Virus record (IMG/VR): IMGVR_UViG_3300005747_000147
Source: an uncultured virus (IMG/VR IMGVR_UViG_3300005747_000147)
Taxonomy: Duplodnaviria > Heunggongvirae > Uroviricota > Caudoviricetes
Length of the DNA: 64,000 nucleotides
Reading direction: 5' to 3' (one strand)
Positions 1 to 64,000 of the stretch are shown here, piece after piece. The translations under genes and the position numbers were made by a program. Under the pieces are notes generated by a model, which was not told the origin of the DNA, searched no databases, and saw nothing but the letters and a program-made list of their open reading frames with translations. Each line of letters starts with the position of its first letter. The first letter of the stretch is position 1.

Positions 1-1
1 G

Positions 2-172
2 TGTTACCCAATGATTAAAATTGGCAATTTGGAGTATATGCCATCAGTGGGATTGTATCGAATTGACCCAATAGCATATGGAGTCGGAATGCTTGATTAT
101 GAAAGTAGTCTTCGTGAAGATTATGAGAATGGACATGGTTATGAAGAATTATTTGGAGATGAAGAAGAATGA
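2..172 (+). CDS. 5'-truncated hypothetical phage protein
   Basis: Frame open from the window edge (CYPMIKIGNLEYMPSVGLYRIDPIAYGVGMLDY...GDEEE*). Its stop overlaps the next start (ATGA). Confidence 0.6.
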   Translation, partial: CYPMIKIGNLEYMPSVGLYRIDPIAYGVGMLDYESSLREDYENGHGYEELFGDEEE

Positions 173-492
173 TTAACACAGACAATTATAAAAGACATAC
201 GAAAGGTGATAATGAAGTCGGTTGGAGAATAGTTGGGGATAACTTTGTCATGAATGATAAGTCTCCTACGAGATTCATCGCTTATGTTCAAGTGAACAAT
301 GATGGAGAACATACTATCGTTGGGTTTTCCGATGCTGATGCGAACTTGATAGCAGACGCACCACTATTAGTAGAAGAAGTCAAGCAATTACAATCCGATT
401 TGAGAGATTGCCATGATTTACTTAACGATTGTGGTTTTTTCTATGAAGATGGAACATGGATAGATGGAGATAATAGAGAGGGAGAAGAATGA
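169..492 (+). CDS. hypothetical phage protein
   Basis: 107 aa; DANLIADAP resembles the common phage 'ANARLIAAAP' motif; ATGA-coupled to neighbours. Confidence 0.7.
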   Translation: MINTDNYKRHTKGDNEVGWRIVGDNFVMNDKSPTRFIAYVQVNNDGEHTIVGFSDADANLIADAPLLVEEVKQLQSDLRDCHDLLNDCGFFYEDGTWIDGDNREGEE

Positions 493-788
493 ATTGCGAA
501 GAATGTAATAATAAAGGATATGTTTTACAAGCGGATTATCAACATGATGTAATGATGAGAGTAAATTGTATTGAGTGTTTAGCCCATGAACAGATGAAAC
601 ATGATTTGAGCATTAAATTAACAATGGTTCTAATGGATTTGAGTATGAATAGAATGGCTAGATTACTCTCCGATACTCTAATTAGTTTGGTTGATGCTGA
701 CGATACTCCCGACTATGATAGGCTTTTAGCACTTGTAGGGGCAAAGAATAAAGAGTCCCTTGTGTCCTTGTTGCAGGTGATGGTATGA
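489..788 (+). CDS. small Zn-finger protein
   Basis: N-terminal CEEC...CIEC pair. Confidence 0.6.
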   Translation: MNCEECNNKGYVLQADYQHDVMMRVNCIECLAHEQMKHDLSIKLTMVLMDLSMNRMARLLSDTLISLVDADDTPDYDRLLALVGAKNKESLVSLLQVMV

Positions 789-1150
789 CCTTAACCGGCC
801 AAGAGGAAAATAGTATGTTGGGTCAGATAGATAGAAATATACTTAACTTACTATTTGCTAATGGAGTTATTACTCTTAGTGAAATAACTGATATTATTAA
901 GAGTAGTGAACTACCTATAACAAATGAAGCGGCAGAAGCCTATTCTGAAATATTAGTCATGGAATTACAAAAGCGTTTCTTCGATAATGTAGAAGTGCCA
1001 TTGTTTTCTAACAATAGCGACAATGTTCGCTTGGTAATGCACGAAGATGCAAAATGGGTAATGGAACAAATAACTCAAGAAGAATATGACGAGAACGGAG
1101 AGGTAGTTGCCAAAGTGCTACCCAATTTTGAAATGGAGGAATATCAATGA
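785..1150 (+). CDS. hypothetical protein
   Basis: 121 aa acidic ORF, coupled by ATGA overlaps, with an AGGTGA SD. Confidence 0.65.
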   Translation: MTLTGQEENSMLGQIDRNILNLLFANGVITLSEITDIIKSSELPITNEAAEAYSEILVMELQKRFFDNVEVPLFSNNSDNVRLVMHEDAKWVMEQITQEEYDENGEVVAKVLPNFEMEEYQ

Positions 1151-1413
1151 ATATAATGGAAAAGGAAAAGAAAGTCGAATTTAGAATGGTTGATGATAGT
1201 GAATTACCACCAATCGTGATTACGATGAATGAGAACGATGACCCTAAAGTAATAGTCAATATCTATCATAAGATATGGATTAGTTATAACAGGAAGGTTA
1301 TTGCAGGAATAATGGAAGCCCTTCAAGGGAAGATGGATTCGCTATTAGATGCGTATTTATTGGAACAAAGAAGTTTTGAACGAGAAGATAGGGCTTACGA
1401 AGCAGAATATTGA
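1147..1413 (+). CDS. hypothetical protein
   Basis: 88 aa ORF with GGAGGA SD, coupled to the previous gene. Confidence 0.65.
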   Translation: MNIMEKEKKVEFRMVDDSELPPIVITMNENDDPKVIVNIYHKIWISYNRKVIAGIMEALQGKMDSLLDAYLLEQRSFEREDRAYEAEY

Positions 1414-1480
1414 AAGGAAGTGAAAAAAATGAATAAACAAAAAATGAAGAAAAATGAAAAGACCGCCCAACAGACATCTG

Positions 1481-1520
1481 TTTATAAGGGTGTAGAACAT
1501 GGAGAGAATACAACGGAGGA
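1481..1520 (+). promoter_or_regulatory. archaeal TATA box and SD upstream of the ubiquitin-like gene
   Basis: TTTATAA at 1481-1487 in an intergenic gap; GGAGGA at 1515-1520; ATG at 1527. Confidence 0.5.
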
Positions 1521-1526
1521 TTACGA

Positions 1527-1727
1527 ATGATTAAATTACGAATTTTGAACGAAACAGGCCACACCGACCTCACACTTGAAAGTAGTGGGGTTCTTGAACA
1601 AATTGATACGCACCCGACTCATTGGGTGTTTATTGACAATGTTTTGGTTTCAAGGGAGAATATTACTGAAATTAACTGGGATGAAGTTACTTCAGTCAAT
1701 TTGACCCCTGCTATCGTTGGCGGATAA
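1527..1727 (+). CDS. ubiquitin-like beta-grasp protein (ThiS/MoaD/SAMP-like) with C-terminal Gly-Gly
   Basis: 66 aa; WVFIDNVLV...SVNLTPAIVGG*. Size, strand pattern and GG terminus are typical of ThiS/SAMP. Confidence 0.8.
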   Translation: MIKLRILNETGHTDLTLESSGVLEQIDTHPTHWVFIDNVLVSRENITEINWDEVTSVNLTPAIVGG

Positions 1728-1762
1728 GCAGGTTATTAAACCGACCACAACTTGCGAATCTT

Positions 1763-1807
1763 GGGGTGGGGGTGTTGCCTTACGAGGCAATCCCCTGCCC
1801 CTTTTTT
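1763..1807 (+). terminator. GC-rich hairpin plus T-tract terminator
   Basis: GGGGTGGGGGTGTTGCCT-TACG-AGGCAATCCCCTGCCCC followed by TTTTTT, directly after the Ubl gene. Confidence 0.7.
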
Positions 1808-1820
1808 GAGTGTGGCAAAC

Positions 1821-2195
1821 ATGGACTTATCTACTTTTATCTCTAAGGAAGCATTAAATCTTTTTTTACAAACAAAAGGTTGGCAAATGCTCATTCCCCA
1901 TGTCTTCGGAGAGAAAGCGGTCTTTAAACCCGACTTTTATGAAGACATGTATATTATAGCGCAGGGTAAGTCTGGAAAAATATGCGCTAAAGGACATTCA
2001 ATTATAAATTATCAAGGTAATACCTTCGATTGTGTTAATATGCTTATTTCTAAGCATGGTGAAACAGCACTAGAAGATTTTGATAACTGGAAGTTTATTG
2101 AAGAAAAAGAATGGGTTATCTACAAAGATGGCGAATGGCTTCATTCCTTTACTTCTCTTCTAGAATTACCAAATGCAAAAACATACAGGTGTTAA
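1821..2195 (+). CDS. hypothetical protein
   Basis: ORF 1752-2195; start moved to ATG 1821 (MDLSTFIS) because the upstream part lies in the terminator. Confidence 0.65.
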   Translation: MDLSTFISKEALNLFLQTKGWQMLIPHVFGEKAVFKPDFYEDMYIIAQGKSGKICAKGHSIINYQGNTFDCVNMLISKHGETALEDFDNWKFIEEKEWVIYKDGEWLHSFTSLLELPNAKTYRC

Positions 2196-2197
2196 AA

Positions 2198-4072
2198 ATG
2201 AAAAAACAGAAAGAAAACAAAGCGATTCAAATACTATCGGATATTACTGTGCATATGAAATATGCTAGGTTTTTACCCGAACTAAATAGAAGAGAAACTT
2301 GGGATGAAATAGTCTCAAGAAACGAACAAATGCACATCAAAACATATCCCCAACTGGAGGAAGAAATACATGACATCTATACTAACTTTATCAGAACCCG
2401 AAAAATCCTCCCGTCAATGCGTTCTATGCAATTTGGCGGAAAGCCTGTGGAAATTAGCCCGAATAGGGTTTATAACTGCGCTTATATGCCTATTGACTCC
2501 TATATTGCTTTTAGTGAATCTATGTTTCTTCTTCTCGGTGGAACGGGGGTTGGGTACTCTGTCCAAAGACATCACATTGAACAATTACCGGAAATCCAAC
2601 AGCCTAATGACTCAAGAAAGCGTCGTTATCTTATTAACGATTCTATTGAAGGTTGGGCTGACGCTGTTAAAGTATTGATGGAATGTTATATGGGAATTAA
2701 AAAGGATAGCCCTAAGTTTGACTATTCTGATATTAGACCTAAAGGTTCTCTTTTGAAGACTTCTGGTGGAAAAGCCCCCGGCCCTCAACCTTTGCGTGAA
2801 TGTTTAGTAAAGGTCGAAGGTATGTTACAAAATATCCCTAATGGTTCTAAACTTGAGCCTATTCAAGCACATGATATTATGTGCCATATTGCTGATGCAG
2901 TTTTAGCCGGAGGTATTCGTCGTGCCGCTATGATTAGTTTATTTAGTGCTGATGATGCTAAAATGCTTTCATGTAAATCTGGTAATTGGTGGGAAAATAG
3001 CCCACAACGGGGAAGAGCAAACAATTCAGCAGTATTGCTTAGACATAGAATCAATAAAGAGTTCTTTATGTCTATTTGGGAAAGAATACAATTAAGTGGT
3101 AGTGGAGAACCGGGAATTTATTTCAGTAATGATAAAGATTGGGGAACAAACCCTTGTTGTGAAATTGCACTACGACCATTTCAATTCTGTAATTTAACAG
3201 AAGTAAATGCTTCAAACATTGAAGGGCAAAAGGATTTAGAAGACCGAGTTAAAGCGGCTTCTTTCTTAGGAACATTACAAGCAGGATATACTGACTTTCA
3301 TTATTTGAGAGATATTTGGCGTAAGACTACTGAGAAGGATTCTTTGTTGGGGGTATCAATGACAGGTATCGCATCTAATATTGTCGAGAAGTTGGATATT
3401 GAATCTGCTTCTCTACAAGCAAAATTAGAAAACCGTCGTGTTGCTAAATTATTACAAATTAACCCTGCAAGTAGAGTAACTTGTGTTAAACCCGCAGGTA
3501 CAACTTCTCTTGTATTAGGTTCTTCTTCGGGAATACATGCTTGGCATGATGAATATTATATTCGTCGTGTTCGTGTTGGAAAGAATGAAGCAATCTATTC
3601 TTATTTGGCAAACAATCATCCCGAATTAGTAGAGGATGAGTATTTCAATCCAACAGAACAGGCAGTAATTAGTATTCCTCAAAAAGCACCAGATAACGCA
3701 ATCACTCGAAAAGAAAGCGTATTTGATTTACTTGAACGAGTAAAGCAGTTTAGCATTAGATGGGTTAATAACGGTCATGTTGATGGAATGAATACCCATA
3801 ATGTTTCAGCGACTATTTCAATCAAAGAAGATGAATGGGATGATGTTGCAGAATGGATGTGGTTTAACCGACATTATTACAATGGATTGGCTGTTCTTCC
3901 TTATGATGGTGGAACATACAAACAAGCACCATTTGAAACTATTACCAAGGAACAATACAATGACATGTATGCTCTTCTCGGCTCTATTGATTTAACTAAA
4001 ATAGTAGAAAGCGAAGACAATACTGACTTATCCGGTGAAATTGCTTGTGCCGGTGGACTTTGCGAGATTTGA
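2198..4072 (+). CDS. nrdJ: class II (adenosylcobalamin-dependent) ribonucleotide reductase
   Basis: RRETW, ILPSMRSMQFGG, YNCAY, GTGVG, RRAAMI, catalytic TNPCCEI, TCVKPAGTTS, C-terminal CAGGLCEI; probable start MKKQK at 2198. Confidence 0.93.
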   Translation: MKKQKENKAIQILSDITVHMKYARFLPELNRRETWDEIVSRNEQMHIKTYPQLEEEIHDIYTNFIRTRKILPSMRSMQFGGKPVEISPNRVYNCAYMPIDSYIAFSESMFLLLGGTGVGYSVQRHHIEQLPEIQQPNDSRKRRYLINDSIEGWADAVKVLMECYMGIKKDSPKFDYSDIRPKGSLLKTSGGKAPGPQPLRECLVKVEGMLQNIPNGSKLEPIQAHDIMCHIADAVLAGGIRRAAMISLFSADDAKMLSCKSGNWWENSPQRGRANNSAVLLRHRINKEFFMSIWERIQLSGSGEPGIYFSNDKDWGTNPCCEIALRPFQFCNLTEVNASNIEGQKDLEDRVKAASFLGTLQAGYTDFHYLRDIWRKTTEKDSLLGVSMTGIASNIVEKLDIESASLQAKLENRRVAKLLQINPASRVTCVKPAGTTSLVLGSSSGIHAWHDEYYIRRVRVGKNEAIYSYLANNHPELVEDEYFNPTEQAVISIPQKAPDNAITRKESVFDLLERVKQFSIRWVNNGHVDGMNTHNVSATISIKEDEWDDVAEWMWFNRHYYNGLAVLPYDGGTYKQAPFETITKEQYNDMYALLGSIDLTKIVESEDNTDLSGEIACAGGLCEI

Positions 4073-4081
4073 GGTGATTGA

Positions 4082-4420
4082 TTGTCTCGCCCGCTTTCTT
4101 ATAGAAAATTACCCTATTCGGGCTATAAGAAAGCGATAGTCTCAATGCTGAAAGAGTTCTCAAGTGTTAGTAGAACCAAAATACTATTAGCCATAGAAGT
4201 TTGTGAAGAGTTGCCGAAGGAAGACAGATTGTATAGAATTGAACAAAGTTTGAATACTGCCCTGTGGGAATTAGATGAGGCAATTGAACTAGGTTTTGAT
4301 GCTTGGAAGAATAAACACTTAGTAGAAAGAGCAAACGCCTTTCTTTATCACGAAAATAATAAAGACGAATGCGACTACGATTGCGAAGTTTGTAAAATAG
4401 CATTTAGGTGGAAGGCATGA
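4082..4420 (+). CDS. hypothetical protein with C-terminal Cys cluster
   Basis: TTG start after a GAGGTGA SD; ends with CDYDCEVC. Confidence 0.6.
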   Translation: MSRPLSYRKLPYSGYKKAIVSMLKEFSSVSRTKILLAIEVCEELPKEDRLYRIEQSLNTALWELDEAIELGFDAWKNKHLVERANAFLYHENNKDECDYDCEVCKIAFRWKA

Positions 4421-4587
4421 AAGAAAAAGACCCCAAATATACTACAAGTCATAGGACTTACAAAAAAAGAATAGCAACTTCTTGTCGCATATGCGGCCAA
4501 CAATTGCTAATACCAGAAGAAATTAAAAGAGAAAGGCACGATAATTGTGCCAAAAATAATAAACATGACAATATATACATGATGTGA
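4417..4587 (+). CDS. small Zn-finger protein (56 aa, below the ORF-track cut-off)
   Basis: MKEKDPKY...CRICGQQL...HDNC...*; ATGA and GTGA overlaps with both neighbours. Confidence 0.6.
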   Translation: MKEKDPKYTTSHRTYKKRIATSCRICGQQLLIPEEIKRERHDNCAKNNKHDNIYMM

Positions 4588-5771
4588 ATAATATGGATAA
4601 AATAGGAATAAGAATAAGAAAACCAGATGATAGTCGAGACTACTACCCCACAGTTACAGTAACAAGTGATAGTATTATCAATTATAGTAACGGTTGGGAA
4701 TATAGGGTCGAATACTTAAGAAATGAAAAAGACCCTATTCATGCGGGTCTTGTTAAGTTTTGGAAGACAACATTGGGTAATAAAAGAATGGATTACAGTG
4801 CGCCTAAAATACGGTTTAGTTCAGATATTGTTGTAATAAATATTGAAACTCTACCAATAGCAATACACCGCAAGAATGGTAGATTTCGCTTAAATGGTAA
4901 ATCTGAATCGGCTAGCACTATTGCTAATGCTTTGGCTAGAGTAACAATTTCAGCAATTCGTGAAAAATCACCAGTTAAATTAATGTCATCCTTGATGAAA
5001 GTTTTAAGCCTATCCGAGAATGTAAAGTATTGTCTTGAGAACAGAGTTCCTTTTCACTACTTTGTCAATTTCAAGAAAGTAGATGTCCGTTTGAATATTC
5101 AACAAATTTCCGAAAAGGAATGTGCTATTGAGATAAGCGACGGTGTTTGGGCAAGTATTTCTAATAAGGAGTTGGATAAGTTTTGTACTTTTTTCTTACA
5201 TGGAAAGAAGCAGGGTAAGTTTAAGCATATGGGAATAAAGCGTCTATATACTTACTTACTAGGACAAGAGCCATCTGACTCAGATTTAGAGTTAATGCGT
5301 CAATTCCTTAGACAAAACCGACAGCAGGACATTGTAGAGGATAGAGCAATTCAACTACTACATGAATTAGTAGAAGAATCGCCAAATCATCTCCACTTAA
5401 TTATGGAAGAAAACCAACCTAAGTCCCTTTACATTAAAGGGGCGGGCTATGATTGGCTACTAAGTGCTAATGAATACAAAAGCGATATTCAACTGGTATC
5501 AACTTATGTCTGTCAGCCAATACCGCAAACAGATGAAAACCAAATGCCACTACCAATATTGGATTGTGAGTGGAAATGGAAAGGCCCAATCTGTATTGAT
5601 AATATGGCAAAGGGTTCTTCACTTGGCGACCAATTCGCAACAAGAGCATTAGCACTGATTAATGATACTCATACAATACAAATAGTAAATACGATTAAGC
5701 GATACTTAATCGCAGATGAAAATACGAATAGGATGGATTTTGATGAAATGCTTAGAGTGCAACACAAGTGA
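4584..5771 (+). CDS. hypothetical protein with a candidate C-terminal E2 (ubiquitin-conjugating)-like domain
   Basis: 395 aa; WKGPICIDNM matches the E2 active-site pattern GxICLDxL and is followed by a helix; E1 and JAB genes are nearby. The HPN motif is absent. Confidence 0.5.
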   Translation: MNNMDKIGIRIRKPDDSRDYYPTVTVTSDSIINYSNGWEYRVEYLRNEKDPIHAGLVKFWKTTLGNKRMDYSAPKIRFSSDIVVINIETLPIAIHRKNGRFRLNGKSESASTIANALARVTISAIREKSPVKLMSSLMKVLSLSENVKYCLENRVPFHYFVNFKKVDVRLNIQQISEKECAIEISDGVWASISNKELDKFCTFFLHGKKQGKFKHMGIKRLYTYLLGQEPSDSDLELMRQFLRQNRQQDIVEDRAIQLLHELVEESPNHLHLIMEENQPKSLYIKGAGYDWLLSANEYKSDIQLVSTYVCQPIPQTDENQMPLPILDCEWKWKGPICIDNMAKGSSLGDQFATRALALINDTHTIQIVNTIKRYLIADENTNRMDFDEMLRVQHK

Positions 5772-6603
5772 GTTTGAATATGACGAAGTAATGGGTGAAA
5801 CCGCATGTGTAGCATGTGGTCTTATTGCTGTAACTGAATTGTTTGAAGAACGGCAAATGTCCGTAGATAAAGAAGTTTTGCTGAAATCTTCAGAAAGAAC
5901 GGGATTAGGTAGCATTATTTCCGGAAAGGGAAAGATTGCACACATTCACAATAGGTATAGTGATAAAGACCACCATATCAAGAAAGGCGTAGTAATGTGT
6001 CAAATGGTTCTTTCTAATGTGTTTGATTCTACTACATCTCTTAGAGATAGAGTGGGAGAAGTATATAGAGAATTACATTCTAAGAACATATTCAAGGGTG
6101 TTTCTTTAGAAGTGAGAGCAACCGCAGTAGTATGGCTTGTGATGAAAGAAAATAAGACCCCAATCAAAATTAAAAAATTAAGTGAAGAGTTTAGTTGTTC
6201 GGGTAAACCATTGAATCGCCTGATACGCAAAATATCCACATATTATGGTGGTAGAATGCGCCAAATGGAAGCAGACCCGCAATACTTACTAAAGAAAGTA
6301 GCCAACCAAATAACAGATGATATAGTTTACATTTCTCAATGTATGGAAACTTTAGAAATGTTTGAGAGAATAATTAATAGTAGTGATTATAATAAAAGAA
6401 ACGCTTACTATGAAAGCATTTGTTGGATTTCAAAGAATATCTTTGTATATCCAAGAATAACATTGACACTTATTGCCGAGAAGACTGATGCTTCTTGGTC
6501 GGCAATACAAAAACAAACCAAAGACCTTTTAGGTTTAATTGGATTAAAGACTTGTGCCCAAGTAAAAGGCAAACAAATAAGTGAATTAGAAAGGAGAGAA
6601 TAA
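5743..6603 (+). CDS. tfb: transcription initiation factor TFB/TFIIB homologue
   Basis: Zn ribbon CLEC...GETACVACGLI, then two cyclin-like helical repeats (FKGVSLEVRATAVVWL; ITLTLIAEKTDASWSAIQK). Confidence 0.8.
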   Translation: MKCLECNTSEFEYDEVMGETACVACGLIAVTELFEERQMSVDKEVLLKSSERTGLGSIISGKGKIAHIHNRYSDKDHHIKKGVVMCQMVLSNVFDSTTSLRDRVGEVYRELHSKNIFKGVSLEVRATAVVWLVMKENKTPIKIKKLSEEFSCSGKPLNRLIRKISTYYGGRMRQMEADPQYLLKKVANQITDDIVYISQCMETLEMFERIINSSDYNKRNAYYESICWISKNIFVYPRITLTLIAEKTDASWSAIQKQTKDLLGLIGLKTCAQVKGKQISELERRE

Positions 6604-6605
6604 AT

Positions 6606-7163
6606 ATGAGAAAAATATTAATAATTGGAACAGGCGGAATTGGGTCATTCTTGACTCAATATTTAGATAAAGTCGGACTATACAACATTACTGTTGCAGA
6701 CCCCGATTCAGTTGAAACTAAAAACTTAACATATCAAAACTTTAGTAGAGGTCATGTTGGACAGAATAAGGCCAGTGTTATGTTTGATGAGTATGAATCA
6801 GTCAATCATTACTCTAAGTTTCCTATCCTCACAGCAAAGCAAATGGATGGATTTGATTTGGTTATCTGTTGTGTTGATAATTTGAGTGTTCGTCGAACCT
6901 TATACAACACAAGTATTAAATGGTTGGACTTAAGAGCGCAAGGCAGGAACGCAGCCCTTGTTAGCCATATGGCAGATGTTAAAATGCACGATACTTTGCT
7001 TATGGGTGAAGATGGTTCGTTTAGTTGCCAAGGTGATTCTTGGGATGGAACAAATAAGAATGTTCACTTTATGCAAATAACAATAGCAGGTATGGGCGCA
7101 CAGTGGATTCAAAGATATTTTAATAAAGAAGAAGTAAGTGATTTTAAGGTTGTGAATGTATGA
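6606..7163 (+). CDS. E1-like activating enzyme (ThiF/MoeB family)
   Basis: ILIIGTGGIGS Rossmann motif, DPDSVETKNLTYQ, VGQNKA, DLVICCVDNLSVR; candidate catalytic Cys in SFSCQ; no Zn CxxC pairs. Confidence 0.88.
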   Translation: MRKILIIGTGGIGSFLTQYLDKVGLYNITVADPDSVETKNLTYQNFSRGHVGQNKASVMFDEYESVNHYSKFPILTAKQMDGFDLVICCVDNLSVRRTLYNTSIKWLDLRAQGRNAALVSHMADVKMHDTLLMGEDGSFSCQGDSWDGTNKNVHFMQITIAGMGAQWIQRYFNKEEVSDFKVVNV

Positions 7164-8236
7164 GTGAAGATATAAGAAAGATAAGAACAGTCTGGACAGA
7201 AGAAGTTGTAGATTACATTACAATGCAAAGGAACATTAAAAATGCTAAGTGGTCTCAAATTGTTCGTAGGCTTCAACAGCACTTTAATATTACAACTACT
7301 GTTAAGAACGCTATGAATCAATATCACAAAAGGAAAAAACAAATGGAAAGTGAAAATATGAATTGGAAAGATGAACCCGCAACTCGGAAACAATGTAATT
7401 ATATTGCAGGGCTAACCCTGCCTAATGGTAGTAAGAAACTAAAGAAAACATTAGAAGACCAACTATATAATAAGTCTCTTGCTCAAGAGTTTACTAAGAA
7501 TATGGCTAGTGAAAGGATTCAGTCTTTAGAATCACAATTACTTGCTACTAATTCCGGTGTAAACCGTCGTTGGACAATATTAGAAGATAATGTTATTATG
7601 GGTTGCCATAGTGCTATGTCAGCCATCGCACTAAAATTACCAAATAGGACTGAAAGTGCTGTAAAACAGCGTTACTATGCTCTTAGGAAAAAGGCAAAAT
7701 CCAATAGTGAACCAACTCCAATTGTAGCAAAGAAACAACCTAATACACAGTTACATAAAACTGAACTACCTCAAAAGATTGAAACTTTTGTAGAAAAGCA
7801 TGGTAATCCAACAACTCGTCATCTTTCAAATGATGAGAAAGAAATGTTCGAGGAAGTGAAAGAAGTGTTGGAAGAAGCAGTAGTTGAACGAAAGCATCTA
7901 AGAAGCCCAAAGACTTGGAAAACTGAAGAAGACTTTGATTTGCTTTGTAATTTCTATGAATTGTCTATTTTGGAAGCAAAAGAGCGATATGGTCGAGACT
8001 ATGGTACTATTGCTTCTCGGCTTGAATCTCTCTTTGAAAGCACACAACCTAAACATATGTCTTTACTTATGGAAGCCAGTGCCTTTATCAAAGCACGAAA
8101 GGCTGAAGAGATAGAATCCTATAAGAACGGCTATTTTAAGCGACGGAAAGCGGCTAAAATGGCAAAGAAACAACTCAAGAAGGAACGCAAGGCGGAGAAA
8201 CTTGAGGCAAAATTGAAAAAACTACGAGGTGAATAA
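7160..8236 (+). CDS. Myb/SANT-like repeat DNA-binding protein
   Basis: Three W[TK]xxE-type repeats (VWTEEVV...WSQIVRRL; RRWTILEDNVI...LPNRTESAVKQRYYAL; TWKTEEDFDL...GRDYGTIASRL), a PATRKQ motif, and a basic C-terminal tail. Confidence 0.6.
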   Translation: MSEDIRKIRTVWTEEVVDYITMQRNIKNAKWSQIVRRLQQHFNITTTVKNAMNQYHKRKKQMESENMNWKDEPATRKQCNYIAGLTLPNGSKKLKKTLEDQLYNKSLAQEFTKNMASERIQSLESQLLATNSGVNRRWTILEDNVIMGCHSAMSAIALKLPNRTESAVKQRYYALRKKAKSNSEPTPIVAKKQPNTQLHKTELPQKIETFVEKHGNPTTRHLSNDEKEMFEEVKEVLEEAVVERKHLRSPKTWKTEEDFDLLCNFYELSILEAKERYGRDYGTIASRLESLFESTQPKHMSLLMEASAFIKARKAEEIESYKNGYFKRRKAAKMAKKQLKKERKAEKLEAKLKKLRGE

Positions 8237-8786
8237 AATGGGAAGAATGAGCGATAAAAGTATAGAAAATGAAGAACGATATGGAATTAATGATGATGCT
8301 TGGGAATATCAAATGCAGGTCGAAGAAGCGAGAAACGAAATAATTTCTTTCTTGCAGAACAATTGGATTGAAGAGTTTGATATGAACGGAGAAGATGCAA
8401 TACATTCTAAGTCATGGCATTACTCTATTTGGTATGCTTCTACTCAAATGTTACCAAACCTTGAGGTTCAAGTAGTAATTGATGCTAAGAATAGAGCGCA
8501 CATTTCATCAGGAACAAGTGGCTATGTTTCTTTCCCTATGCCACCTAAAGGAATGGAATTACCTATGAAATGTTGGTTTCACACTCATCCTTTTGGTTCT
8601 GCTTATTTTAGCGGAACAGATTGGAATACTGTAAATATATTTCATACGGTCATGGAAACAGCATATGTTATTGGTGGAGATGAACACTATGGATTTTGGA
8701 CTAATGCTAAAAGAAACCTTTTAGAAATAAAAGAAAAAGACGGAAGTTACCGAATGCAAACACAAACAGGAAGTGAAGAAGAATGA
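8229..8786 (+). CDS. JAB/JAMM (MPN+) metalloprotease, deubiquitinase-like
   Basis: Complete JAMM motif: E (LEVQVVID)...HTHPFGSAYFSGTD, i.e. HxH-x7-S-x2-D. Confidence 0.88.
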   Translation: MNKMGRMSDKSIENEERYGINDDAWEYQMQVEEARNEIISFLQNNWIEEFDMNGEDAIHSKSWHYSIWYASTQMLPNLEVQVVIDAKNRAHISSGTSGYVSFPMPPKGMELPMKCWFHTHPFGSAYFSGTDWNTVNIFHTVMETAYVIGGDEHYGFWTNAKRNLLEIKEKDGSYRMQTQTGSEEE

Positions 8787-9055
8787 AGACAGGAGATAGA
8801 AACGCAAGCAAACTGCAAGAAATACCAATGAGAGAATACGAAAAGATTACTCTCACTGAACGACATAAACGCCATCAACAACAACACCCAAACGATAACA
8901 ATATTGCAAAGGGGAAGAACGGAGTTACTTGGAATACAGCAGGTAAACATACTAAAAAGATGGATAAGTTTTACAAAGAACATATCTATACTTTTGTTGA
9001 TAGAGATATGAATAGGGCTTGGGTACGAGTTGCAGGATTTGAGGAGGAAGAATAA
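8783..9055 (+). CDS. hypothetical protein
   Basis: 90 aa coupled ORF ending in EEEE. Confidence 0.6.
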   Translation: MKTGDRNASKLQEIPMREYEKITLTERHKRHQQQHPNDNNIAKGKNGVTWNTAGKHTKKMDKFYKEHIYTFVDRDMNRAWVRVAGFEEEE

Positions 9056-9397
9056 ATGGATAAAAGATTTGGAACAGTAACAATAGATACTAATTGGTTA
9101 AACGAATACTACCCTAAAGCATTACAGGATTGGATAGTTGAAAATGAAAGACGACAGGCTAAATTAAAAATTGCTTTTAATAAGAAACTTGAAAGGGTTC
9201 AATACTTTTTAGATAATGATACTGATGATGATGCGAAAACTTTAGACATTAAAAAGGCTATGCAATTCGCAGTAGATACTGCTTTTAATACCAATACACC
9301 AGATACAAGAGCAAGTATGTGGTCGGCAATTCGCTCTTTAGGTTCAACATTACCTAATTATCCACACCATAGAGTAGGAAAGGAGGAAGAAGAATGA
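9056..9397 (+). CDS. hypothetical protein
   Basis: 113 aa coupled ORF ending in EEEE. Confidence 0.6.
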   Translation: MDKRFGTVTIDTNWLNEYYPKALQDWIVENERRQAKLKIAFNKKLERVQYFLDNDTDDDAKTLDIKKAMQFAVDTAFNTNTPDTRASMWSAIRSLGSTLPNYPHHRVGKEEEE

Positions 9398-9621
9398 TGT
9401 TGAAAGGTTGTGGAGAATGGATTCTTATTGAAACTGAACAAGCCAGTAGAAGTGGCATTGTTATGAAGTCTGACAATAAAGGAAAGTGCTTGAGTACAAG
9501 CGACGATTACAAGTATTTGATTGGTAAGACTGTTTATTTTGACAATACTGGAACAAAATATCAGACTATTGGACACTTAACAGTTGTTCCCTTTAATCGA
9601 ATATATGGTTATGAGGTGTGA
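9394..9621 (+). CDS. groS: GroES-like co-chaperonin
   Basis: LKGCGEWILIE...SRSGIVM...GKCLS...GKTVYF parallels GroES (LKPLGDRVLV...TxSGIxL...GxVxA...GDxVxF); lies near groEL. Confidence 0.65.
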   Translation: MMLKGCGEWILIETEQASRSGIVMKSDNKGKCLSTSDDYKYLIGKTVYFDNTGTKYQTIGHLTVVPFNRIYGYEV

Positions 9622-9947
9622 TAATGTTTGAAAAAGATTGGAATAAGATAGCAAAGAGGGTTTATACTAATGCTGTTAATCACGGATTTTGGAAAGAAAC
9701 TCCAAATGATGGTGAAAGAATAGCATTGATTCATGCAGAAGTCAGTGAAGCCCTTGAAGCACTTAGGGATGGAAACCCTTCATCTAATAAGATTATTGAG
9801 TTTTCTTCACTTGAAGAAGAATTGGCAGATGTTATAATAAGAATTATGGACTATTCTTTTGGTAAAGATTTAGATGTTGCAGGAGCAATTATTGCTAAAA
9901 TTGAATATAACCAAAATAGAGAATACATGCATGGTAAAAGTTTTTGA
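9618..9947 (+). CDS. MazG-like NTP pyrophosphohydrolase
   Basis: ALIHAEVSEALEA...EEELADVIIRIMD...KIEYNQNR. Confidence 0.85.
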   Translation: MIMFEKDWNKIAKRVYTNAVNHGFWKETPNDGERIALIHAEVSEALEALRDGNPSSNKIIEFSSLEEELADVIIRIMDYSFGKDLDVAGAIIAKIEYNQNREYMHGKSF

Positions 9948-9956
9948 GGTTTTGGT

Positions 9957-10100
9957 ATGACAGATAAACATAACAAAGATGCAGAATACTTGATTGAGTT
10001 AATTAAGTTATTCTATAAGGAAATGAATGATGGCCCACCATTAAGGGCAAGACAAATAATGGAAAAATATGAAAAGTTTTTTAGGGGGCAATTGAAATGA
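9957..10100 (+). CDS. small hypothetical protein (47 aa)
   Basis: MTDKHNKDAEYLIELIKLFY...GQLK*; fills the gap and its stop overlaps the groEL start. Confidence 0.5.
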   Translation: MTDKHNKDAEYLIELIKLFYKEMNDGPPLRARQIMEKYEKFFRGQLK

Positions 10101-11599
10101 TTATACACGGAAAAGAAGTAAAAGAAAAACTATTACAAGGAATTAATTTAGTAGCAGATACAGTATTACCGACACTTGGCCCACAAGCCAAAACGGTAAT
10201 TCTTCAAGGGAATCCACCAGTTATTATTAACGATGGTGTTACCATTACTAAGTATGTATCGCATGAAGACCCTTATGTTCAAATGGGCGTTCAAATGGTT
10301 CAAAATCTAGCGAGTAAAGCACAGGATAATTCAGGTGATGGAACAACAACTGCTTGTATTGTTGCAAGAGCATTATGTGAACAAATCCATACTGCTGATG
10401 TTTCAAACCTTCATACTCTCCGTAAAGAATTAGATGAAGCACAGGCAATTATTGTAGAATCACTTGAAATGATGGCAGTAGATGTTGGTGATGCCGATAT
10501 TGTTTCTGTTGCTACTATTGCGGCAAATAACGATTCTTACTTGGGTGGGCTAATTGAAGAGGCACTTAATGAAGTTGGTCGAGATGGTATTATTACTGTT
10601 GAAGAATCAAATAGTCATCGAACAAACTTAGTTGTCCGTAAGGGATTAGAAATTGATGAAGGGTATTTGAGTCATTTGATGGCTAATGGCGATGACGGAA
10701 AGGTTCAATTCAATAACCCTCTTATATTTACTTCTAATTTGGCAATCAAAAACTTTAGTGATATTCTACCAATGTTGGAATTAGCGGCAGTTGAGAAGCG
10801 ACCAATGGTAATGTTTGTGAAGGGAATGGATGGAAGTGCATTGAATAATATTATTATGAATGTTCTTCAAAAGACAATTGAAGTTGCAGTTGTTACTGCG
10901 CCTAATTTTGGTGATGCCCAATTAGATGAATTGGGTGATATTGTTTCTATTGTTGGAGGTCGCCTATATACTGACGAAAGTAAGGATGACCCAGAATTGA
11001 TTACCAAAGAAGAATTAGGTTCTTGTGAAAAGATTGTTATTACAAAGGAGACTACTACTATTATTGGTGGTAATTCGGCCGATGAAAGAATCAATACTCT
11101 CAAATCTGTTTTTGAAACATTGGATGATGATTTCGATAAGAAGCGTATGAAGAAGCGCATTTCTCGTTTGAGTGGCGGTATTGCTACTATTCAAATCGGT
11201 GCTTCTTCTTCTATGGAAATGCGTGAAAAGAAAGAAAGGTTGGATGATGCTTTGAATGCAACAAAAGCGGCACTGTCCGAAGGTATCATTACAGGTGGTG
11301 GTCTTGGTCTATTACATGCAAGAAATGACTTAGAAATTGAGAAGACTGGGCATAAGATTGTTTATGATGCTTTATCTAAACCTGCTCTTGTTCTATTGCA
11401 AAATAGTGGAAAAAGCGGTTTGTCATATAATTTAAATGACCCTCACTACGGTTACAATGCTCTTTCTGAAAAATATGAAAACTTGTGGAATGCAGGTGTC
11501 TTTGACCCTGTAAAGGTAACAAAGGGAAGTTTTAATGCGGCAATCTCAATTGCTTCATTGTTCTTAACTACTGAAGTTGCTGTTCTTTTGGAGGAATAA
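10097..11599 (+). CDS. groL: group I chaperonin GroEL
   Basis: TLGP, INDGVTI, GDGTTT, GRDGIITVEE, APNFGD, ERLDDALNATKAA, DPVKV; no GGM tail. Confidence 0.95.
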   Translation: MIIHGKEVKEKLLQGINLVADTVLPTLGPQAKTVILQGNPPVIINDGVTITKYVSHEDPYVQMGVQMVQNLASKAQDNSGDGTTTACIVARALCEQIHTADVSNLHTLRKELDEAQAIIVESLEMMAVDVGDADIVSVATIAANNDSYLGGLIEEALNEVGRDGIITVEESNSHRTNLVVRKGLEIDEGYLSHLMANGDDGKVQFNNPLIFTSNLAIKNFSDILPMLELAAVEKRPMVMFVKGMDGSALNNIIMNVLQKTIEVAVVTAPNFGDAQLDELGDIVSIVGGRLYTDESKDDPELITKEELGSCEKIVITKETTTIIGGNSADERINTLKSVFETLDDDFDKKRMKKRISRLSGGIATIQIGASSSMEMREKKERLDDALNATKAALSEGIITGGGLGLLHARNDLEIEKTGHKIVYDALSKPALVLLQNSGKSGLSYNLNDPHYGYNALSEKYENLWNAGVFDPVKVTKGSFNAAISIASLFLTTEVAVLLEE

Positions 11600-11600
11600 T

Positions 11601-12002
11601 ATGAAAAAGAGAGCAGTTACAGTAACACTACCCGCACCACACAATGCTGAAATACCTTGTCCTATTTGTGAAGGAAACAAATGTAAAGTATGTGGAATGA
11701 AAGGTAGATTATCAATTAAAGTTGCACCGAAGATTCCTATTCAAAGGGCGCACATCATTAAGTATGTTGTAGATAATATACATGAAGTAGCAAATGAAAT
11801 TACTAAAATGTATGGGCTTGTTCCTGAGTTTAGCACTACGGAAGTAATTAATATAAACGATGGGCAATATGAAATTGTTCAAGTTTCTTCTTTAGGTGGT
11901 GCTTGTTGGGTTGTAAATCGTTTAGATGATTTAGAATCACCAAGGTATTTTACTTCGAGAAAAGAATTGGACAAGTTTAAGCAGGGGTGGTTTAATGAGT
12001 GA
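11601..12002 (+). CDS. Zn-finger protein
   Basis: CPICEGNKCKVCG; ATG 11601 follows GAGGA. Confidence 0.6.
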   Translation: MKKRAVTVTLPAPHNAEIPCPICEGNKCKVCGMKGRLSIKVAPKIPIQRAHIIKYVVDNIHEVANEITKMYGLVPEFSTTEVININDGQYEIVQVSSLGGACWVVNRLDDLESPRYFTSRKELDKFKQGWFNE

Positions 12003-12198
12003 TGGTTTTGAAACAAGAGGAACGATTGCAAGAAATGAAAAGGATGAAATCCTAATCAAAACAGGTGAATATTACAATATCGAAGTCTTGGATATTCGTT
12101 GGCACACCTTATCAAAGCCGACAAGAAAAGGTATTCGATTGAATATGGAAGAAGCAAAGAAATTATTAAATGTATTAAAGAGGGTTTTAGATGAGTGA
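11995..12198 (+). CDS. PC4/YdbC-like ssDNA-binding protein
   Basis: LDIRW...KPTRKGIRLNMEE is the PC4 signature. Confidence 0.75.
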   Translation: MSDGFETRGTIARNEKDEILIKTGEYYNIEVLDIRWHTLSKPTRKGIRLNMEEAKKLLNVLKRVLDE

Positions 12199-12526
12199 AG
12201 AAAGAGAATATCAAGAGAATAGGATTCCCTATCAACAGGCGAGAAAATCACTACGATTGGCTAATCCAAAACGACAATATGCAACTGGTTCAGTAGATAG
12301 GTTTAGGACAAAAGCAAGTGCTATTGTAGATTTGTTTGCTAAGTATGTTGATGAACAAATGATAAAGCCCCCAAATACAGGTCATGGTTGTAGAGTAACT
12401 ACTAGCCATGTCAATATAGCGTATAGAAAAATAGAGATGGACTTAGATGCCTTCTTTAAGAAAGAATCGGAATTGATGGCTTCCGTAAGAATTGCCATGA
12501 ATATTAATGGAGATGAAGAAGAATGA
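12191..12526 (+). CDS. divergent histone-fold protein (candidate)
   Basis: IPYQQARKSLR-loop-long helix-RVTTSHVNIAYR matches the histone-fold a1-L1-a2-L2-a3 spacing. Confidence 0.45.
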   Translation: MSEEREYQENRIPYQQARKSLRLANPKRQYATGSVDRFRTKASAIVDLFAKYVDEQMIKPPNTGHGCRVTTSHVNIAYRKIEMDLDAFFKKESELMASVRIAMNINGDEEE

Positions 12527-12858
12527 ATTATGAAAAACATTGGAAAACAGACAAGTCCATGAACCAATGGGCAAAAAACATGCGAAAGAAATTATCCGGT
12601 AGATATTTAGATTTGTTTAATCAACAACATGCTACCATGAGTAAGGCTAACCTTTACATCAAAGCAACATTTGTAATCTATTGGGAAATACAAACAGATG
12701 ATAATTTGTCTAAGTATGCAGTATATATCACACAGGCGACTTTAATGACTATGGCTGATAAGTTCTTGCAGATAAATAAAATGCAAGAAGCCAACGCAGT
12801 TCATATGATGAACATTAACTTTACAAGGCTCTTAGGTGGTTTAGATGAAGAAGAATGA
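12523..12858 (+). CDS. hypothetical protein
   Basis: 111 aa helical ORF, coupled to the previous gene. Confidence 0.6.
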   Translation: MNYEKHWKTDKSMNQWAKNMRKKLSGRYLDLFNQQHATMSKANLYIKATFVIYWEIQTDDNLSKYAVYITQATLMTMADKFLQINKMQEANAVHMMNINFTRLLGGLDEEE

Positions 12859-13081
12859 TTGGGATTACATCTCAACGCTAATGTGGGCATATGCCGAAAA
12901 CAATGAAAAAATGAATCAGCGTATCAGTAGGCTGTTAAAACAACTGGTAAAAACAATAAACGAAAATATGGAAGTGATTATAGATGACAATGAAGAGAAT
13001 GACAAGACTACTGGAAGCAACGGAGCAAATGACTCCAACACAACAAGTAACATCAATTTCGAAGGCTCTGGAGAATTTTGA
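12845..13081 (+). CDS. hypothetical protein
   Basis: 78 aa; the 3' part overlaps the ligase start and is low complexity. Confidence 0.45.
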   Translation: MKKNDWDYISTLMWAYAENNEKMNQRISRLLKQLVKTINENMEVIIDDNEENDKTTGSNGANDSNTTSNINFEGSGEF

Positions 13082-14513
13082 AGAAAAAGATATTTTCTTT
13101 TCTATTCTAGCCCAAGAATACCCATCAAATAATATTGGGCTAGCAAAGGCTAAAAAATGGCTAACTAAGATGTATGATTGTTTTGATGATGAAATTGAAC
13201 AAGAATATCAAGTACATGATGATTTAGGTGATGCTATTTATTACCTTGACCCATCTGCACAGACTCAAACAGAACATAGTCTTGCTACATTTCACCGGAT
13301 TCTTTCTTTAGATTGTGGTGGTGTTGATTCTGATGCGTATAAGACTATTGATTTATTCCTATCAGATTTATCTGCATTGGAAGCAAAATGGTTTATTCGC
13401 CATTGGTTAAAGACAACTCGCAATGGTTTGCGTGATGGTGTGGTTAAGAAGATTATTGCCAAACACTACAATAAGAAAATTACACTTGTAAAGAAGCATT
13501 GTAATTTTAATTCAATCAAAGATGTAGTTTCATATTATGAGCGTGATGAAGAACCTCCATGTAATTTAACACATGGGAAGTTTATTTCACCCATGCTTGC
13601 TAAAGAAATACCTATGAAGAAGTGGCCGTCAAATCCTATTGTTGATTATAAGTATGACGGTAATCGTTATCAAATCCATAAGAATGGAGATAGTGTTATT
13701 ATTTTTAATCGTAAAGGTAAGATTGTAACTGCCCAATTTGCTGATGTTGCACAACAAGTAAGTAAGTATGCAGTTATGCAAGCCATATTCGACGGTGAAA
13801 TCTACCCGATAAAGGAAGACGGAAGCCCCGATGAACACAAGAAAATGGGTACGAGAGTACATTCTAAAGACCATGCCGAGGCAATGGCGAGAGTGCCGGT
13901 TCGTTGGGTTATTTTCGATTGCTTGAAGTGGGAAAGTGAAACTATTATGAATCTTTCTTATGCTGAAAGATTAGAGAAGTTTAAGTCTAATCCCGACCAA
14001 GCACATAGAATGGAAAAAGACGGAGACATTATGGCATTCTATAACAATGCAATTAATGATGGCTTCGAGGGTATTATTGTCAAAGATACAACATTACCAT
14101 ATGAAGCGGGTAAAAGAAGCACAGGTTGGGCTAAATACAAGCCACCCCAAATTGAATTAGATGTTGTTATTCTTGCGGCTTCTTATGGGGAGGGTCGTAG
14201 AGCAAATGTATTCGGAACTTTTGAAATGGGCGTTAAGTCTGAAAGTGGATTTACTAACATTGGTTCTATTGGAAGCGGCTTTACTGATAGTGATTTGATT
14301 AGTCTAACTAATCAATTGCGTAAGATTGTAGAGTCTTACAGTGATGGAAGGTATGTATTCCTTCCTCGAATTGTTTTAGAAGTTAAGGCTGATTTGATTA
14401 GTCGAGATGTAAAGGGGAATATCGGTTTGCGATTCCCTAGAATGAAACGAATTAGAAATGATAAGTTTGTAGCAGACATTAATACAATTGAAGATGTGGA
14501 GAGATTAATATGA
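12984..14513 (+). CDS. lig: ATP-dependent DNA ligase (archaeal type with N-terminal DNA-binding domain)
   Basis: PMLA, motif I YKYDGNR, IFDGE, VIFD, EGIIVK, WAKYK, OB fold with LRFPR and RNDK. Confidence 0.95.
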   Translation: MTMKRMTRLLEATEQMTPTQQVTSISKALENFEEKDIFFSILAQEYPSNNIGLAKAKKWLTKMYDCFDDEIEQEYQVHDDLGDAIYYLDPSAQTQTEHSLATFHRILSLDCGGVDSDAYKTIDLFLSDLSALEAKWFIRHWLKTTRNGLRDGVVKKIIAKHYNKKITLVKKHCNFNSIKDVVSYYERDEEPPCNLTHGKFISPMLAKEIPMKKWPSNPIVDYKYDGNRYQIHKNGDSVIIFNRKGKIVTAQFADVAQQVSKYAVMQAIFDGEIYPIKEDGSPDEHKKMGTRVHSKDHAEAMARVPVRWVIFDCLKWESETIMNLSYAERLEKFKSNPDQAHRMEKDGDIMAFYNNAINDGFEGIIVKDTTLPYEAGKRSTGWAKYKPPQIELDVVILAASYGEGRRANVFGTFEMGVKSESGFTNIGSIGSGFTDSDLISLTNQLRKIVESYSDGRYVFLPRIVLEVKADLISRDVKGNIGLRFPRMKRIRNDKFVADINTIEDVERLI

Positions 14514-14959
14514 TAGAAGTAGGAGGATTAACAGTAATAGATTTTAAAACATATTCTTGTGTTAAAATTGACATGGAAGGATATGCACACTTGAAAGACA
14601 TAACTACTACCCAAGGAAGACCAAAGAAAATGAAAGCGGTATTAGTTCCGTATTTTGAAAATGGTGTTTTCATTACCCCCGAACCTGAACCAGTTGAAGA
14701 CTTTAAGGTAAAGACTAAAATTAGTGTAAGGAAAGTAGCAAAGGAAGAAGTAGAAATGCCGATTAGTAATTCAGCAATACGACTATTATCCGAATGGGCA
14801 GATACAGGAATCCGTAATGCTATTATCAATGCACAACATAATGCTATGATTAGGGGCGGCAAGACAATTCAAGCGGCAGATATTTATTGGTTTGAGACTA
14901 ATAATCAAGTTCGTGGTTATTGGCCCACGCAAAATGAATATGCTAAGAAGGATGAATGA
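14510..14959 (+). CDS. histone-fold protein with an N-terminal beta-rich domain
   Basis: VRKVAKEE-MPISNSAIRLLSEWADTGIRNAIINAQHNAMIRGGKTIQAADI aligns by eye with archaeal HMf (RIIK...RVSDDA...AIKLARHAGRKTIKAEDI). Confidence 0.75.
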   Translation: MIEVGGLTVIDFKTYSCVKIDMEGYAHLKDITTTQGRPKKMKAVLVPYFENGVFITPEPEPVEDFKVKTKISVRKVAKEEVEMPISNSAIRLLSEWADTGIRNAIINAQHNAMIRGGKTIQAADIYWFETNNQVRGYWPTQNEYAKKDE

Positions 14960-15357
14960 TTATGTTTAGTAAAGATATGTTAATTGGAATTATTCTTGGT
15001 ATGTCTAAAACTGACATTTACTTGGATAGAAATGATAAATCGCAGATTGGTTATAGAGTTAGGCTTAGAGTAAACCTTCGAGCAAACGCTGATTTTCTTT
15101 TGGCAATTCAGCGAAGTTTAGAACAACACCAAATAGGCTCAACCTATAAGGAAACTGAACATAAGAGTCGCCCTAAACCAATTCTTAGAATTGGTGGAAT
15201 TAAAAACTTATATAAGTTATGTCTTTTGATTCCTGAGATTTTACCGGATTCAAAGGATGAATGGGTAGTGTTTAGGAAAGCAGTAGATATTGTAGCCAAT
15301 GATAGGCACTTACAACTAGACGGCTTGGAAGAATTATTTGAATTGAAAGGTGTTTGA
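14956..15357 (+). CDS. LAGLIDADG-fold protein, probably catalytically degenerate
   Basis: LIGIILGMSKTDIYL...GYRVRLRVNL...FLLAIQRSL...LRIGGIKNLYKL...FRKAVDIV...HLQLDGLEEL follows the single-motif LAGLIDADG layout but lacks D-G-D/E-G. Confidence 0.65.
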   Translation: MIMFSKDMLIGIILGMSKTDIYLDRNDKSQIGYRVRLRVNLRANADFLLAIQRSLEQHQIGSTYKETEHKSRPKPILRIGGIKNLYKLCLLIPEILPDSKDEWVVFRKAVDIVANDRHLQLDGLEELFELKGV

Positions 15358-16209
15358 ATGGGATTTACAACAATGGAGATAAAAAGACCAATACTTTTAA
15401 CTGGCAAAACGGGTACAGGAAAAACAACTAAAGCAAAAGAATGGTTGCCAAATGCCGCATTGTTTTATGCTAATAAAATGAGTATTAGAGAATTGGGTTC
15501 GATGTCAATAGAAAATGGTATAATCATAGAGGATATTCACATTAAACCGAAGAGAGATGAGATACTCAATGTACTTAGAAAGTATCGAGGACAGGTTGTA
15601 ATTACTTCTATCAATGAAAAGTCAGTGCCTAAAGACATTAAGAGTATGTGCCAAATTAAAAGAGCAGGTTCAACTAAACATTTACTAAATGCTATTCAAG
15701 AAATAGCACCACGCTCCTGTGAGCCTTTGTCTATGGAACAAGATACTTACAGTTTAGTTTCAATGTATCTAAAAGAAACAGATAGAGACTTGATGGCAAA
15801 AATATTGAAATATAATAAACCATCTGATACCCAAATGCTTTCTTGGTTGGTTGAAAACATGCACCCAAACAAAATAGTATTCATTGATAGTGTAGTAAAG
15901 CGTAGATGGCCTTTGTCTTATTTTTATGAGATGTTGGCATATACCCATAGTGGTAAAACATTCGGGCAAGTATCAATGCCAAAGAGAGGCAAGTATTCAC
16001 AGAAACCTAAACTAATCAAAAGGTTGGGAATTAAAAGTGGAGAAGAACGACTATTTAAGCAGTTTAAGAAAGACGAAGAGTTTGTAGAGTTTGCTAAAAC
16101 TAAACTTAACAATGGTGATTGTCGAATACTTGGACTTGGAGAAAAGAGAAGAAGAAAAAAGACTGACCCAATAAGGGTTCAGCAAAAAACATTAGGTGAT
16201 TACCTATGA
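15358..16209 (+). CDS. rfcL: clamp loader large-subunit-like AAA+ ATPase
   Basis: ILLTGKTGTGKTT, IIIEDIH, basic C-terminus ending in a PIP-box-like QKTLGDYL. Confidence 0.65.
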   Translation: MGFTTMEIKRPILLTGKTGTGKTTKAKEWLPNAALFYANKMSIRELGSMSIENGIIIEDIHIKPKRDEILNVLRKYRGQVVITSINEKSVPKDIKSMCQIKRAGSTKHLLNAIQEIAPRSCEPLSMEQDTYSLVSMYLKETDRDLMAKILKYNKPSDTQMLSWLVENMHPNKIVFIDSVVKRRWPLSYFYEMLAYTHSGKTFGQVSMPKRGKYSQKPKLIKRLGIKSGEERLFKQFKKDEEFVEFAKTKLNNGDCRILGLGEKRRRKKTDPIRVQQKTLGDYL

Positions 16210-16493
16210 GTAGAAATAAAAATAATAAAAAAAGAATTAGAGCGATTCTAGAAGAAGGGCCAAAAACAACAGGTCAAATTATGACAAGGTTGAAAGATGA
16301 CGAATCTACTAGAGGAACAAGAAAGATTACTGTAAATGGTGAAATAATTGGATATAAGAAAGTTAAGCGTTCTAATAGGCGTTTAGATGCACCTACTATG
16401 AACCAATTATGTAACATTATGCGAAGTGTCGCAAATAAAGAAGGCTTTTGTAAAGAAACGAAGCAGGTAATTTGGGAATTAAAGGTGGAATAA
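16206..16493 (+). CDS. basic winged-helix-like protein
   Basis: ILEEGPKTTGQIMTRL...PTMNQLCNIM...IWEL. Confidence 0.5.
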   Translation: MSRNKNNKKRIRAILEEGPKTTGQIMTRLKDDESTRGTRKITVNGEIIGYKKVKRSNRRLDAPTMNQLCNIMRSVANKEGFCKETKQVIWELKVE

Positions 16494-16495
16494 AT

Positions 16496-16909
16496 ATGGA
16501 AGAAGATTACGAAAAAATTAGAAGGATTTCATTGGGTCTTTTCTTTGTGGCAAATATTTGGCTTATGTTTTGGTATGTTGTTATTTATGATGATGGTTTG
16601 AGAGTAGATTGTTGGACAAGTAGTTACGGCAATACTTGGTGCGATGTCGAACAAAGAAACTACGCAGCACTTCTTTTATTACCGTTAATATATTCAGTGG
16701 CTTTCCCCTTAGTCTATTGGATATTCTATTACCCATTGAAGTTTATTCAAGACTATACTAATCTACTTAAGAACAGTAAAGAACAAGAGATTCGATATTT
16801 ACCTATGCCAAATCTACCAATAGAAAAAGTAAGTGAGATTAAACATGAGACTCCAAATATTGTAATCAAAAATATCAATGTAAAGGATGGAGTAATTACG
16901 GAGGAATAA
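16496..16909 (+). CDS. membrane protein (2 TM)
   Basis: Two hydrophobic segments flanking a CWTSSYGNTWC loop; AGGTGG SD. Confidence 0.65.
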   Translation: MEEDYEKIRRISLGLFFVANIWLMFWYVVIYDDGLRVDCWTSSYGNTWCDVEQRNYAALLLLPLIYSVAFPLVYWIFYYPLKFIQDYTNLLKNSKEQEIRYLPMPNLPIEKVSEIKHETPNIVIKNINVKDGVITEE

Positions 16910-16911
16910 AT

Positions 16912-17826
16912 ATGTTATGGACAGAAAAATATAGACCAAAGAAGATAGGAGACATTGTAGGGCAAGAACATTTTGTTATGGATGCCGCTACTTGGATTGA
17001 AGAAAGAAATATGCCAAATGTATTATTGTTTGGTAATGCAGGAACAGGTAAAACTGCATCTGGAATTGCATTAGCAAGAGATATTTTAGGTGATTGTTTT
17101 AATGATAACTTTGTAGAAGTAAATGCTTCCGATGATAGGCGACTTGAAGTTGTAAGAACAACAATTAAGAATGTAGCCCAAAGTGGAACAATAGGAGATG
17201 TTCCTTTCCGAGTAATTCTACTGGATGAATTGGGAGGAATGACGGTTGATGCCCAAAGTGCATTGAAGCGCATTATGGAAAGATATGCACATAATGTTCG
17301 TTTCATTATTACTTGTAATGACCGAAGTAAGATTATTCACCCACTACAAAGTCGGTGTGCTAATTATCATTTTAAGCCACTCACTAATGAAGTCATTCTT
17401 GATGTAATCAAATCAATGCTTCAAAAAGAGCAAGTAACTGTATTTGCAGATGATGAATTAGCAACATTCATATATGAGGTAGATGGAGACTTGCGTAGAG
17501 CGATAACCGAGATACAGGCGGCAAAGTCTTCCGGCTTCTCTTTATCGAAACAAATAGAATCATCTCACAAAGAATACAATGAAATATTAATCGAAATTTT
17601 AAATAAAAATCCAAACAAAGCACTAGCAACCCTTCATAACATAATTTATGAAGGTAGAAGCGTTAAACAAATCTGTTTAGGTTTGCATAATGCTGTTATT
17701 GCTTCGGATGGCTTGGATAATGCTACCAAGTATAAACTGTTAAGAACAGTCGGAGAAAGCGAATACCGTTCAACTACCATGACTCCGAAAGTATTACTAT
17801 CATGGATGGTTGGACAATTAATATAA
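16912..17826 (+). CDS. rfcS: replication factor C small subunit
   Basis: WTEKYRP, GNAGTGKT, NASDDR, ILLDE, AQSALKR, LQSRC, GDLRRAI. Confidence 0.95.
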   Translation: MLWTEKYRPKKIGDIVGQEHFVMDAATWIEERNMPNVLLFGNAGTGKTASGIALARDILGDCFNDNFVEVNASDDRRLEVVRTTIKNVAQSGTIGDVPFRVILLDELGGMTVDAQSALKRIMERYAHNVRFIITCNDRSKIIHPLQSRCANYHFKPLTNEVILDVIKSMLQKEQVTVFADDELATFIYEVDGDLRRAITEIQAAKSSGFSLSKQIESSHKEYNEILIEILNKNPNKALATLHNIIYEGRSVKQICLGLHNAVIASDGLDNATKYKLLRTVGESEYRSTTMTPKVLLSWMVGQLI

Positions 17827-17842
17827 GGAAGGAAGTGAAAAT

Positions 17843-19066
17843 ATGTTAAGCGAAAAAATGCAAGCAGAAATAGAAAAGAGCGCACAATACCTGAAAATGA
17901 CGGTAGAGGAAGCAACTGAGAAATATACGGAAATTTGTTCCGATAATAACATGGAAGTAAGTGATGATTTAGCAATAGGGCTATGGCGTTCATATGCGGC
18001 ACAAGTTGTTCGACGGGCAAAGCAAGGCGAATCTCCAAAATCTACCGGAAGCAATTCTTTAGTAAAGAAATGTTTTGGTGTTTTTATTGCCTTAGAAGCA
18101 CCAAGAGATATGATGTCTTGGAATCGCAATAAAGCAAAAGAAGAATACAACCGTGATTCGGATAATGCTTTGAATGAAGGACATGTAGCGGTTGCTACAA
18201 AGAATGCTTTAGGTAAATGGATGATTAGCCGTTATCATAATGGTGAATATCAAGAGCGAATGGTCGCTGATTTACCCTCCGGTGCAGAAGAAATGCCGGA
18301 TGGTGTAATGGTTATTCCTTTGGATAATACTAAAACATACATGAGTGGTGGAGATAACCGAAGTTATGGTAAGCCTTTGCCTTTGGAACAAATGCGAAGA
18401 ACAGGTATTTTTTACGGAAGTGTAGATGGTGCTGATATGAAACGATATACTTTTTCATATAAGAATGACGGTGGAGTAGCATTTACTCCCGATTGTTATG
18501 ACTTTGTTCACTTTGTTGCAATTCCTTCAGATGATGGAAATAACCTTTATGGTATGACAATGACAACAAAAGACAGTCTTATTCGTAATGCTGACTTAGA
18601 CCCCGAAAACTCAGACTATCGAGATATGGGAGAAGTAGAATGGTTAAATGTTCTTAATGAAAACTTTGAAAGCCATATGGTTGAATTGGTAGAAATTGAC
18701 CGAGCGCACATTACTCGACAAACACTACCTGCTAAAGACCGCTTCGTTATTACTGGTGGAACAGTTTGTAATATGAATATGATGCCAACTTCAAATGGTA
18801 ATCGCATTCTAAATATTACAGACTTGAATGCTGAATTCGATTATGATAATGAATCAAACATGACTACTTGTTGGATTCCCGAACATCTAAATATTGACTT
18901 TGGTATCGGTTCTACTGTAATTGTTGTTGGTCGAACATCACAACGATTAGTTGATGGAGTTGCTGACCCTGTAACTATCAATGTTTCTTCTGTTCTTGTA
19001 ACTGAAAAGCGTGGTGCGCCTATTGAAGTAGATGCTCCCGTTGAAGAATCATTTGATTGGTTTTGA
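17843..19066 (+). CDS. RPA-like ssDNA-binding protein (OB fold)
   Basis: C-terminal OB pattern (RILNITD...TCW...FGIGSTVIVVGR...TINV), acidic tail EESFDWF, located in the replication cluster. Confidence 0.6.
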   Translation: MLSEKMQAEIEKSAQYLKMTVEEATEKYTEICSDNNMEVSDDLAIGLWRSYAAQVVRRAKQGESPKSTGSNSLVKKCFGVFIALEAPRDMMSWNRNKAKEEYNRDSDNALNEGHVAVATKNALGKWMISRYHNGEYQERMVADLPSGAEEMPDGVMVIPLDNTKTYMSGGDNRSYGKPLPLEQMRRTGIFYGSVDGADMKRYTFSYKNDGGVAFTPDCYDFVHFVAIPSDDGNNLYGMTMTTKDSLIRNADLDPENSDYRDMGEVEWLNVLNENFESHMVELVEIDRAHITRQTLPAKDRFVITGGTVCNMNMMPTSNGNRILNITDLNAEFDYDNESNMTTCWIPEHLNIDFGIGSTVIVVGRTSQRLVDGVADPVTINVSSVLVTEKRGAPIEVDAPVEESFDWF

Positions 19067-19156
19067 TATTTAATTAGTAAAGTGCGTGTGTAGTCTTACA
19101 CCAATGAATGTAGGCCAAAATGGGTGCAAAGCCCGTTCCTTAAAGGAGGAAAATAA

Positions 19157-19423
19157 ATGAATGATATTATAGAAGATAGATTTATTCTAAAGGGAGAAAG
19201 TTATATTGCAGATTTGCAAAAGGTTGATTTTCTAACTTGGAATGAAAATGATAAGATAGCAGAAACATACTTTGTTAAGTTTCATATTGGAGAAAAAGAA
19301 ACAAGGTTTGTCTGTTCATCGAAGAAAGAATTACTCGGCATCATCAAGGCATGGTGTCAAGCGAATGGTAAAAATGTAGATATAAATGAAAATGATATAG
19401 GTGATTGGCTTGCTAGGGACTAA
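19157..19423 (+). CDS. hypothetical protein
   Basis: 88 aa with a strong AGGAGG SD. Confidence 0.65.
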   Translation: MNDIIEDRFILKGESYIADLQKVDFLTWNENDKIAETYFVKFHIGEKETRFVCSSKKELLGIIKAWCQANGKNVDINENDIGDWLARD

Positions 19424-20174
19424 GAAAGAAAAAACGAATTTTAAAGAATTGATGGCTCAAAAAAGAGCGCAACGAAAAGCACGAATGGTATTAGGTATTT
19501 GGGGAGAACCCAAAACTGGAAAGACTGGAATTGCATTAGACTTCCCCGATAAGAACATTTATGTTCTTGATTGGGATAGGGGTGTTGAATCAACTTGGTT
19601 TGAACACCATGATGCAACAGACCGAATCAATGTATATTGCCCAATTGTAATGCGAAAGGACAACATTATGGATATTGATAAGAGCGAACAAAACTCTCTC
19701 GACTTCATTAACTTTGCTAAAGAACAAATGGCCGAAGGTGAAGACATTGTATTCGTCATGGATGGTGTTGATACTTGGCTTGATAGTTGTATTCTAAAGG
19801 TTAATCCTAACCCAAGAGTAGTTACCAAGATTATGCCATTTCAGTATGGTAATAGAAATAAGACTTTCTATTTCCTATTGGAAGCAATTTACCAATTGAA
19901 TTGTGATGTAATTTATATTACTCACGAAACAGAGAAGTATGTTGATAATACCCCTGTTGGTGTGCAACCTGCTTGGAAAGATTGGGGCGGAAAACTTGAA
20001 CAAGAGATTTATTGCTCAAAGAAGAAAGTAAAGAACGAGTTGCATTTCAGTGCTGAATTGATTGGTTCAAGAACCAATGGTAATTTAGTTGGAAAGAAAT
20101 GGACTGTGCGAGAAGGAACTCCCCCTAATATTCAATGGAACGGTGTTCCTGAATTAAGGGAGGGAAAGATTTGA
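19401..20174 (+). CDS. RecA-fold ATPase (Sak4/AAA_24-like recombinase)
   Basis: IWGEPKTGKT, VLDWDRG, FVMDGVD, IYITHE. Confidence 0.75.
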   Translation: MIGLLGTKKEKTNFKELMAQKRAQRKARMVLGIWGEPKTGKTGIALDFPDKNIYVLDWDRGVESTWFEHHDATDRINVYCPIVMRKDNIMDIDKSEQNSLDFINFAKEQMAEGEDIVFVMDGVDTWLDSCILKVNPNPRVVTKIMPFQYGNRNKTFYFLLEAIYQLNCDVIYITHETEKYVDNTPVGVQPAWKDWGGKLEQEIYCSKKKVKNELHFSAELIGSRTNGNLVGKKWTVREGTPPNIQWNGVPELREGKI

Positions 20175-20938
20175 AGTTTGTTGTAAATAACAAAGAAATG
20201 GAGAAAGCATTAACAGACATTCAAGGAAAAGGAAAGTATCTAGGTAATGGAGGACTTGGCTCATCTAAGATGGGTTCTTACTTTTACATGACACTTAATG
20301 ATAATTCTTTGGAGATATGGAACGGAGATGCTACATTTGGAATGAACATTACATTAACAGTAGAAGGTGTAACGAATGGTTCTTTTATTGGTGATGCTAA
20401 TTTTATTATTCCTTACTTGAAAAAGTTTGGTGAAAGTGTATTCTTTGAGAGTGGAGACTTTTTGAAATTGACTTCTGGAACAAAGAAGGCTTCTCTACCT
20501 ATGGTGGTTAATCATCCAAACATGGATGCTATCTCTCGTATTAGAGAAATGGTAAAGCACATTTCATATGAAGAAGCATTAGACAAACTTTGGTCTTTTG
20601 GTTCAAAAACCTTTGAAGGTGCATTTCAATTAAATAGTGATATTTTTAATGAAGCAATAAGTCTTTGTGAATTAGTTAAGAGTGGAGTTTACAAACTAAA
20701 CTATCTCGGTGGTAATGTAACCTTTTCAAGTAGAGCAAACGCTTCAAACCAATATGAACAAACAATTCAATTAGCATCAGCGATAGGAGAAGACGCAACG
20801 CTTGAATATTCAGGCCCGCTACATAACTTCTTTGAAAAAGGACAGACTCTTAACTTTTATGTGAAAGATGAATTCCCTTTAGTTATTGTAGCCAATAACA
20901 GAATGATATTAAAAGCCCCGTATTCGGGAGGAAATTAA
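20171..20938 (+). CDS. pcn: sliding clamp (PCNA-like)
   Basis: 255 aa with a two-domain alternating beta/alpha pattern and a C-terminal EFPL...ILKAP; sits between RFC and PolB. Confidence 0.7.
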   Translation: MKFVVNNKEMEKALTDIQGKGKYLGNGGLGSSKMGSYFYMTLNDNSLEIWNGDATFGMNITLTVEGVTNGSFIGDANFIIPYLKKFGESVFFESGDFLKLTSGTKKASLPMVVNHPNMDAISRIREMVKHISYEEALDKLWSFGSKTFEGAFQLNSDIFNEAISLCELVKSGVYKLNYLGGNVTFSSRANASNQYEQTIQLASAIGEDATLEYSGPLHNFFEKGQTLNFYVKDEFPLVIVANNRMILKAPYSGGN

Positions 20939-20939
20939 A

Positions 20940-22577
20940 ATGATAATTAGTAAATGTATAGATGAAAAGCATATTTACACAGCATGGAGAGAAAACGGAG
21001 AAAGAAAGTTTAAACTTGAAGCACATGAGCCATACTTCTTTATTGAGGATGATGAGTTTGAGTTTGAAAGTTACACTGTAAAGAAATACATTTCCCGTTC
21101 TTTCAAGTATGAGAAGGGGGATTGGGTTTCTCTTCAAGGAAAGCCTTTGAAGAAAGTTATTGTTGAACAAGCAACGGACATTTACAAGGCTCGTAAAATG
21201 TGGAATAAAACATATGAAGCAGATGTTTCTTTTGGCTTTCGATATGCAATTGATAAATTAGATAAATTGCCGGAGTTTGAAATGCGTAAATGGTATTGGG
21301 ATATGGAATGGCAACAAGGTGGAGAACACCATGATAAGATTACAGTTATAGTTGCTTATGATAACTATGATAAAAAATATTATCAATGGGCTTGGTTTCC
21401 TAATTATGAAGGTGATGAAGAATTATATTTTCGTAATGAAAAAGATATGATTGAATCCTTCATTAATGTTATGATAGATAAAGACCCCGATATGTTAATA
21501 GCATGGTTTGGGCTTAAGTTCGATTTGCCTAAATTACTTGAAAGGTGCTGTGCATTGGGAATCAACCCTATGCGTATGTCTCCAATTAACCGCATAGACG
21601 GGGTTAAAAAGACCGGCAACGGCTTTACTTTCAGTAAGGCTGAAAGTGGATTCTCCCCGATACAACAGCCATTAGGGGGTCGCATAACCCTCAATTTAGA
21701 CCTTGCCTTTGAGCGACAATGGAATGATTCACAAAGAGGAACATTACCATCAATGAGTCTTGAGTTTGTATCTCAAACATTATTCGGTGAAGGTAAATCA
21801 AAGGAAACTATTTTTGAAGACCCGAATGAGTTTTACCGTAGAGGTTGGCTTGAAGATACAGAAGCCTATTTAAAATATGCTTTAATAGATGTTGAATTGC
21901 TTGTGAGAATAGATGAAACAAACTTTTGTAGCGAAGCGATTATTGCACTACAACGATTGCTTGTTGCACCGTTTGAAGCGTGTTTTTATGCTAGCCATAT
22001 GGGTTCTATTTACTTTATGCGTAATGCTGATTGGATTTGTAAGACTGGAAGTAAAGTGGATAAAAGAGAAACTTATGACGGTGCTATGATTTACGACCCG
22101 CTTAGTGAAGGAACAAACGGATTACATTTGAATGTAGCGGCTTTTGATTTTGCCGGTCTTTATCCATCAATGATGATTGCTCGCAATATCTCTTTTGAAA
22201 CTAAAAGTGAAGAACCTACGGAGTTTGCAGTTAATATCGCAACTCCAAGAGACTTTAGCCCTGTAACAAGAAAGCACATGTTGTATTACAAAACAGATAA
22301 ATTGGGCTTATTGCCAAGAGCAGTTCTCGAATTGAAAGAGTTGCGAAATGAATATAAGCGTCTTATGCGAGATGCAAGAGAGGCCGGAAACGATTCGGAA
22401 GTAGTTAAATGGAATAATAATCAAATGGCTGTAAAGCGATTAATGGCATCTTTTTATGGCATTGTTGCGTTTCAAGGATTTGGTTGGGCTGATGTTAATT
22501 TAGCCGCAAGCATTACTGCAAGTGCAAGAGAAGCAATTAGATTAGCAGCATTTAAAGCGAAGGAGATGGAAGCATGA
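20940..22577 (+). CDS. polB: family B DNA polymerase, N-terminal part (3'-5' exonuclease, motifs A and B)
   Basis: ExoI WDME, ExoII KFDLPKL, ExoIII YALID, motif A DFAGLYPS, motif B KRLMASFYG; ends before motif C. Confidence 0.93.
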   Translation: MIISKCIDEKHIYTAWRENGERKFKLEAHEPYFFIEDDEFEFESYTVKKYISRSFKYEKGDWVSLQGKPLKKVIVEQATDIYKARKMWNKTYEADVSFGFRYAIDKLDKLPEFEMRKWYWDMEWQQGGEHHDKITVIVAYDNYDKKYYQWAWFPNYEGDEELYFRNEKDMIESFINVMIDKDPDMLIAWFGLKFDLPKLLERCCALGINPMRMSPINRIDGVKKTGNGFTFSKAESGFSPIQQPLGGRITLNLDLAFERQWNDSQRGTLPSMSLEFVSQTLFGEGKSKETIFEDPNEFYRRGWLEDTEAYLKYALIDVELLVRIDETNFCSEAIIALQRLLVAPFEACFYASHMGSIYFMRNADWICKTGSKVDKRETYDGAMIYDPLSEGTNGLHLNVAAFDFAGLYPSMMIARNISFETKSEEPTEFAVNIATPRDFSPVTRKHMLYYKTDKLGLLPRAVLELKELRNEYKRLMRDAREAGNDSEVVKWNNNQMAVKRLMASFYGIVAFQGFGWADVNLAASITASAREAIRLAAFKAKEMEA

Positions 22578-23263
22578 AAGAATGTGTGATATGTAATGAA
22601 CAATTTGAGCCATCAAGAAATAACAGAATTACTGCGAAGTATTGTGGTAAGAGATGTAAGCAAAATGCTGAAAATATAAGAAATGCTGAAAAAAGAATAC
22701 TCTTACCTCCAAAGAAATGTTCGGCTTGTAATGAACTATTTAATCCAAGAGTTAAGTCGCAATTAACCTGTAATCAAACTTGTTACAAAATCCATGTTTC
22801 AAACAAACAAAAGAAACACTATTGGAAAGACAAAGACCCCAATAGGGAAATCAAGTGTAAGTTATGTGATAATATGTTTAAGCCTAATACATACGGAAAG
22901 TATTGCAGTATCAAATGTCGTAATAAAGCATATTATACTCCCGCCGCTAGAATGTCGTTATTTCTACATAATGGATTATATGGTGTGATTAAGAAAGACG
23001 CAAAAAGAAATATATGGACTCACTTTAATTTTACAATTGATGAGTTTAGAGAACGCTTTGAGTCTTTATTTACTAAAGGCATGACTTGGGAAAATATGGG
23101 CCTTTGGCATATAGACCACATTAAACCGAAAGCCTCTTTTAACCAAGAGGAATTAGCCGACCCGACAAGTGAAGACTTCAAGAAGTGTTGGGCTTTAGAA
23201 AACTTACAGCCTTTATGGGCATTAGATAATATAAAGAAAGGCGCAAAGGAGATGAAAGTATGA
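22574..23263 (+). CDS. HNH homing endonuclease with N-terminal Zn-finger repeats
   Basis: Three CxxC...F.P...C...C repeats; WHIDHIKP...NLQPLWALDNIKKG. Confidence 0.85.
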   Translation: MKECVICNEQFEPSRNNRITAKYCGKRCKQNAENIRNAEKRILLPPKKCSACNELFNPRVKSQLTCNQTCYKIHVSNKQKKHYWKDKDPNREIKCKLCDNMFKPNTYGKYCSIKCRNKAYYTPAARMSLFLHNGLYGVIKKDAKRNIWTHFNFTIDEFRERFESLFTKGMTWENMGLWHIDHIKPKASFNQEELADPTSEDFKKCWALENLQPLWALDNIKKGAKEMKV

Positions 23264-23358
23264 AATGTAAAAAACCATTAAAACATAACCCTCAATTTGA
23301 AGGAAAGCACCATTGTAAATTATGTGAAGGGGAGAAAAAGATGGAGGAATCAAAATGA
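23260..23358 (+). CDS. 32-aa Cys/His peptide
   Basis: MKCKKPLKHNPQFEGKHHCKLCEGEKKMEESK*; ATGA overlaps at both ends. Confidence 0.45.
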   Translation: MKCKKPLKHNPQFEGKHHCKLCEGEKKMEESK

Positions 23359-23552
23359 AATTAATAGAAAAGTGGGTCATGGAATCAATCAATAGCCTTA
23401 GCGTAACATTTACAGTAGAAGAAGTAAGAGATAATATTATCTCCAAAAAAGGAAAAAGTATTATTATTGGAAGCAATACTCAACTCGCATCTTATTGTAG
23501 AAGGTATGGTTATAGGGTTGGGCCAATGACATATAGGAGGAAAAGTGCATGA
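23355..23552 (+). CDS. small winged-helix-like protein
   Basis: FTVEEVRDNI...SNTQLASYC; similar in pattern to the next ORF. Confidence 0.55.
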   Translation: MKLIEKWVMESINSLSVTFTVEEVRDNIISKKGKSIIIGSNTQLASYCRRYGYRVGPMTYRRKSA

Positions 23553-23761
23553 GCAAAATGAATTCGAGAATGAAAGGTTGGATTGATAAAGCAATAATAG
23601 GTCAAAAAGAACCCTTTACTGCTAGGCAGATATACGAAAAAATAATGAAAGAAAGACCAAACTCAAACTACATAACAAGTGTTTATTCTGTCGGTTCGTA
23701 TTTAAGTAGGGTTTGTACAAAACAAAGAGATAAAGATTATAATATATATTGGAGGAAATAA
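23549..23761 (+). CDS. small winged-helix-like protein
   Basis: PFTARQIYEKI...SVYSVGSYLSR...YWR. Confidence 0.55.
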   Translation: MSKMNSRMKGWIDKAIIGQKEPFTARQIYEKIMKERPNSNYITSVYSVGSYLSRVCTKQRDKDYNIYWRK

Positions 23762-24312
23762 CTTGAGAACAAGATTTGTAACAGTTAAAGTGTCATACGA
23801 CACAGAAGAAACATGGGAAGTTACTTTACAAGAAGTAAAGGAATTATTCCAAATGATGAATAACTTAAAGCGTAATGCTATTATTGTAGAAATTGAAAGA
23901 GGTGTCAATAATGATGATGGACAGAACGAATGAGTTATTAGAAGAATTGCTGGCTATGATAGCAAGAAGTAATAAGATATTGATGATGGTAAATATCGTG
24001 AACATAGCAACCATTATAACAATAATTACGGTGGTAATATGAACGAATTGAAAGAGATGAAAAAGAAAATTAAGATGCTAGAAGATGAATTGGCCGAATT
24101 GTATAAAGACAATAAGGAACTTATTAAGATGTATAAGGCAATTCAAGAATTACAAGAACAACATGACGCACCTGCGGCTAAGTTTACATATTATTTGGGA
24201 TGATACTAATGTTTATATTAATTAAAATAATAATAAAATTTATTATAAATGACATTCATTCTTGCTATAATGATATGATTATGATGATAGATGATTGTAT
24301 GGAGGCTCAAAA

Positions 24313-25197
24313 GTGAAAGTAGTATATGGACACACTGATTCAATCTATGTTCAAATAGATTCAGTAGAAGAAGCGCAAGTAGCAATTAAAGAAATAGAAG
24401 CATCTGTAAGAGAACATTTTCCTAATGTAATGCAACTTGAACAACACCCTGTTGTATTAGAATTTGAAAAATATTATTCGGCATTGGGCGTTGGAACGAC
24501 AAAGAATAGAAATGCAGGTATGATTACTTGGGATGATGGAGAATGGTTAAAAGAACCTAAGTTCACAATGACTGGCTTTACAGCCAAAAGAGTGAGTGAG
24601 ACTCCTTTTGCTAAAGAGATTCAAACGAGCGCACTTAAACAATGGGTAAATCAAGAACCATTGGGTAGAATAAATATTAGACTATACAACTTATATGCTT
24701 CTGTATTGAAAGGCGAAATACCTGTATCTTCTCTAATCAAAAGAAGTCGCCTAAAAAGCGAAAGATTTACCGTTAAGTGCAATGAATGTAATTCTAAGTA
24801 TGGATTACATGAATGCTTAGACATTAAATGGTGCTTGAAATGCGGAACAGATACAAGTCAATTTGTTACTTTACAAAACAAACGGCCTAGTGTTGGGTCG
24901 GGAATTGCAGGGGTTCTGTATGCTAAACAGAAGCATAATATGAGTTTTGACGATTCATATTTGTTTATGAAGGTCAAACATAACGACACCTTCATAAACC
25001 CATTAACTAAGGAAGAAAAAGCCGTAGAGTATATGTCCGGTACAACCTATGAAGACTTTAATGATTATGAGCCGGATTGGGAACACTACGCACAACAAGT
25101 CTTGAAAAAGGCCGAGCCAATTTATCGAGCGATGGATTGGGATTTATCAAGCATAAGAACAGGAAAATTACAAACAAAATTAGAGGATTGGTTTTAA
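24313..25197 (+). CDS. polB: family B DNA polymerase, C-terminal part (motif C, thumb)
   Basis: GTG start after GGAGG; VVYGHTDSIY, LEFEKYY, KNRNAG, inserted CxxC...CxxC, PIP-box-like QTKLEDWF. Confidence 0.9.
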   Translation: MKVVYGHTDSIYVQIDSVEEAQVAIKEIEASVREHFPNVMQLEQHPVVLEFEKYYSALGVGTTKNRNAGMITWDDGEWLKEPKFTMTGFTAKRVSETPFAKEIQTSALKQWVNQEPLGRINIRLYNLYASVLKGEIPVSSLIKRSRLKSERFTVKCNECNSKYGLHECLDIKWCLKCGTDTSQFVTLQNKRPSVGSGIAGVLYAKQKHNMSFDDSYLFMKVKHNDTFINPLTKEEKAVEYMSGTTYEDFNDYEPDWEHYAQQVLKKAEPIYRAMDWDLSSIRTGKLQTKLEDWF

Positions 25198-25198
25198 A

Positions 25199-26128
25199 AT
25201 GGAACAAGAAGAAAAATATAATGCGGTGATTTCCGCTATGAGCGAATATACCTATGATTGGAAGCCGGAGAATTATGATGACCCGTCAATGCCGATACTG
25301 AAAATAACCAAGTCTTCTCTTGGTTCTTTTGGTTGGTGCAATAAAAAGTATGACTTTTCATACATTCAAAGGTTGCCTCAAGACCAAAGCGAGGCTATGC
25401 GTAAAGGAACGGTGCTTCACAATCATAGAGAAGACTTTTTTAATGAGTTTGATATTAAGAAAGTAGATTCAATGACGGCTGATGAAGTGGGAGAATACAT
25501 AACGGGAATAACACCCATTGATGAATACTATGATATTTCCTTGAACATAGCATCGTTTGAAACAAACCGCTACTTGCAAGCAAGAACAGAAAATAAGACC
25601 GATGAATACCTGCCGGTGTGTAACGAAGGAAAGTTTGATGCCGAAATTGTTATACCTAAAGGCCCATACAAGGGTGATGCTTCTCTTAATTACCAACCAT
25701 TTACATTACAGCGTGATTATAAGATTCATATTCAAGGAATCATTGACAGGATTTTTATGGAAAACGGAGGATATGTTCCGTTTGAGTTCAAAACTGGGCC
25801 TTGGAAAGACTACAAGGCCGGTGATATGAGAAAAGAAATGGCGTTTTATCAATTGCTAATTGAGAATGCTGATGATGAAGTATTGATTAAGAATGGTTTA
25901 CAACCAAATGTACCCGTTACTCATTGGGGTTGGTATTATCCGGTTTCAAACTATGTCTTTGCTCAACCTGTTAAGACTCGTTCTATGACTTCGGTTATGT
26001 ATGGTATTGCTAAACTTCTTAGAGCATATGAAATGAAGCAGTTTCCGACTAAGTTTTATTATAAGACTTGTTCTTTTTGTAGTTTCTTTGGAATATGCGA
26101 TGCGGCACAAGAAGATACATGGGTGTGA
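25199..26128 (+). CDS. Cas4/RecB-like PD-(D/E)xK exonuclease with Fe-S cysteines
   Basis: WC...GTVLH...QGIIDRI...EFKTG...FYQL...CSFCSFFGIC. Confidence 0.85.
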   Translation: MEQEEKYNAVISAMSEYTYDWKPENYDDPSMPILKITKSSLGSFGWCNKKYDFSYIQRLPQDQSEAMRKGTVLHNHREDFFNEFDIKKVDSMTADEVGEYITGITPIDEYYDISLNIASFETNRYLQARTENKTDEYLPVCNEGKFDAEIVIPKGPYKGDASLNYQPFTLQRDYKIHIQGIIDRIFMENGGYVPFEFKTGPWKDYKAGDMRKEMAFYQLLIENADDEVLIKNGLQPNVPVTHWGWYYPVSNYVFAQPVKTRSMTSVMYGIAKLLRAYEMKQFPTKFYYKTCSFCSFFGICDAAQEDTWV

Positions 26129-26132
26129 TATT

Positions 26133-26273
26133 ATGGATGATATGCAAAAAATAGCCTTTGATGCAATAACTATTCTATCTCACTTGGGTAAATACGATGA
26201 AGATACAATGGGATATGCGAGAGCATTACTAAACAGATATGAAGGTGTGATAAATGAACGACGAGATGATTAA
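26133..26273 (+). CDS. small hypothetical protein
   Basis: MDDMQKIAF... after a GTGTGA SD-like site. Confidence 0.45.
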   Translation: MDDMQKIAFDAITILSHLGKYDEDTMGYARALLNRYEGVINERRDD

Positions 26274-26628
26274 AGTAAAAGTTTTAGCAAGGTCTTGGAC
26301 ATTCTCGGAAATATCTAATCTCAAAAAGACAATAGATATTCTTTGTAGCGAGATATATAACGAGTCTAAACTAAGTGAAAGATTTAACTTAGTTAGAGAA
26401 GTTAAAATAAATGAAGGGTTTGTTGGACACACATTTGAAGATGTAATGAGACAGGCTATAAAAATAAAACTATCCGGTGAAATAGCCGGAGTAATTAGAG
26501 AAATGCTAGATACAGCAACCGTAGATTTTGGAGGGAATAAAAATGAAATATCCGAGGGAAGTATGGGCGGGAAGCCACATAAAGAACGCACCGCAAATGA
26601 AAAGAAGAGTAGTCTCATCGAAGAATGA
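26254..26628 (+). CDS. hypothetical protein
   Basis: 124 aa ORF in the operon. Confidence 0.6.
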   Translation: MNDEMIKVKVLARSWTFSEISNLKKTIDILCSEIYNESKLSERFNLVREVKINEGFVGHTFEDVMRQAIKIKLSGEIAGVIREMLDTATVDFGGNKNEISEGSMGGKPHKERTANEKKSSLIEE

Positions 26629-27601
26629 GTATATTGATTTTGTAAATGCCCAAAACAATAGGACTAATGTATATACAACAGTATATGATTTTGAGCATTT
26701 TTCAGAAACTGCGAAGATAGATTCTTCTGTAATATTAGATAGAATTTTTCTTGACTTTGACGCACATGGCGAAAGAATCGAAAAAGCATTTAGAGATGTT
26801 AAAATAATAATGGAACTAGTATTAGAACAAGAATTTGAATACACTTTATTTTTCTCAGGGCGTGGATTTCATATGTTTATTTTTGGTGAGATTGTTGAAA
26901 GTAAAGATATGAGAAGTATTCAATATTTCTTTAGGGAGATTAAAAAGTATTTAATTTCAAAGGTTGGTGATGACATTACTCTTGATGATAGGGTGGGGCA
27001 AAAGACCCGCCTAAGAAGAGTTCCTAATACTGTAAATATGGCTTCTGCTGATAGTAACGGTAATCCTTACTATTGCATCCCTTTGCTAGAAGAAGACCTT
27101 TCTAAAGACATAAGCGAAATACTTTCTTTAGCATCAAACATGCGCCTTATCCCCTTCCGTAAGGGTGGTAAAAACAAGGCCAAGTTTCCCGATGCACCCC
27201 CCATTGAAGAGGTTGGAGGCGAGGTTTCTGTACCTAAACATACAGGTAAATTACCAATGTTGCCATGTTTGCACAATGCTATTATGGTGGAGAATCCTTC
27301 ACATATGGCGAGAGCATACCTCGTTTCATGGTATAGAGATTTATTGACACAAAGAAGAAAATTAACAACGACAGAACAAAAGCAACAAGTTTTAGAAATT
27401 ATAGTAGAAGAAATAAAAACCCTAGTAGAAACTAATGAAGGAATATGGTTAGATTGGAATGAATACGAAACAAGAAAACACGCACGATTTACAGTGTTTG
27501 GTAATTATAAGACACCATTCTGTAAGACTGTGCTAATCCCCGATGGGTATTGCGTGGGGAAGTGTTGGCGATACCCAACCTTTTTAGATAAGGAGGACTA
27601 A
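26543..27601 (+). CDS. archaeo-eukaryotic primase, PriS fused to a PriL-like Fe-S C-terminal domain
   Basis: FLDFD, FSGRGFH, RLRRVPNT, then LPCL...HMAR...YKTPFC...GYCVGKC. Confidence 0.85.
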   Translation: MKYPREVWAGSHIKNAPQMKRRVVSSKNEYIDFVNAQNNRTNVYTTVYDFEHFSETAKIDSSVILDRIFLDFDAHGERIEKAFRDVKIIMELVLEQEFEYTLFFSGRGFHMFIFGEIVESKDMRSIQYFFREIKKYLISKVGDDITLDDRVGQKTRLRRVPNTVNMASADSNGNPYYCIPLLEEDLSKDISEILSLASNMRLIPFRKGGKNKAKFPDAPPIEEVGGEVSVPKHTGKLPMLPCLHNAIMVENPSHMARAYLVSWYRDLLTQRRKLTTTEQKQQVLEIIVEEIKTLVETNEGIWLDWNEYETRKHARFTVFGNYKTPFCKTVLIPDGYCVGKCWRYPTFLDKED

Positions 27602-27602
27602 T

Positions 27603-28298
27603 ATGTTAATTATAGATAGTAGAGAAAAAGAAGGCTCGAAACTAGTAAAATTAGTTGAGAGTAAGGCGAAAGCACTTAATATCCAAACGGAAAAAAAGTG
27701 GCTTGAGATAGGAGATTATGTTTTTGATGATGTTTGTTTTGAAGCGAAATCAACTACTGATTTTTTAGGTTCGGTAATAAATAAAAGACTTTGGACACAA
27801 ATAGATAATATGGATAGGCACTACAAAACAAATGTAGTTATCATCTATGGCACAATCGAGGAAGCCATATTTAATGTGAAGAAATACTCAAAGGCAAACA
27901 TACAAGAACCTGCTAGAAGTATTATGTTAAATAATAAATTTCTAGGTGCAATAGGTAGAATTACATTAGACACTGATATAAAGGCTTTTTGGACTCCAAC
28001 CGAAGAAGAGGCCTCCTTGATAATTACAGCAATTTGTAAAATGAAACCAATAAAAAGAGATGTTATACGCCCAGAAGTATTCAAGCGTGTAACTACTGAT
28101 GATTTAAGACTTGATGTTCTCACAAGTATTAAAGGAGTATCTATCAAAAAAGCCAAACTTCTTATTAAAGAGTTTGGTTCAGTGATGGAAATAGGAGAAC
28201 AAACAGAAGAGGAATTACAGTACCTTGAAGGCATTGGCTTAGTATTAGCCTCTCGCATTCTAAATACTTTAAATTCAGAAAAGAAGGTGAAAATATGA
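27603..28298 (+). CDS. XPF/ERCC4 structure-specific endonuclease with HhH motifs
   Basis: IIDSRE, LEIGDY, FEAKSTTDF, RLWTQ, IKGVSIKKA, LEGIG. Confidence 0.9.
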   Translation: MLIIDSREKEGSKLVKLVESKAKALNIQTEKKWLEIGDYVFDDVCFEAKSTTDFLGSVINKRLWTQIDNMDRHYKTNVVIIYGTIEEAIFNVKKYSKANIQEPARSIMLNNKFLGAIGRITLDTDIKAFWTPTEEEASLIITAICKMKPIKRDVIRPEVFKRVTTDDLRLDVLTSIKGVSIKKAKLLIKEFGSVMEIGEQTEEELQYLEGIGLVLASRILNTLNSEKKVKI

Positions 28299-29884
28299 AT
28301 GATGAATATGATGAAGAATATGAAAATGAAATCTTTGAAGACTATAAACAAGTGAGTGCTGTTTTTAAACAAAGCCTTCCGGCTATTGTTCAACAGTTTC
28401 AAATGTCAGCGTCAAATATATCGCACTATAATGAAACACCTGCGGTTATGAGTTTCTTTACAATACTTGGGCAGATATGTAAAGATTTTATCGCAATTCC
28501 GTTTGAAGAGGAATATGAAGATACTAGAATACACATGTTACAAATACAAACATCTGGAACAGGTAAAACTGTATTGTCTAATTTTGTTCAACCTATTGCG
28601 AGAAGTGTTTTTGAGAAGATAAATGCGAAGCAAAAACACCCTTTCAACTTGAATGTTGAAGTGCCATTGAAAGACGCAAACGGCAATATTGAAAAATACC
28701 CAAACGACCATGATAAAAAAGGACAACCTATTATGCACTATGCAAGAAAGCACTTTGATGTATTTTCTGTTCAAGTAGCAACATCAGCCGCACTTGTTGG
28801 GCATTATGCACTACAAGACGAAATGGAAACAGACGATAATGGAAACTCTCGATTAACTGGAAAGAAGATTCAAGTTAAAATGAATGGTGCTTTAGAAGGA
28901 AGTGGTTTAGCACATTGGGATGAGTTTGAAAGGTCAGGTATTTTTAGTCCTAATTCTCATCAAGTGGATATGGTTGTATTCTTGAATACAATGCTAAACA
29001 CATTACATGGCGATTCTTGGGTAATGAAAAAGCAATTGAAAGAAGGAGATATTGTTGAGACATTTGGAGAGCGTTCTGTATTGGCTATGACTTACCCACC
29101 TACTGAATTAAGTAGAATTATGACAGAAACCGGACTACTACAAAGAATGCTTTGTTATATTCGAGAAGTTCCCGAAGCAATTCAACATAACATACGAAAG
29201 AAAAAGATTGCTAAGTTTGGTAAGTTTAAAGACAGGCAAGGCCCAATGGACAAGTTTTCAGATGAGTTTATGAAAATGTATGATTTGGTATTAGAACGAT
29301 ACGAAGAACAGTTGAAAGAAGGCAAATCAGAAATAGAAACTAAATGTAATATGATGACTTATACTGATTCAGCAAACGATGTATTAGATTTAGAATATGA
29401 GAACATGGTTGGTTATATTAACGACTGTGGGTTATTCGTAAGAGAGGTAGCAAACTTGTTTATTAACCGATTGTATATCACTACTTCTAAACTAGCAGTA
29501 TTGTGTTCAATTGCTCAAGCACCTTATATTAAGGATAAATCAAAGATGTTTCATGTTACGGGGCAAAATGTTAGACAGGCAGGGGCCATCACCCGACAAT
29601 GTTATATGTCATTGGTAGAATGGCTTGAACGAAGCCTAAAGGAGAAGCGGGTAGCCTCTCCGGTCTTCAATTCAAAACCATTCAAAGAAAAATACGAAGA
29701 GTTGGCTAAAAAGACAGAAGACGGGTGGGTTAATCGAAAGTTGTATATCTCTCAAATGTGCAAGGTTGTTAAGAAATCTAATGCTCAGGTAAATAGAGAT
29801 TTTAAAGATAAAGTCCAAATGAATTTTGAACTCAAAAAACAAGGTAGGCAAAACTACATTAAACTAAAGGAAGTGAAAATATGA
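28295..29884 (+). CDS. MCM-like AAA+ helicase
   Basis: Walker A QTSGTGKT, TSAALVG, Walker B LAHWDEF, GLLQR arginine finger, C-terminal winged helix; no canonical MCM N-terminal domain evident. Confidence 0.65.
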   Translation: MNDEYDEEYENEIFEDYKQVSAVFKQSLPAIVQQFQMSASNISHYNETPAVMSFFTILGQICKDFIAIPFEEEYEDTRIHMLQIQTSGTGKTVLSNFVQPIARSVFEKINAKQKHPFNLNVEVPLKDANGNIEKYPNDHDKKGQPIMHYARKHFDVFSVQVATSAALVGHYALQDEMETDDNGNSRLTGKKIQVKMNGALEGSGLAHWDEFERSGIFSPNSHQVDMVVFLNTMLNTLHGDSWVMKKQLKEGDIVETFGERSVLAMTYPPTELSRIMTETGLLQRMLCYIREVPEAIQHNIRKKKIAKFGKFKDRQGPMDKFSDEFMKMYDLVLERYEEQLKEGKSEIETKCNMMTYTDSANDVLDLEYENMVGYINDCGLFVREVANLFINRLYITTSKLAVLCSIAQAPYIKDKSKMFHVTGQNVRQAGAITRQCYMSLVEWLERSLKEKRVASPVFNSKPFKEKYEELAKKTEDGWVNRKLYISQMCKVVKKSNAQVNRDFKDKVQMNFELKKQGRQNYIKLKEVKI

Positions 29885-30102
29885 AATACGAAAATACATA
29901 TGTCGTCTTTGACATAACAAAAGGGCCTAAAGTAATAATTGAAACCTTAGATACTTATGGTGATGAAGGGTGGGCTTGTGTTGCCATGCTATCAGTAGCA
30001 AATACAAACATTGTCGCCTTTTTAAGCCGAAGAATTGGCGGAGAAGAACCCGTTGATGAAGAAAGTGCAAAGATTTCTAAACTTTGGTCTAATGGTTCGT
30101 GA
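29881..30102 (+). CDS. DUF4177-like small protein
   Basis: MKYE...LDTYGDEGWACVAM pattern. Confidence 0.55.
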   Translation: MKYENTYVVFDITKGPKVIIETLDTYGDEGWACVAMLSVANTNIVAFLSRRIGGEEPVDEESAKISKLWSNGS

Positions 30103-30106
30103 TGCT

Positions 30107-30700
30107 ATGTCTGTATTAGCATTAGATATTGAGACTAAAAACATGTCTCACGAAATAGGCGGCTTTGGCAATACCCATATGTTTCAAGTATCAACCGTCG
30201 CAACTTGGGATGGTAATACAGGAACAGTTTATGTTGATGAACCAGTTGATACTTTTGCTAAAAGCGGTCATATTGTTAAATCATTACAAGAACTAAAATA
30301 TGATTTAGACGACCACTTTCAAAAGGGCGGTAAATTACTTGGGCATAACATTGTAGCGTTTGATTTGCCTATACTTAGAGACTCTATGGACATTTACTGT
30401 ATTCACAAGTATTTGAACAACGACCAATACATTGATACAAGTAAGGATTTGCTTAAGGGTCATGGTGAAAGGTTTCAACTTAAAAACTTAGTTAAATGTA
30501 CTATGGATGACTCGAAGTTAATGGATAGCGCAGATGCACCTAAGTTATGGAAAATGGGTAAGTATGACGAAGTAGTAGAATATTGTATGAAAGACACACA
30601 GTTAGTATATAACTTGTGGGGATATGGAAAAGAGAATGGTATTGTAAAAGCATTCTCTATTGAAAAAGAAGAATTTATGGATTTAGGAGTTGATTGGTAA
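30107..30700 (+). CDS. DnaQ/RNase H-like 3'-5' exonuclease
   Basis: ALDIET, GHNIVAFDLP, YIDT, YCMKD. Confidence 0.85.
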   Translation: MSVLALDIETKNMSHEIGGFGNTHMFQVSTVATWDGNTGTVYVDEPVDTFAKSGHIVKSLQELKYDLDDHFQKGGKLLGHNIVAFDLPILRDSMDIYCIHKYLNNDQYIDTSKDLLKGHGERFQLKNLVKCTMDDSKLMDSADAPKLWKMGKYDEVVEYCMKDTQLVYNLWGYGKENGIVKAFSIEKEEFMDLGVDW

Positions 30701-30855
30701 TGTCCACAGCAGAATGGTTTGGCCTATTTATTTTCTTGATAGTAGTTTCACTATTATTCTTCGCAGCATTTGGTGGTTCTAATATCACTGAACATAGCGT
30801 AGATGAATATATTAAGCGACTGCTTGGAGATAATAACGAAGGCGAGAAAAAATGA
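30700..30855 (+). CDS. small single-TM membrane protein (51 aa)
   Basis: MSTAEWFGLFIFLIVVSLLFFAAFGG...; TAATG coupling with the previous gene. Confidence 0.6.
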   Translation: MSTAEWFGLFIFLIVVSLLFFAAFGGSNITEHSVDEYIKRLLGDNNEGEKK

Positions 30856-30995
30856 GTTTAAAACAAACTTGTAAGTATTGCGGAGAGAAAACTCTTGCGA
30901 AGCGTATATTGGGTTTCTATGTTGGGTCTAGCGACCAAAAGAAACTTTGGGAATGTAGAGAGTGTTTTGGTATTTGGAGTGTAACTACAAAGTAA
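30852..30995 (+). CDS. small Zn-ribbon protein (47 aa)
   Basis: CKYC...WECRECFGIW. Confidence 0.6.
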   Translation: MSLKQTCKYCGEKTLAKRILGFYVGSSDQKKLWECRECFGIWSVTTK

Positions 30996-31003
30996 AAAAT
31001 ATT

Positions 31004-31043
31004 AGGATAGGTTGGCCTTCGGGTCAGCCTGTCCTTTTTTTTT
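31004..31043 (+). terminator. intrinsic terminator of the + strand arm
   Basis: AGGATAGGTTGGCC-TTCG-GGTCAGCCTGTCCT then a T-run; 14-bp stem with G-U pairs and a cUUCGg tetraloop. Confidence 0.8.
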
Positions 31044-31092
31044 ATGGATTTTTTTTTCAAAAACTAAGTTAATAGTTTCTTCATTTTTAATT

Positions 31093-31167
31093 GAGCGTGT
31101 GGTGTAATGGATAGCATTTTGGCCTTCTAAGCCGAAGATACGGGTTCGATTCCTGTCACGCTCGCCA
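31093..31167 (+). tRNA. tRNA-Arg(TCT)
   Basis: Acceptor stem GAGCGTG/CACGCTC, D-loop AATGGATA, anticodon arm TTGGC-CTTCTAA-GCCGA, T-loop TTCGATT, encoded CCA, no intron. Confidence 0.93.
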
Positions 31168-31168
31168 A

Positions 31169-31255
31169 TTAATTGAATAGGTCTTCGGATAAAAACCAAA
31201 CCATCATAAATCCTACCATAAAACTAATAGCAAAAGCAAAAAATAAAGGAATCAT
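31169..31255 (-). CDS. 28-aa hydrophobic peptide
   Basis: MIPLFFAFAISFMVGFMMVWFLSEDLFN*; GAGGTG SD and TAATG coupling. Confidence 0.5.
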   Translation of the reverse strand: MIPLFFAFAISFMVGFMMVWFLSEDLFN

Positions 31256-31362
31256 TAACCACACACCTCACACATTAAATAATGAATACTTGTCATAGCA
31301 ACAGGAAAAGTAACTATTATTATTACTAATAGTGCCTTCGATAACATTTCATTAATATTCAT
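31255..31362 (-). CDS. 35-aa hydrophobic peptide
   Basis: MNINEMLSKALLVIIIVTFPVAMTSIHYLMCEVCG*. Confidence 0.45.
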   Translation of the reverse strand: MNINEMLSKALLVIIIVTFPVAMTSIHYLMCEVCG

Positions 31363-31371
31363 AGTATCACA

Positions 31372-32274
31372 TCAAAAAGTATATCTACAAACTATTGGGC
31401 CTGTACCGCTAAGAGCATCAGCATGAACCGGTGCAACAAATAATTTTGTTCCATCGGAGTTCCAATCAAAACCTCCAATAAAAGTAGATGCCGTTGTAGA
31501 AAGTTGCCCTATATCATCATTAACGCTCATTGAACGAGCAAATGAAGCAGTTGATACATTAAAACCAGTGCTAAGGTCAAACTCGGCTATTTTAGGATGA
31601 TTTGCACTTGCCGAAGCAGGATTACCTGCCGAGTTTCTGTAAGAGATAAACATTTTAGTTCCGGCAGGATTGAATCGAATACCAGTATAGTTGGTTATAT
31701 TGTCGCCGTCATCATCTGTTGTTGAACTCAAATTATTAGTTGTTTTACTACCGGCACTTAAATCCCATGCGGTGTTTAGAGTAAGCGTAATTACTGAACT
31801 ACCATCTGCTACAAACAATTTAGTTCCTGTGTCGTTAAACGCTAAACCCTGCGCCCCCGAACTATACAAAGAAGAATTGACAGTTTGGGTTGAACCAGTA
31901 GTACCAATATCATATGCCGTTGAAAGAGCATAACGCACGATATTAGTAGAAGCATTTGTTCCACCAATATAGATATAATTTCCGCTATCACCAAACACTA
32001 ATGCTCTACTGCTATTGTTACCTATACTAAGTGTATCATCTGCTGATGAAAAACTAGGAACGGCACTATCATCAAAACTATATGACTTAATAGATGATGC
32101 TGAATAAACCGCTAAAAGTAGTTCATCCGGCCCATTTACTAATTCAGTAAGGATAGTACCAGTTACCGAACCAGTGCTTGAAAGTGCAATACCATCTAAA
32201 GTATAAGCGGGTGCTGTTGTAGCATTAGCCTTTTGTTCAGCACAAGAACCTGCAATAGCATTATACAAACTCAT
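31372..32274 (-). CDS. beta-propeller tail/receptor-binding protein
   Basis: Repeats FxDxGTKLFV and LSTAYDI/LNTAWDL/LSTGFNV. Confidence 0.7.
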   Translation of the reverse strand: MSLYNAIAGSCAEQKANATTAPAYTLDGIALSSTGSVTGTILTELVNGPDELLLAVYSASSIKSYSFDDSAVPSFSSADDTLSIGNNSSRALVFGDSGNYIYIGGTNASTNIVRYALSTAYDIGTTGSTQTVNSSLYSSGAQGLAFNDTGTKLFVADGSSVITLTLNTAWDLSAGSKTTNNLSSTTDDDGDNITNYTGIRFNPAGTKMFISYRNSAGNPASASANHPKIAEFDLSTGFNVSTASFARSMSVNDDIGQLSTTASTFIGGFDWNSDGTKLFVAPVHADALSGTGPIVCRYTF

Positions 32275-34196
32275 ACCCCCAAAACAACATAATCAGTTCC
32301 AGTTGAAATACAAGTAACACCATTACGAGCCGCTACTGCAATATCACTTGTTGCGCCATTCATGTTATCAGTACTAGTTCGTAAAGTAAATCCATTACCA
32401 TCATTATTAATAATAGTGAAATGAACACCTGCACCTTGATTATCCGGTAGAGTAATAACAATGCTACTTCCTGTAACAAAAATGTATTTACCTGCGTGAG
32501 TGGCTTCGGATAAAGTAGTCGAAGCGGTTAAAGCAACAACAGGTAGTCTTCTTGCGAGAAGGGTTTTAGTTGTTGCTACTACTAAATTATCATCTAAAGT
32601 AGTAACTCCTGTTACATCTAATGTTCCTGCAATATCTATATTGTTTGCCAGTTTAGCACCTGTAACTGCATCATCCGCAATTTTTGCTGTGGCTATTCCA
32701 CCGTCTTTAACCCGTATGGTATCGCTATTTGTTTCAATAGTAGAATCATCTACATTAACTGCTATTACTGCACTTGAAGCAGTAAGGCCATCACCTGCGA
32801 ATAAAGTCGCAATATCATCAATTGACTCTTTATGTATGCCATTATCTCCGCTGTCATTAAATGCTATTGTATCTCCACTTGCTATTGCTTCTGCCGCTAA
32901 ATTGTTTATATCTAAACTTAGGCTTGGTGTTCCAGTTGTAGCACCACCCGCCAAACCACTATTAGAAGCAGTTGTAATTCCTTCAATATCACCACCACCA
33001 CCACCACTTGCGGCAATAGTAACAGCACCCGCATTTTCAGTTATTGTAACATTAGAACCGGCAGTAAAAGCCAATGTTTCAGTAGCACCTAAAGTATTTC
33101 CACCCGCAGTAATAGTTCTAAATGTATTATCATTTGCTGTCATATCATCTACAACAAAATTAATTCTACCATTAGTGTCGTCATAAGTAACCCCTATTCT
33201 TGTTTCAGTTCCAACCAACATTCCACCTACAATGTCTTGTACTGCTTCGGTAGTTATTTGAGTATCAGTAGTATATCCTTTTCCTATAATATGGTCGTCA
33301 ATTGCAGCAGAAGTCATAACAGAAGTATCATTGTCTGCAAATGAACCAGTGCTTTTTTGTACGCTACCCCCGGCAAATTCAGCGATTGTAATATCTAAGA
33401 CATTTAATGTAACATCACCAGTTGTTCCTCCACCACTTAATCCTGTTCCAGCAACTACTGATGTAATATCTCCCTGTGGGGCTAATGCGGCAATAGAAGA
33501 AGCAGTAACAGTTTTAATAACATCGGATGAGCCAGTATCTTGAATTAAAACTTTATCTGCACCTGCAACAGTAGCCGTACCTATGCCGGAAATGAATAAA
33601 CCATCGCTAGTTCCAGTAATTGCACCTGCTTCAGTATAGGCATTTGAGTTTTCATAAGCAATACTCACACTGTTTTCTGTTTTACTTGTTGTAAAATATT
33701 GAACCATTCTAGTAGATGTTGAAGTAGCATCATCAGCAGAACCCCCTACTATTTTAATTATAGCAATAGGAACATCTCCATCAACAAATGCAGGAATAGC
33801 GTTAGTGGTATTATTTGCGCCTCTTAATACCATAGTATCGTTACTTCCTCCACCGTCAATTGCTACAAGCATTAAATATACATCAGTAGTAACGGGGGTT
33901 ATATCTACTGCCCCAGTTCCAGAATTATATGAAGTATTCATTTCAGTTGCAGATAACGCATTGACAGTGTGTAATTTATTATCTCTATATACTTTACCTG
34001 CGGTAACAGCAATAGTTGTAAAATTATTAGCAGTAGAAAAAGTAATATTAAAATCTGTTGCAGTTTTAACAGCGTAATTTCCTCTATTGGCTTGGCTAAG
34101 TATTTTTATTAATCCTGAATGGGGATAATCTGTTGAGTCGGTAATTTGAGTTGAAGGCGTTCCAGAAAGGGTACTATAAAAGTGTGGATTATTCAT
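32271..34196 (-). CDS. tail fibre protein
   Basis: Gly/Thr/Ala-rich; GDITSVVAGTGLSGGGTTGDVTL-type repeats; IATAKIADDAVTGAKLA. Confidence 0.8.
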   Translation of the reverse strand: MNNPHFYSTLSGTPSTQITDSTDYPHSGLIKILSQANRGNYAVKTATDFNITFSTANNFTTIAVTAGKVYRDNKLHTVNALSATEMNTSYNSGTGAVDITPVTTDVYLMLVAIDGGGSNDTMVLRGANNTTNAIPAFVDGDVPIAIIKIVGGSADDATSTSTRMVQYFTTSKTENSVSIAYENSNAYTEAGAITGTSDGLFISGIGTATVAGADKVLIQDTGSSDVIKTVTASSIAALAPQGDITSVVAGTGLSGGGTTGDVTLNVLDITIAEFAGGSVQKSTGSFADNDTSVMTSAAIDDHIIGKGYTTDTQITTEAVQDIVGGMLVGTETRIGVTYDDTNGRINFVVDDMTANDNTFRTITAGGNTLGATETLAFTAGSNVTITENAGAVTIAASGGGGGDIEGITTASNSGLAGGATTGTPSLSLDINNLAAEAIASGDTIAFNDSGDNGIHKESIDDIATLFAGDGLTASSAVIAVNVDDSTIETNSDTIRVKDGGIATAKIADDAVTGAKLANNIDIAGTLDVTGVTTLDDNLVVATTKTLLARRLPVVALTASTTLSEATHAGKYIFVTGSSIVITLPDNQGAGVHFTIINNDGNGFTLRTSTDNMNGATSDIAVAARNGVTCISTGTDYVVLGV

Positions 34197-34197
34197 A

Positions 34198-34545
34198 TTA
34201 TTCTACCTCCATAATAAAAAAGAGTTCTAAATTTTCTGTTGTTGAAAAAGGCCCTAGTCCATCAAAATTATGTCGGACTAATAAATTACCTGCTGAATCA
34301 AATATCCCTGCTTCTCTAATAACTGAATTTGACATCCCTGAAGCATTTCCAGAAATACTTAAGTGGACTTCTATTACATTTTCATCTGATACAGTAGCCG
34401 AAAAAGAAACACTTGTTCCTAAATCTACATCTAATCCTGTTTGGGTAGAATATGTTGAGTTACCACCCAAGCCTATTTTACCATTATTGGCTAAACTACT
34501 TTGTATATGAGTTGCGATTAATTGTTTCATTTTGTCAGTTATCAA
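34198..34545 (-). CDS. tail tip/baseplate-associated protein
   Basis: IREAGIFD...GNLL motif of phage tail-collar proteins. Confidence 0.6.
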   Translation of the reverse strand: MITDKMKQLIATHIQSSLANNGKIGLGGNSTYSTQTGLDVDLGTSVSFSATVSDENVIEVHLSISGNASGMSNSVIREAGIFDSAGNLLVRHNFDGLGPFSTTENLELFFIMEVE

Positions 34546-37500
34546 AATTCTTCCTCCAATAGAGTTGTTGTTGTGCCGCCCGCCCCTACAAACCCAAGTG
34601 TGTAAGTACTTGTATTTAAAGGCCCGCCAAATCCTAATTTAGTGCCATCTATTGATGACCGCTTTTGAGCCACAAACTTAATTAATTTAAGATTAATGTC
34701 ATCTAGGAAACTTAATTCTATGTTATCTGGAATTTCTTCGGAATTCTCTTCTTCTATCTGTTGTTGTTTAATTTGTATTTCAGCAAACCTATCTTCTAAT
34801 TGCTTACTATATCTGCCTAATTCTAAAGTTATCATTCCTCTCATACTGTGAGTTATTTGAAGTACTAAAAATTCAGAAAATTCAATATTTTCTTTGGGAA
34901 AATCTAATGTAACAATATCTCCTGCCCTTAGTTGTCCTAATCCTTTGTGTCCAACCTGTACACTGACTTTAAAGTTAAACTTGCCATGCAATTTTAATAA
35001 TTCACTTGCTCTAGAATTAACTTCTTCTTGAGTAACAAGTTGCCTATCTGTTTCTCTCAATGATTTTACTCCTACTTTCTTGACGCTTCTAAGGTCTTTT
35101 CTTGTTCCTTTGTGGCTTTTACCTACTACTGTAACTGTATTAGCAAAACTATACATAGTTTTTAATTTTTGAATTCTAAATATATCTATATTGGTGTTTC
35201 TTGTTCCTATAATAAGACTTGGGAAGTTTGAAACAGTATTCTTATCTACAATGGTTAAAGTACCATTGACCTCTAATAGTGATTTATTTTTCTTACTCAT
35301 AATAAACTTAATTGCTTGGAATAAATTAACACCCTTAAAGTTTGGTGCTAAGAAGAAAGGATAATCTGCATTCTTACTTAGAGAAAAATCAATATTATTT
35401 TCTTGTAGCATTTCTTCTATTAAATCATCTGCTTCTCTACAAATAGTAACTTCCGAACCTATTATTGCTCTTTTAGCAGAAGAACTTACATCCCCTTCTA
35501 CCTTTAGTTCAATTAGTTCAGAAAAAGAAGGTATGCCTAACATTGTTTCTTGTTCGGAAATAGACATATAATATCCAATGCTTGTACTGTCTTTGGTAAA
35601 AGTAACACCAGTAACATTAAAGTTTTCCCCATCAGCAATACATAAAGTTTCTTTAGATGATTTATCATCCTTTATATTCCAAATAGCATCTAATTTATCA
35701 GGTGTTCTTATTACCACATGGTCGGAAGAAGAAACATCATTAGGGTCAGCAATAACATACATAGATAATACTGCTTCTCCTTCACCCGCTAATGTTCTTT
35801 TACCCGAACCTCCATTAACAAAGTAACTGTTTGGACTATCATACATAGAATTAGAATAAGGTTTCTTAGTATATCGAGAAGACATTTCGTTAAGTTTAAT
35901 ATCGCTTGGGCTAAAATCATACAGGCAAGTATGGTTTGGTTGTAATATTCTATAAAAAGTATCTGCGGCTACTAATGTATCATCAAGCGTAAGTATGTGA
36001 GTTTTAGTATTATTAGAAATATCTAATTCATGGGAAATAACATATAATAGTTTGTCCGGTGTCATACCGTTCAAACTTTCCCCATCTGAATGTGTACCTA
36101 AAGAAATAGTGTCGGAATCATTTTGTAAGTATTTTCCGTTTTCTGGGGCTAAATAACACCCAGTCAAATCAACAAAATCTAAAAAGGGTTGGTTGTTTGT
36201 TTCTATTGATACTCTTACAATAGTAGTATTATTTGGCCCTTTATCAGTTCCCATCAAATCATTAGTATTGTGTATTTTAAGTAGTGGCTTAAATCCAAAA
36301 ATTACTCCATCAGCGTCAGTTGCTAAATTACTTCTAACCGTACCGGTATCTTTTAGACTAGCATATACACCATTTAATGCAATTCCATATAATGAAAATT
36401 CGTCTTCTACTGTTCTATGGCTAATTCCGTTTATTCTTGGGCAACACATTCCAGTATCAGCATTGGCTGTTGTTCCATCTTCTATATTAAATCTATCGAA
36501 AATAACAGGCATAAAATTAGTATAAGTTAATTCTCCGGTTGTATAGCCACTTGCCCCAAAATTATTTCCTTCGTTTAATCCTCTTAAGAAACCAGCCCTT
36601 AATCTTTCTAAAACTAAAGACGGTTGCCCACCACCTGCCCCTTTTGCTGCCTTTGAGTCAGAGTCAATATCAATAGGTAGCCATAGATTAGGTTGCCTCG
36701 AATTGTTGTTTATTGTTCCCGCTAATGTATTGTTACTATATTTGGTATAAAAATCACTACCTGATTTACCGTATGTATTAGTGGTAACATCTGTCATTAT
36801 TGCACTTTTTAATAGGTGAATATCTTCATCAAAATTAATAAATGTGTCTTGTTTTCCGTGTCCTTTTATTGGCCCAACTCCACCATCGGCATTAGTTAAT
36901 TGCTCAACAGGAATAAAATATAATTGCGTATCTGTTCCCGAAGAAGCAACATAATGTTGTGCTACATTACTAGTATCTCTATATGTTTTAAATATTGCAC
37001 TATCACAAGTAATGTCAGTGGTAGAGACACTAGAAACAATTCCCATAAACCTACCTGCTCCATCTACTATGACATCATTTGCCGAAAGATTATCGGGAGA
37101 AATACTACATCGTATAACATTAGAGGAAGGTATAGAACGAGCATAAACTGGATTTGTATTATTCGTAACGCTACTTTTTCCATGAACAGCATATTGAAAA
37201 CTAGGCACTACTCTTTTTCTACTTGGTGGGTTTTCAGGGTCAAATTGATTAAATGCAAAATCATAGACAACTTCAGTTAATCTCATTAAAGAAAAATTAG
37301 TAAAGGTAGTATTTTCCGAACCTACTGATTTACTAGATGATTTTATTTTAGCAAAAGTGTGAGAAGAATCATTAGAAGATATTCTTGTAGTTTCACCTAA
37401 AACATTAGTTTTAGTATCAAATGAATCCGTTATGATAGGTTCATCAATTAACATTATGCTATACTCACTTAAATCCCTAGTATTATTTGGATTAAATAGA

Positions 37501-40500
37501 CTGTCTATTCTACTTCCAGAATAAGGTAACAAATCACAATTAGAAAATAAAAACATTCTAGATACTTTAGGGTCTTTATTGTCTAAAACATCTTCAGCGA
37601 TATAAGGGCTTCTACCTAAAGAGGTATCTGAGTATAATGTTGGATTTGGGGGAATATAAATACTATCAGTAGCAGTACTTATACCTTTACTAAATCTGAC
37701 TTCGTTTAAATATCTTGAGCCTAAAACCGAATCAAATCCCCTAGATTCGATTAAAGTATGCCCTTCTGAATTAGAGCCTGAATCAGTAAAGTTTGGCATT
37801 GTTGCCCCTACTCCAATAATATTATCATTTAATATTCCATCAACATAAAATCCCGGATTAAACCTATATGCAGTAGAATAGTATTTCACTTTACTTAATT
37901 TTTCACCATAAAAATTATATTCTTCCGACTCAGTAAATCCTGTAATGCTTGAATTCACTAAATTAAAATTACCTTTTTCTATACTAATTAGCCTATAGTA
38001 TGGACTACCAAACTTGTGAGCATAAGAAGACTTACCTAAATCACTATCATAACTCAATGGATAGTCAAAAACGCTTAATGTATTATCTGAAACTATGTTA
38101 GTATCAGGAGTATTAGCAGCACCGATTGTTGGGTGAAGTAATGCGACCATTTTTCCTGTATGTAAATGACCTGCATTCAAAAAGTTCAATTCGTGAGTTT
38201 TTTTAGATGATTCCCTAGTAGTTTCATCAACATTTAATATTGTTACTTCTGAATCTGCCGCTACATTTTTTATTTTTCTATCTAAATATAATGTAGTATA
38301 AGTGCCGCTATTAGAAGCACCAACAAAAAATCCAGCAAATGTTCCATCTACATAAATTGGACTTCCATAGTGCCTTCTTTGAGTATCTATTCCACCTAAA
38401 GCAACATGATAGCCACTTAAACTAGATGTTAATGAATTTTGAGGTGTTGAGCCAATAGCATTACAAGTCATTAAAATAGCAGTAGATATGTTAGTATCTA
38501 GTTGATTAGCGTAATTTATATCTACTCTACCTAAAGTCAAAGGAACATAAGGTGCTATTATAACGCTAGTATCAAATTTATTTCTTTTTATGCTAATTAC
38601 AGTAAAATCAATAAGAGTATTGATTGTATCGAAGTCTGCATGGGTGGTGTGAGTAATGTTATCTAATCTAGCCTGAAATGCTGAATCGCTTTTCATTTTA
38701 GTTGCAGAACTTAGGTAGTACCCTCTCGCTTCTAAATTAGTTGATAAAGAAGTAGAAACCAAAGAAGATGATTCGCTACCATCTTGCGCTGCTCCTGTTC
38801 CTAATCCAGCAACTCTTATATCTTTACCACTATTAAAATATAATCCTTTATTTGAAACTCCGTCTAAACTTGATGTAGACTCGACTAATGAATTTGAGGC
38901 TAACGCTTTATTCATTATATAGTTTTTACTGGATGACTTGTATAAAGTTACAGTTCCTTCTGTTCTTGGAAATTCTCCTATTACTACTGTGTTTGCAGAA
39001 GAAGTAGCAACTGTGGTTTTACCAATATAAGAAAGCATACCATTATCATATTTACCAAATAATATAGTACCTGCCGGTATAGTTGCAGTAGCAGCATTTG
39101 TTATATCCGCTGCTGTTTTTAGATTAATTGTTTTACTAGAAGCATCAAATGTTATTACCGCTTTTATTTCGTTATCGGAAGTGTCTAAAAGAGTAGCCAA
39201 ATTATTATATGGGCTATTGCTAGAATAAATAACATCTTTAGTAAATAAAGTATTTTTATCAACAATATTAGAAACAAGAATTCTTGATTTGCTGTTGGCA
39301 ACAATTTTCATAACATTAGTATTAGATTCTATATCGTTTTCTGTACTTTCTATTTCTCCATTTAATTTTTCTATTTCAATAGAATAAGCACCTATTGCTG
39401 AACGGAGAGCATTATTAAAACTATACGAAGAATTATTAAAATCAAGCGTCAAAAGTTTTTTATTAGCATCCGAAGAAATAACCTTTGCTTCAAGAGATTC
39501 TAAATTAGCATTACCCAATGATACATATAGCACTGACTCTCTACCGTCTATGATTGGATAATCAGTAAGTAGTGTCTTATCAGTTTGATTATATGCCCTG
39601 CGGTAAATAATATCATTTACAGATAAACTGTATGAAGTTGTTGTAAATGCAGATTCTTTTTCTAATCTTGTAAAGTCTTCAAATGTTATATCTTGAGAAA
39701 ATGCAGAATAAGAATCTATTGTTTTAACTATAAGTATTCTATCACCTACCTTTACTTCATCCCCCACATTTAAGAAAGAAGAAACATCAAATTCAGTTCT
39801 AAGAGTATATTCTGGGTGAGAAGTAATATCTGTAATTTTAAGAGGTAAAGGCATCCAACCGAAAAAGTCTGCCCTGTGTACTTGGTGTCTAATTTTTATT
39901 GGAGAAAAGTCTCCTATTTTTGTACTTAACATTCTTGAAGAATCAATTATAGTAAGTTCTGCATATCCTCCCCTTGCTCCTATGGATTCTTCAATAAAAC
40001 AATCAATAGTATTTTCTGTGGAGTTTGAAATAGTGGGCGAATAATCATAATATAAATATCTTTTAGGGCCAGTATAGTCAGGTGTAGAAAAGTTTGCACT
40101 ATCGGATTCTACATCTTCTCCTTCGGAATCTCTCCTAGCGTTAATAAAAGCAGAATCTCTAACAAATGGATTAAATGTATCTGGAGTAACACCTTCATTA
40201 CTTGTGTGGGTTAATGGGCTATCTTGGTCTTTTAATCTATCAATTAATTGAACCACCATAGAAAACCTACTATTGTCTATTACACTTGTACCAAATTCGG
40301 GAATTGTTGTAAAGTAACTATCTGAAGAAATAGTTGCAGAAGTAGTGCCAGTATTAAATTTAATTGCATATTTTTCATTGTGATTTAGTTGATTTTTTTC
40401 AGTTAAATGTTCATTAAAGAAATAAAACAAAGGTCTAGCACAGATTAGAGAATCATTTAACGATGATTTTATTCCTGCCGAAATAGCATGTGGGTAAATG

Positions 40501-41384
40501 TATGTATTTTTTGGGAAAGAATAAAGTTTAAATTTAACTCCAATTGGTATTTCATTACCTAATTTTGGCTCAAAGTCAAAAGAATCTCCCAATGAATCAT
40601 CACTATGTACTTCTGTAATTCTAGCAAAATGATGTTTTAAATAATTGTCCGAGTGAATAAGTACAAAATAATAATTATCAGTATTATTATTTACTTCATC
40701 TCTTTGAGTTGTACTAAAATTAAATCCAGTACTAGAATCATCACTATGGCATTTTATTCTAAATCCACTTGTGGTTTCTAAGTTTGATAGTTGTTGCCCC
40801 AATATAAGAGTAGCATTAGTATTTGTTGACAATGCACCATTATTAGTATTTATTATAGTAGAAGAAATTATTCTATTAATAATAGTATTATCTGGAAAAT
40901 TGTTAGCAGTAGTCTGAATAGACTGACCTATGAACATTCCCGAACTAGAACTTACAGTAACAGTATGTCCACCATCCACAGTAGTTTGAAAACTAGCCCC
41001 ACTTAATGTAGTAACATTTAATGCAGTAAAAGTAGGTTGGAGTTCAGTATTGAAAGAATTAGGATAAATAGCAGTAAAGTTATCATTTAAAGTAGCGGCT
41101 TCAATTACTTTAAATTTAGGATTAGTTGGGCAATTATAGGCTACTTTCTCAAAAGTCCTAGTTGTGGTGCTTGAATCACTAGCACTAGCACTAAGCGTAA
41201 CTGTTGTTGAAGTTGCTATTGCTGTAATTCTAGTTAATGCGGGGATTCCATCACCTGACACTATCATACCTACCCAAAGTTTACTAACATTATCGGAACT
41301 TAATGTTAATGTAGTGCTACCAGCAGTTGTACTAGAAAGAGTCAAAGTTGAAGGACTTCGAGAAATAGCCAGTATTTTTGTCAT
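34542..41384 (-). CDS. large tail tip/hub protein (2280 aa)
   Basis: Ser/Thr-rich beta protein; C-terminal hub-like signature (NTVTVVG...SVKKVG...LRAGDIV...LELG). Confidence 0.75.
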   Translation of the reverse strand: MTKILAISRSPSTLTLSSTTAGSTTLTLSSDNVSKLWVGMIVSGDGIPALTRITAIATSTTVTLSASASDSSTTTRTFEKVAYNCPTNPKFKVIEAATLNDNFTAIYPNSFNTELQPTFTALNVTTLSGASFQTTVDGGHTVTVSSSSGMFIGQSIQTTANNFPDNTIINRIISSTIINTNNGALSTNTNATLILGQQLSNLETTSGFRIKCHSDDSSTGFNFSTTQRDEVNNNTDNYYFVLIHSDNYLKHHFARITEVHSDDSLGDSFDFEPKLGNEIPIGVKFKLYSFPKNTYIYPHAISAGIKSSLNDSLICARPLFYFFNEHLTEKNQLNHNEKYAIKFNTGTTSATISSDSYFTTIPEFGTSVIDNSRFSMVVQLIDRLKDQDSPLTHTSNEGVTPDTFNPFVRDSAFINARRDSEGEDVESDSANFSTPDYTGPKRYLYYDYSPTISNSTENTIDCFIEESIGARGGYAELTIIDSSRMLSTKIGDFSPIKIRHQVHRADFFGWMPLPLKITDITSHPEYTLRTEFDVSSFLNVGDEVKVGDRILIVKTIDSYSAFSQDITFEDFTRLEKESAFTTTSYSLSVNDIIYRRAYNQTDKTLLTDYPIIDGRESVLYVSLGNANLESLEAKVISSDANKKLLTLDFNNSSYSFNNALRSAIGAYSIEIEKLNGEIESTENDIESNTNVMKIVANSKSRILVSNIVDKNTLFTKDVIYSSNSPYNNLATLLDTSDNEIKAVITFDASSKTINLKTAADITNAATATIPAGTILFGKYDNGMLSYIGKTTVATSSANTVVIGEFPRTEGTVTLYKSSSKNYIMNKALASNSLVESTSSLDGVSNKGLYFNSGKDIRVAGLGTGAAQDGSESSSLVSTSLSTNLEARGYYLSSATKMKSDSAFQARLDNITHTTHADFDTINTLIDFTVISIKRNKFDTSVIIAPYVPLTLGRVDINYANQLDTNISTAILMTCNAIGSTPQNSLTSSLSGYHVALGGIDTQRRHYGSPIYVDGTFAGFFVGASNSGTYTTLYLDRKIKNVAADSEVTILNVDETTRESSKKTHELNFLNAGHLHTGKMVALLHPTIGAANTPDTNIVSDNTLSVFDYPLSYDSDLGKSSYAHKFGSPYYRLISIEKGNFNLVNSSITGFTESEEYNFYGEKLSKVKYYSTAYRFNPGFYVDGILNDNIIGVGATMPNFTDSGSNSEGHTLIESRGFDSVLGSRYLNEVRFSKGISTATDSIYIPPNPTLYSDTSLGRSPYIAEDVLDNKDPKVSRMFLFSNCDLLPYSGSRIDSLFNPNNTRDLSEYSIMLIDEPIITDSFDTKTNVLGETTRISSNDSSHTFAKIKSSSKSVGSENTTFTNFSLMRLTEVVYDFAFNQFDPENPPSRKRVVPSFQYAVHGKSSVTNNTNPVYARSIPSSNVIRCSISPDNLSANDVIVDGAGRFMGIVSSVSTTDITCDSAIFKTYRDTSNVAQHYVASSGTDTQLYFIPVEQLTNADGGVGPIKGHGKQDTFINFDEDIHLLKSAIMTDVTTNTYGKSGSDFYTKYSNNTLAGTINNNSRQPNLWLPIDIDSDSKAAKGAGGGQPSLVLERLRAGFLRGLNEGNNFGASGYTTGELTYTNFMPVIFDRFNIEDGTTANADTGMCCPRINGISHRTVEDEFSLYGIALNGVYASLKDTGTVRSNLATDADGVIFGFKPLLKIHNTNDLMGTDKGPNNTTIVRVSIETNNQPFLDFVDLTGCYLAPENGKYLQNDSDTISLGTHSDGESLNGMTPDKLLYVISHELDISNNTKTHILTLDDTLVAADTFYRILQPNHTCLYDFSPSDIKLNEMSSRYTKKPYSNSMYDSPNSYFVNGGSGKRTLAGEGEAVLSMYVIADPNDVSSSDHVVIRTPDKLDAIWNIKDDKSSKETLCIADGENFNVTGVTFTKDSTSIGYYMSISEQETMLGIPSFSELIELKVEGDVSSSAKRAIIGSEVTICREADDLIEEMLQENNIDFSLSKNADYPFFLAPNFKGVNLFQAIKFIMSKKNKSLLEVNGTLTIVDKNTVSNFPSLIIGTRNTNIDIFRIQKLKTMYSFANTVTVVGKSHKGTRKDLRSVKKVGVKSLRETDRQLVTQEEVNSRASELLKLHGKFNFKVSVQVGHKGLGQLRAGDIVTLDFPKENIEFSEFLVLQITHSMRGMITLELGRYSKQLEDRFAEIQIKQQQIEEENSEEIPDNIELSFLDDINLKLIKFVAQKRSSIDGTKLGFGGPLNTSTYTLGFVGAGGTTTTLLEEEF

Positions 41385-42760
41385 ATGTCTATCTCCTCAA
41401 ATCTTAAAAATAGTAAAGTATCATCATAACTAGGTAATAAATTTCTAATATTAAAAGTTTTTCTAGTTATATTAGTAATACTTAATTCGTGAAGCACTCC
41501 CATAAATTGTTTATTTGTAGTTGTACTGCCTTCCCCAACAGCACCACCAGTTGCTCCAATATAAATATCGCTATCACCAAAAGAAAAAGAACCTGTTCCA
41601 GAAATAGAATTAGAAGCACTTTCACTACTATCATATAGTATTAGTTTGTTTCCATTCAAATACACATTTAGTGTTTTATTTGAAGAGTTGAAAGAACAAC
41701 CTATGTGAAATTGTTGGTTTATGTAAGACGCATCACGCTCAACGGGGAGGTATAGGTCAGTTGTCGTACTGCTAATTGTTGAACCATACGACCCACCAGT
41801 TACCGTTAAAGTGCTTGAGCCGGTAGCGGTCACTCGACCCAAAAGAACAAAAGCATCCCCACTTTTGATATATACTAATTCACCAATTGCTATTTTTTTA
41901 GTACCATTAGTTGCCACAGTAGATATTGTACTGCCACTAAAATTACTAAAGGTAGTAATTTTCTTATATTGCACCATTCCGTTTGTGTCAAATCCAGTCT
42001 TGTTATCAACGCTTGTATAAAAAAATTGGTTTCCGCTATTTGATTTAATTATATGTCCAGATGTCAATGTGGTAGTAGTGCCACCTATTGTTATTGCTGC
42101 TTTAATTTTATATTCAGCAGGTTGATTTACATTTGTGAATGTGCTATTTAACAAAGATAGGCTTATACCACTACTGTTAAAAATCATCATTTCGTGACTA
42201 ATTCTATCAGCGTTTGTTAAATACTTAGACGATTGATAATTTGATTGCGTAACAGAAGTTCCCGCTACATCTACTGTTGGCGGAGATGGCATTACTTTTT
42301 TAGAATAGGGCTTAACAAAAAATACTCTTTGGTTTGTTTGAGTTGAACTAACTAAGTTTACTCTAGAAATAGTTATTCTTGTACTGCTTGTTATTTCAGT
42401 AATTAAAGTTTCATCAGAAAAATCTCCAGAATGTACTACTCTCATACCAACAGAAAGTCCCGAAGTAGAAGTCATATCCAATATATTTCGATTGCTTGTT
42501 CCGTAAGTGCATTCTTTAATTATTTCGCTAGGTCTATCTTTACCATCAAACAGTTCACTTCTAGTTGTCCTACCATCTCCATTAATGTCAAAGGGTGTTA
42601 TTATAGTTTCTAATGTGAAAGAATTCTCATGTGAAAATATACCATAACCTATATCATATGTAGAGTTTGGAACATTGTCACTATAATCAATTTTAAGATG
42701 ACCGTTGCACATAACAGGGAATACTAGCCCTCTTTGTTTTCCGGTCAATATTTTATACAT
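41381..42760 (-). CDS. tail protein with a LamG/ConA-like domain
   Basis: SFTLETII...FHIGCSF...VYLNG...IYIGA...FMGVLHELSI...LLFLRFEE. Confidence 0.7.
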   Translation of the reverse strand: MYKILTGKQRGLVFPVMCNGHLKIDYSDNVPNSTYDIGYGIFSHENSFTLETIITPFDINGDGRTTRSELFDGKDRPSEIIKECTYGTSNRNILDMTSTSGLSVGMRVVHSGDFSDETLITEITSSTRITISRVNLVSSTQTNQRVFFVKPYSKKVMPSPPTVDVAGTSVTQSNYQSSKYLTNADRISHEMMIFNSSGISLSLLNSTFTNVNQPAEYKIKAAITIGGTTTTLTSGHIIKSNSGNQFFYTSVDNKTGFDTNGMVQYKKITTFSNFSGSTISTVATNGTKKIAIGELVYIKSGDAFVLLGRVTATGSSTLTVTGGSYGSTISSTTTDLYLPVERDASYINQQFHIGCSFNSSNKTLNVYLNGNKLILYDSSESASNSISGTGSFSFGDSDIYIGATGGAVGEGSTTTNKQFMGVLHELSITNITRKTFNIRNLLPSYDDTLLFLRFEEIDI

Positions 42761-42769
42761 ATTATCAAC

Positions 42770-43402
42770 TCAAGGGAATACTCTAGCAATATCAAAATCC
42801 ATAGTAAAGGTTAAATCGAAAGACTCCGCTTCAAAATTACAAGTAAAACTTCTAATAAATCCGACCAAGCCTTCATCAGTGGAACTATCAGGGAATTGAT
42901 TTAATGGTAGTGGCACTAATTCATTTTCAAGTAAATTAGCACCACCTCTCGAATGAAAAGTTAATGGAACTAAAACTCCCGTATCTCTATTATTTACATC
43001 TACTCCACTTCTAGTTTCATAGTCATTACCTACAAATGAAGGCATTAGAATAACTAATTCTGCAACTGCTTGATTTCTTGCAAGACTAGTAGAATCTACC
43101 GAAGAAGCAATCATTTGTGCGACTTCATGGGCTGTAAATGTTCTAGAAGTTGCTACACCGGCAATAGTTTTTTTAATAACTGTGTCGGTTATTGTTCCTC
43201 CTAAATTAATACTTTTAGTACCCAATGCTAAATCCAACGCTACTCTTTCTGATTCACCTGTAATAAAAGTAGTAAAAGGTACAGGTAATGAAGGTATGTC
43301 TTTTGACACACTTATTCCTACGGTATTCACCTTTAGCGGTATAGTATCTAAAGATAAGTCAGTACCGGAAAAGTTTTGTGTTTTAAGATATACATATGTC
43401 AC
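42770..43402 (-). CDS. distal tail protein (candidate)
   Basis: Immediately downstream of the tape measure; beta-rich; INLGGTI...GFIRSF...FTMDF. Confidence 0.55.
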   Translation of the reverse strand: MTYVYLKTQNFSGTDLSLDTIPLKVNTVGISVSKDIPSLPVPFTTFITGESERVALDLALGTKSINLGGTITDTVIKKTIAGVATSRTFTAHEVAQMIASSVDSTSLARNQAVAELVILMPSFVGNDYETRSGVDVNNRDTGVLVPLTFHSRGGANLLENELVPLPLNQFPDSSTDEGLVGFIRSFTCNFEAESFDLTFTMDFDIARVFP

Positions 43403-43411
43403 TCTATCACC

Positions 43412-45706
43412 TCAAATTAAATTACCAAATGGCATTTGCCGATTAAGTTTATTACCAATCATCTTTCCTAATTGTTGTGCTACTCTTCTCATTTCGGCAT
43501 CGGAAGTGTCTTTAGCGTTAATAGTAATATTAAAAATGTTGGTGCTTCCACCCATCATTCTCTTAGATTGTGAATTAGAATAGATTTTAGAACCTGCATT
43601 TAATTGTAGTAATTCCGGCCCTTGTTCTCCAACGAGAGACAATCCACCATGAGAAGTTCCTCCTTTGGCAAATCTTCCTTTAATTCCTAGTGTTCCGAAT
43701 ACTCCTTCATTTTCTAAAGAATCTCTAAATTTGTTATACCTATCTCTTGTTTTCTTTGAAGGGCTTAAGAAGTCTCTTATCGAAGTAGCCAAAGTAATTA
43801 ACTTTCCACCTGCGGCTTCTATTCCGGCCAAGAGTTTTTCTTTATTCATTTCTATACTTAATGATTGCCGGACTGCATCAAGCATTTCTCTAAAACCAAA
43901 TATTATATCATCTTTAGTTTTTATCAAAAAGTTAATGGAATCATTATATATTGTTTCAGCATAATGTTGTAGTCCGTAAAAGAAATTATTTATGTAGTCT
44001 TCTACATTTTGGAATTTTTCATCAAAATTATCATTTAACCAATAACCTACTGTAAATAAGGCCGCTAATACTGCAACACCAATTAGTATAGGTAATGCTG
44101 CGGCAGCAGCGAGAGATAGTGCTAAACCAATTAAAAATTGTATTACTATCAAAGCAACTACAACAAGAGCAACCTTCATAAGAATATCAGTTACTCTTCT
44201 TCTAAATTCGGGGTCTTTATAGAACTTATATGCGGCATCCATCAATAAATCAAATCCTGCAACCATCGCTAAGAATCCTGCTTCTAATAAAATCTTTCCG
44301 GTTTTAATAAGAACAGCAATTCCTTTATCTACAAATTTTCCGGCATAATCTAATGCTTTTTCATAGTCTCCATTTAGGAAAGCAGAAACCATTTTCCAAC
44401 CAACTTTAAGCCAATCGAACACCATAATACCTAATACTTTAATGTCATCAATTACACCAAACTCTTCCAAAATCTCATAGTATCTTTTCAAGTAGATTAA
44501 TATAACAAAGAATGCTGCTATTGCCAACATTGACATAACTAAGTATTTAAATACCATAGACATGATAGGTTGAAGGCTCATTGTAAACTTTCGCATTTTT
44601 GCTCTAAACTTAATTGCACCAGTAGAAAAAGGATTGAAGGCAGTATAGATTAATTTAGTGGATTTAGTAACTAGTAGTAGCGGTGCTAAAAGCATCTTTG
44701 CGCTTTTTAAGTTATCAGTTACTCCTTTTGCATTTGCTCTTGCCGCATCTTTTCTTACTGCTCTACCTACTTTCAACTGGTCTTTCTTTTGAGAAAATCT
44801 TTCACTAAGACCGCCAGTAATTGAAGCCATTCTTTTACCAAAAAAACCTTTACCTTTTTCTTCGGCTTTTACTCTCGCTAGTTTTTTTGCTTCTTTTACT
44901 CTATTACTATCAAAAGCATACGCCATTTTTGCATTCTTTTTAAGTGCTAATCTTTCTTCATCTAAGAGTTTATTTCTTTCATGGAAAAATTTTATAGAAC
45001 GCTGCATGGCTCTTTCTTCATCACCAGTTGCTAATAAAACCTTTTGATAAGCAGCCGTATTAGTTAATGCTTCTTTTGTTTCCTCACTAACTTCACTTGT
45101 TAATTTAGCAATATCAGCAAGTCTTTTACTACGGTTTGCTATAATTTTATTATTGGCTTCTGTTTCTTTATTTAATTTTTTTATGAGTTTAGCATGCATT
45201 TTTGTAGAAATGGTACTTTTACCCGTAGCAGCATTTACTCTAAGTAAATCATCATTATATGAATTTGCCAATGTTAAATTTTTTAAATTTTGGGCTTCTG
45301 CTTTTTTCTTTTCTGCTGTCAATTGTGCTGTCAATTTCTTGTCTTCAACACCATACTTAATTAAATTTTTAGAATTAGCATATATAGATTTCATTTGTTT
45401 ATCTACTTTATCATAGCCTTTTATTTTTTTTAATAACGCTGCGGATTCTTCCTCATGTGCCTTAGCATTTGCGTTTGAGCGATTTTCAAAACCAGCCAAA
45501 ATAGAAAGATATGCTCTTATTTTGTTTTGTGTACTCCATAAAGGAGTACCTGAAACTAAACGACTAAATGTAGTCCAAGCCTTACCTGCGCCTTCTGTAC
45601 TTGCAGCAGCAGAAGTAAGAGTTTTAGTTAATCCCTTAAACTCAATACCTGCTTTAATTGTTCCAGTCCTTAGAGTATCTAGGGAATCAATAACATCTTG
45701 AGCCAT
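43412..45706 (-). CDS. tail tape measure protein
   Basis: 764 aa, helical, Ala/Lys-rich with TM segments; C-terminal FAKGG...LVGEQGPEL; follows the chaperone pair. Confidence 0.85.
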   Translation of the reverse strand: MAQDVIDSLDTLRTGTIKAGIEFKGLTKTLTSAAASTEGAGKAWTTFSRLVSGTPLWSTQNKIRAYLSILAGFENRSNANAKAHEEESAALLKKIKGYDKVDKQMKSIYANSKNLIKYGVEDKKLTAQLTAEKKKAEAQNLKNLTLANSYNDDLLRVNAATGKSTISTKMHAKLIKKLNKETEANNKIIANRSKRLADIAKLTSEVSEETKEALTNTAAYQKVLLATGDEERAMQRSIKFFHERNKLLDEERLALKKNAKMAYAFDSNRVKEAKKLARVKAEEKGKGFFGKRMASITGGLSERFSQKKDQLKVGRAVRKDAARANAKGVTDNLKSAKMLLAPLLLVTKSTKLIYTAFNPFSTGAIKFRAKMRKFTMSLQPIMSMVFKYLVMSMLAIAAFFVILIYLKRYYEILEEFGVIDDIKVLGIMVFDWLKVGWKMVSAFLNGDYEKALDYAGKFVDKGIAVLIKTGKILLEAGFLAMVAGFDLLMDAAYKFYKDPEFRRRVTDILMKVALVVVALIVIQFLIGLALSLAAAAALPILIGVAVLAALFTVGYWLNDNFDEKFQNVEDYINNFFYGLQHYAETIYNDSINFLIKTKDDIIFGFREMLDAVRQSLSIEMNKEKLLAGIEAAGGKLITLATSIRDFLSPSKKTRDRYNKFRDSLENEGVFGTLGIKGRFAKGGTSHGGLSLVGEQGPELLQLNAGSKIYSNSQSKRMMGGSTNIFNITINAKDTSDAEMRRVAQQLGKMIGNKLNRQMPFGNLI

Positions 45707-45707
45707 A

Positions 45708-45920
45708 CTATCTACTCCTACTTTTTCTCTCCATGTCTTTTTGCATTTTTTCCATTTCTTCGGATTTTAGCGTTTCAAAGGTCATATGAACTTGTAGTAA
45801 ATCTTTAACTAGATATACTGGCATTTTGTATATTTCTAATGGGCTTATTGCTAATGCTTTAGATAAAGTATAAACAGTAATTAGAGACATTATATCAGGG
45901 GTAGTTTCTTTACCCTTCAT
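45708..45920 (-). CDS. tail assembly chaperone, -1 frameshift extension (gpT-like)
   Basis: In the -1 frame relative to the upstream chaperone, open from the slippery site. Confidence 0.75.
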   Translation of the reverse strand: MKGKETTPDIMSLITVYTLSKALAISPLEIYKMPVYLVKDLLQVHMTFETLKSEEMEKMQKDMERKSRSR

Positions 45921-45928
45921 GCAATCTC

Positions 45929-46300
45929 TTATTCTTCGTTTTTTTCTTCATCCTCCTGCATCATCGCCATTGGATTAGGCAGGATTTCTTTTAGTTGATT
46001 CCCGACATATGGGCTTATTCTAAGCATATCGAGAGTTGAAAGTGATGGTTCAGTCTTTTCAATAAAGTTTTCAATCATGTATCTATACATGGCTTGTAAG
46101 TCAATATCAAAAGACTGGGTTCTTTGGTCTATCTTCATTACTGAATTAAGTGCTTTCTCGGCTTCAAGCCAAGTCGGTTCTTTAATCCAGACTTTTAAAT
46201 ATTCATCTGATTCGGGAGACACTCTAATAAAATGTTCCTTCGCTGCTACAAGTGCAAATAAAGCACTCTTATCTGTTACAATTTTCTTATTATTTAACAT
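45929..46300 (-). CDS. tail assembly chaperone (gpG-like)
   Basis: Lies between tail tube and tape measure; ends GAA AAA AAC GAA GAA TAA; ATG 46300 follows GGTGG. Confidence 0.75.
   Translation of the reverse strand: MLNNKKIVTDKSALFALVAAKEHFIRVSPESDEYLKVWIKEPTWLEAEKALNSVMKIDQRTQSFDIDLQAMYRYMIENFIEKTEPSLSTLDMLRISPYVGNQLKEILPNPMAMMQEDEEKNEE
45938..45944 (-). promoter_or_regulatory. -1 ribosomal frameshift slippery heptamer A AAA AAC
   Basis: In-frame X XXY YYZ; a -1 shift reads ...K-R-R-I-R-D-C-M-K-G-K into ORF 45708-45920. Confidence 0.8.
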
Positions 46301-46355
46301 ATTATCCACCTTCAAAAACCAACAAACAAACAAACGGTGTGTTGGTGGAATATGA

Positions 46356-46481
46356 TTACTCTAATTTAGAATCCTTTTTTGGAGTCTCCTTTGGAGTATC
46401 TTTCTTAACTGGCTTCTTTTTCTTAGAAGCCTTTTCTATTTTCGCTCTTTCAGCCAAATACTTATCTCGATAAGAAGCCAT
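46356..46481 (-). CDS. 41-aa Lys-rich peptide
   Basis: MASYRDKYLAERAKIEKASKKKKPVKKDTPKETPKKDSKLE*; GGGGTGA SD. Confidence 0.55.
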   Translation of the reverse strand: MASYRDKYLAERAKIEKASKKKKPVKKDTPKETPKKDSKLE

Positions 46482-46487
46482 CTGAAA

Positions 46488-48077
46488 TCACCCCTGTAAT
46501 ACCCAATGGGTAGTTGTAGTGCAATTGGTTAATGTTCTTGGCATAAGAGTTGCTTCTACCGTAACTGCACCCTTATCTTCGGGAACAGTCCATGTATTAG
46601 CACTTGTAAAGTAATCATCAAAAGCAAGTGTAAATGATTCTCCACTATCCTTAGTAAAGACTAAATCAATAGATTGGGAAGTATCATTATTTTCATCTTG
46701 GCTTAATAATTCAGTAAATAGTGTATCATCTGTAACTAAAGCAGTAATAGCAATCTCATAGGTTCGCTGTGCAGGAATACCGTCTTTGATACTTTTATTA
46801 CCAACACCTAAGAATCGCTTATCCTGTAAATTGTTGTTAATAGTTAAAGTAAAGTTTGTAATCTTTAAAAACTGTTGTCCATAAACACTCATTGTTCCAT
46901 CCGAGAAAAAGAATGGTTCTAAATGAGTTGGTTCAGCAGTAAAATTAAATAGGCTAGAATTAGCACTTTGTCCACCTCTTGATTCATAGCCGGTGCTTGG
47001 ACTCGCTAATGCTTGAGGAATTGGGGTAACTGCTCTAGTATTCAAATCTAAAGTCATTTTAATTTCTTCATTTTCATTAGCCGTCATTGTTAATGTATTA
47101 ACTCTATTTCCTCTTGCTACACGAACAAAGTTAATATCTTCGGAAGCAGCATCATTATCAGATAAAAAGTTATTTGTTACATCTTTTGTTAATGAATATT
47201 CTAAAGCAAAAGATGGCAAATGTGCGCCATTTGTTTCTTCAAACTTATATGTAATATATTGTCCAGTTGCAGCAACCGGATAAGAAGCAGAATCGAAGTT
47301 TGTTTCCGGTGCAGATTCAACAAGTGGGTTGATAGGAGGAACAATATGAACAGAAGGTGTGCTACCATCACCAACAGGATTTACTCTATGAATGAATGGG
47401 CCTTCATCAATATGGGAAGTATTGCTTGTTCCGTGAAAATATAATTTATGTGCGGCTGTTCCGGTGTGGTAATTAGTTGGGTGTTCAGAATCCGAAGTGC
47501 CTCCACCAAAACTCAATTGAGTACATTTACCTAAAGCGTAATAAAGCCAAGTTACCTGATTACATACTAATGCAAGGTTTCCTCCCGAAGCAGTTTCAAT
47601 GCCCTTATATTGATGAGTAAAGTTTCTTGTTCCTCCAAGAGAAAGATTTAATTGTTTCATTTCAACTTCAATGTTTGGGAAAGAAGCAGTTTCGACTAAA
47701 CCTAACCAATTATCAGCATGTAGTCTTGTTTTTCCTGTTCCGTCGTCATCGGAATCGGGTGCAGGACAAGGTGCGCCATATGCTCGCAATACGAAAGAAT
47801 CATCTGCAATAACCACAGCACTACCAGTAGCAGGTGTAATAGTGAAAGTATCATGGTCGTTTGTAGTAATAATGTGAGAAGAAGTATATACTCCGTTATC
47901 ATACCAATCTAAAGAACAACCAACATACATATCAGGCACTAATTGAAATTGTGCTAATGTTGATTGTAAAAATTGAATTGCTGTCGTGCTTGTAGTGGCG
48001 GGTTGAAAATAAAAGTCCACTTCTGGAACTAAAGTCATTGATGCGCCGCTTCCTAAAAATATACTGTTATCTACCAT
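46488..48077 (-). CDS. major tail tube protein
   Basis: LPSFALE, RVNTLTM, PFFFSDG, ITNFTLTINNNL, RTYEI; lies before the chaperones; no sheath gene, so siphovirus-type. Confidence 0.8.
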   Translation of the reverse strand: MVDNSIFLGSGASMTLVPEVDFYFQPATTSTTAIQFLQSTLAQFQLVPDMYVGCSLDWYDNGVYTSSHIITTNDHDTFTITPATGSAVVIADDSFVLRAYGAPCPAPDSDDDGTGKTRLHADNWLGLVETASFPNIEVEMKQLNLSLGGTRNFTHQYKGIETASGGNLALVCNQVTWLYYALGKCTQLSFGGGTSDSEHPTNYHTGTAAHKLYFHGTSNTSHIDEGPFIHRVNPVGDGSTPSVHIVPPINPLVESAPETNFDSASYPVAATGQYITYKFEETNGAHLPSFALEYSLTKDVTNNFLSDNDAASEDINFVRVARGNRVNTLTMTANENEEIKMTLDLNTRAVTPIPQALASPSTGYESRGGQSANSSLFNFTAEPTHLEPFFFSDGTMSVYGQQFLKITNFTLTINNNLQDKRFLGVGNKSIKDGIPAQRTYEIAITALVTDDTLFTELLSQDENNDTSQSIDLVFTKDSGESFTLAFDDYFTSANTWTVPEDKGAVTVEATLMPRTLTNCTTTTHWVLQG

Positions 48078-48106
48078 GTTATCCTCTCCTTTCCTTTACA
48101 AACTTA

Positions 48107-48616
48107 CTAAGGGAGTGTTAATGCGAATCTTTTTGCTTCTATTGTTAATTTATAGCCGAATAAACGCTTACTACGGTCATTACTTTCACTTCTTGAACCT
48201 ACGAATAATTGGTTAAACTTTGACCCATCACTCGCTGTATATCCGGTTCGGCTACGCTCAAGTGCATGACGGGCGACCAAGTATAAAGCCCTTAGCCTAT
48301 CTCTCCCGAAATTGGCATCTGTTCCTGCTCTTTCATCGTGAATTGTCCGTATGTGCATAGTAAATGAGTATGTTTCATTTCTAACATCAAAATTAATAGT
48401 AGGATATTCAAGGTTTTGAGAGTCTTCAAAAAAGATAATGACATCTTTTGCAGTTAAATCGTAACGAACACCTTTATTCTTTTGTAAGGTTCTTACATCA
48501 ACAAAGTTAGGAATAGCCACATGGTCGGCTGTAATCGTTCCTGCTTGCTGTAAAGTAGTAGCGGAAGAAGCCCAATTACTACTTACTAAATCTATAAGAA
48601 GGCTGACTTCATCCAT
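48107..48616 (-). CDS. tail terminator/completion protein
   Basis: Position directly upstream of the tail tube; size and alpha/beta pattern fit. Confidence 0.6.
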   Translation of the reverse strand: MDEVSLLIDLVSSNWASSATTLQQAGTITADHVAIPNFVDVRTLQKNKGVRYDLTAKDVIIFFEDSQNLEYPTINFDVRNETYSFTMHIRTIHDERAGTDANFGRDRLRALYLVARHALERSRTGYTASDGSKFNQLFVGSRSESNDRSKRLFGYKLTIEAKRFALTLP

Positions 48617-48816
48617 TCATCCACCTCGTTTTTAAGTGTTTTATTATATGCTTTAATGAAATTTTCTTCTGCATATTGCATTACTTCTTCATCACTTAAA
48701 GATATATCAATGCCTAAAATTTCAGATAGTTCTTGAGTTGCTTTTTGTCTTTCTTGTTGGATTTTTAAATACTTTTTAAACTCGCTTATTTGAAGTAAGG
48801 CTAAGGTATTGTCCAT
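48592..48816 (-). CDS. hypothetical protein
   Basis: 74 aa helical ORF. Confidence 0.55.
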   Translation of the reverse strand: MDNTLALLQISEFKKYLKIQQERQKATQELSEILGIDISLSDEEVMQYAEENFIKAYNKTLKNEVDEWMKSAFL

Positions 48817-48820
48817 ATTA

Positions 48821-49429
48821 TCATCCTTGAGTAACTGGTTTATTTGGATTTTTTCGGGCTTCCTCTAATTGATATTCTCTTTTTTGTTCCGGTGTCATCA
48901 TTCTCATCATTTCTTGTCTTGTTCTATCAACTATTGCTTGATTTTTGCCCTGTCGTTTAATGTTTTTTGCTTCTTTTCTTCTTTGAAGTGTAGCCTTAAC
49001 TCTATCACTAAGTTTTTTCTTTTGTTGGGCATTTGCCGGTTGTTGTGGTTTTTTGTAACCTTGTAGTGTTCGTCGTTGTGGTGGTGGTGGTGTTTGTTGT
49101 TGTTGTTGAATATTAGCAGGTAATGGAGTTGATTGAGTAGTAGCAACATTATTTACACCTGCTGGTAATTTTGGAGGCTGTTGAGAAGGTAATTTCTTTT
49201 TAGGTGGTGGCGGTGGTGGTGGTGATTGTTCTGGTAGTGGTACTTGATTTGGTTTTTGTTTGGCAGCAGCAATAGCAGCATTTAATTTATCTTCAGTTAA
49301 TTGTCCTGTTATCTTCATGTGTGCATTTGGGTCAGCAGTTACTTTGTAAAGTTCCCTAATCAAACCTTCCATGTTTTTTACTCTTGTTTGTTTTATTAAA
49401 TCAAACCAATCCATTTCATTCACCTTCAA
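48821..49429 (-). CDS. Pro/Gln/Lys-rich low-complexity protein
   Basis: Poly-Pro and poly-Gln tracts; N-terminal MDWFDLIK. Confidence 0.65.
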   Translation of the reverse strand: MKVNEMDWFDLIKQTRVKNMEGLIRELYKVTADPNAHMKITGQLTEDKLNAAIAAAKQKPNQVPLPEQSPPPPPPPKKKLPSQQPPKLPAGVNNVATTQSTPLPANIQQQQQTPPPPQRRTLQGYKKPQQPANAQQKKKLSDRVKATLQRRKEAKNIKRQGKNQAIVDRTRQEMMRMMTPEQKREYQLEEARKNPNKPVTQG

Positions 49430-50544
49430 TCAATTAAGAAAACCAAGTCGGCCTTGCCCTTGAGTATATCATCTGCTTCCTTCTTGAGTATATCATACTT
49501 TTCCTTCGTTGAAATATTACTACCCGTTTCAGCGATTAGAATTGTTTGGTCGTCATGTCTAAGCAATTCTGCCGCTACTAACATTGTTGCGGCTTTGTGT
49601 ATTGCAGACGGAACACGATTACTACCTGCAATATAAGTACAAATGATTGAATTTTGTGTATGGTAAGGATAGTCTCTTAAAAAGAAAATACGCCCTTCAT
49701 CCCCTATTGCCCAAAAAGAACCAAGTCTCTTCATATCCTGCATATCTGTGAACGCAACCGACTGGGTGCTTGAGGTTTCACCCGCCTTATCAGCAAGTGT
49801 GATAGTACAATATGAGCCATCCTCGCCCGCTAAAAGGCTAGAAATGTTCACTTTGTTGCCATTATCGGGGTCTGTGCTAGCATAAAAGAAATCACTTATG
49901 TTTAACCCATTAGGTGAAGAAGTCAATACTTTGTCCCTTGTTGCACCTGTAAACTGTGCGGTCTTTGATGGGTATTCTTCATTGATTAAATGACATATTT
50001 CTTGAGCCGTTGTTTTAGAACCAAACCCATTATGGAAAGTATTGTGTGCTGATAATGAACCTTCAGCATGGTGATACAATACCCAAGAATCTCCACTATT
50101 AGGTAATTGTAATGTAATACTTCTTAAGTCTTTATATCCTGTTGTATCTAAAGTTAAACTGGCTTGAGCAGAAGCAAGTTCTTGATAACTATTTCCTTGC
50201 CAAACTTGTAATGAAATTACCTTCTTTAATTTTAAAGTATCTAATTGAACAAAACCTACATATCCACCATAGTATGATTGCATAGGGTGTCTAATAAATT
50301 CAAAGTTATGAAATTCATTTCTGTAAATAATTGGCCGATAAGAACGCTTTACCTTGTCATCAATAATACCTTCAATGTTCTTTATGATTGCGCCAATTTG
50401 CGCTTGAGTTGGATAAGTAGAAGTTGAAAATGCAGGTATTTGTAACATGTTTGAAACTGCATCTTTATCAGTATAATATCCACTACCTGTTGAATAATCA
50501 ACATTGATTGCTGTATAGTCGCTTGGGGAGGATGCAATTGCCAT
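49426..50544 (-). CDS. head-tail adaptor/connector
   Basis: YYTDKDAV...IEGIID...TYIAG...VPSAIHKAATMLVA matches the gp6/gp15-like adaptor pattern, with a large insertion. Confidence 0.7.
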   Translation of the reverse strand: MAIASSPSDYTAINVDYSTGSGYYTDKDAVSNMLQIPAFSTSTYPTQAQIGAIIKNIEGIIDDKVKRSYRPIIYRNEFHNFEFIRHPMQSYYGGYVGFVQLDTLKLKKVISLQVWQGNSYQELASAQASLTLDTTGYKDLRSITLQLPNSGDSWVLYHHAEGSLSAHNTFHNGFGSKTTAQEICHLINEEYPSKTAQFTGATRDKVLTSSPNGLNISDFFYASTDPDNGNKVNISSLLAGEDGSYCTITLADKAGETSSTQSVAFTDMQDMKRLGSFWAIGDEGRIFFLRDYPYHTQNSIICTYIAGSNRVPSAIHKAATMLVAAELLRHDDQTILIAETGSNISTKEKYDILKKEADDILKGKADLVFLID

Positions 50545-50555
50545 TTTTAATCACC

Positions 50556-52493
50556 TTATGCTAATGAGTTCTCTAAAGTCTTAAATGCTCTTTTAGTTGA
50601 GTCTATAAATGATTTTACGGATTTAATATCCCCGCTATTGTATTTTTGCCCATAAACAGACCTTTGTTTATCTTTAGTGTCAAGCCCAATATTTGCGGCT
50701 TTTGTTTCTATTCTATGAGTAGCATTGACTAAGGAAGGAGATTGAAAAGTGTAAGTAGTGGTCGCCTTTTTTTTCTGCTTATCCATTATTTCGTTTCCCT
50801 TTTTGTCTTTCTTTCCAGTTTTATATTCCACATATTTAGTTATAATTTTCTCTATTTTTATTTCTATTTCGTATAAAGCCCCATAGTCTCTAAGGGCTTC
50901 TGAAAAAGTAGATTTTATATACGGTTTCAACTTCCTTTTAAATGCTTCTTTTGCATCTTTATTGCTAAAAGCAGTCGAAGTAACAGTAACATTAGTTTTT
51001 TCTTTTAAATCTTCTAGTTTTGATTGTACATATTCATCCATTGGGTCAGTAACACTTTCTTTTCGCCATTGTTTAAGTTTTTCTATTTCTGACTTCATCC
51101 ATGATTTGAGATTTTTTACCTCACCAATATATGTTTTATAAAAGGCTTTACCTTCTTTCCTAGAATCGCTTAACGCTTTAATTCTTTTTACTACTTTTAA
51201 CATTTCGGTATTAGCAACCATATTAAGAAGAGTTACTTTTTTTCCATCTACTATCCCTAAATCATTAATACGATTAAAGTTAGGAAGAATGTATTCTCCC
51301 CTAGAGACTATTTTTTTTCTTGTGCCTTTTGGTTTTTCAATTGTCTTTTTTTCACCAGTTTTAGTTTTATAAGTAACTTTATTTTCTCTCCATTTTGGAT
51401 TTTGAGGTTTTCCGAATGGAGAGAAAAATTGATTTATTATTTTTTGTTCTTCTTTATTGTATTGAGTTTCAAATTTATCTGCTGTTTGTATTTCTCCAAC
51501 CGTTAATTCGGTATCTATCACTTTTAGTTTATTAGAATACAGCATAATATATGAAGATATTGTATCATTTAATTTGGAATTGGTTAATCCTGTCATTTTT
51601 GTAGCATCTAGAGATAATCCACCACTAAACTTAGCACTTAATACTTCTTTATTTGGGGTTTTGTTTAAAAATTGAGTTTCAAATATATTGGAGGTTTGAT
51701 TTCCAGAATTATAATTTTCAGCAGTTAAAGAACCCCCCGATATTTCCTGCCCTCTATAACTATCTTGTTTTTTGTCTTTGATAGAAGTAGTTTCAATTCC
51801 ACCTCTTCCTTTTCTTTTGACAGAACGAGATTCCATCAAAGAAATAGGGGCATATCCTAATTCTTTAAGGTAAGCAATCTTGCTATTAGGCATAGGGTTT
51901 TCAGGATTATTAAAATCTAGTTCTTTAAATCGTATAGAGCGTAACTCAACAATAGTTACTTTTCCTTTTTTCCCTTGTATTTTGTCTGGGCCTAAAACAT
52001 TTACTTCGGTACTACTACCCTTTTTTTTACCGATATATTTACTGTATTCTTGGAATTTTTTATCGGGCATCCCTTTTCTTTTTTCATCTTTTGCTTCTTT
52101 AGAAGTATCAGGATTGTTTAAGGTAAGAGAAAGATTACTATTTAAATCTTTAACAGTGAAGTTACCCTTAGTGTTTTTTAGTCGCTCTAATGCTTTTTTC
52201 CCAGAACTACTCAATTCTATATTATGGGTAGCAATTATTTCTTCAAGGGGAGTGGTTTCTATTGAAGTTATTGCTGAATTATATATTTTAATGTATTGGT
52301 TTTTGTTTTTACCTTCCCAATTTAATATATTAACTTGTTCCATTTCATCTAAAGATAACAATTGTGCTATCTTCCTATGTGATTTATCTTTATTTACTAA
52401 ATACCCACGAAGTAAAAACAGAACCATTTCTTTTTCAATAGTATTTTTATCTAAAGAAATTTCTTGGCCCGTTCTTGAGTATTTGATTTGCAA
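50556..52493 (-). CDS. Lys-rich hypothetical protein (645 aa)
   Basis: Long ORF with a TTG start and no recognisable motif. Confidence 0.7.
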   Translation of the reverse strand: MQIKYSRTGQEISLDKNTIEKEMVLFLLRGYLVNKDKSHRKIAQLLSLDEMEQVNILNWEGKNKNQYIKIYNSAITSIETTPLEEIIATHNIELSSSGKKALERLKNTKGNFTVKDLNSNLSLTLNNPDTSKEAKDEKRKGMPDKKFQEYSKYIGKKKGSSTEVNVLGPDKIQGKKGKVTIVELRSIRFKELDFNNPENPMPNSKIAYLKELGYAPISLMESRSVKRKGRGGIETTSIKDKKQDSYRGQEISGGSLTAENYNSGNQTSNIFETQFLNKTPNKEVLSAKFSGGLSLDATKMTGLTNSKLNDTISSYIMLYSNKLKVIDTELTVGEIQTADKFETQYNKEEQKIINQFFSPFGKPQNPKWRENKVTYKTKTGEKKTIEKPKGTRKKIVSRGEYILPNFNRINDLGIVDGKKVTLLNMVANTEMLKVVKRIKALSDSRKEGKAFYKTYIGEVKNLKSWMKSEIEKLKQWRKESVTDPMDEYVQSKLEDLKEKTNVTVTSTAFSNKDAKEAFKRKLKPYIKSTFSEALRDYGALYEIEIKIEKIITKYVEYKTGKKDKKGNEIMDKQKKKATTTYTFQSPSLVNATHRIETKAANIGLDTKDKQRSVYGQKYNSGDIKSVKSFIDSTKRAFKTLENSLA

Positions 52494-52504
52494 GGCTAAT
52501 CAAC

Positions 52505-53170
52505 TCACATTAACCATTTAGCCCAAGCCGCACCTTTTTGAATGGCTGAACCTAAATGTAATCCGCTTGAAGGTGGCTCATAACTCATTTGATTTTGAGC
52601 ATCAATCCAATATGGCCTTCCATATCCGTCTGTTCCCGATGGGGGAATAGGATAACCCGAACCATTATTTACAGCCCCTTGCATTTGTTGGTATTGTTGT
52701 GTTTGTCCGGTTAATCCGGCCATAGCCATACCTGCTGTTGGCCCTGCGGGGTTCATTCCTCCCATGTTTCCACCTCCGCCAAATCCTTGAGATTCGAGAT
52801 ATTGTTGCTTCGCAAGTTTGCGTTGATTTACTACTTCTGAGTTAATGGCTGATTGAAGAATCCTTTGAATATCTAAATCAATGTTCTCTTGAGTGATTCT
52901 TTCGTACTCCCTCATAGCATCTGCATCAATGGTTATTTTTGAACCAGTAGTGCTAAAAGATAATTTTGCTAGCATTTGGCTAACTACTCTCTCTACTACA
53001 TCTTCCATTAATTTCTCAAATGTAGTTAAAAATTGCTCGCCGTGATATTGAAAAAATTCTTCAACATGATTATCCTGTAAAGATAATAAGTTATTCACAT
53101 TTTTAAACTGTTGGTCGTTTTGTGCCTGTACTGCACCCATAACTGCTTTATTGCTTGTTCCAAATACCAT
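52505..53170 (-). CDS. helical protein with Gly/Gln linker and C-terminal amphipathic helix
   Basis: Ends LGSAIQKGAAWAKWLM. Confidence 0.7.
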   Translation of the reverse strand: MVFGTSNKAVMGAVQAQNDQQFKNVNNLLSLQDNHVEEFFQYHGEQFLTTFEKLMEDVVERVVSQMLAKLSFSTTGSKITIDADAMREYERITQENIDLDIQRILQSAINSEVVNQRKLAKQQYLESQGFGGGGNMGGMNPAGPTAGMAMAGLTGQTQQYQQMQGAVNNGSGYPIPPSGTDGYGRPYWIDAQNQMSYEPPSSGLHLGSAIQKGAAWAKWLM

Positions 53171-53172
53171 GA

Positions 53173-53802
53173 TTATTCCTCTCCTTTACTATTAGTTACC
53201 ATTGATTGTAGTCTCTTGGTATTAGTCTCTATCTCGGCTATTAGGCGAATTACTTCCGCCATCTCGCTCTCATTATCCTTGACAACGGGGGGCGTTATAA
53301 TCCATCCGGTTGATGTCAGCGACAAAACATCTTCTCTCGATAATGTTTGTAATGGGCCACTCTTTAGCATTTGTGGCACTTTAGGTCTAGGAATGAATGC
53401 TTTGAAATCTAATCCATGTTCGTCTGCTAATATCTGTTGTTGTAACATCTCCATTTGTTTATGAAGACTAGCATGTTTAGGACAATAAGTTCCTCTCATC
53501 GGTCTTCCTTTAGTAACATTATCTAATGGAATAGGTGGGCGCAAATAGTCTCCTGCTTCCCAAATATGGTGCATTCCACAAACGACGCATCTATCCTTTA
53601 GGTTAAACTTATATCCATACTTTACAATAAATTTTTTCTTCTCAGGTAGTAATACTTTTTTAATCTCTTTTAATTGCTTCTTAGGTTTTAATGCAGTAAA
53701 AGAGTATTCTGCGATAGAACCTGCGGCCCTAAACTGTTGTAGTTTAGGTAAAAATATATTCTTTGCTTGTGGGCTATTTATTAAATTCGGTTGTTGATAC
53801 AT
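53173..53802 (-). CDS. Zn-finger protein with C-terminal coiled coil
   Basis: CVVC...CPKH. Confidence 0.65.
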   Translation of the reverse strand: MYQQPNLINSPQAKNIFLPKLQQFRAAGSIAEYSFTALKPKKQLKEIKKVLLPEKKKFIVKYGYKFNLKDRCVVCGMHHIWEAGDYLRPPIPLDNVTKGRPMRGTYCPKHASLHKQMEMLQQQILADEHGLDFKAFIPRPKVPQMLKSGPLQTLSREDVLSLTSTGWIITPPVVKDNESEMAEVIRLIAEIETNTKRLQSMVTNSKGEE

Positions 53803-53811
53803 AGTTATTCC

Positions 53812-54480
53812 TCAGTAATCTTTTATTAGAGTTGTAATTCCTTTGTAAACCATTTCGGGGTCTGACTTTGCCGAAACAATATATTTGAATGTGGGTATTC
53901 CTTTATCATTTAATTGTCTCATTCCATACTTAAATGGTTCGTAAATATCATGCTTATCAATTGATTGTCCTTCTCTTAGTGGGTATTTTTCTCCCCATAT
54001 ATCATATTTATTTGCCCAAATACTTACTGCCATAGGATAATCTACTTCTTTTTTTCTTTTACCATTAGGCCAAACATTAGATGTAATTGTATCTACTAAA
54101 AATTTCCATGCTAATTGGTGGTCTAAGTTGGATGGTGAGTCTAAATGCCTGTGGTCTATCATAAAAATAACATATTTTACTTTACGAGTTCTCATATCTT
54201 TAACCCATTCTTTCCAATACATCGCTTCTCCGCCAATGTCTGCACTTTTTAATGTGTGAGAATCTCCATCAAACTTAACTACTTTTCTACTCGCTCTTTC
54301 CAAACCAACTGTTCTTTTATTAATTTGTTGGACTTCTCCTCTTGTTCTTAATTGGTAACTTAATGTTGTTTTACCAACCATAGTAGCCCCATAAACTCCA
54401 AAATTAATAGCATGTACTCTTTTATAAAAGGCTACTACTGCTTCTGTAATCAAGATGGCAAATCCTGCCATTACTGACAT
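53812..54480 (-). CDS. Arf/Sar1-like small GTPase
   Basis: G1 GATMVGKTT, G2 RTVG, G3 DIGG, VIFMID, G4 WANKYD, G5 SAK; hydrophobic N-terminal helix. Confidence 0.85.
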   Translation of the reverse strand: MSVMAGFAILITEAVVAFYKRVHAINFGVYGATMVGKTTLSYQLRTRGEVQQINKRTVGLERASRKVVKFDGDSHTLKSADIGGEAMYWKEWVKDMRTRKVKYVIFMIDHRHLDSPSNLDHQLAWKFLVDTITSNVWPNGKRKKEVDYPMAVSIWANKYDIWGEKYPLREGQSIDKHDIYEPFKYGMRQLNDKGIPTFKYIVSAKSDPEMVYKGITTLIKDY

Positions 54481-54702
54481 TTAATGACCTCCAAATATAG
54501 ACTTAAAAAAGGAAATCAAAGAACCCATAATATTGACATCGAAGACACCCATTATGTTTCCTATAAGTAATGCTGATAATGTGGCACAACTGCCCCAAAA
54601 CCATGCTCTCATTCTCATAAAAAAAATATCAGCAGAATGCGCCCTTGATTGATTGTATGCGTAATCCGAGTCGGAGAATCCCATTATGTCTCCAAGAACC
54701 AA
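54481..54702 (-). CDS. small membrane protein
   Basis: Hydrophobic segment AWFWGSCATLSALLIGNIMG plus an amphipathic tail. Confidence 0.65.
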   Translation of the reverse strand: MVLGDIMGFSDSDYAYNQSRAHSADIFFMRMRAWFWGSCATLSALLIGNIMGVFDVNIMGSLISFFKSIFGGH

Positions 54703-54712
54703 TTAAATCACC

Positions 54713-55126
54713 TCATTGTTGAATAGTAGCCAAAAACTCGTTTGGTATTTGACTCTCTTCAAATGAAGCGGTTGAATTTTCGGGATAAACATTGTTCCAT
54801 GAATCCCGCTTATTTACTCCGTATTGTTTCATGCTTTCACGAAGTTTTTGTTTAATTTGTTGTTCTCTAGCAACCCTTTGAAAATGTGCTTCAATTTGCC
54901 TATCTAGTAATTTAATTTCAATTCTATCGTTAAGAGATAAGTCGAATAGTGCTTTCATAACCATAATGCCACCAACTGTAATCAGCCCAAATAAGACCGA
55001 GTGTGCTAATGGGCCATAAGGAAAATTAAGACCATATGCTGAATAGAAATAAACATTTGCCCCACTGACTGTTCCGACAAATAAAATTGTCATAACTAAT
55101 CGAGTATCGTTATTTAATGCCGCCAT
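54713..55126 (-). CDS. membrane protein (2 TM plus coiled coil)
   Basis: Two N-terminal hydrophobic helices followed by a charged coiled coil; GAGGTGA SD. Confidence 0.7.
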   Translation of the reverse strand: MAALNNDTRLVMTILFVGTVSGANVYFYSAYGLNFPYGPLAHSVLFGLITVGGIMVMKALFDLSLNDRIEIKLLDRQIEAHFQRVAREQQIKQKLRESMKQYGVNKRDSWNNVYPENSTASFEESQIPNEFLATIQQ

Positions 55127-55135
55127 TAAATCACC

Positions 55136-55414
55136 TCAAGCAAACTCAATAGACACGGCTACTGCACCACTGACTTCTTCAAAGTATAAGCCATTAGTGC
55201 ATAATACACCATGCATGTCAAATTCAACCGTTTGATTAGCAGATAAAGTCATTCTTGCGATTTCTTTACCACTAGCGGCTGTATTGTCATATACTTTAAT
55301 TACTGCCGCTGAACCACCGACTTCTGTTGCATGAATGCTAATTAGTTTAACTTGGCCTGTTACAACCAATTTATTTTCTGTTAAAACACCGCTACTTCTA
55401 CAACCTGCCGCCAT
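55136..55414 (-). CDS. small beta-rich virion protein
   Basis: 92 aa; IKVYDNTAASG...GVLCTNGLY. Confidence 0.6.
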   Translation of the reverse strand: MAAGCRSSGVLTENKLVVTGQVKLISIHATEVGGSAAVIKVYDNTAASGKEIARMTLSANQTVEFDMHGVLCTNGLYFEEVSGAVAVSIEFA

Positions 55415-55471
55415 AATACCACTTCGCTAATTGGAGGAAGTCGCCCCCTCCTATTTAATGTGTCGGTCTAT

Positions 55472-55819
55472 TCACTTCTTTGAAGAAGACTTAGGCTTGG
55501 TTTCAGCCTTTGTTTTCTTAAGAGAAGTCTTTGGTAGAATTGTTCTCTTAGGAGCAGGAAGTAATTCTTCAAGCAATTGCTTACTTGATGAAATTTCTTT
55601 ACCCATTTCCGTAGAAAATACCTGTAAAAACCTTTCGTTTAATTCTAACAATTCGTCTTTATCTTCTTCACCAAAAACAAAGAAATAATTTGGGTCAGAA
55701 AGACGGATAGCCGCCCATTTTACCGGAACGGCTACCCCTTCTTCCCTCGTAATTTCTTGTTTTGGGTTGATGTAAAGCCGACGAATTGATGAATTATCAC
55801 TCAATCGAACTGTTACCAT
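55472..55819 (-). CDS. hypothetical protein with a basic tail
   Basis: 115 aa; GAGGTGA SD. Confidence 0.65.
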   Translation of the reverse strand: MVTVRLSDNSSIRRLYINPKQEITREEGVAVPVKWAAIRLSDPNYFFVFGEEDKDELLELNERFLQVFSTEMGKEISSSKQLLEELLPAPKRTILPKTSLKKTKAETKPKSSSKK

Positions 55820-55829
55820 TCAATTCACC

Positions 55830-56171
55830 TCAAAGGTTTCCGTATGCTCGGATTCTAATTGTAGTATCGGTAATATCTCCCGAAGCCTGTGCATTAGTGC
55901 CATCCATAGCAACCATGAATAAGTGAAATCCACCTTCATAAGCCCCTGCCGCTGTGCATTCGGCTACTGCTGAAAAAGTTGCAGGTAAAGAATTACCCGT
56001 AACAGATACAGAAGTAATGCTAGATAACCCTAAAGAACTTGCTGAAATTACTTCTCCACCGGCTGTATAAGCAGTTACGATAATAGAAGCATCAACGACA
56101 TATTCATCGCCAACTACCTTTGGTCTAGCAATTCCTTTATGGTCGCCTAATAATGTCAATGTATGTGCCAA
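55830..56171 (-). CDS. putative capsid decoration/minor virion protein
   Basis: YTAGGEVISASSLGLSSI; downstream of the MCP. Confidence 0.55.
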   Translation of the reverse strand: MAHTLTLLGDHKGIARPKVVGDEYVVDASIIVTAYTAGGEVISASSLGLSSITSVSVTGNSLPATFSAVAECTAAGAYEGGFHLFMVAMDGTNAQASGDITDTTIRIRAYGNL

Positions 56172-56181
56172 TTAAATCACC

Positions 56182-56448
56182 TTACTGCCCAATTGCGAGC
56201 CAATATAATACATCGCCCGATGTCGGGATTACATTTACAGAACCACTTGCGCTTAATGGTAATGTGCTTTTAATTACCGCTGCTGCCGCTTCTACTGCAC
56301 TACCCGAATGAGTCAATAACATAGCATCAACCGAAGAAAGTCCGGTTACTATGTCGTCATCTGCCGAGTCTGTCGTTGTCTTTCCAAAAACCATTTTACG
56401 GTTTCCTTCAATCGCCATTTCAAATAATGTTGTTGTTGTCCATGCCAT
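56182..56448 (-). CDS. putative minor virion protein
   Basis: 88 aa, beta-rich, ends YWLAIGQ; directly downstream of the MCP. Confidence 0.55.
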   Translation of the reverse strand: MAWTTTTLFEMAIEGNRKMVFGKTTTDSADDDIVTGLSSVDAMLLTHSGSAVEAAAAVIKSTLPLSASGSVNVIPTSGDVLYWLAIGQ

Positions 56449-56460
56449 TCTTAATCACCT

Positions 56461-57798
56461 TCACTGTATGTTTGTTATTTTTCCTTGTCCTTTGAAGAAT
56501 GAACAACCAACTTCACCAATTGTTCGGTAAAGCGCACGATTGCCCAATGTCCCTACACCAAATGGATTTCCGTTTGCGATACCATCCTCAAAGTATTGAG
56601 TTGGTTTCATAACGGACAACCAAAGGTGGTCTGTATCAAGGAAAAGCATATCACTTAGTTTGGATGAAGCCGCACCAGTAGCGGTCATATCCTTAACAGG
56701 AATCAAAGGAATATCGTAGTATGTTGCTACTCTAAATCCAACTTCTTGACCCTTTGTTCCTCTTACACCATTAACGGTAGGAACAATCTCTTTTCTATCC
56801 ATAAAGCGTTCTTGGCTTTGTAATAGGTCAGCAAGGGCTTGAATAGTGTCATATCCAGTAAGAATAACCTTTGGAGAGCCACCTGCAAGTCGCAAGTTGC
56901 GAATCATGTTGTTTAGAAGAGTTAAAGTCAAAGAACGAACATTACCTGCGGTATAGTCTGTTCCGAAATCAACCTCTGCATCAAGGAAAGAAGCGGCAGT
57001 AAATCGCTCACTACCGTAAATTTTTCCTAATGCGTTTGAAGCAGTAGTAGTATCAGTAGCAAGAACCCCACCATCAATTAAGAGTAATTCTGCTCTTGAT
57101 GTAATAACCTTCAACAATGATGAATAGTTGTTACCAATGTTAGGCATAGCGGAAGATTCACCGTAATGTTCTAATGGCATAACTAGCATCTTGTTTTGGA
57201 CTTCAGCGTGGTGCTTACCCATGTCTTCACGCATTTGCGCTCGAATATCTCCGATTCCATCGTCAATTTGAGCCATTTCCATAGCCAATTCACTGAAATC
57301 GAATTGATGTGCAACAACTTTTGGACTCATGTTTAATTGAGCATAAGTTGGAGCAATTGGGCCTAATCCATCTGCGGCAGTTGAAAGACCGGCATTTTCA
57401 GGAACACCACCAATCATATCTGCTCTTGGTGAATCCGAACCTAATTCAGCAAGGTTCTCTGTTCCGCTTGCATCAACGGTAAATAGATTTCCACTTCCAC
57501 CCGCAGGTCGGCTCTTTAATACTCTCCAACCACTTGAAGAATAAGGTCGCTTTGCAATCATTGAAAGTGCATTGACTTCTCGGTTTAGCATAGACCAAAC
57601 CTTTTGTCCGTAAACGATGTTGTATAATGCTGAAACATCGGAAACTCCACTACCGGACAATGATGGAGAACCATCGTGTCCTGTGTGAATACCACCAACC
57701 ATACCGGCTTGCTTCAATAAAGCATTACCGGCAGGTAGATTGTTAATTCCGTATGTTTGCGCTTCTAAGTCTCTAATTGTGTTAATATATCCTGTCAT
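56461..57798 (-). CDS. major capsid protein (HK97 fold)
   Basis: 445 aa directly after the protease; E-loop and backbone-helix pattern (PKVVAHQFDFSELA...MGKHHAEVQNKML), IPLIP, LFLDTDHL. Confidence 0.85.
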   Translation of the reverse strand: MTGYINTIRDLEAQTYGINNLPAGNALLKQAGMVGGIHTGHDGSPSLSGSGVSDVSALYNIVYGQKVWSMLNREVNALSMIAKRPYSSSGWRVLKSRPAGGSGNLFTVDASGTENLAELGSDSPRADMIGGVPENAGLSTAADGLGPIAPTYAQLNMSPKVVAHQFDFSELAMEMAQIDDGIGDIRAQMREDMGKHHAEVQNKMLVMPLEHYGESSAMPNIGNNYSSLLKVITSRAELLLIDGGVLATDTTTASNALGKIYGSERFTAASFLDAEVDFGTDYTAGNVRSLTLTLLNNMIRNLRLAGGSPKVILTGYDTIQALADLLQSQERFMDRKEIVPTVNGVRGTKGQEVGFRVATYYDIPLIPVKDMTATGAASSKLSDMLFLDTDHLWLSVMKPTQYFEDGIANGNPFGVGTLGNRALYRTIGEVGCSFFKGQGKITNIQ

Positions 57799-57810
57799 TT
57801 TAAATCACCT

Positions 57811-59034
57811 TCAAATGTTGTTCACCATCTTATGAATATCCGACCACTCCATTTCTGAAATGTCTTCTAATGATGGGAGTGTAACTGTTGCTTCTTTTTG
57901 AGCCTTAATGATTGAATCCTTCTCAGCGGTCAAAGACTTTCGCAATTGCGTAAATTCTTCCTTTAGAGAAGAAATTTCACTTGCAGCGTCATATTGAGAC
58001 TTTGCGAGAATGTTTTCACGGTTTGCTCTTTCGGAGTTAAATCGTGTTTCAAAAGACTTTCGTAGATTGTCGTAAGCAAGTGCTTCGAGTTGTTCTTCAC
58101 GGAAAGCGGCGTAAGCCTTTTCAATGTTTGAATTACTCAAATCAAGAGAATCAAATTCATTGTTACTGAATGCTTTAACAACAGGCATATCCGAAGAAGT
58201 CGGCTTACCATTGTTAATTACGATTCGGTCAGCAGGTTCACCAATTTGGTTTCCTGCGCCATCAAGAGTACGAAGGTATGCTTTGTCTGCTTCTTCATAA
58301 GAAGAGTATTCTGCATTTTCTTCTTGTTCTTCCATCTTTTCATCATCCATATCCATGTCTTCTTCATCAGCCATTTCTGCGGTTTCTGACATAGAAGCCC
58401 TTTCCATCATGTTTTCATCCTCTTCTTCCTCTTTGCGAAGCATATTAACTTCTTCCAAAAGGGTGTCCAATTCGCTCAGTGCCTTTTCTAGTTTTTCACT
58501 CATTTTTTCACTTCCTATATCTTGTTTTAAAATATCGAATTTCGCTTCGGGATTTATGCCTTTTTCACATATTGTTACTTCATGGAGTTCTAACTTACTT
58601 ATTTCGTTATATTCCCCTAATTCATTGTGGCTTTTCTTTACTTTTTGTAATGCTTGTCCACCAATACTAAATGACCTTAATGACCCTTTGCGAATGTTTC
58701 TTCCTACTTCCTTTGCTTTTTCAATGTCATCTCTTAGTTTAATCACTACAAAGAATCCCACATCATCTACTTCGGATTTCCATAATTTTCCAGTTTTATC
58801 TCTATATGAATCTACGACTTCTCCAACTTGAACATTTGAATGATTAGTCATTACATTTCTAAACTTTGAATCTCCCATGAATTTTTTAACTGATTCTTGT
58901 AATGCTTTTAATGTAATCAAATCGTTTTGTTTATCTACAATTTCAATGCTCGCATATCCACCAATCATTAAATCGTCGTTGCTTTTGAGAATGTTGAACT
59001 CATCATTCCTTGTAGCCATGACGCTTATACTCAT
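57811..59034 (-). CDS. prohead protease fused to an acidic scaffolding domain
   Basis: IGGYAS...VDKQNDLI...NH...VG...SFSIGG...LHEVTIC...NPEA, then an acidic coiled-coil tail. Confidence 0.9.
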   Translation of the reverse strand: MSISVMATRNDEFNILKSNDDLMIGGYASIEIVDKQNDLITLKALQESVKKFMGDSKFRNVMTNHSNVQVGEVVDSYRDKTGKLWKSEVDDVGFFVVIKLRDDIEKAKEVGRNIRKGSLRSFSIGGQALQKVKKSHNELGEYNEISKLELHEVTICEKGINPEAKFDILKQDIGSEKMSEKLEKALSELDTLLEEVNMLRKEEEEDENMMERASMSETAEMADEEDMDMDDEKMEEQEENAEYSSYEEADKAYLRTLDGAGNQIGEPADRIVINNGKPTSSDMPVVKAFSNNEFDSLDLSNSNIEKAYAAFREEQLEALAYDNLRKSFETRFNSERANRENILAKSQYDAASEISSLKEEFTQLRKSLTAEKDSIIKAQKEATVTLPSLEDISEMEWSDIHKMVNNI

Positions 59035-59063
59035 GTTGCTCAAACCTTCCTATTGTCTTTGAG

Positions 59064-59072
59064 TATATAATA
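59064..59072 (-). promoter_or_regulatory. TATA box upstream of the protease/MCP operon
   Basis: TATTATATA on the - strand, about 30 nt upstream of ATG 59034. Confidence 0.45.
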
Positions 59073-59081
59073 GACACGGCT

Positions 59082-61604
59082 CTATTTAGTAGGGAGGGTC
59101 AATTCTTTATACCTATCCTCATAGATATTCCACACTCCCCCATCCGATTCATCATCAGCAGGAGTTTGTTTATATCCCGACCATGCTAGCCACATTTCCT
59201 TGTTATCTACTTTAAGCCTTCTAATATTAAACTTAGTTTCAAACTTATTCCCTTCTAAGAAATATTCGTGATAACCATGCTTTTGTATTCCTAATCTTAT
59301 GCTACCTTCATCTAGAAGTTTTCTCTTAGAAATGTTATTAGCAATCATAGCAGGGAATTTTCCGGCTTTACCAAACAACTCAAATATATCGCCATCATCT
59401 TCTAAATCAATAAGCCAATTCAATGTTTCGTCTTTAAGTTTAATAACTAAGTTTAAATTATCATCATCTCTAAGATATAACTTAAACTTACCATCTCTGT
59501 ATTCCTTTGGGGTTTTATATTCCTTAAGAATATTTTCTTCTTGTAGTATTTTATCATCTTCCGAATAAAGTTTATTGGTCTTTTCATCATATGAAATGCC
59601 ATCTCTTTGCTTCATCCAGTCTTTAAGTTTATCTAATTTACTTTCTAGAATATCTTCGTATAAATCCTTGTGGTTCTTAACTAAGAAGTTATGTAGTGCT
59701 TTGATAGTTTGTGGGCCTTTCGTTTTCATAAACTGAAAACCTGCCACTGTTAAACGAGATTGCTTGGTTTTCATAATTTCTTCCGCTTGGTGTTTCCATA
59801 AATCCAAATCTACTAAAGCGTTTTTAGCCATCAAATTGTCTTCCTCGAAACCATAGATAGTAAACCCATCCATGTCTCCTTTAATTAGAATAGAGGCTTC
59901 TCCGTGAATATGGTCGGTTATTGTAATCCCTTTTTTAAGGGCTTCAACATTATAATTTAATGATTTTTCTCCGTCATTGGATAGCATCTCAAGAGTAATC
60001 AATTTGTCGGGGTGTCTTGCTTCGGGTAATTCTATAACCTTAGCGGAGTGAACGCTGTATATGTCGCCCTTCTTCTTAACATGGTCTATTTTTACTCTCA
60101 CTATGCTTCCTAAGTCAGCACTGATTTTAGTGTTAAGAGCCTTACCAACAAGCATATAGGTTTTACCTTCTATTTCTTGATAGTGTTTTCCTTCTCCTTC
60201 TGTTGGCCCTGCACCCAAAGAATAAGCGTAATTACCACCAGATGATTTCTTATCAAGAACAATCAAATCTAAATCAACAAAACTCTTCCATTTAATCCAT
60301 TTAGGGTTTTTCTTAGTCCCAACATAGTAAGTAGATGTAGAGTCTTTAATGACCACTCCCTCTGCTGTCGGCATTTCCATTATTGCCCTAGAGTATTCTT
60401 CAATATCTTTAATAGAATCTGCTAAACGAGTATCTTTCTTAGAAGGGAAAGTTAAATCTTCACTTGAATGAATAGAGTAATTATTAAACATTAATTGCAT
60501 TCGCTGAGTTAAAGTATCTTCTAGTAGCGATTTTTCATTATGTCTTAGTAAATCAAACATGTGCATTCTCAATCTACCGTCTGGATTTTTATCATTAAAA
60601 ACATGAGAAATAGTTTCTGCTCTATCAAGTGCTTCATCCCCCTTAAACAATAACAAAGAACCATCTAAAATACAATCACCGAAGTGTTTCTTTTCTAATT
60701 CTTCTACTTGTTTTTTACACTTAGAAGTAATGTCTTTACCATCAAAAGAGAACACTTTAACCTTCTTATCTATTTTTTGCATTTGAATACGAAGCCCGTC
60801 ATATTTTTCTTGAACATAATATTCGCCACTAAAACCTTTAAGTTCTTTAATATCATCTATTTCAAAAATACGATACATTGGTTTATTAGGAACGATAAAA
60901 TCAGACTGAGATTTCTCTTCACTAGATTTCTTTTCTTCGGCTTTCTTAACAGGCAAGCCCTCAATTTCTTCTAATTCACTCCATTCACCCTTATCATTCT
61001 TAGATAAGAATATTAACTCTAATAGATTCATCGCTGCCTTCACTTTAGATTTGACTTTGTTTGAGTCTTTTCCATCCCCATAATGTTCTATAATATACAG
61101 GTCTATGTCATCCGATTCTAGGTCAAGACCCTTAAGACCCTCCGTAATATCGTCGGGTTCGATGTCTTTAACAGCGTAAATGTCTGGAGATAGTGCTTTA
61201 CTGTCTTCTCTAATAGCATAGTGAACGAATTTAACCATGTTACCCGTTGAAGATAACAATGCTTCTAAGACTTCACCTTTGAATCTTTTAGCGAAAGGGT
61301 CATCTATGGATTCGGAAGAATAGCGAAGTTTCTTTATTCCTTCAAATACCTTTTCAGCATTTTGTGATTGTGGGTCTTTAACATCGTCTGCTTCTAAATC
61401 AGAAATCTCAATAAAGTTCTTTAACTCATTTGAAAGTTGATTATTGTTTTCATAGGCTTCTGTAATACCATCTATTGCACTACGCCACTTTGCCCCGTAT
61501 TCTTTAGGGTCTGTGCGAGCAGATAGATAAGCCACTCTTACTTTTTCAAATAAGCGAACAATTTCATCCGATGTGGACTTATCCTTTTCAAGAAGATAAG
61601 CCAT
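59082..61604 (-). CDS. multidomain protein with an ATP-dependent ligase core (second ligase)
   Basis: Motif I QEKYDGLR, ILDG, MFDLL, EGVVIK, WIKWK, OB-like region; long N- and C-terminal extensions. Confidence 0.85.
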   Translation of the reverse strand: MAYLLEKDKSTSDEIVRLFEKVRVAYLSARTDPKEYGAKWRSAIDGITEAYENNNQLSNELKNFIEISDLEADDVKDPQSQNAEKVFEGIKKLRYSSESIDDPFAKRFKGEVLEALLSSTGNMVKFVHYAIREDSKALSPDIYAVKDIEPDDITEGLKGLDLESDDIDLYIIEHYGDGKDSNKVKSKVKAAMNLLELIFLSKNDKGEWSELEEIEGLPVKKAEEKKSSEEKSQSDFIVPNKPMYRIFEIDDIKELKGFSGEYYVQEKYDGLRIQMQKIDKKVKVFSFDGKDITSKCKKQVEELEKKHFGDCILDGSLLLFKGDEALDRAETISHVFNDKNPDGRLRMHMFDLLRHNEKSLLEDTLTQRMQLMFNNYSIHSSEDLTFPSKKDTRLADSIKDIEEYSRAIMEMPTAEGVVIKDSTSTYYVGTKKNPKWIKWKSFVDLDLIVLDKKSSGGNYAYSLGAGPTEGEGKHYQEIEGKTYMLVGKALNTKISADLGSIVRVKIDHVKKKGDIYSVHSAKVIELPEARHPDKLITLEMLSNDGEKSLNYNVEALKKGITITDHIHGEASILIKGDMDGFTIYGFEEDNLMAKNALVDLDLWKHQAEEIMKTKQSRLTVAGFQFMKTKGPQTIKALHNFLVKNHKDLYEDILESKLDKLKDWMKQRDGISYDEKTNKLYSEDDKILQEENILKEYKTPKEYRDGKFKLYLRDDDNLNLVIKLKDETLNWLIDLEDDGDIFELFGKAGKFPAMIANNISKRKLLDEGSIRLGIQKHGYHEYFLEGNKFETKFNIRRLKVDNKEMWLAWSGYKQTPADDESDGGVWNIYEDRYKELTLPTK

Positions 61605-61613
61605 TTATTTCAC

Positions 61614-62249
61614 CTATGAACTTCTACCGAAATACATGGTTAATTCTTTTAAATCATCCACTATTTCTTTCATATCGCTTTCCATTTTACCTTGTTTGCT
61701 CAAAGGAGAAGTTAAATACTCTGAAGTAATTTTCTTCATAGCGGCTTCTAATGCAGTAAAAGTTTCATTTGCCATTTGTTGCTGCTCTTCTGTAAATTCG
61801 ACATCTCTATCATCTTTCTTAAAGTCACCAAATCCACCTTTGCTTTTAGCAAGCATATTCATTTGTTTGGTTAATTCTCTATAAGCAACCTTTACTTGAA
61901 GTTGTGTTTGTTTTAGTTCTTTTGTTTCTTCTTCGTTTAAAACGCCCTTAGCGAGTTGTTTTTCAATTTCTCTATCTTTTTGAAGAACGAATGCTCTTGC
62001 CATACGAATAGATTTTACCGATTCTGTCTTTCCTTTCTTAATTTTACCACTTGTAAACTCTTCTCCACCGGCATTAGCATGAACCTTGTCTTGCTTAATA
62101 CCATGCTTAGATGCTTTAGCCTTTGGTCGTTTAACCTTTTCAATAATAGGCTTAGTGTCTTCACCATCTCGTAGTGCTTCTAATGTTTCTCTTGCTTTAA
62201 GAATTGCTAATTCGATTATTTTTTCTTCTCTTGTTACTTTTTCCGGCAT
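61614..62249 (-). CDS. hypothetical head-cluster protein
   Basis: 211 aa, helical and charged. Confidence 0.65.
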   Translation of the reverse strand: MPEKVTREEKIIELAILKARETLEALRDGEDTKPIIEKVKRPKAKASKHGIKQDKVHANAGGEEFTSGKIKKGKTESVKSIRMARAFVLQKDREIEKQLAKGVLNEEETKELKQTQLQVKVAYRELTKQMNMLAKSKGGFGDFKKDDRDVEFTEEQQQMANETFTALEAAMKKITSEYLTSPLSKQGKMESDMKEIVDDLKELTMYFGRSS

Positions 62250-62488
62250 TATTGTCCACCTACCTTTTCGACCATTTTATGAATGTCAGACCAGTCCATA
62301 CTTCCAACATCTCCCATAGGAGAAGAAATACCGCTACCATTATTCATGTTTGGGCTTGGACTTTGAGAAACAACTAAACCGGACTTCATCAATAGATTAT
62401 CCTGATGATATACTGTTTTTTCTAGATTTTCAATCTTTTCTGTTAAAGCCTTAAGAATGGCTAATAACTCTTCATTTTGTTCTGTCAT
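62249..62488 (-). CDS. small head protein sharing the scaffold C-terminal motif
   Basis: N-terminal coiled coil; ends MDWSDIHKMVEKVGGQ. Confidence 0.7.
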   Translation of the reverse strand: MTEQNEELLAILKALTEKIENLEKTVYHQDNLLMKSGLVVSQSPSPNMNNGSGISSPMGDVGSMDWSDIHKMVEKVGGQ

Positions 62489-62859
62489 TTTTCATCACCT
62501 TTTTTCTTTGGATAAACTAAATCTCTTAATTGCCGATACAGCAACTCGTAGTCCTTACGAAGTTCAGTAGCGGAAGCCACTATGTCAATGTTCCTATCAT
62601 CCATTGACTTCATTTTTTTCTTGAGTTTATTATCGGACTTAACTAGGTCTAAGTCCTTAAGAACATCAATTAACTCACCCATTTGAGTAAAGTCCTTTCC
62701 GAAAAATTCTGTCGGTTGTGCCGATTGTAGAACCTTTTTAAGACGCTTTCTTTGTTTAGCATCTAATCCGTCAAGCAGTTTTTTTGGCGTGTCTTTCTTA
62801 TCCTCTTTGAGAATAATTTCTTTTCCTTCTTCGTAAAAATCCCATGTCATTGTGTTCAA
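62485..62859 (-). CDS. hypothetical head-cluster protein
   Basis: 124 aa, charged and helical. Confidence 0.65.
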   Translation of the reverse strand: MNTMTWDFYEEGKEIILKEDKKDTPKKLLDGLDAKQRKRLKKVLQSAQPTEFFGKDFTQMGELIDVLKDLDLVKSDNKLKKKMKSMDDRNIDIVASATELRKDYELLYRQLRDLVYPKKKGDEK

Positions 62860-63998
62860 CCCTTTATTTTTTCATTCAAATCTTTTAGTCTCTTCCCTTC
62901 TTCTTTTGAATGCTCTTTCCAAGAAGTAATAAAGTCTTCTAAGTCATCATCATCTAAGTCTATTACTTTTTCATATTTCTTTTCCAAATACTTAGCAATA
63001 TCAGCAATTGAAGATATTTTTTTCCCTTCATCATCAAAAATAGGATTGGCTCTAAAACTTTGAGTCAAAACATCTAGCATCTTTGGCTTTTCTTTAATTT
63101 TTTCGCCTGTCATTTTTGCTCTTTTAATCTCAAAGAATTGTTGTAGCAAAGAAACTTCTTCTCTTTCTTGAGTAGCAGTTTTTAGGAATTCTTCTATTTG
63201 TTTACTCTTCGCATATAGTCTTCTACCTTTAGTTTCAAGGGCTTTAATATCGGCATATAAATCCTCAACAGCGATAACTTTATTGTCATCAAATGCGTCA
63301 AACAATACATCAAACTCAAATTCCCTCATTCTGCCAATAAATTCTTCTCCTAACGATTCAAAATCTAAGTCTATTTCTTTAATAAACTCATTATAGTCTT
63401 TATTTTTTTCCGTTCTAATATTATATTTACTTAACATTTCTTCTTCTTTAAATTTCTGTAACAATTCTATTACCGCATTTTCTAAATCTCGTTTAGCAAG
63501 TAAAGCCTTTTTGACTCTTTTTATAAGACCGCCATATGGCCGTATAGGTTCATTTGAAATCACTCTACCTGAACGGTCAGTTTTTCTACCCCCCATAAAG
63601 TCTTTTCTTTTTTGTGGTGGTCTAAGAGATATAGGAACAGTTTTATCCCCTTTGTATGGTTCAAAACTTTCTGGTATTACTTGTTTAATTTTTTGTTTAG
63701 CAGATTGATATTTTTTCTTCATAATATTCATTTCATAAATAAATTCTGAGATTCTTTCAAACTCAGTAACATATTCTTTATTTTTCCCGAAACCACCTAC
63801 TATTTTATCTAATAACTTATTTGTTTCAGATAGCATTTCTTTATTTTCAGAATACTCCTTTAGTTCTTCTTCTGTAATAGCAATCATTCTTTTTTCATCT
63901 GCCGCCCAAGCAGAATCAATTGCTTCTTGTAACAATTTACCATGAGACTTACCAAACACTGTAAAATCCACATTCTTGCCGATAACTGTTTGAAACAT
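62856..63998 (-). CDS. hypothetical protein, probably 5'-truncated by the window edge
   Basis: Charged helical ORF running up to the window end. Confidence 0.65.
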   Translation of the reverse strand: MFQTVIGKNVDFTVFGKSHGKLLQEAIDSAWAADEKRMIAITEEELKEYSENKEMLSETNKLLDKIVGGFGKNKEYVTEFERISEFIYEMNIMKKKYQSAKQKIKQVIPESFEPYKGDKTVPISLRPPQKRKDFMGGRKTDRSGRVISNEPIRPYGGLIKRVKKALLAKRDLENAVIELLQKFKEEEMLSKYNIRTEKNKDYNEFIKEIDLDFESLGEEFIGRMREFEFDVLFDAFDDNKVIAVEDLYADIKALETKGRRLYAKSKQIEEFLKTATQEREEVSLLQQFFEIKRAKMTGEKIKEKPKMLDVLTQSFRANPIFDDEGKKISSIADIAKYLEKKYEKVIDLDDDDLEDFITSWKEHSKEEGKRLKDLNEKIKG

Positions 63999-64000
63999 GT

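Follow-up and report, generated by a model that had tools for sequence, protein, structure and literature searches.

The question raised by this locus is what a compact set of five genes, one of them coding for a small GTPase, does for an archaeal tailed virus. The window, i.e. the whole stretch of 64,000 nt of DNA that was analysed, belongs to a magrovirus-like archaeal tailed virus. Magroviruses have been counted among the viruses that are most abundant in the surface ocean (PMC5434244), and a 2024 review describes the egress players of archaeal tailed viruses as completely uncharacterised (PMC10791045). An earlier reading of the locus, made from the letters of the sequence only, had proposed that the five genes specify a lysis, egress or membrane-anchored assembly system, with the neighbours of the GTPase serving as receptor, GEF/GAP or coat. 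No description of the cassette was found in the magrovirus literature that was searched.

The five contiguous genes that had been recognised on the minus strand at nt 52505–55126 are confirmed as tightly packed open reading frames, here called A to E. Gene A (nt 54713–55126, 137 aa) encodes a predicted membrane protein in which two hydrophobic segments precede a helical C-terminal tail rich in K and R, and gene B (nt 54481–54702, 73 aa, TTG start) a protein with one TM-like segment. Gene C (nt 53812–54480, 222 aa) specifies a Ras-superfamily small GTPase, the N-terminal helix of which is hydrophobic. It is followed by gene D (nt 53173–53802, 209 aa), the product of which has a conserved Cys/Cys/Cys/His set and a long C-terminal helix, and by gene E (nt 52505–53170, 221 aa), with a helical core and a Gly/Gln/Met-rich stretch. 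The intergenic gaps are 0–10 nt, a GAGG-type Shine-Dalgarno sequence precedes each start codon, and the stop codon of B abuts the start codon of C. In the virus group of the window, the cassette is part of an operon on the late structural strand. Upstream are the genes for the major capsid protein (MCP; SU10_MCP, 1.2e-6; phrog_24667, 4.7e-22) and the prohead protease, and between MCP and gene A there are four small ORFs (p88, p113, p115 and p92). The downstream 'neck genes' have no homology support, as p645 matched no family and p372 only phrog_17057, the function of which is unknown; tail genes first become recognisable with those for a tube-like protein (nt 46488–48077), a tail chaperone and a tape measure protein.

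The co-conservation that had been proposed as a check of the sequence-only reading was borne out. Wherever a close locus had enough flanking DNA, all five genes were present in an unchanged order (64 of 64 loci), and this order recurs in distant loci (n = 84), in which the GTPase is only 25–34% identical to that of the window. The GTPase HMM matched in 84/84 of the distant loci, and the HMM of D matched the next gene in 67/84. When the families defined by position in the distant loci were aligned with those of the window (hhalign), only the diagonal pairs matched: C with a probability of 100%, D with 97.1% (E = 7.5e-11), E with 95.6% (E = 1.2e-8), A with 46% (E = 2e-4) and B, weakly, with 14% (E = 1.9e-3), while each off-diagonal pair gave 1.5% or less. 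The positional counterpart of A matches it in architecture, and that of B is 72–99 aa long in 74 distant loci. The flanks change from group to group. In L161 and L164 the cassette is preceded by a thermosome gene, in L085 by GP88 and a D12 methyltransferase gene (GP88 is also present in L081) and in L123 by the gene for a 1994-aa protein; in G004, G006 and G007 it is ~22–23 kb from MCP. Its placement 'between capsid and neck' thus holds for the group of the window only, since elsewhere it is either ~22 kb away from the capsid gene or beside the thermosome gene. The retention of gene order while flanks change indicates a self-contained unit and not a component of the head-neck block, and we consider it very probable that the five genes form a real cassette of this kind. 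Among loci L023–L080, the median identities of the GTPase (80%), E (79%) and B (75%) are above those of MCP (66%) and protease (69%). Of 14 records that were chosen by their MCP, seven carry the GTPase, including all four that are at least 90% complete. Unrelated ORFs are inserted at the B|C and C|D junctions in 23 of 80 close loci; an identity as homing endonucleases was considered for these, and 16 were scanned without returning a significant Pfam family.

The product of gene C has a G domain with G1, G3, G4 and G5 motifs (GATMVGKTT, DIGGE, NKYD and SAK). Residues G31, G36, K37, T39, D81 and G84 are invariant among 24 aligned sequences of the family, and N157, K158 and D160 are conserved in at least 90% of them. 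With G1 GxxxxGK[ST], G3 DxxG and G4 NKxD, it is a Ras-superfamily small GTPase (P-loop, TRAFAC class). Its AF2 model (pLDDT 77.7, pTM 0.75) shows a Ras-like G-domain fold, and a Foldseek search with this model returned at least 500 matches at E ≤ 1e-3, all 48 listed matches being Ras, Rab, Arl or G-alpha chains. The best structural match (VIA) was Arf6 (Z = 17.6 and 17.4), with Sar1 at Z = 16.7 and SR-beta at 16.9 (2fh5_B) and 15.9 (7obq_v); by these scores Rab, Rag, SR-beta and G-alpha tie with Arf6 within 1 Z. In a profile search of PDB sequences, the best true G-domain matches were the Asgard ArfR1 (8OUN, 1.2e-7), Arl8A (5.2e-6) and Arl3 (2e-4), and Arl proteins made up 11 of the 33 matches; the alignment with 8OUN begins within the N-terminal helix. 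The Pfam Arf family (PF00025) matches 13 of 24 family members at E ≤ 1 (best E = 3.1e-6), and SRPRB (PF09439) matches nine of 24 (best E = 8.1e-5), while the window protein scores below the cut-offs of both (16.8 vs. 22.3 bits for the Arf gathering cut-off, and 12.7 vs. 25 bits for SR-beta). The sole match in NCBIfam, TIGR00231, was likewise below its cut-off. The earlier designation of the GTPase as 'Arf-like' is supported in that Arf is its nearest family by profile and structure, although the protein does not reach the Pfam threshold for that family.

Several features set the viral family apart. Relative to what we take to be the Arf motif, the GTPase has no Trp before DxGG, and the Gln is replaced by Glu in the window protein. 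The residue after DxGG varies across the family (E, Q, H or A), so that the catalytic mechanism, and even hydrolysis itself, may differ between groups. There is also an insert of ~25 residues ahead of G4. With the GTPase as query, tblastn against 50,697 phage records gave zero matches, phmmer recovered 64 of 1.84 billion representative sequences at E ≤ 1e-3, and all 10 of the full-length distant representatives that were looked up are metagenomic. A scan of genome collections with the single GTPase protein gave one match, on a stray 12-kb contig.

Between 46.4 and 61.6 kb of the window, the hydropathy threshold for TM segments is passed only by A, B and the N-terminus of the GTPase, which supports a predicted membrane association of all three. 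Gene A has one strong hydrophobic segment (residues ~38–62, KD19 1.98) and one marginal segment (residues ~9–28, KD19 1.53), both preceding the K/R-rich tail, and matches no Pfam family. The TM-like segment of B has a KD of 1.68, and its N-terminus carries the conserved motif MGFSDSDYAYNQ.RAHSAD. In the GTPase model, the helix formed by residues 3–22 is hydrophobic (KD 1.86–2.03); in the group of the window it is TM-like (KD 2.03) and, with a hydrophobic moment of 0.19, not clearly amphipathic. Each of the 24 family members has a hydrophobic N-terminal extension of 22–31 residues followed by basic residues. In distant groups the helix falls under the TM threshold (KD18 0.7–1.4), and anchoring may therefore be peripheral or conditional. 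Taking these features together with the G domain, it is likely that gene C encodes a membrane-associated GTPase switch.

The conserved residues C72, C75, C107 and H110 of gene D probably form a zinc site; in distant relatives the second Cys moves, changing CxxC to CxxxxC. The protein also contains a GTYCPKH motif. It belongs to no known family, none of its 784 relatives is named, and its model, of moderate quality (pLDDT 64.9), gave a best structural match of Z = 4.7, with no fold assigned and no match to a SepF-like or longin-like fold. In gene E, the low-complexity Gly/Gln/Met-rich stretch accompanies the helical core, and a C-terminal region (GYPIPPSG...AAWAKWLM) is conserved in the group of the window only. 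E has no Pfam family or PDB relative, its search of the ESM Atlas returned only its own viral cluster (0.82), and its PHROG structural match (phrog_14074, E = 0.026) is at the level of chance. Profiles of D and E searched against PDB sequences gave nothing better than E = 0.1. Among the four partners A, B, D and E, no family or fold of a GAP, GEF, coat, holin or lysin was recognised. The defence models of PADLOC gave zero matches for A to D, p92 and p645, and chance-level matches only for E (E = 0.018–0.024). A complex prediction for residues 23–222 of the GTPase with GTP, Mg and D returned a score of 0.00 and a mark of 0.32, values that speak neither for nor against binding.

A promoter-like element is present upstream (nt 55433–55467, minus strand), consisting of ACCGACA, then CATTAAATAGG, leading into a small GC hairpin. 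The TATA-like TTAAATA (nt 55452–55458) and the hairpin (nt 55433–55451, GGAGG-N9-CCTCC) had been reported as lying shortly upstream of the cassette; both exist and are conserved, but they precede p92 and not gene A, the element being 19–53 nt upstream of the p92 start codon. The CATTAAATAGG motif is nearly invariant over 39 distinct upstream regions. The hairpin stems vary by subgroup with pairing maintained (GGAGG/CCTCC, GGCAGG/CCTGCC, GAGGG/CCCTC and ATGGG/CCCAT), 14 upstream sequences of the TTAAATA type having been read by eye, and individual sequences fold at ≤ -4 kcal/mol in 21 of 25 divergent cases. RNAalifold returned no single consensus hairpin structure, the stems of the different subgroups being out of register. 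A role as a recurrent late promoter was rejected, as the motif has one exact match in the window and, allowing up to two mismatches, 42 matches vs. 39.9 expected, i.e. no enrichment. A scan for bacterial-type promoters and terminators gave 19 promoter-like sites vs. 26.3 expected and is uninformative for an archaeal virus. The first gene after the element, p92 (nt 55136–55414, minus strand), codes for a small beta-rich protein that is present in 80/80 close loci and has only weak PHROG matches, of unknown function. Given the position of the element, p92 probably shares a transcription unit with the cassette. In distant loci the corresponding position (-3) is variable, and p92 is outside the cassette there. 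In four RNA libraries from a single study there are contigs that cover A to E in part and span the A|B and D|E junctions; being short and possibly DNA-derived, and giving neither strand, ends nor timing, they are weak evidence of expression.

No endolysin or holin had been recognised in the window by the sequence-only reading, and database searches agree: no family of either kind was matched by the 46 ORFs scanned with Pfam, or by the 28 of these, on the minus strand of the late block, that were scanned with PHROGs as well. Three other small TM ORFs are found elsewhere in the window and could be holins instead.

The nearest analogue of the cassette would be ArvABC (OapABC), without detectable homology of the partners. 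ArvABC is described as a vesiculation system of Haloferax volcanii and other Euryarchaeota and DPANN; its Arf-like GTPase ArvA carries an N-terminal helix and, together with a Zn-ribbon partner, is the driver of vesicle formation in Haloferax (PMC10927574). Like the cassette, it combines a small Arf-like GTPase having a hydrophobic or amphipathic N-terminal helix with small partners encoded in one operon, one of them zinc-binding, as D probably is. By description, the Pfam matches reported for ArvA (PF00025 closest, annotated as PF01926) parallel those obtained for the viral GTPase family, and ArvABC acts, as the viral cassette would act, at the archaeal cytoplasmic membrane. The OapC family (PF09845) had no match in D or E at E ≤ 0.1 (Pfam) and zero matches in six frames of the nearest virus record (G001), while the control search found the family in three of 14 genomes, including Haloferax volcanii; the conserved Cys/His site of D is a different one. 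The ArvB/OapB family (DUF2073) had no Pfam match in D or E. The viral cassette differs further in having two extra predicted integral membrane proteins and in being virus-encoded, and the phmmer search with the GTPase gave no sign of cellular families of ArvA size.

Other systems share parts of this organisation. An N-terminal helix, a DxGG switch II, NKxD and SAK are common to gene C and the Arf family, including Asgard GerdArfR1 (8OUN, bioRxiv 10.1101/2024.02.28.582541), Arl8, Arl3, Arf6 and Sar1. SR-beta resembles the viral GTPase in that an Arf-like G domain comes after a hydrophobic N-terminal anchor; a partner of the SRX, longin or roadblock type was not recognised (Pfam, fold of D), and we know of no SR-beta in archaea. 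A and B have the generic shape of the small membrane proteins of phage holin and holin-antiholin cassettes, i.e. one or two TM segments before a charged C-terminus, and like these they are encoded in the late region. However, they match no holin family and have no adjacent lysin, and the conservation of the cassette is far above that typical of holins. To our knowledge, holin systems have no counterpart of the three soluble proteins, including the GTPase. The mimivirus Rab (PDB 5xc5) is also a virus-encoded Ras-superfamily GTPase and is structurally similar (Z = 17.0), but the GTPases of giant viruses mimic trafficking GTPases of eukaryotic hosts whereas the host of the cassette is an archaeon.

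From this organisation we infer where the proteins would be located, which of them would make contact, when they would act and for what purpose. The Arf-like GTPase would be held at the host cytoplasmic membrane by its hydrophobic N-terminal helix, in the company of A and B, the putative small integral membrane proteins encoded just upstream, and of the predicted zinc-binding D and Gly/Gln-rich helical E encoded just downstream. In its GTP-bound form it would organise or release A and B at the membrane, D and E being its regulator or effector, and the outcome would be a deformed or opened membrane. Such a GTP-switched membrane machine is plausible as a whole, though somewhat short of an even chance. 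Virion release late in infection would be its most likely purpose, and egress or lysis is proposed here tentatively. A more specific version, speculative and rather doubtful, is that an Arf-type switch both times and executes release. Loaded with GTP and inserted into the membrane, the GTPase would bring together or unlock A and B in a holin-like role; D would regulate the process in a zinc-dependent manner, E would provide a Gly/Gln-rich scaffold, and the membrane of a wall-less host would thereby be opened or vesiculated.

Lysis genes usually evolve fast, and the conservation of the GTPase, which exceeds that of the capsid protein, agrees at least as well with a core role in assembly or host interaction. 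One such role, unlikely in our estimate, is that of a morphogenesis factor, either a membrane-anchored, GTP-controlled assembly platform or a chaperone-linked checkpoint in head assembly, packaging or head-tail joining, instead of egress. The tight operon between capsid and tail genes in the group of the window, a conservation exceeding that of MCP, the presence in 4/4 near-complete genomes and the adjoining thermosome chaperonin of L161 and L164 would all suit this role, but the ~22 kb that separate the cassette from MCP in other groups do not, nor does the lack of any PHROG structural or assembly match beyond the chance-level one of E. Moreover, we know of no tailed virus that needs a membrane-bound small GTPase for assembly. 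The thermosome neighbour is open to another reading, since Philosof et al. placed the thermosome gene in the replicative cluster, and its position beside the cassette in L161 and L164 argues against an obligatory late, structural context. This variable context agrees with host takeover or exclusion, in which the GTPase module rewires a membrane process of the host (SR-beta-like protein targeting, division, vesiculation or transport) or blocks superinfection. The SR-beta-like architecture of gene C (SRPRB in nine of 24 members, SR-beta at Z = 16.9) agrees with it too, and a conserved host partner would account for the high conservation; yet none of the cassette proteins is recognisable as an SRX, longin or roadblock partner by Pfam or the fold of D, defence and anti-defence families (PADLOC) gave no matches, and the cassette is inside the late structural operon in the group of the window, all of which makes takeover improbable as well.

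Two further explanations carry much less weight. Hydrophobic segments and Gly/Gln low-complexity regions are features of phage ejection or pilot proteins, and both occur here, the former in A and B and the latter in E, inside the structural block in the group of the window. A, B and E might then be packaged and form a membrane conduit at entry, with the GTPase either packaged or loading them. This is very improbable, as the cassette is outside the structural block in other groups, its proteins have no significant PHROG structural match, and we know of no precedent for a packaged small GTPase. That the five proteins are independent and their order is kept by descent alone is hardly credible: the unrelated ORFs tolerated at B|C and C|D in 23/80 close loci speak for such independence, but the order survives to 25–34% GTPase identity though both flanks have been replaced, and stop and start codons abut or overlap (at B|C in the window and at C|D in L164).

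A core cassette built around a predicted membrane-bound Arf-like GTPase gives the egress question of archaeal tailed viruses a concrete, clonable target. Small-GTPase membrane systems, known from eukaryotes, from Asgard ArfR and from haloarchaeal ArvABC, are now extended to archaeal viruses, which bears on the spread and diversification of such switches before eukaryotes. If the Arf-type release switch is true, viruses of prokaryotes would have their first system of this kind, and archaeal tailed viruses the egress mechanism that has been missing. Viruses in Euryarchaeota would then employ Arf-like remodelling too, beyond the Asgard-eukaryote line. Should the cassette serve assembly or host takeover instead of release, a membrane GTPase module that is encoded by a virus and whose four partners are of unknown fold would still be new biology.

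The five minus-strand genes of the cassette (A to E) were recovered at exactly the coordinates proposed by the sequence-only reading: A (nt 54713–55126), B (54481–54702), C, which encodes the GTPase (53812–54480), D (53173–53802) and E (52505–53170). Intergenic gaps are 0–10 nt, and a GAGG-type ribosome-binding site lies at the usual distance before each gene. Two neighbours of the GTPase bear transmembrane (TM)-like segments: by hydropathy, A contains two hydrophobic segments, one strong and the other marginal, plus a basic tail, and B contains a single such segment. Residues 1–19 of the GTPase score 1.86 (Kyte-Doolittle, 19-residue window), and no other protein encoded between 46.4 and 61.6 kb rose above the threshold. 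The GTPase carries the motifs GATMVGKTT, DIGGE, NKYD and SAK, a Cys, Cys, Cys, His set is conserved in D, and E combines a helical core with a stretch rich in Gly, Gln and Met and a C-terminus whose conservation is specific to the group. Searches of Pfam, NCBIfam, PADLOC and PDB sequences returned nothing meaningful for D or E, and A and B matched no holin or other family. The relatives of D, 784 in number, are all unnamed and metagenomic; its model is of moderate quality (pLDDT 64.9), and a structural search with it gave no fold match (best Z 4.7).

Among 24 diverse members of the GTPase family, G31, G36, K37, T39, D81 and G84 never vary and N157, K158 and D160 hardly do; DxGG is followed by E in the window and by Q, H or A elsewhere. 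The AlphaFold model (pLDDT 77.7, pTM 0.75) consists of an N-terminal helix (residues 3–22) followed by a Ras-like G domain. Foldseek returned G-alpha, Ras, Rab and Arl chains at E-values of about 1e-8, by which the families are not separable. An exhaustive structural search placed Arf6 at the top (Z 17.6 and 17.4), followed by a mimivirus Rab, an Asgard RagA-like protein, SR-beta, Gs-alpha, Sar1 and Arl2 (Z 17.0 to 16.3), of which Arl2 alone is just over one Z unit under the top match. Pfam matches of the window's GTPase (Arf, MMR_HSR1, Ras and SRPRB) were all sub-threshold; across the 24 members the best E-value was that for Arf (3.1e-6), the family matched by 13 of them. When the family profile was searched against PDB sequences, leaving aside P-loop-only matches (RecA fusions, EF3), the best match was GerdArfR1 (8OUN, E 1.2e-7), with an alignment reaching into the N-terminal helix, and then Arl8A/B, IFT22 and Arl3. 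The 8OUN entry is described as an Asgard Arf-family protein (bioRxiv 10.1101/2024.02.28.582541). In the ESM Atlas the nearest named neighbours were prokaryotic clusters with Arf annotations, to be taken as a lead only. Given the structural, Pfam and profile searches, the earlier label 'Arf-like' is right as the nearest family, although the Pfam cut-off for Arf is not reached. The predicted GTP-binding site is intact, the fold of the protein is Arf-like and its N-terminal helix is hydrophobic. All 24 members carry a hydrophobic N-terminal extension of 22–31 residues ending in basic residues. Its hydropathy is TM-like in the window's group (KD18 1.5–2.2) and lower in distant groups (0.7–1.4), and the extension is compatible with an anchor as well as with a helix that inserts into the membrane conditionally.

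The hairpin at nt 55433–55451 and the TTAAATA just upstream of it, which had been placed before the cassette, are both real, but the element precedes p92 (55136–55414), a small ORF upstream of A, rather than A itself. The transcription unit is therefore likely to run from p92 through A, B, C, D and E and onward. The motif ACCGAYA-N3-TTAA[AGT]AGG is nearly invariant across 39 distinct upstream regions. Most of these regions share the starting point of a small GC hairpin, whose stems differ in sequence but keep their pairing; RNAalifold gave no single consensus structure for them. Across four RNA libraries from a single study, short contigs match stretches of all five genes and span the A–B and D–E junctions, which is consistent with expression of the cassette, with DNA carry-over possible and timing not readable from such contigs.

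The 64-kb window is organised as two divergent gene blocks, with their junction near 31 kb beside a tRNA-Arg gene (anticodon TCT; nt 31093–31167), and the sign of the GC skew flips there (~31–32 kb). The plus-strand block carries an archaeal-type replication gene set that includes a ribonucleotide reductase, a TFIIB-like protein, a thermosome subunit (Cpn60_TCP1, 2.3e-45), an ATP-dependent DNA ligase, an RFC-like clamp loader, PD-(D/E)XK and ERCC4 nucleases, and a family-B DNA polymerase split into two ORFs about 1.7 kb apart (20940–22577 and 24295–25197). The polymerase gap contains ORFs (e.g. 22574–23263), among them one of 49 aa with a TM segment (23893–24042). Split polymerase genes are mentioned for magrovirus group B1 by Philosof et al. 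The minus-strand block specifies a prohead protease, an HK97-type capsid protein (MCP), a tube-like protein, a tail chaperone, a tape measure and an 840-aa protein with an ATP-dependent DNA ligase domain (59082–61604; PF01068, 2.8e-23), the second ligase of the window. A 2280-aa ORF in the tail region (34542–41384) is without a Pfam or PHROG family. Magroviruses are tailed viruses assigned to Marine Group II archaea, and their published description includes a thermosome gene and an odd ligase within the structural block, noted as 'embedded in the structural module' for groups A and B (PMC5434244). The gene content of the window matches this description, thermosome and embedded ligase included.

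The GTPase has 341 confirmed relatives in IMG/VR and 388 in a large protein collection, where some are labelled 'GTPase SAR1 family protein' by JGI; one relative is a hypothetical protein of Poseidoniales virus YSH_150918. Co-conservation, which the sequence-only reading had set as its own test, was complete: among the 80 closest loci, A–E are in the same order in all 64 with enough flank. In the more divergent half of these loci (L023–L080), median identity was 80% for the GTPase, 79% for E, 75% for B, 69% for the prohead protease, 66% for the MCP, 60% for D and 58% for A, so constraint is tighter on the GTPase than on the capsid protein. Extra ORFs or spacers interrupt the B–C or the C–D junction in 23 of the 80 close loci (e.g. 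L017, L032, L043 at 6666–7235, L048, L052, L056, L068 at 5459–5995, and L071). Called ORFs, 55–191 aa long, account for 21 of these loci; in the other two, L008 and L041, there is a gap only. The 16 inserted ORFs scanned matched no significant Pfam family and were not recognisable as homing endonucleases; they may be mobile insertions that target the region's most conserved gene.

An exhaustive phmmer search with the GTPase returned only 64 matches at E ≤ 1e-3 among 1.84 billion representatives, several of them full-length distant relatives (228–264 aa, 28–40% identity). All ten distant representatives checked were metagenomic, and four clusters include contigs of 85–104 kb. In 84 distant loci taken around two of these lineages, the GTPase HMM matched in every locus, the D HMM matched the very next gene in 67 and the E HMM matched in two; the A, B and MCP HMMs matched in none. 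The layout is the same, with proteins of 143–272 aa (hydrophobic segments) and 72–99 aa, the GTPase, and proteins of 256–357 aa and 190–272 aa (Gly/Gln/Met-rich). Profile-profile comparison of these positional families with those of the window gave diagonal matches only, with every off-diagonal pair at ≤1.5%. Probabilities were 100% for the C pair (E 2e-38), 97.1% for D (E 7.5e-11), 95.6% for E (E 1.2e-8), 46% for A (E 2e-4) and 14% for B (E 1.9e-3); for A and B the sequence evidence is thus weak, and their equivalence rests mainly on position, size and architecture.

The flanks of the distant cassettes are different. In one distant lineage, represented by L161 and L164, the gene directly before the cassette, in the same orientation, encodes a thermosome subunit (Cpn60_TCP1, E 1e-133 to 1e-140; L161, 4250–5785; L164, 3820–5481); the window's thermosome gene, by contrast, is 42 kb from the cassette, in the replication block. 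Upstream genes in L085 specify GP88 and a D12 methyltransferase, L081 also has GP88, and L123 has a 1994-aa protein, comparable in size to the 2280-aa ORF of the window. In virus records G006, G004 and G007 the capsid gene is ~22–23 kb from the GTPase gene. The proposed position between capsid and neck genes is therefore true of the window's virus group only, and in the window the capsid gene and A have four small ORFs between them and the downstream 'neck genes' match no family. Distant groups usually carry a sixth small ORF (80–88 aa, one or two TM-like segments) after the E-like gene (L081, 7619–7885; L085, 9312–9566; L123, 9336–9578). The window's group has instead p645 (50556–52493), which has a very high Lys content (123 K+R in 645 aa) and is, despite sitting between two well-conserved genes, fast-evolving, with 27–86% identity among close relatives and no detectable counterpart in L023–L080.

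When 14 records were chosen by capsid protein alone, the GTPase was present in seven, including all four with a completeness of 90% or more. Of the other seven, six are 64–76% complete and one 81%, and the region may simply be missing from the incomplete sequence. A tblastn search of the GTPase against 50,697 phage records gave no match. The single match among 185,579 species genomes was contig NZMJ01000024.1 (12.2 kb), whose GTPase is 79% identical to that of the window; the contig had been assigned to a Maricaulis (alphaproteobacterial) MAG, probably in error, and looks like a stray magrovirus fragment. The earlier description of the genes as a module is strongly supported and can be extended, as the A–E order is kept in close and distant relatives while the flanks change. 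The five genes are a self-contained, strongly conserved unit, mobile as a whole, and the cassette is a core gene set, more conserved than the capsid protein.

The closest analogue of this predicted membrane-switch cassette is the ArvABC system of Haloferax volcanii. Its small GTPase, ArvA, is closest to Arf in Pfam and has an N-terminal amphipathic helix; deletion of ArvA abolishes and its overexpression raises the formation of extracellular vesicles, and the downstream genes encode ArvB (DUF2073) and ArvC (a Zn-ribbon protein and proposed GAP) (PMC10927574). In both systems a GTPase gene is followed by that of a predicted zinc-binding protein, but the viral partners showed no homology to those of ArvABC by the tests run. 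PF09845 (OapC) matched neither D nor any frame of the nearest virus record available, and the same search was positive in the controls (Haloferax, Methanocaldococcus and Methanosarcina).

The viral GTPase would sit on the cytoplasmic membrane and cycle between nucleotide states, with A and B as its membrane partners and D and E as its cytoplasmic ones. The membrane would thereby be deformed or opened, most plausibly for progeny release; to our knowledge, the host has no rigid wall. Egress is in this sense an attractive hypothesis, and three observations speak against it. The conservation of the cassette is unusually high for lysis genes, and in some groups it adjoins the thermosome gene. Furthermore, other small ORFs with TM-like segments occur in the plus-strand block of the window (16472–16909, 145 aa; 23893–24042, 49 aa; 30694–30855, 53 aa), and these are alternative candidates for membrane-active or holin-like proteins. 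Sizeable odds are given to a membrane-bound assembly checkpoint, to a role in host takeover or exclusion, and to the cassette products being ejection proteins.

According to a 2024 review, the main players in the lysis of hosts by archaeal tailed viruses are 'still completely uncharacterized'; the same review offers the speculation that host ArvA might be exploited by enveloped viruses (PMC10791045). The term 'GTPase' does not occur in the main texts and supplements examined of the magrovirus papers searched (for the supplement of PMC11706807, annotation tables excluded), and literature searches on Poseidoniales with GTPase and on archaeal virus with small GTPase found no account of the cassette. 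We rate the cassette as one of the small-GTPase membrane-switch type, as in Arf and ArvABC, that comes from an archaeal virus and has four partners without a known family.
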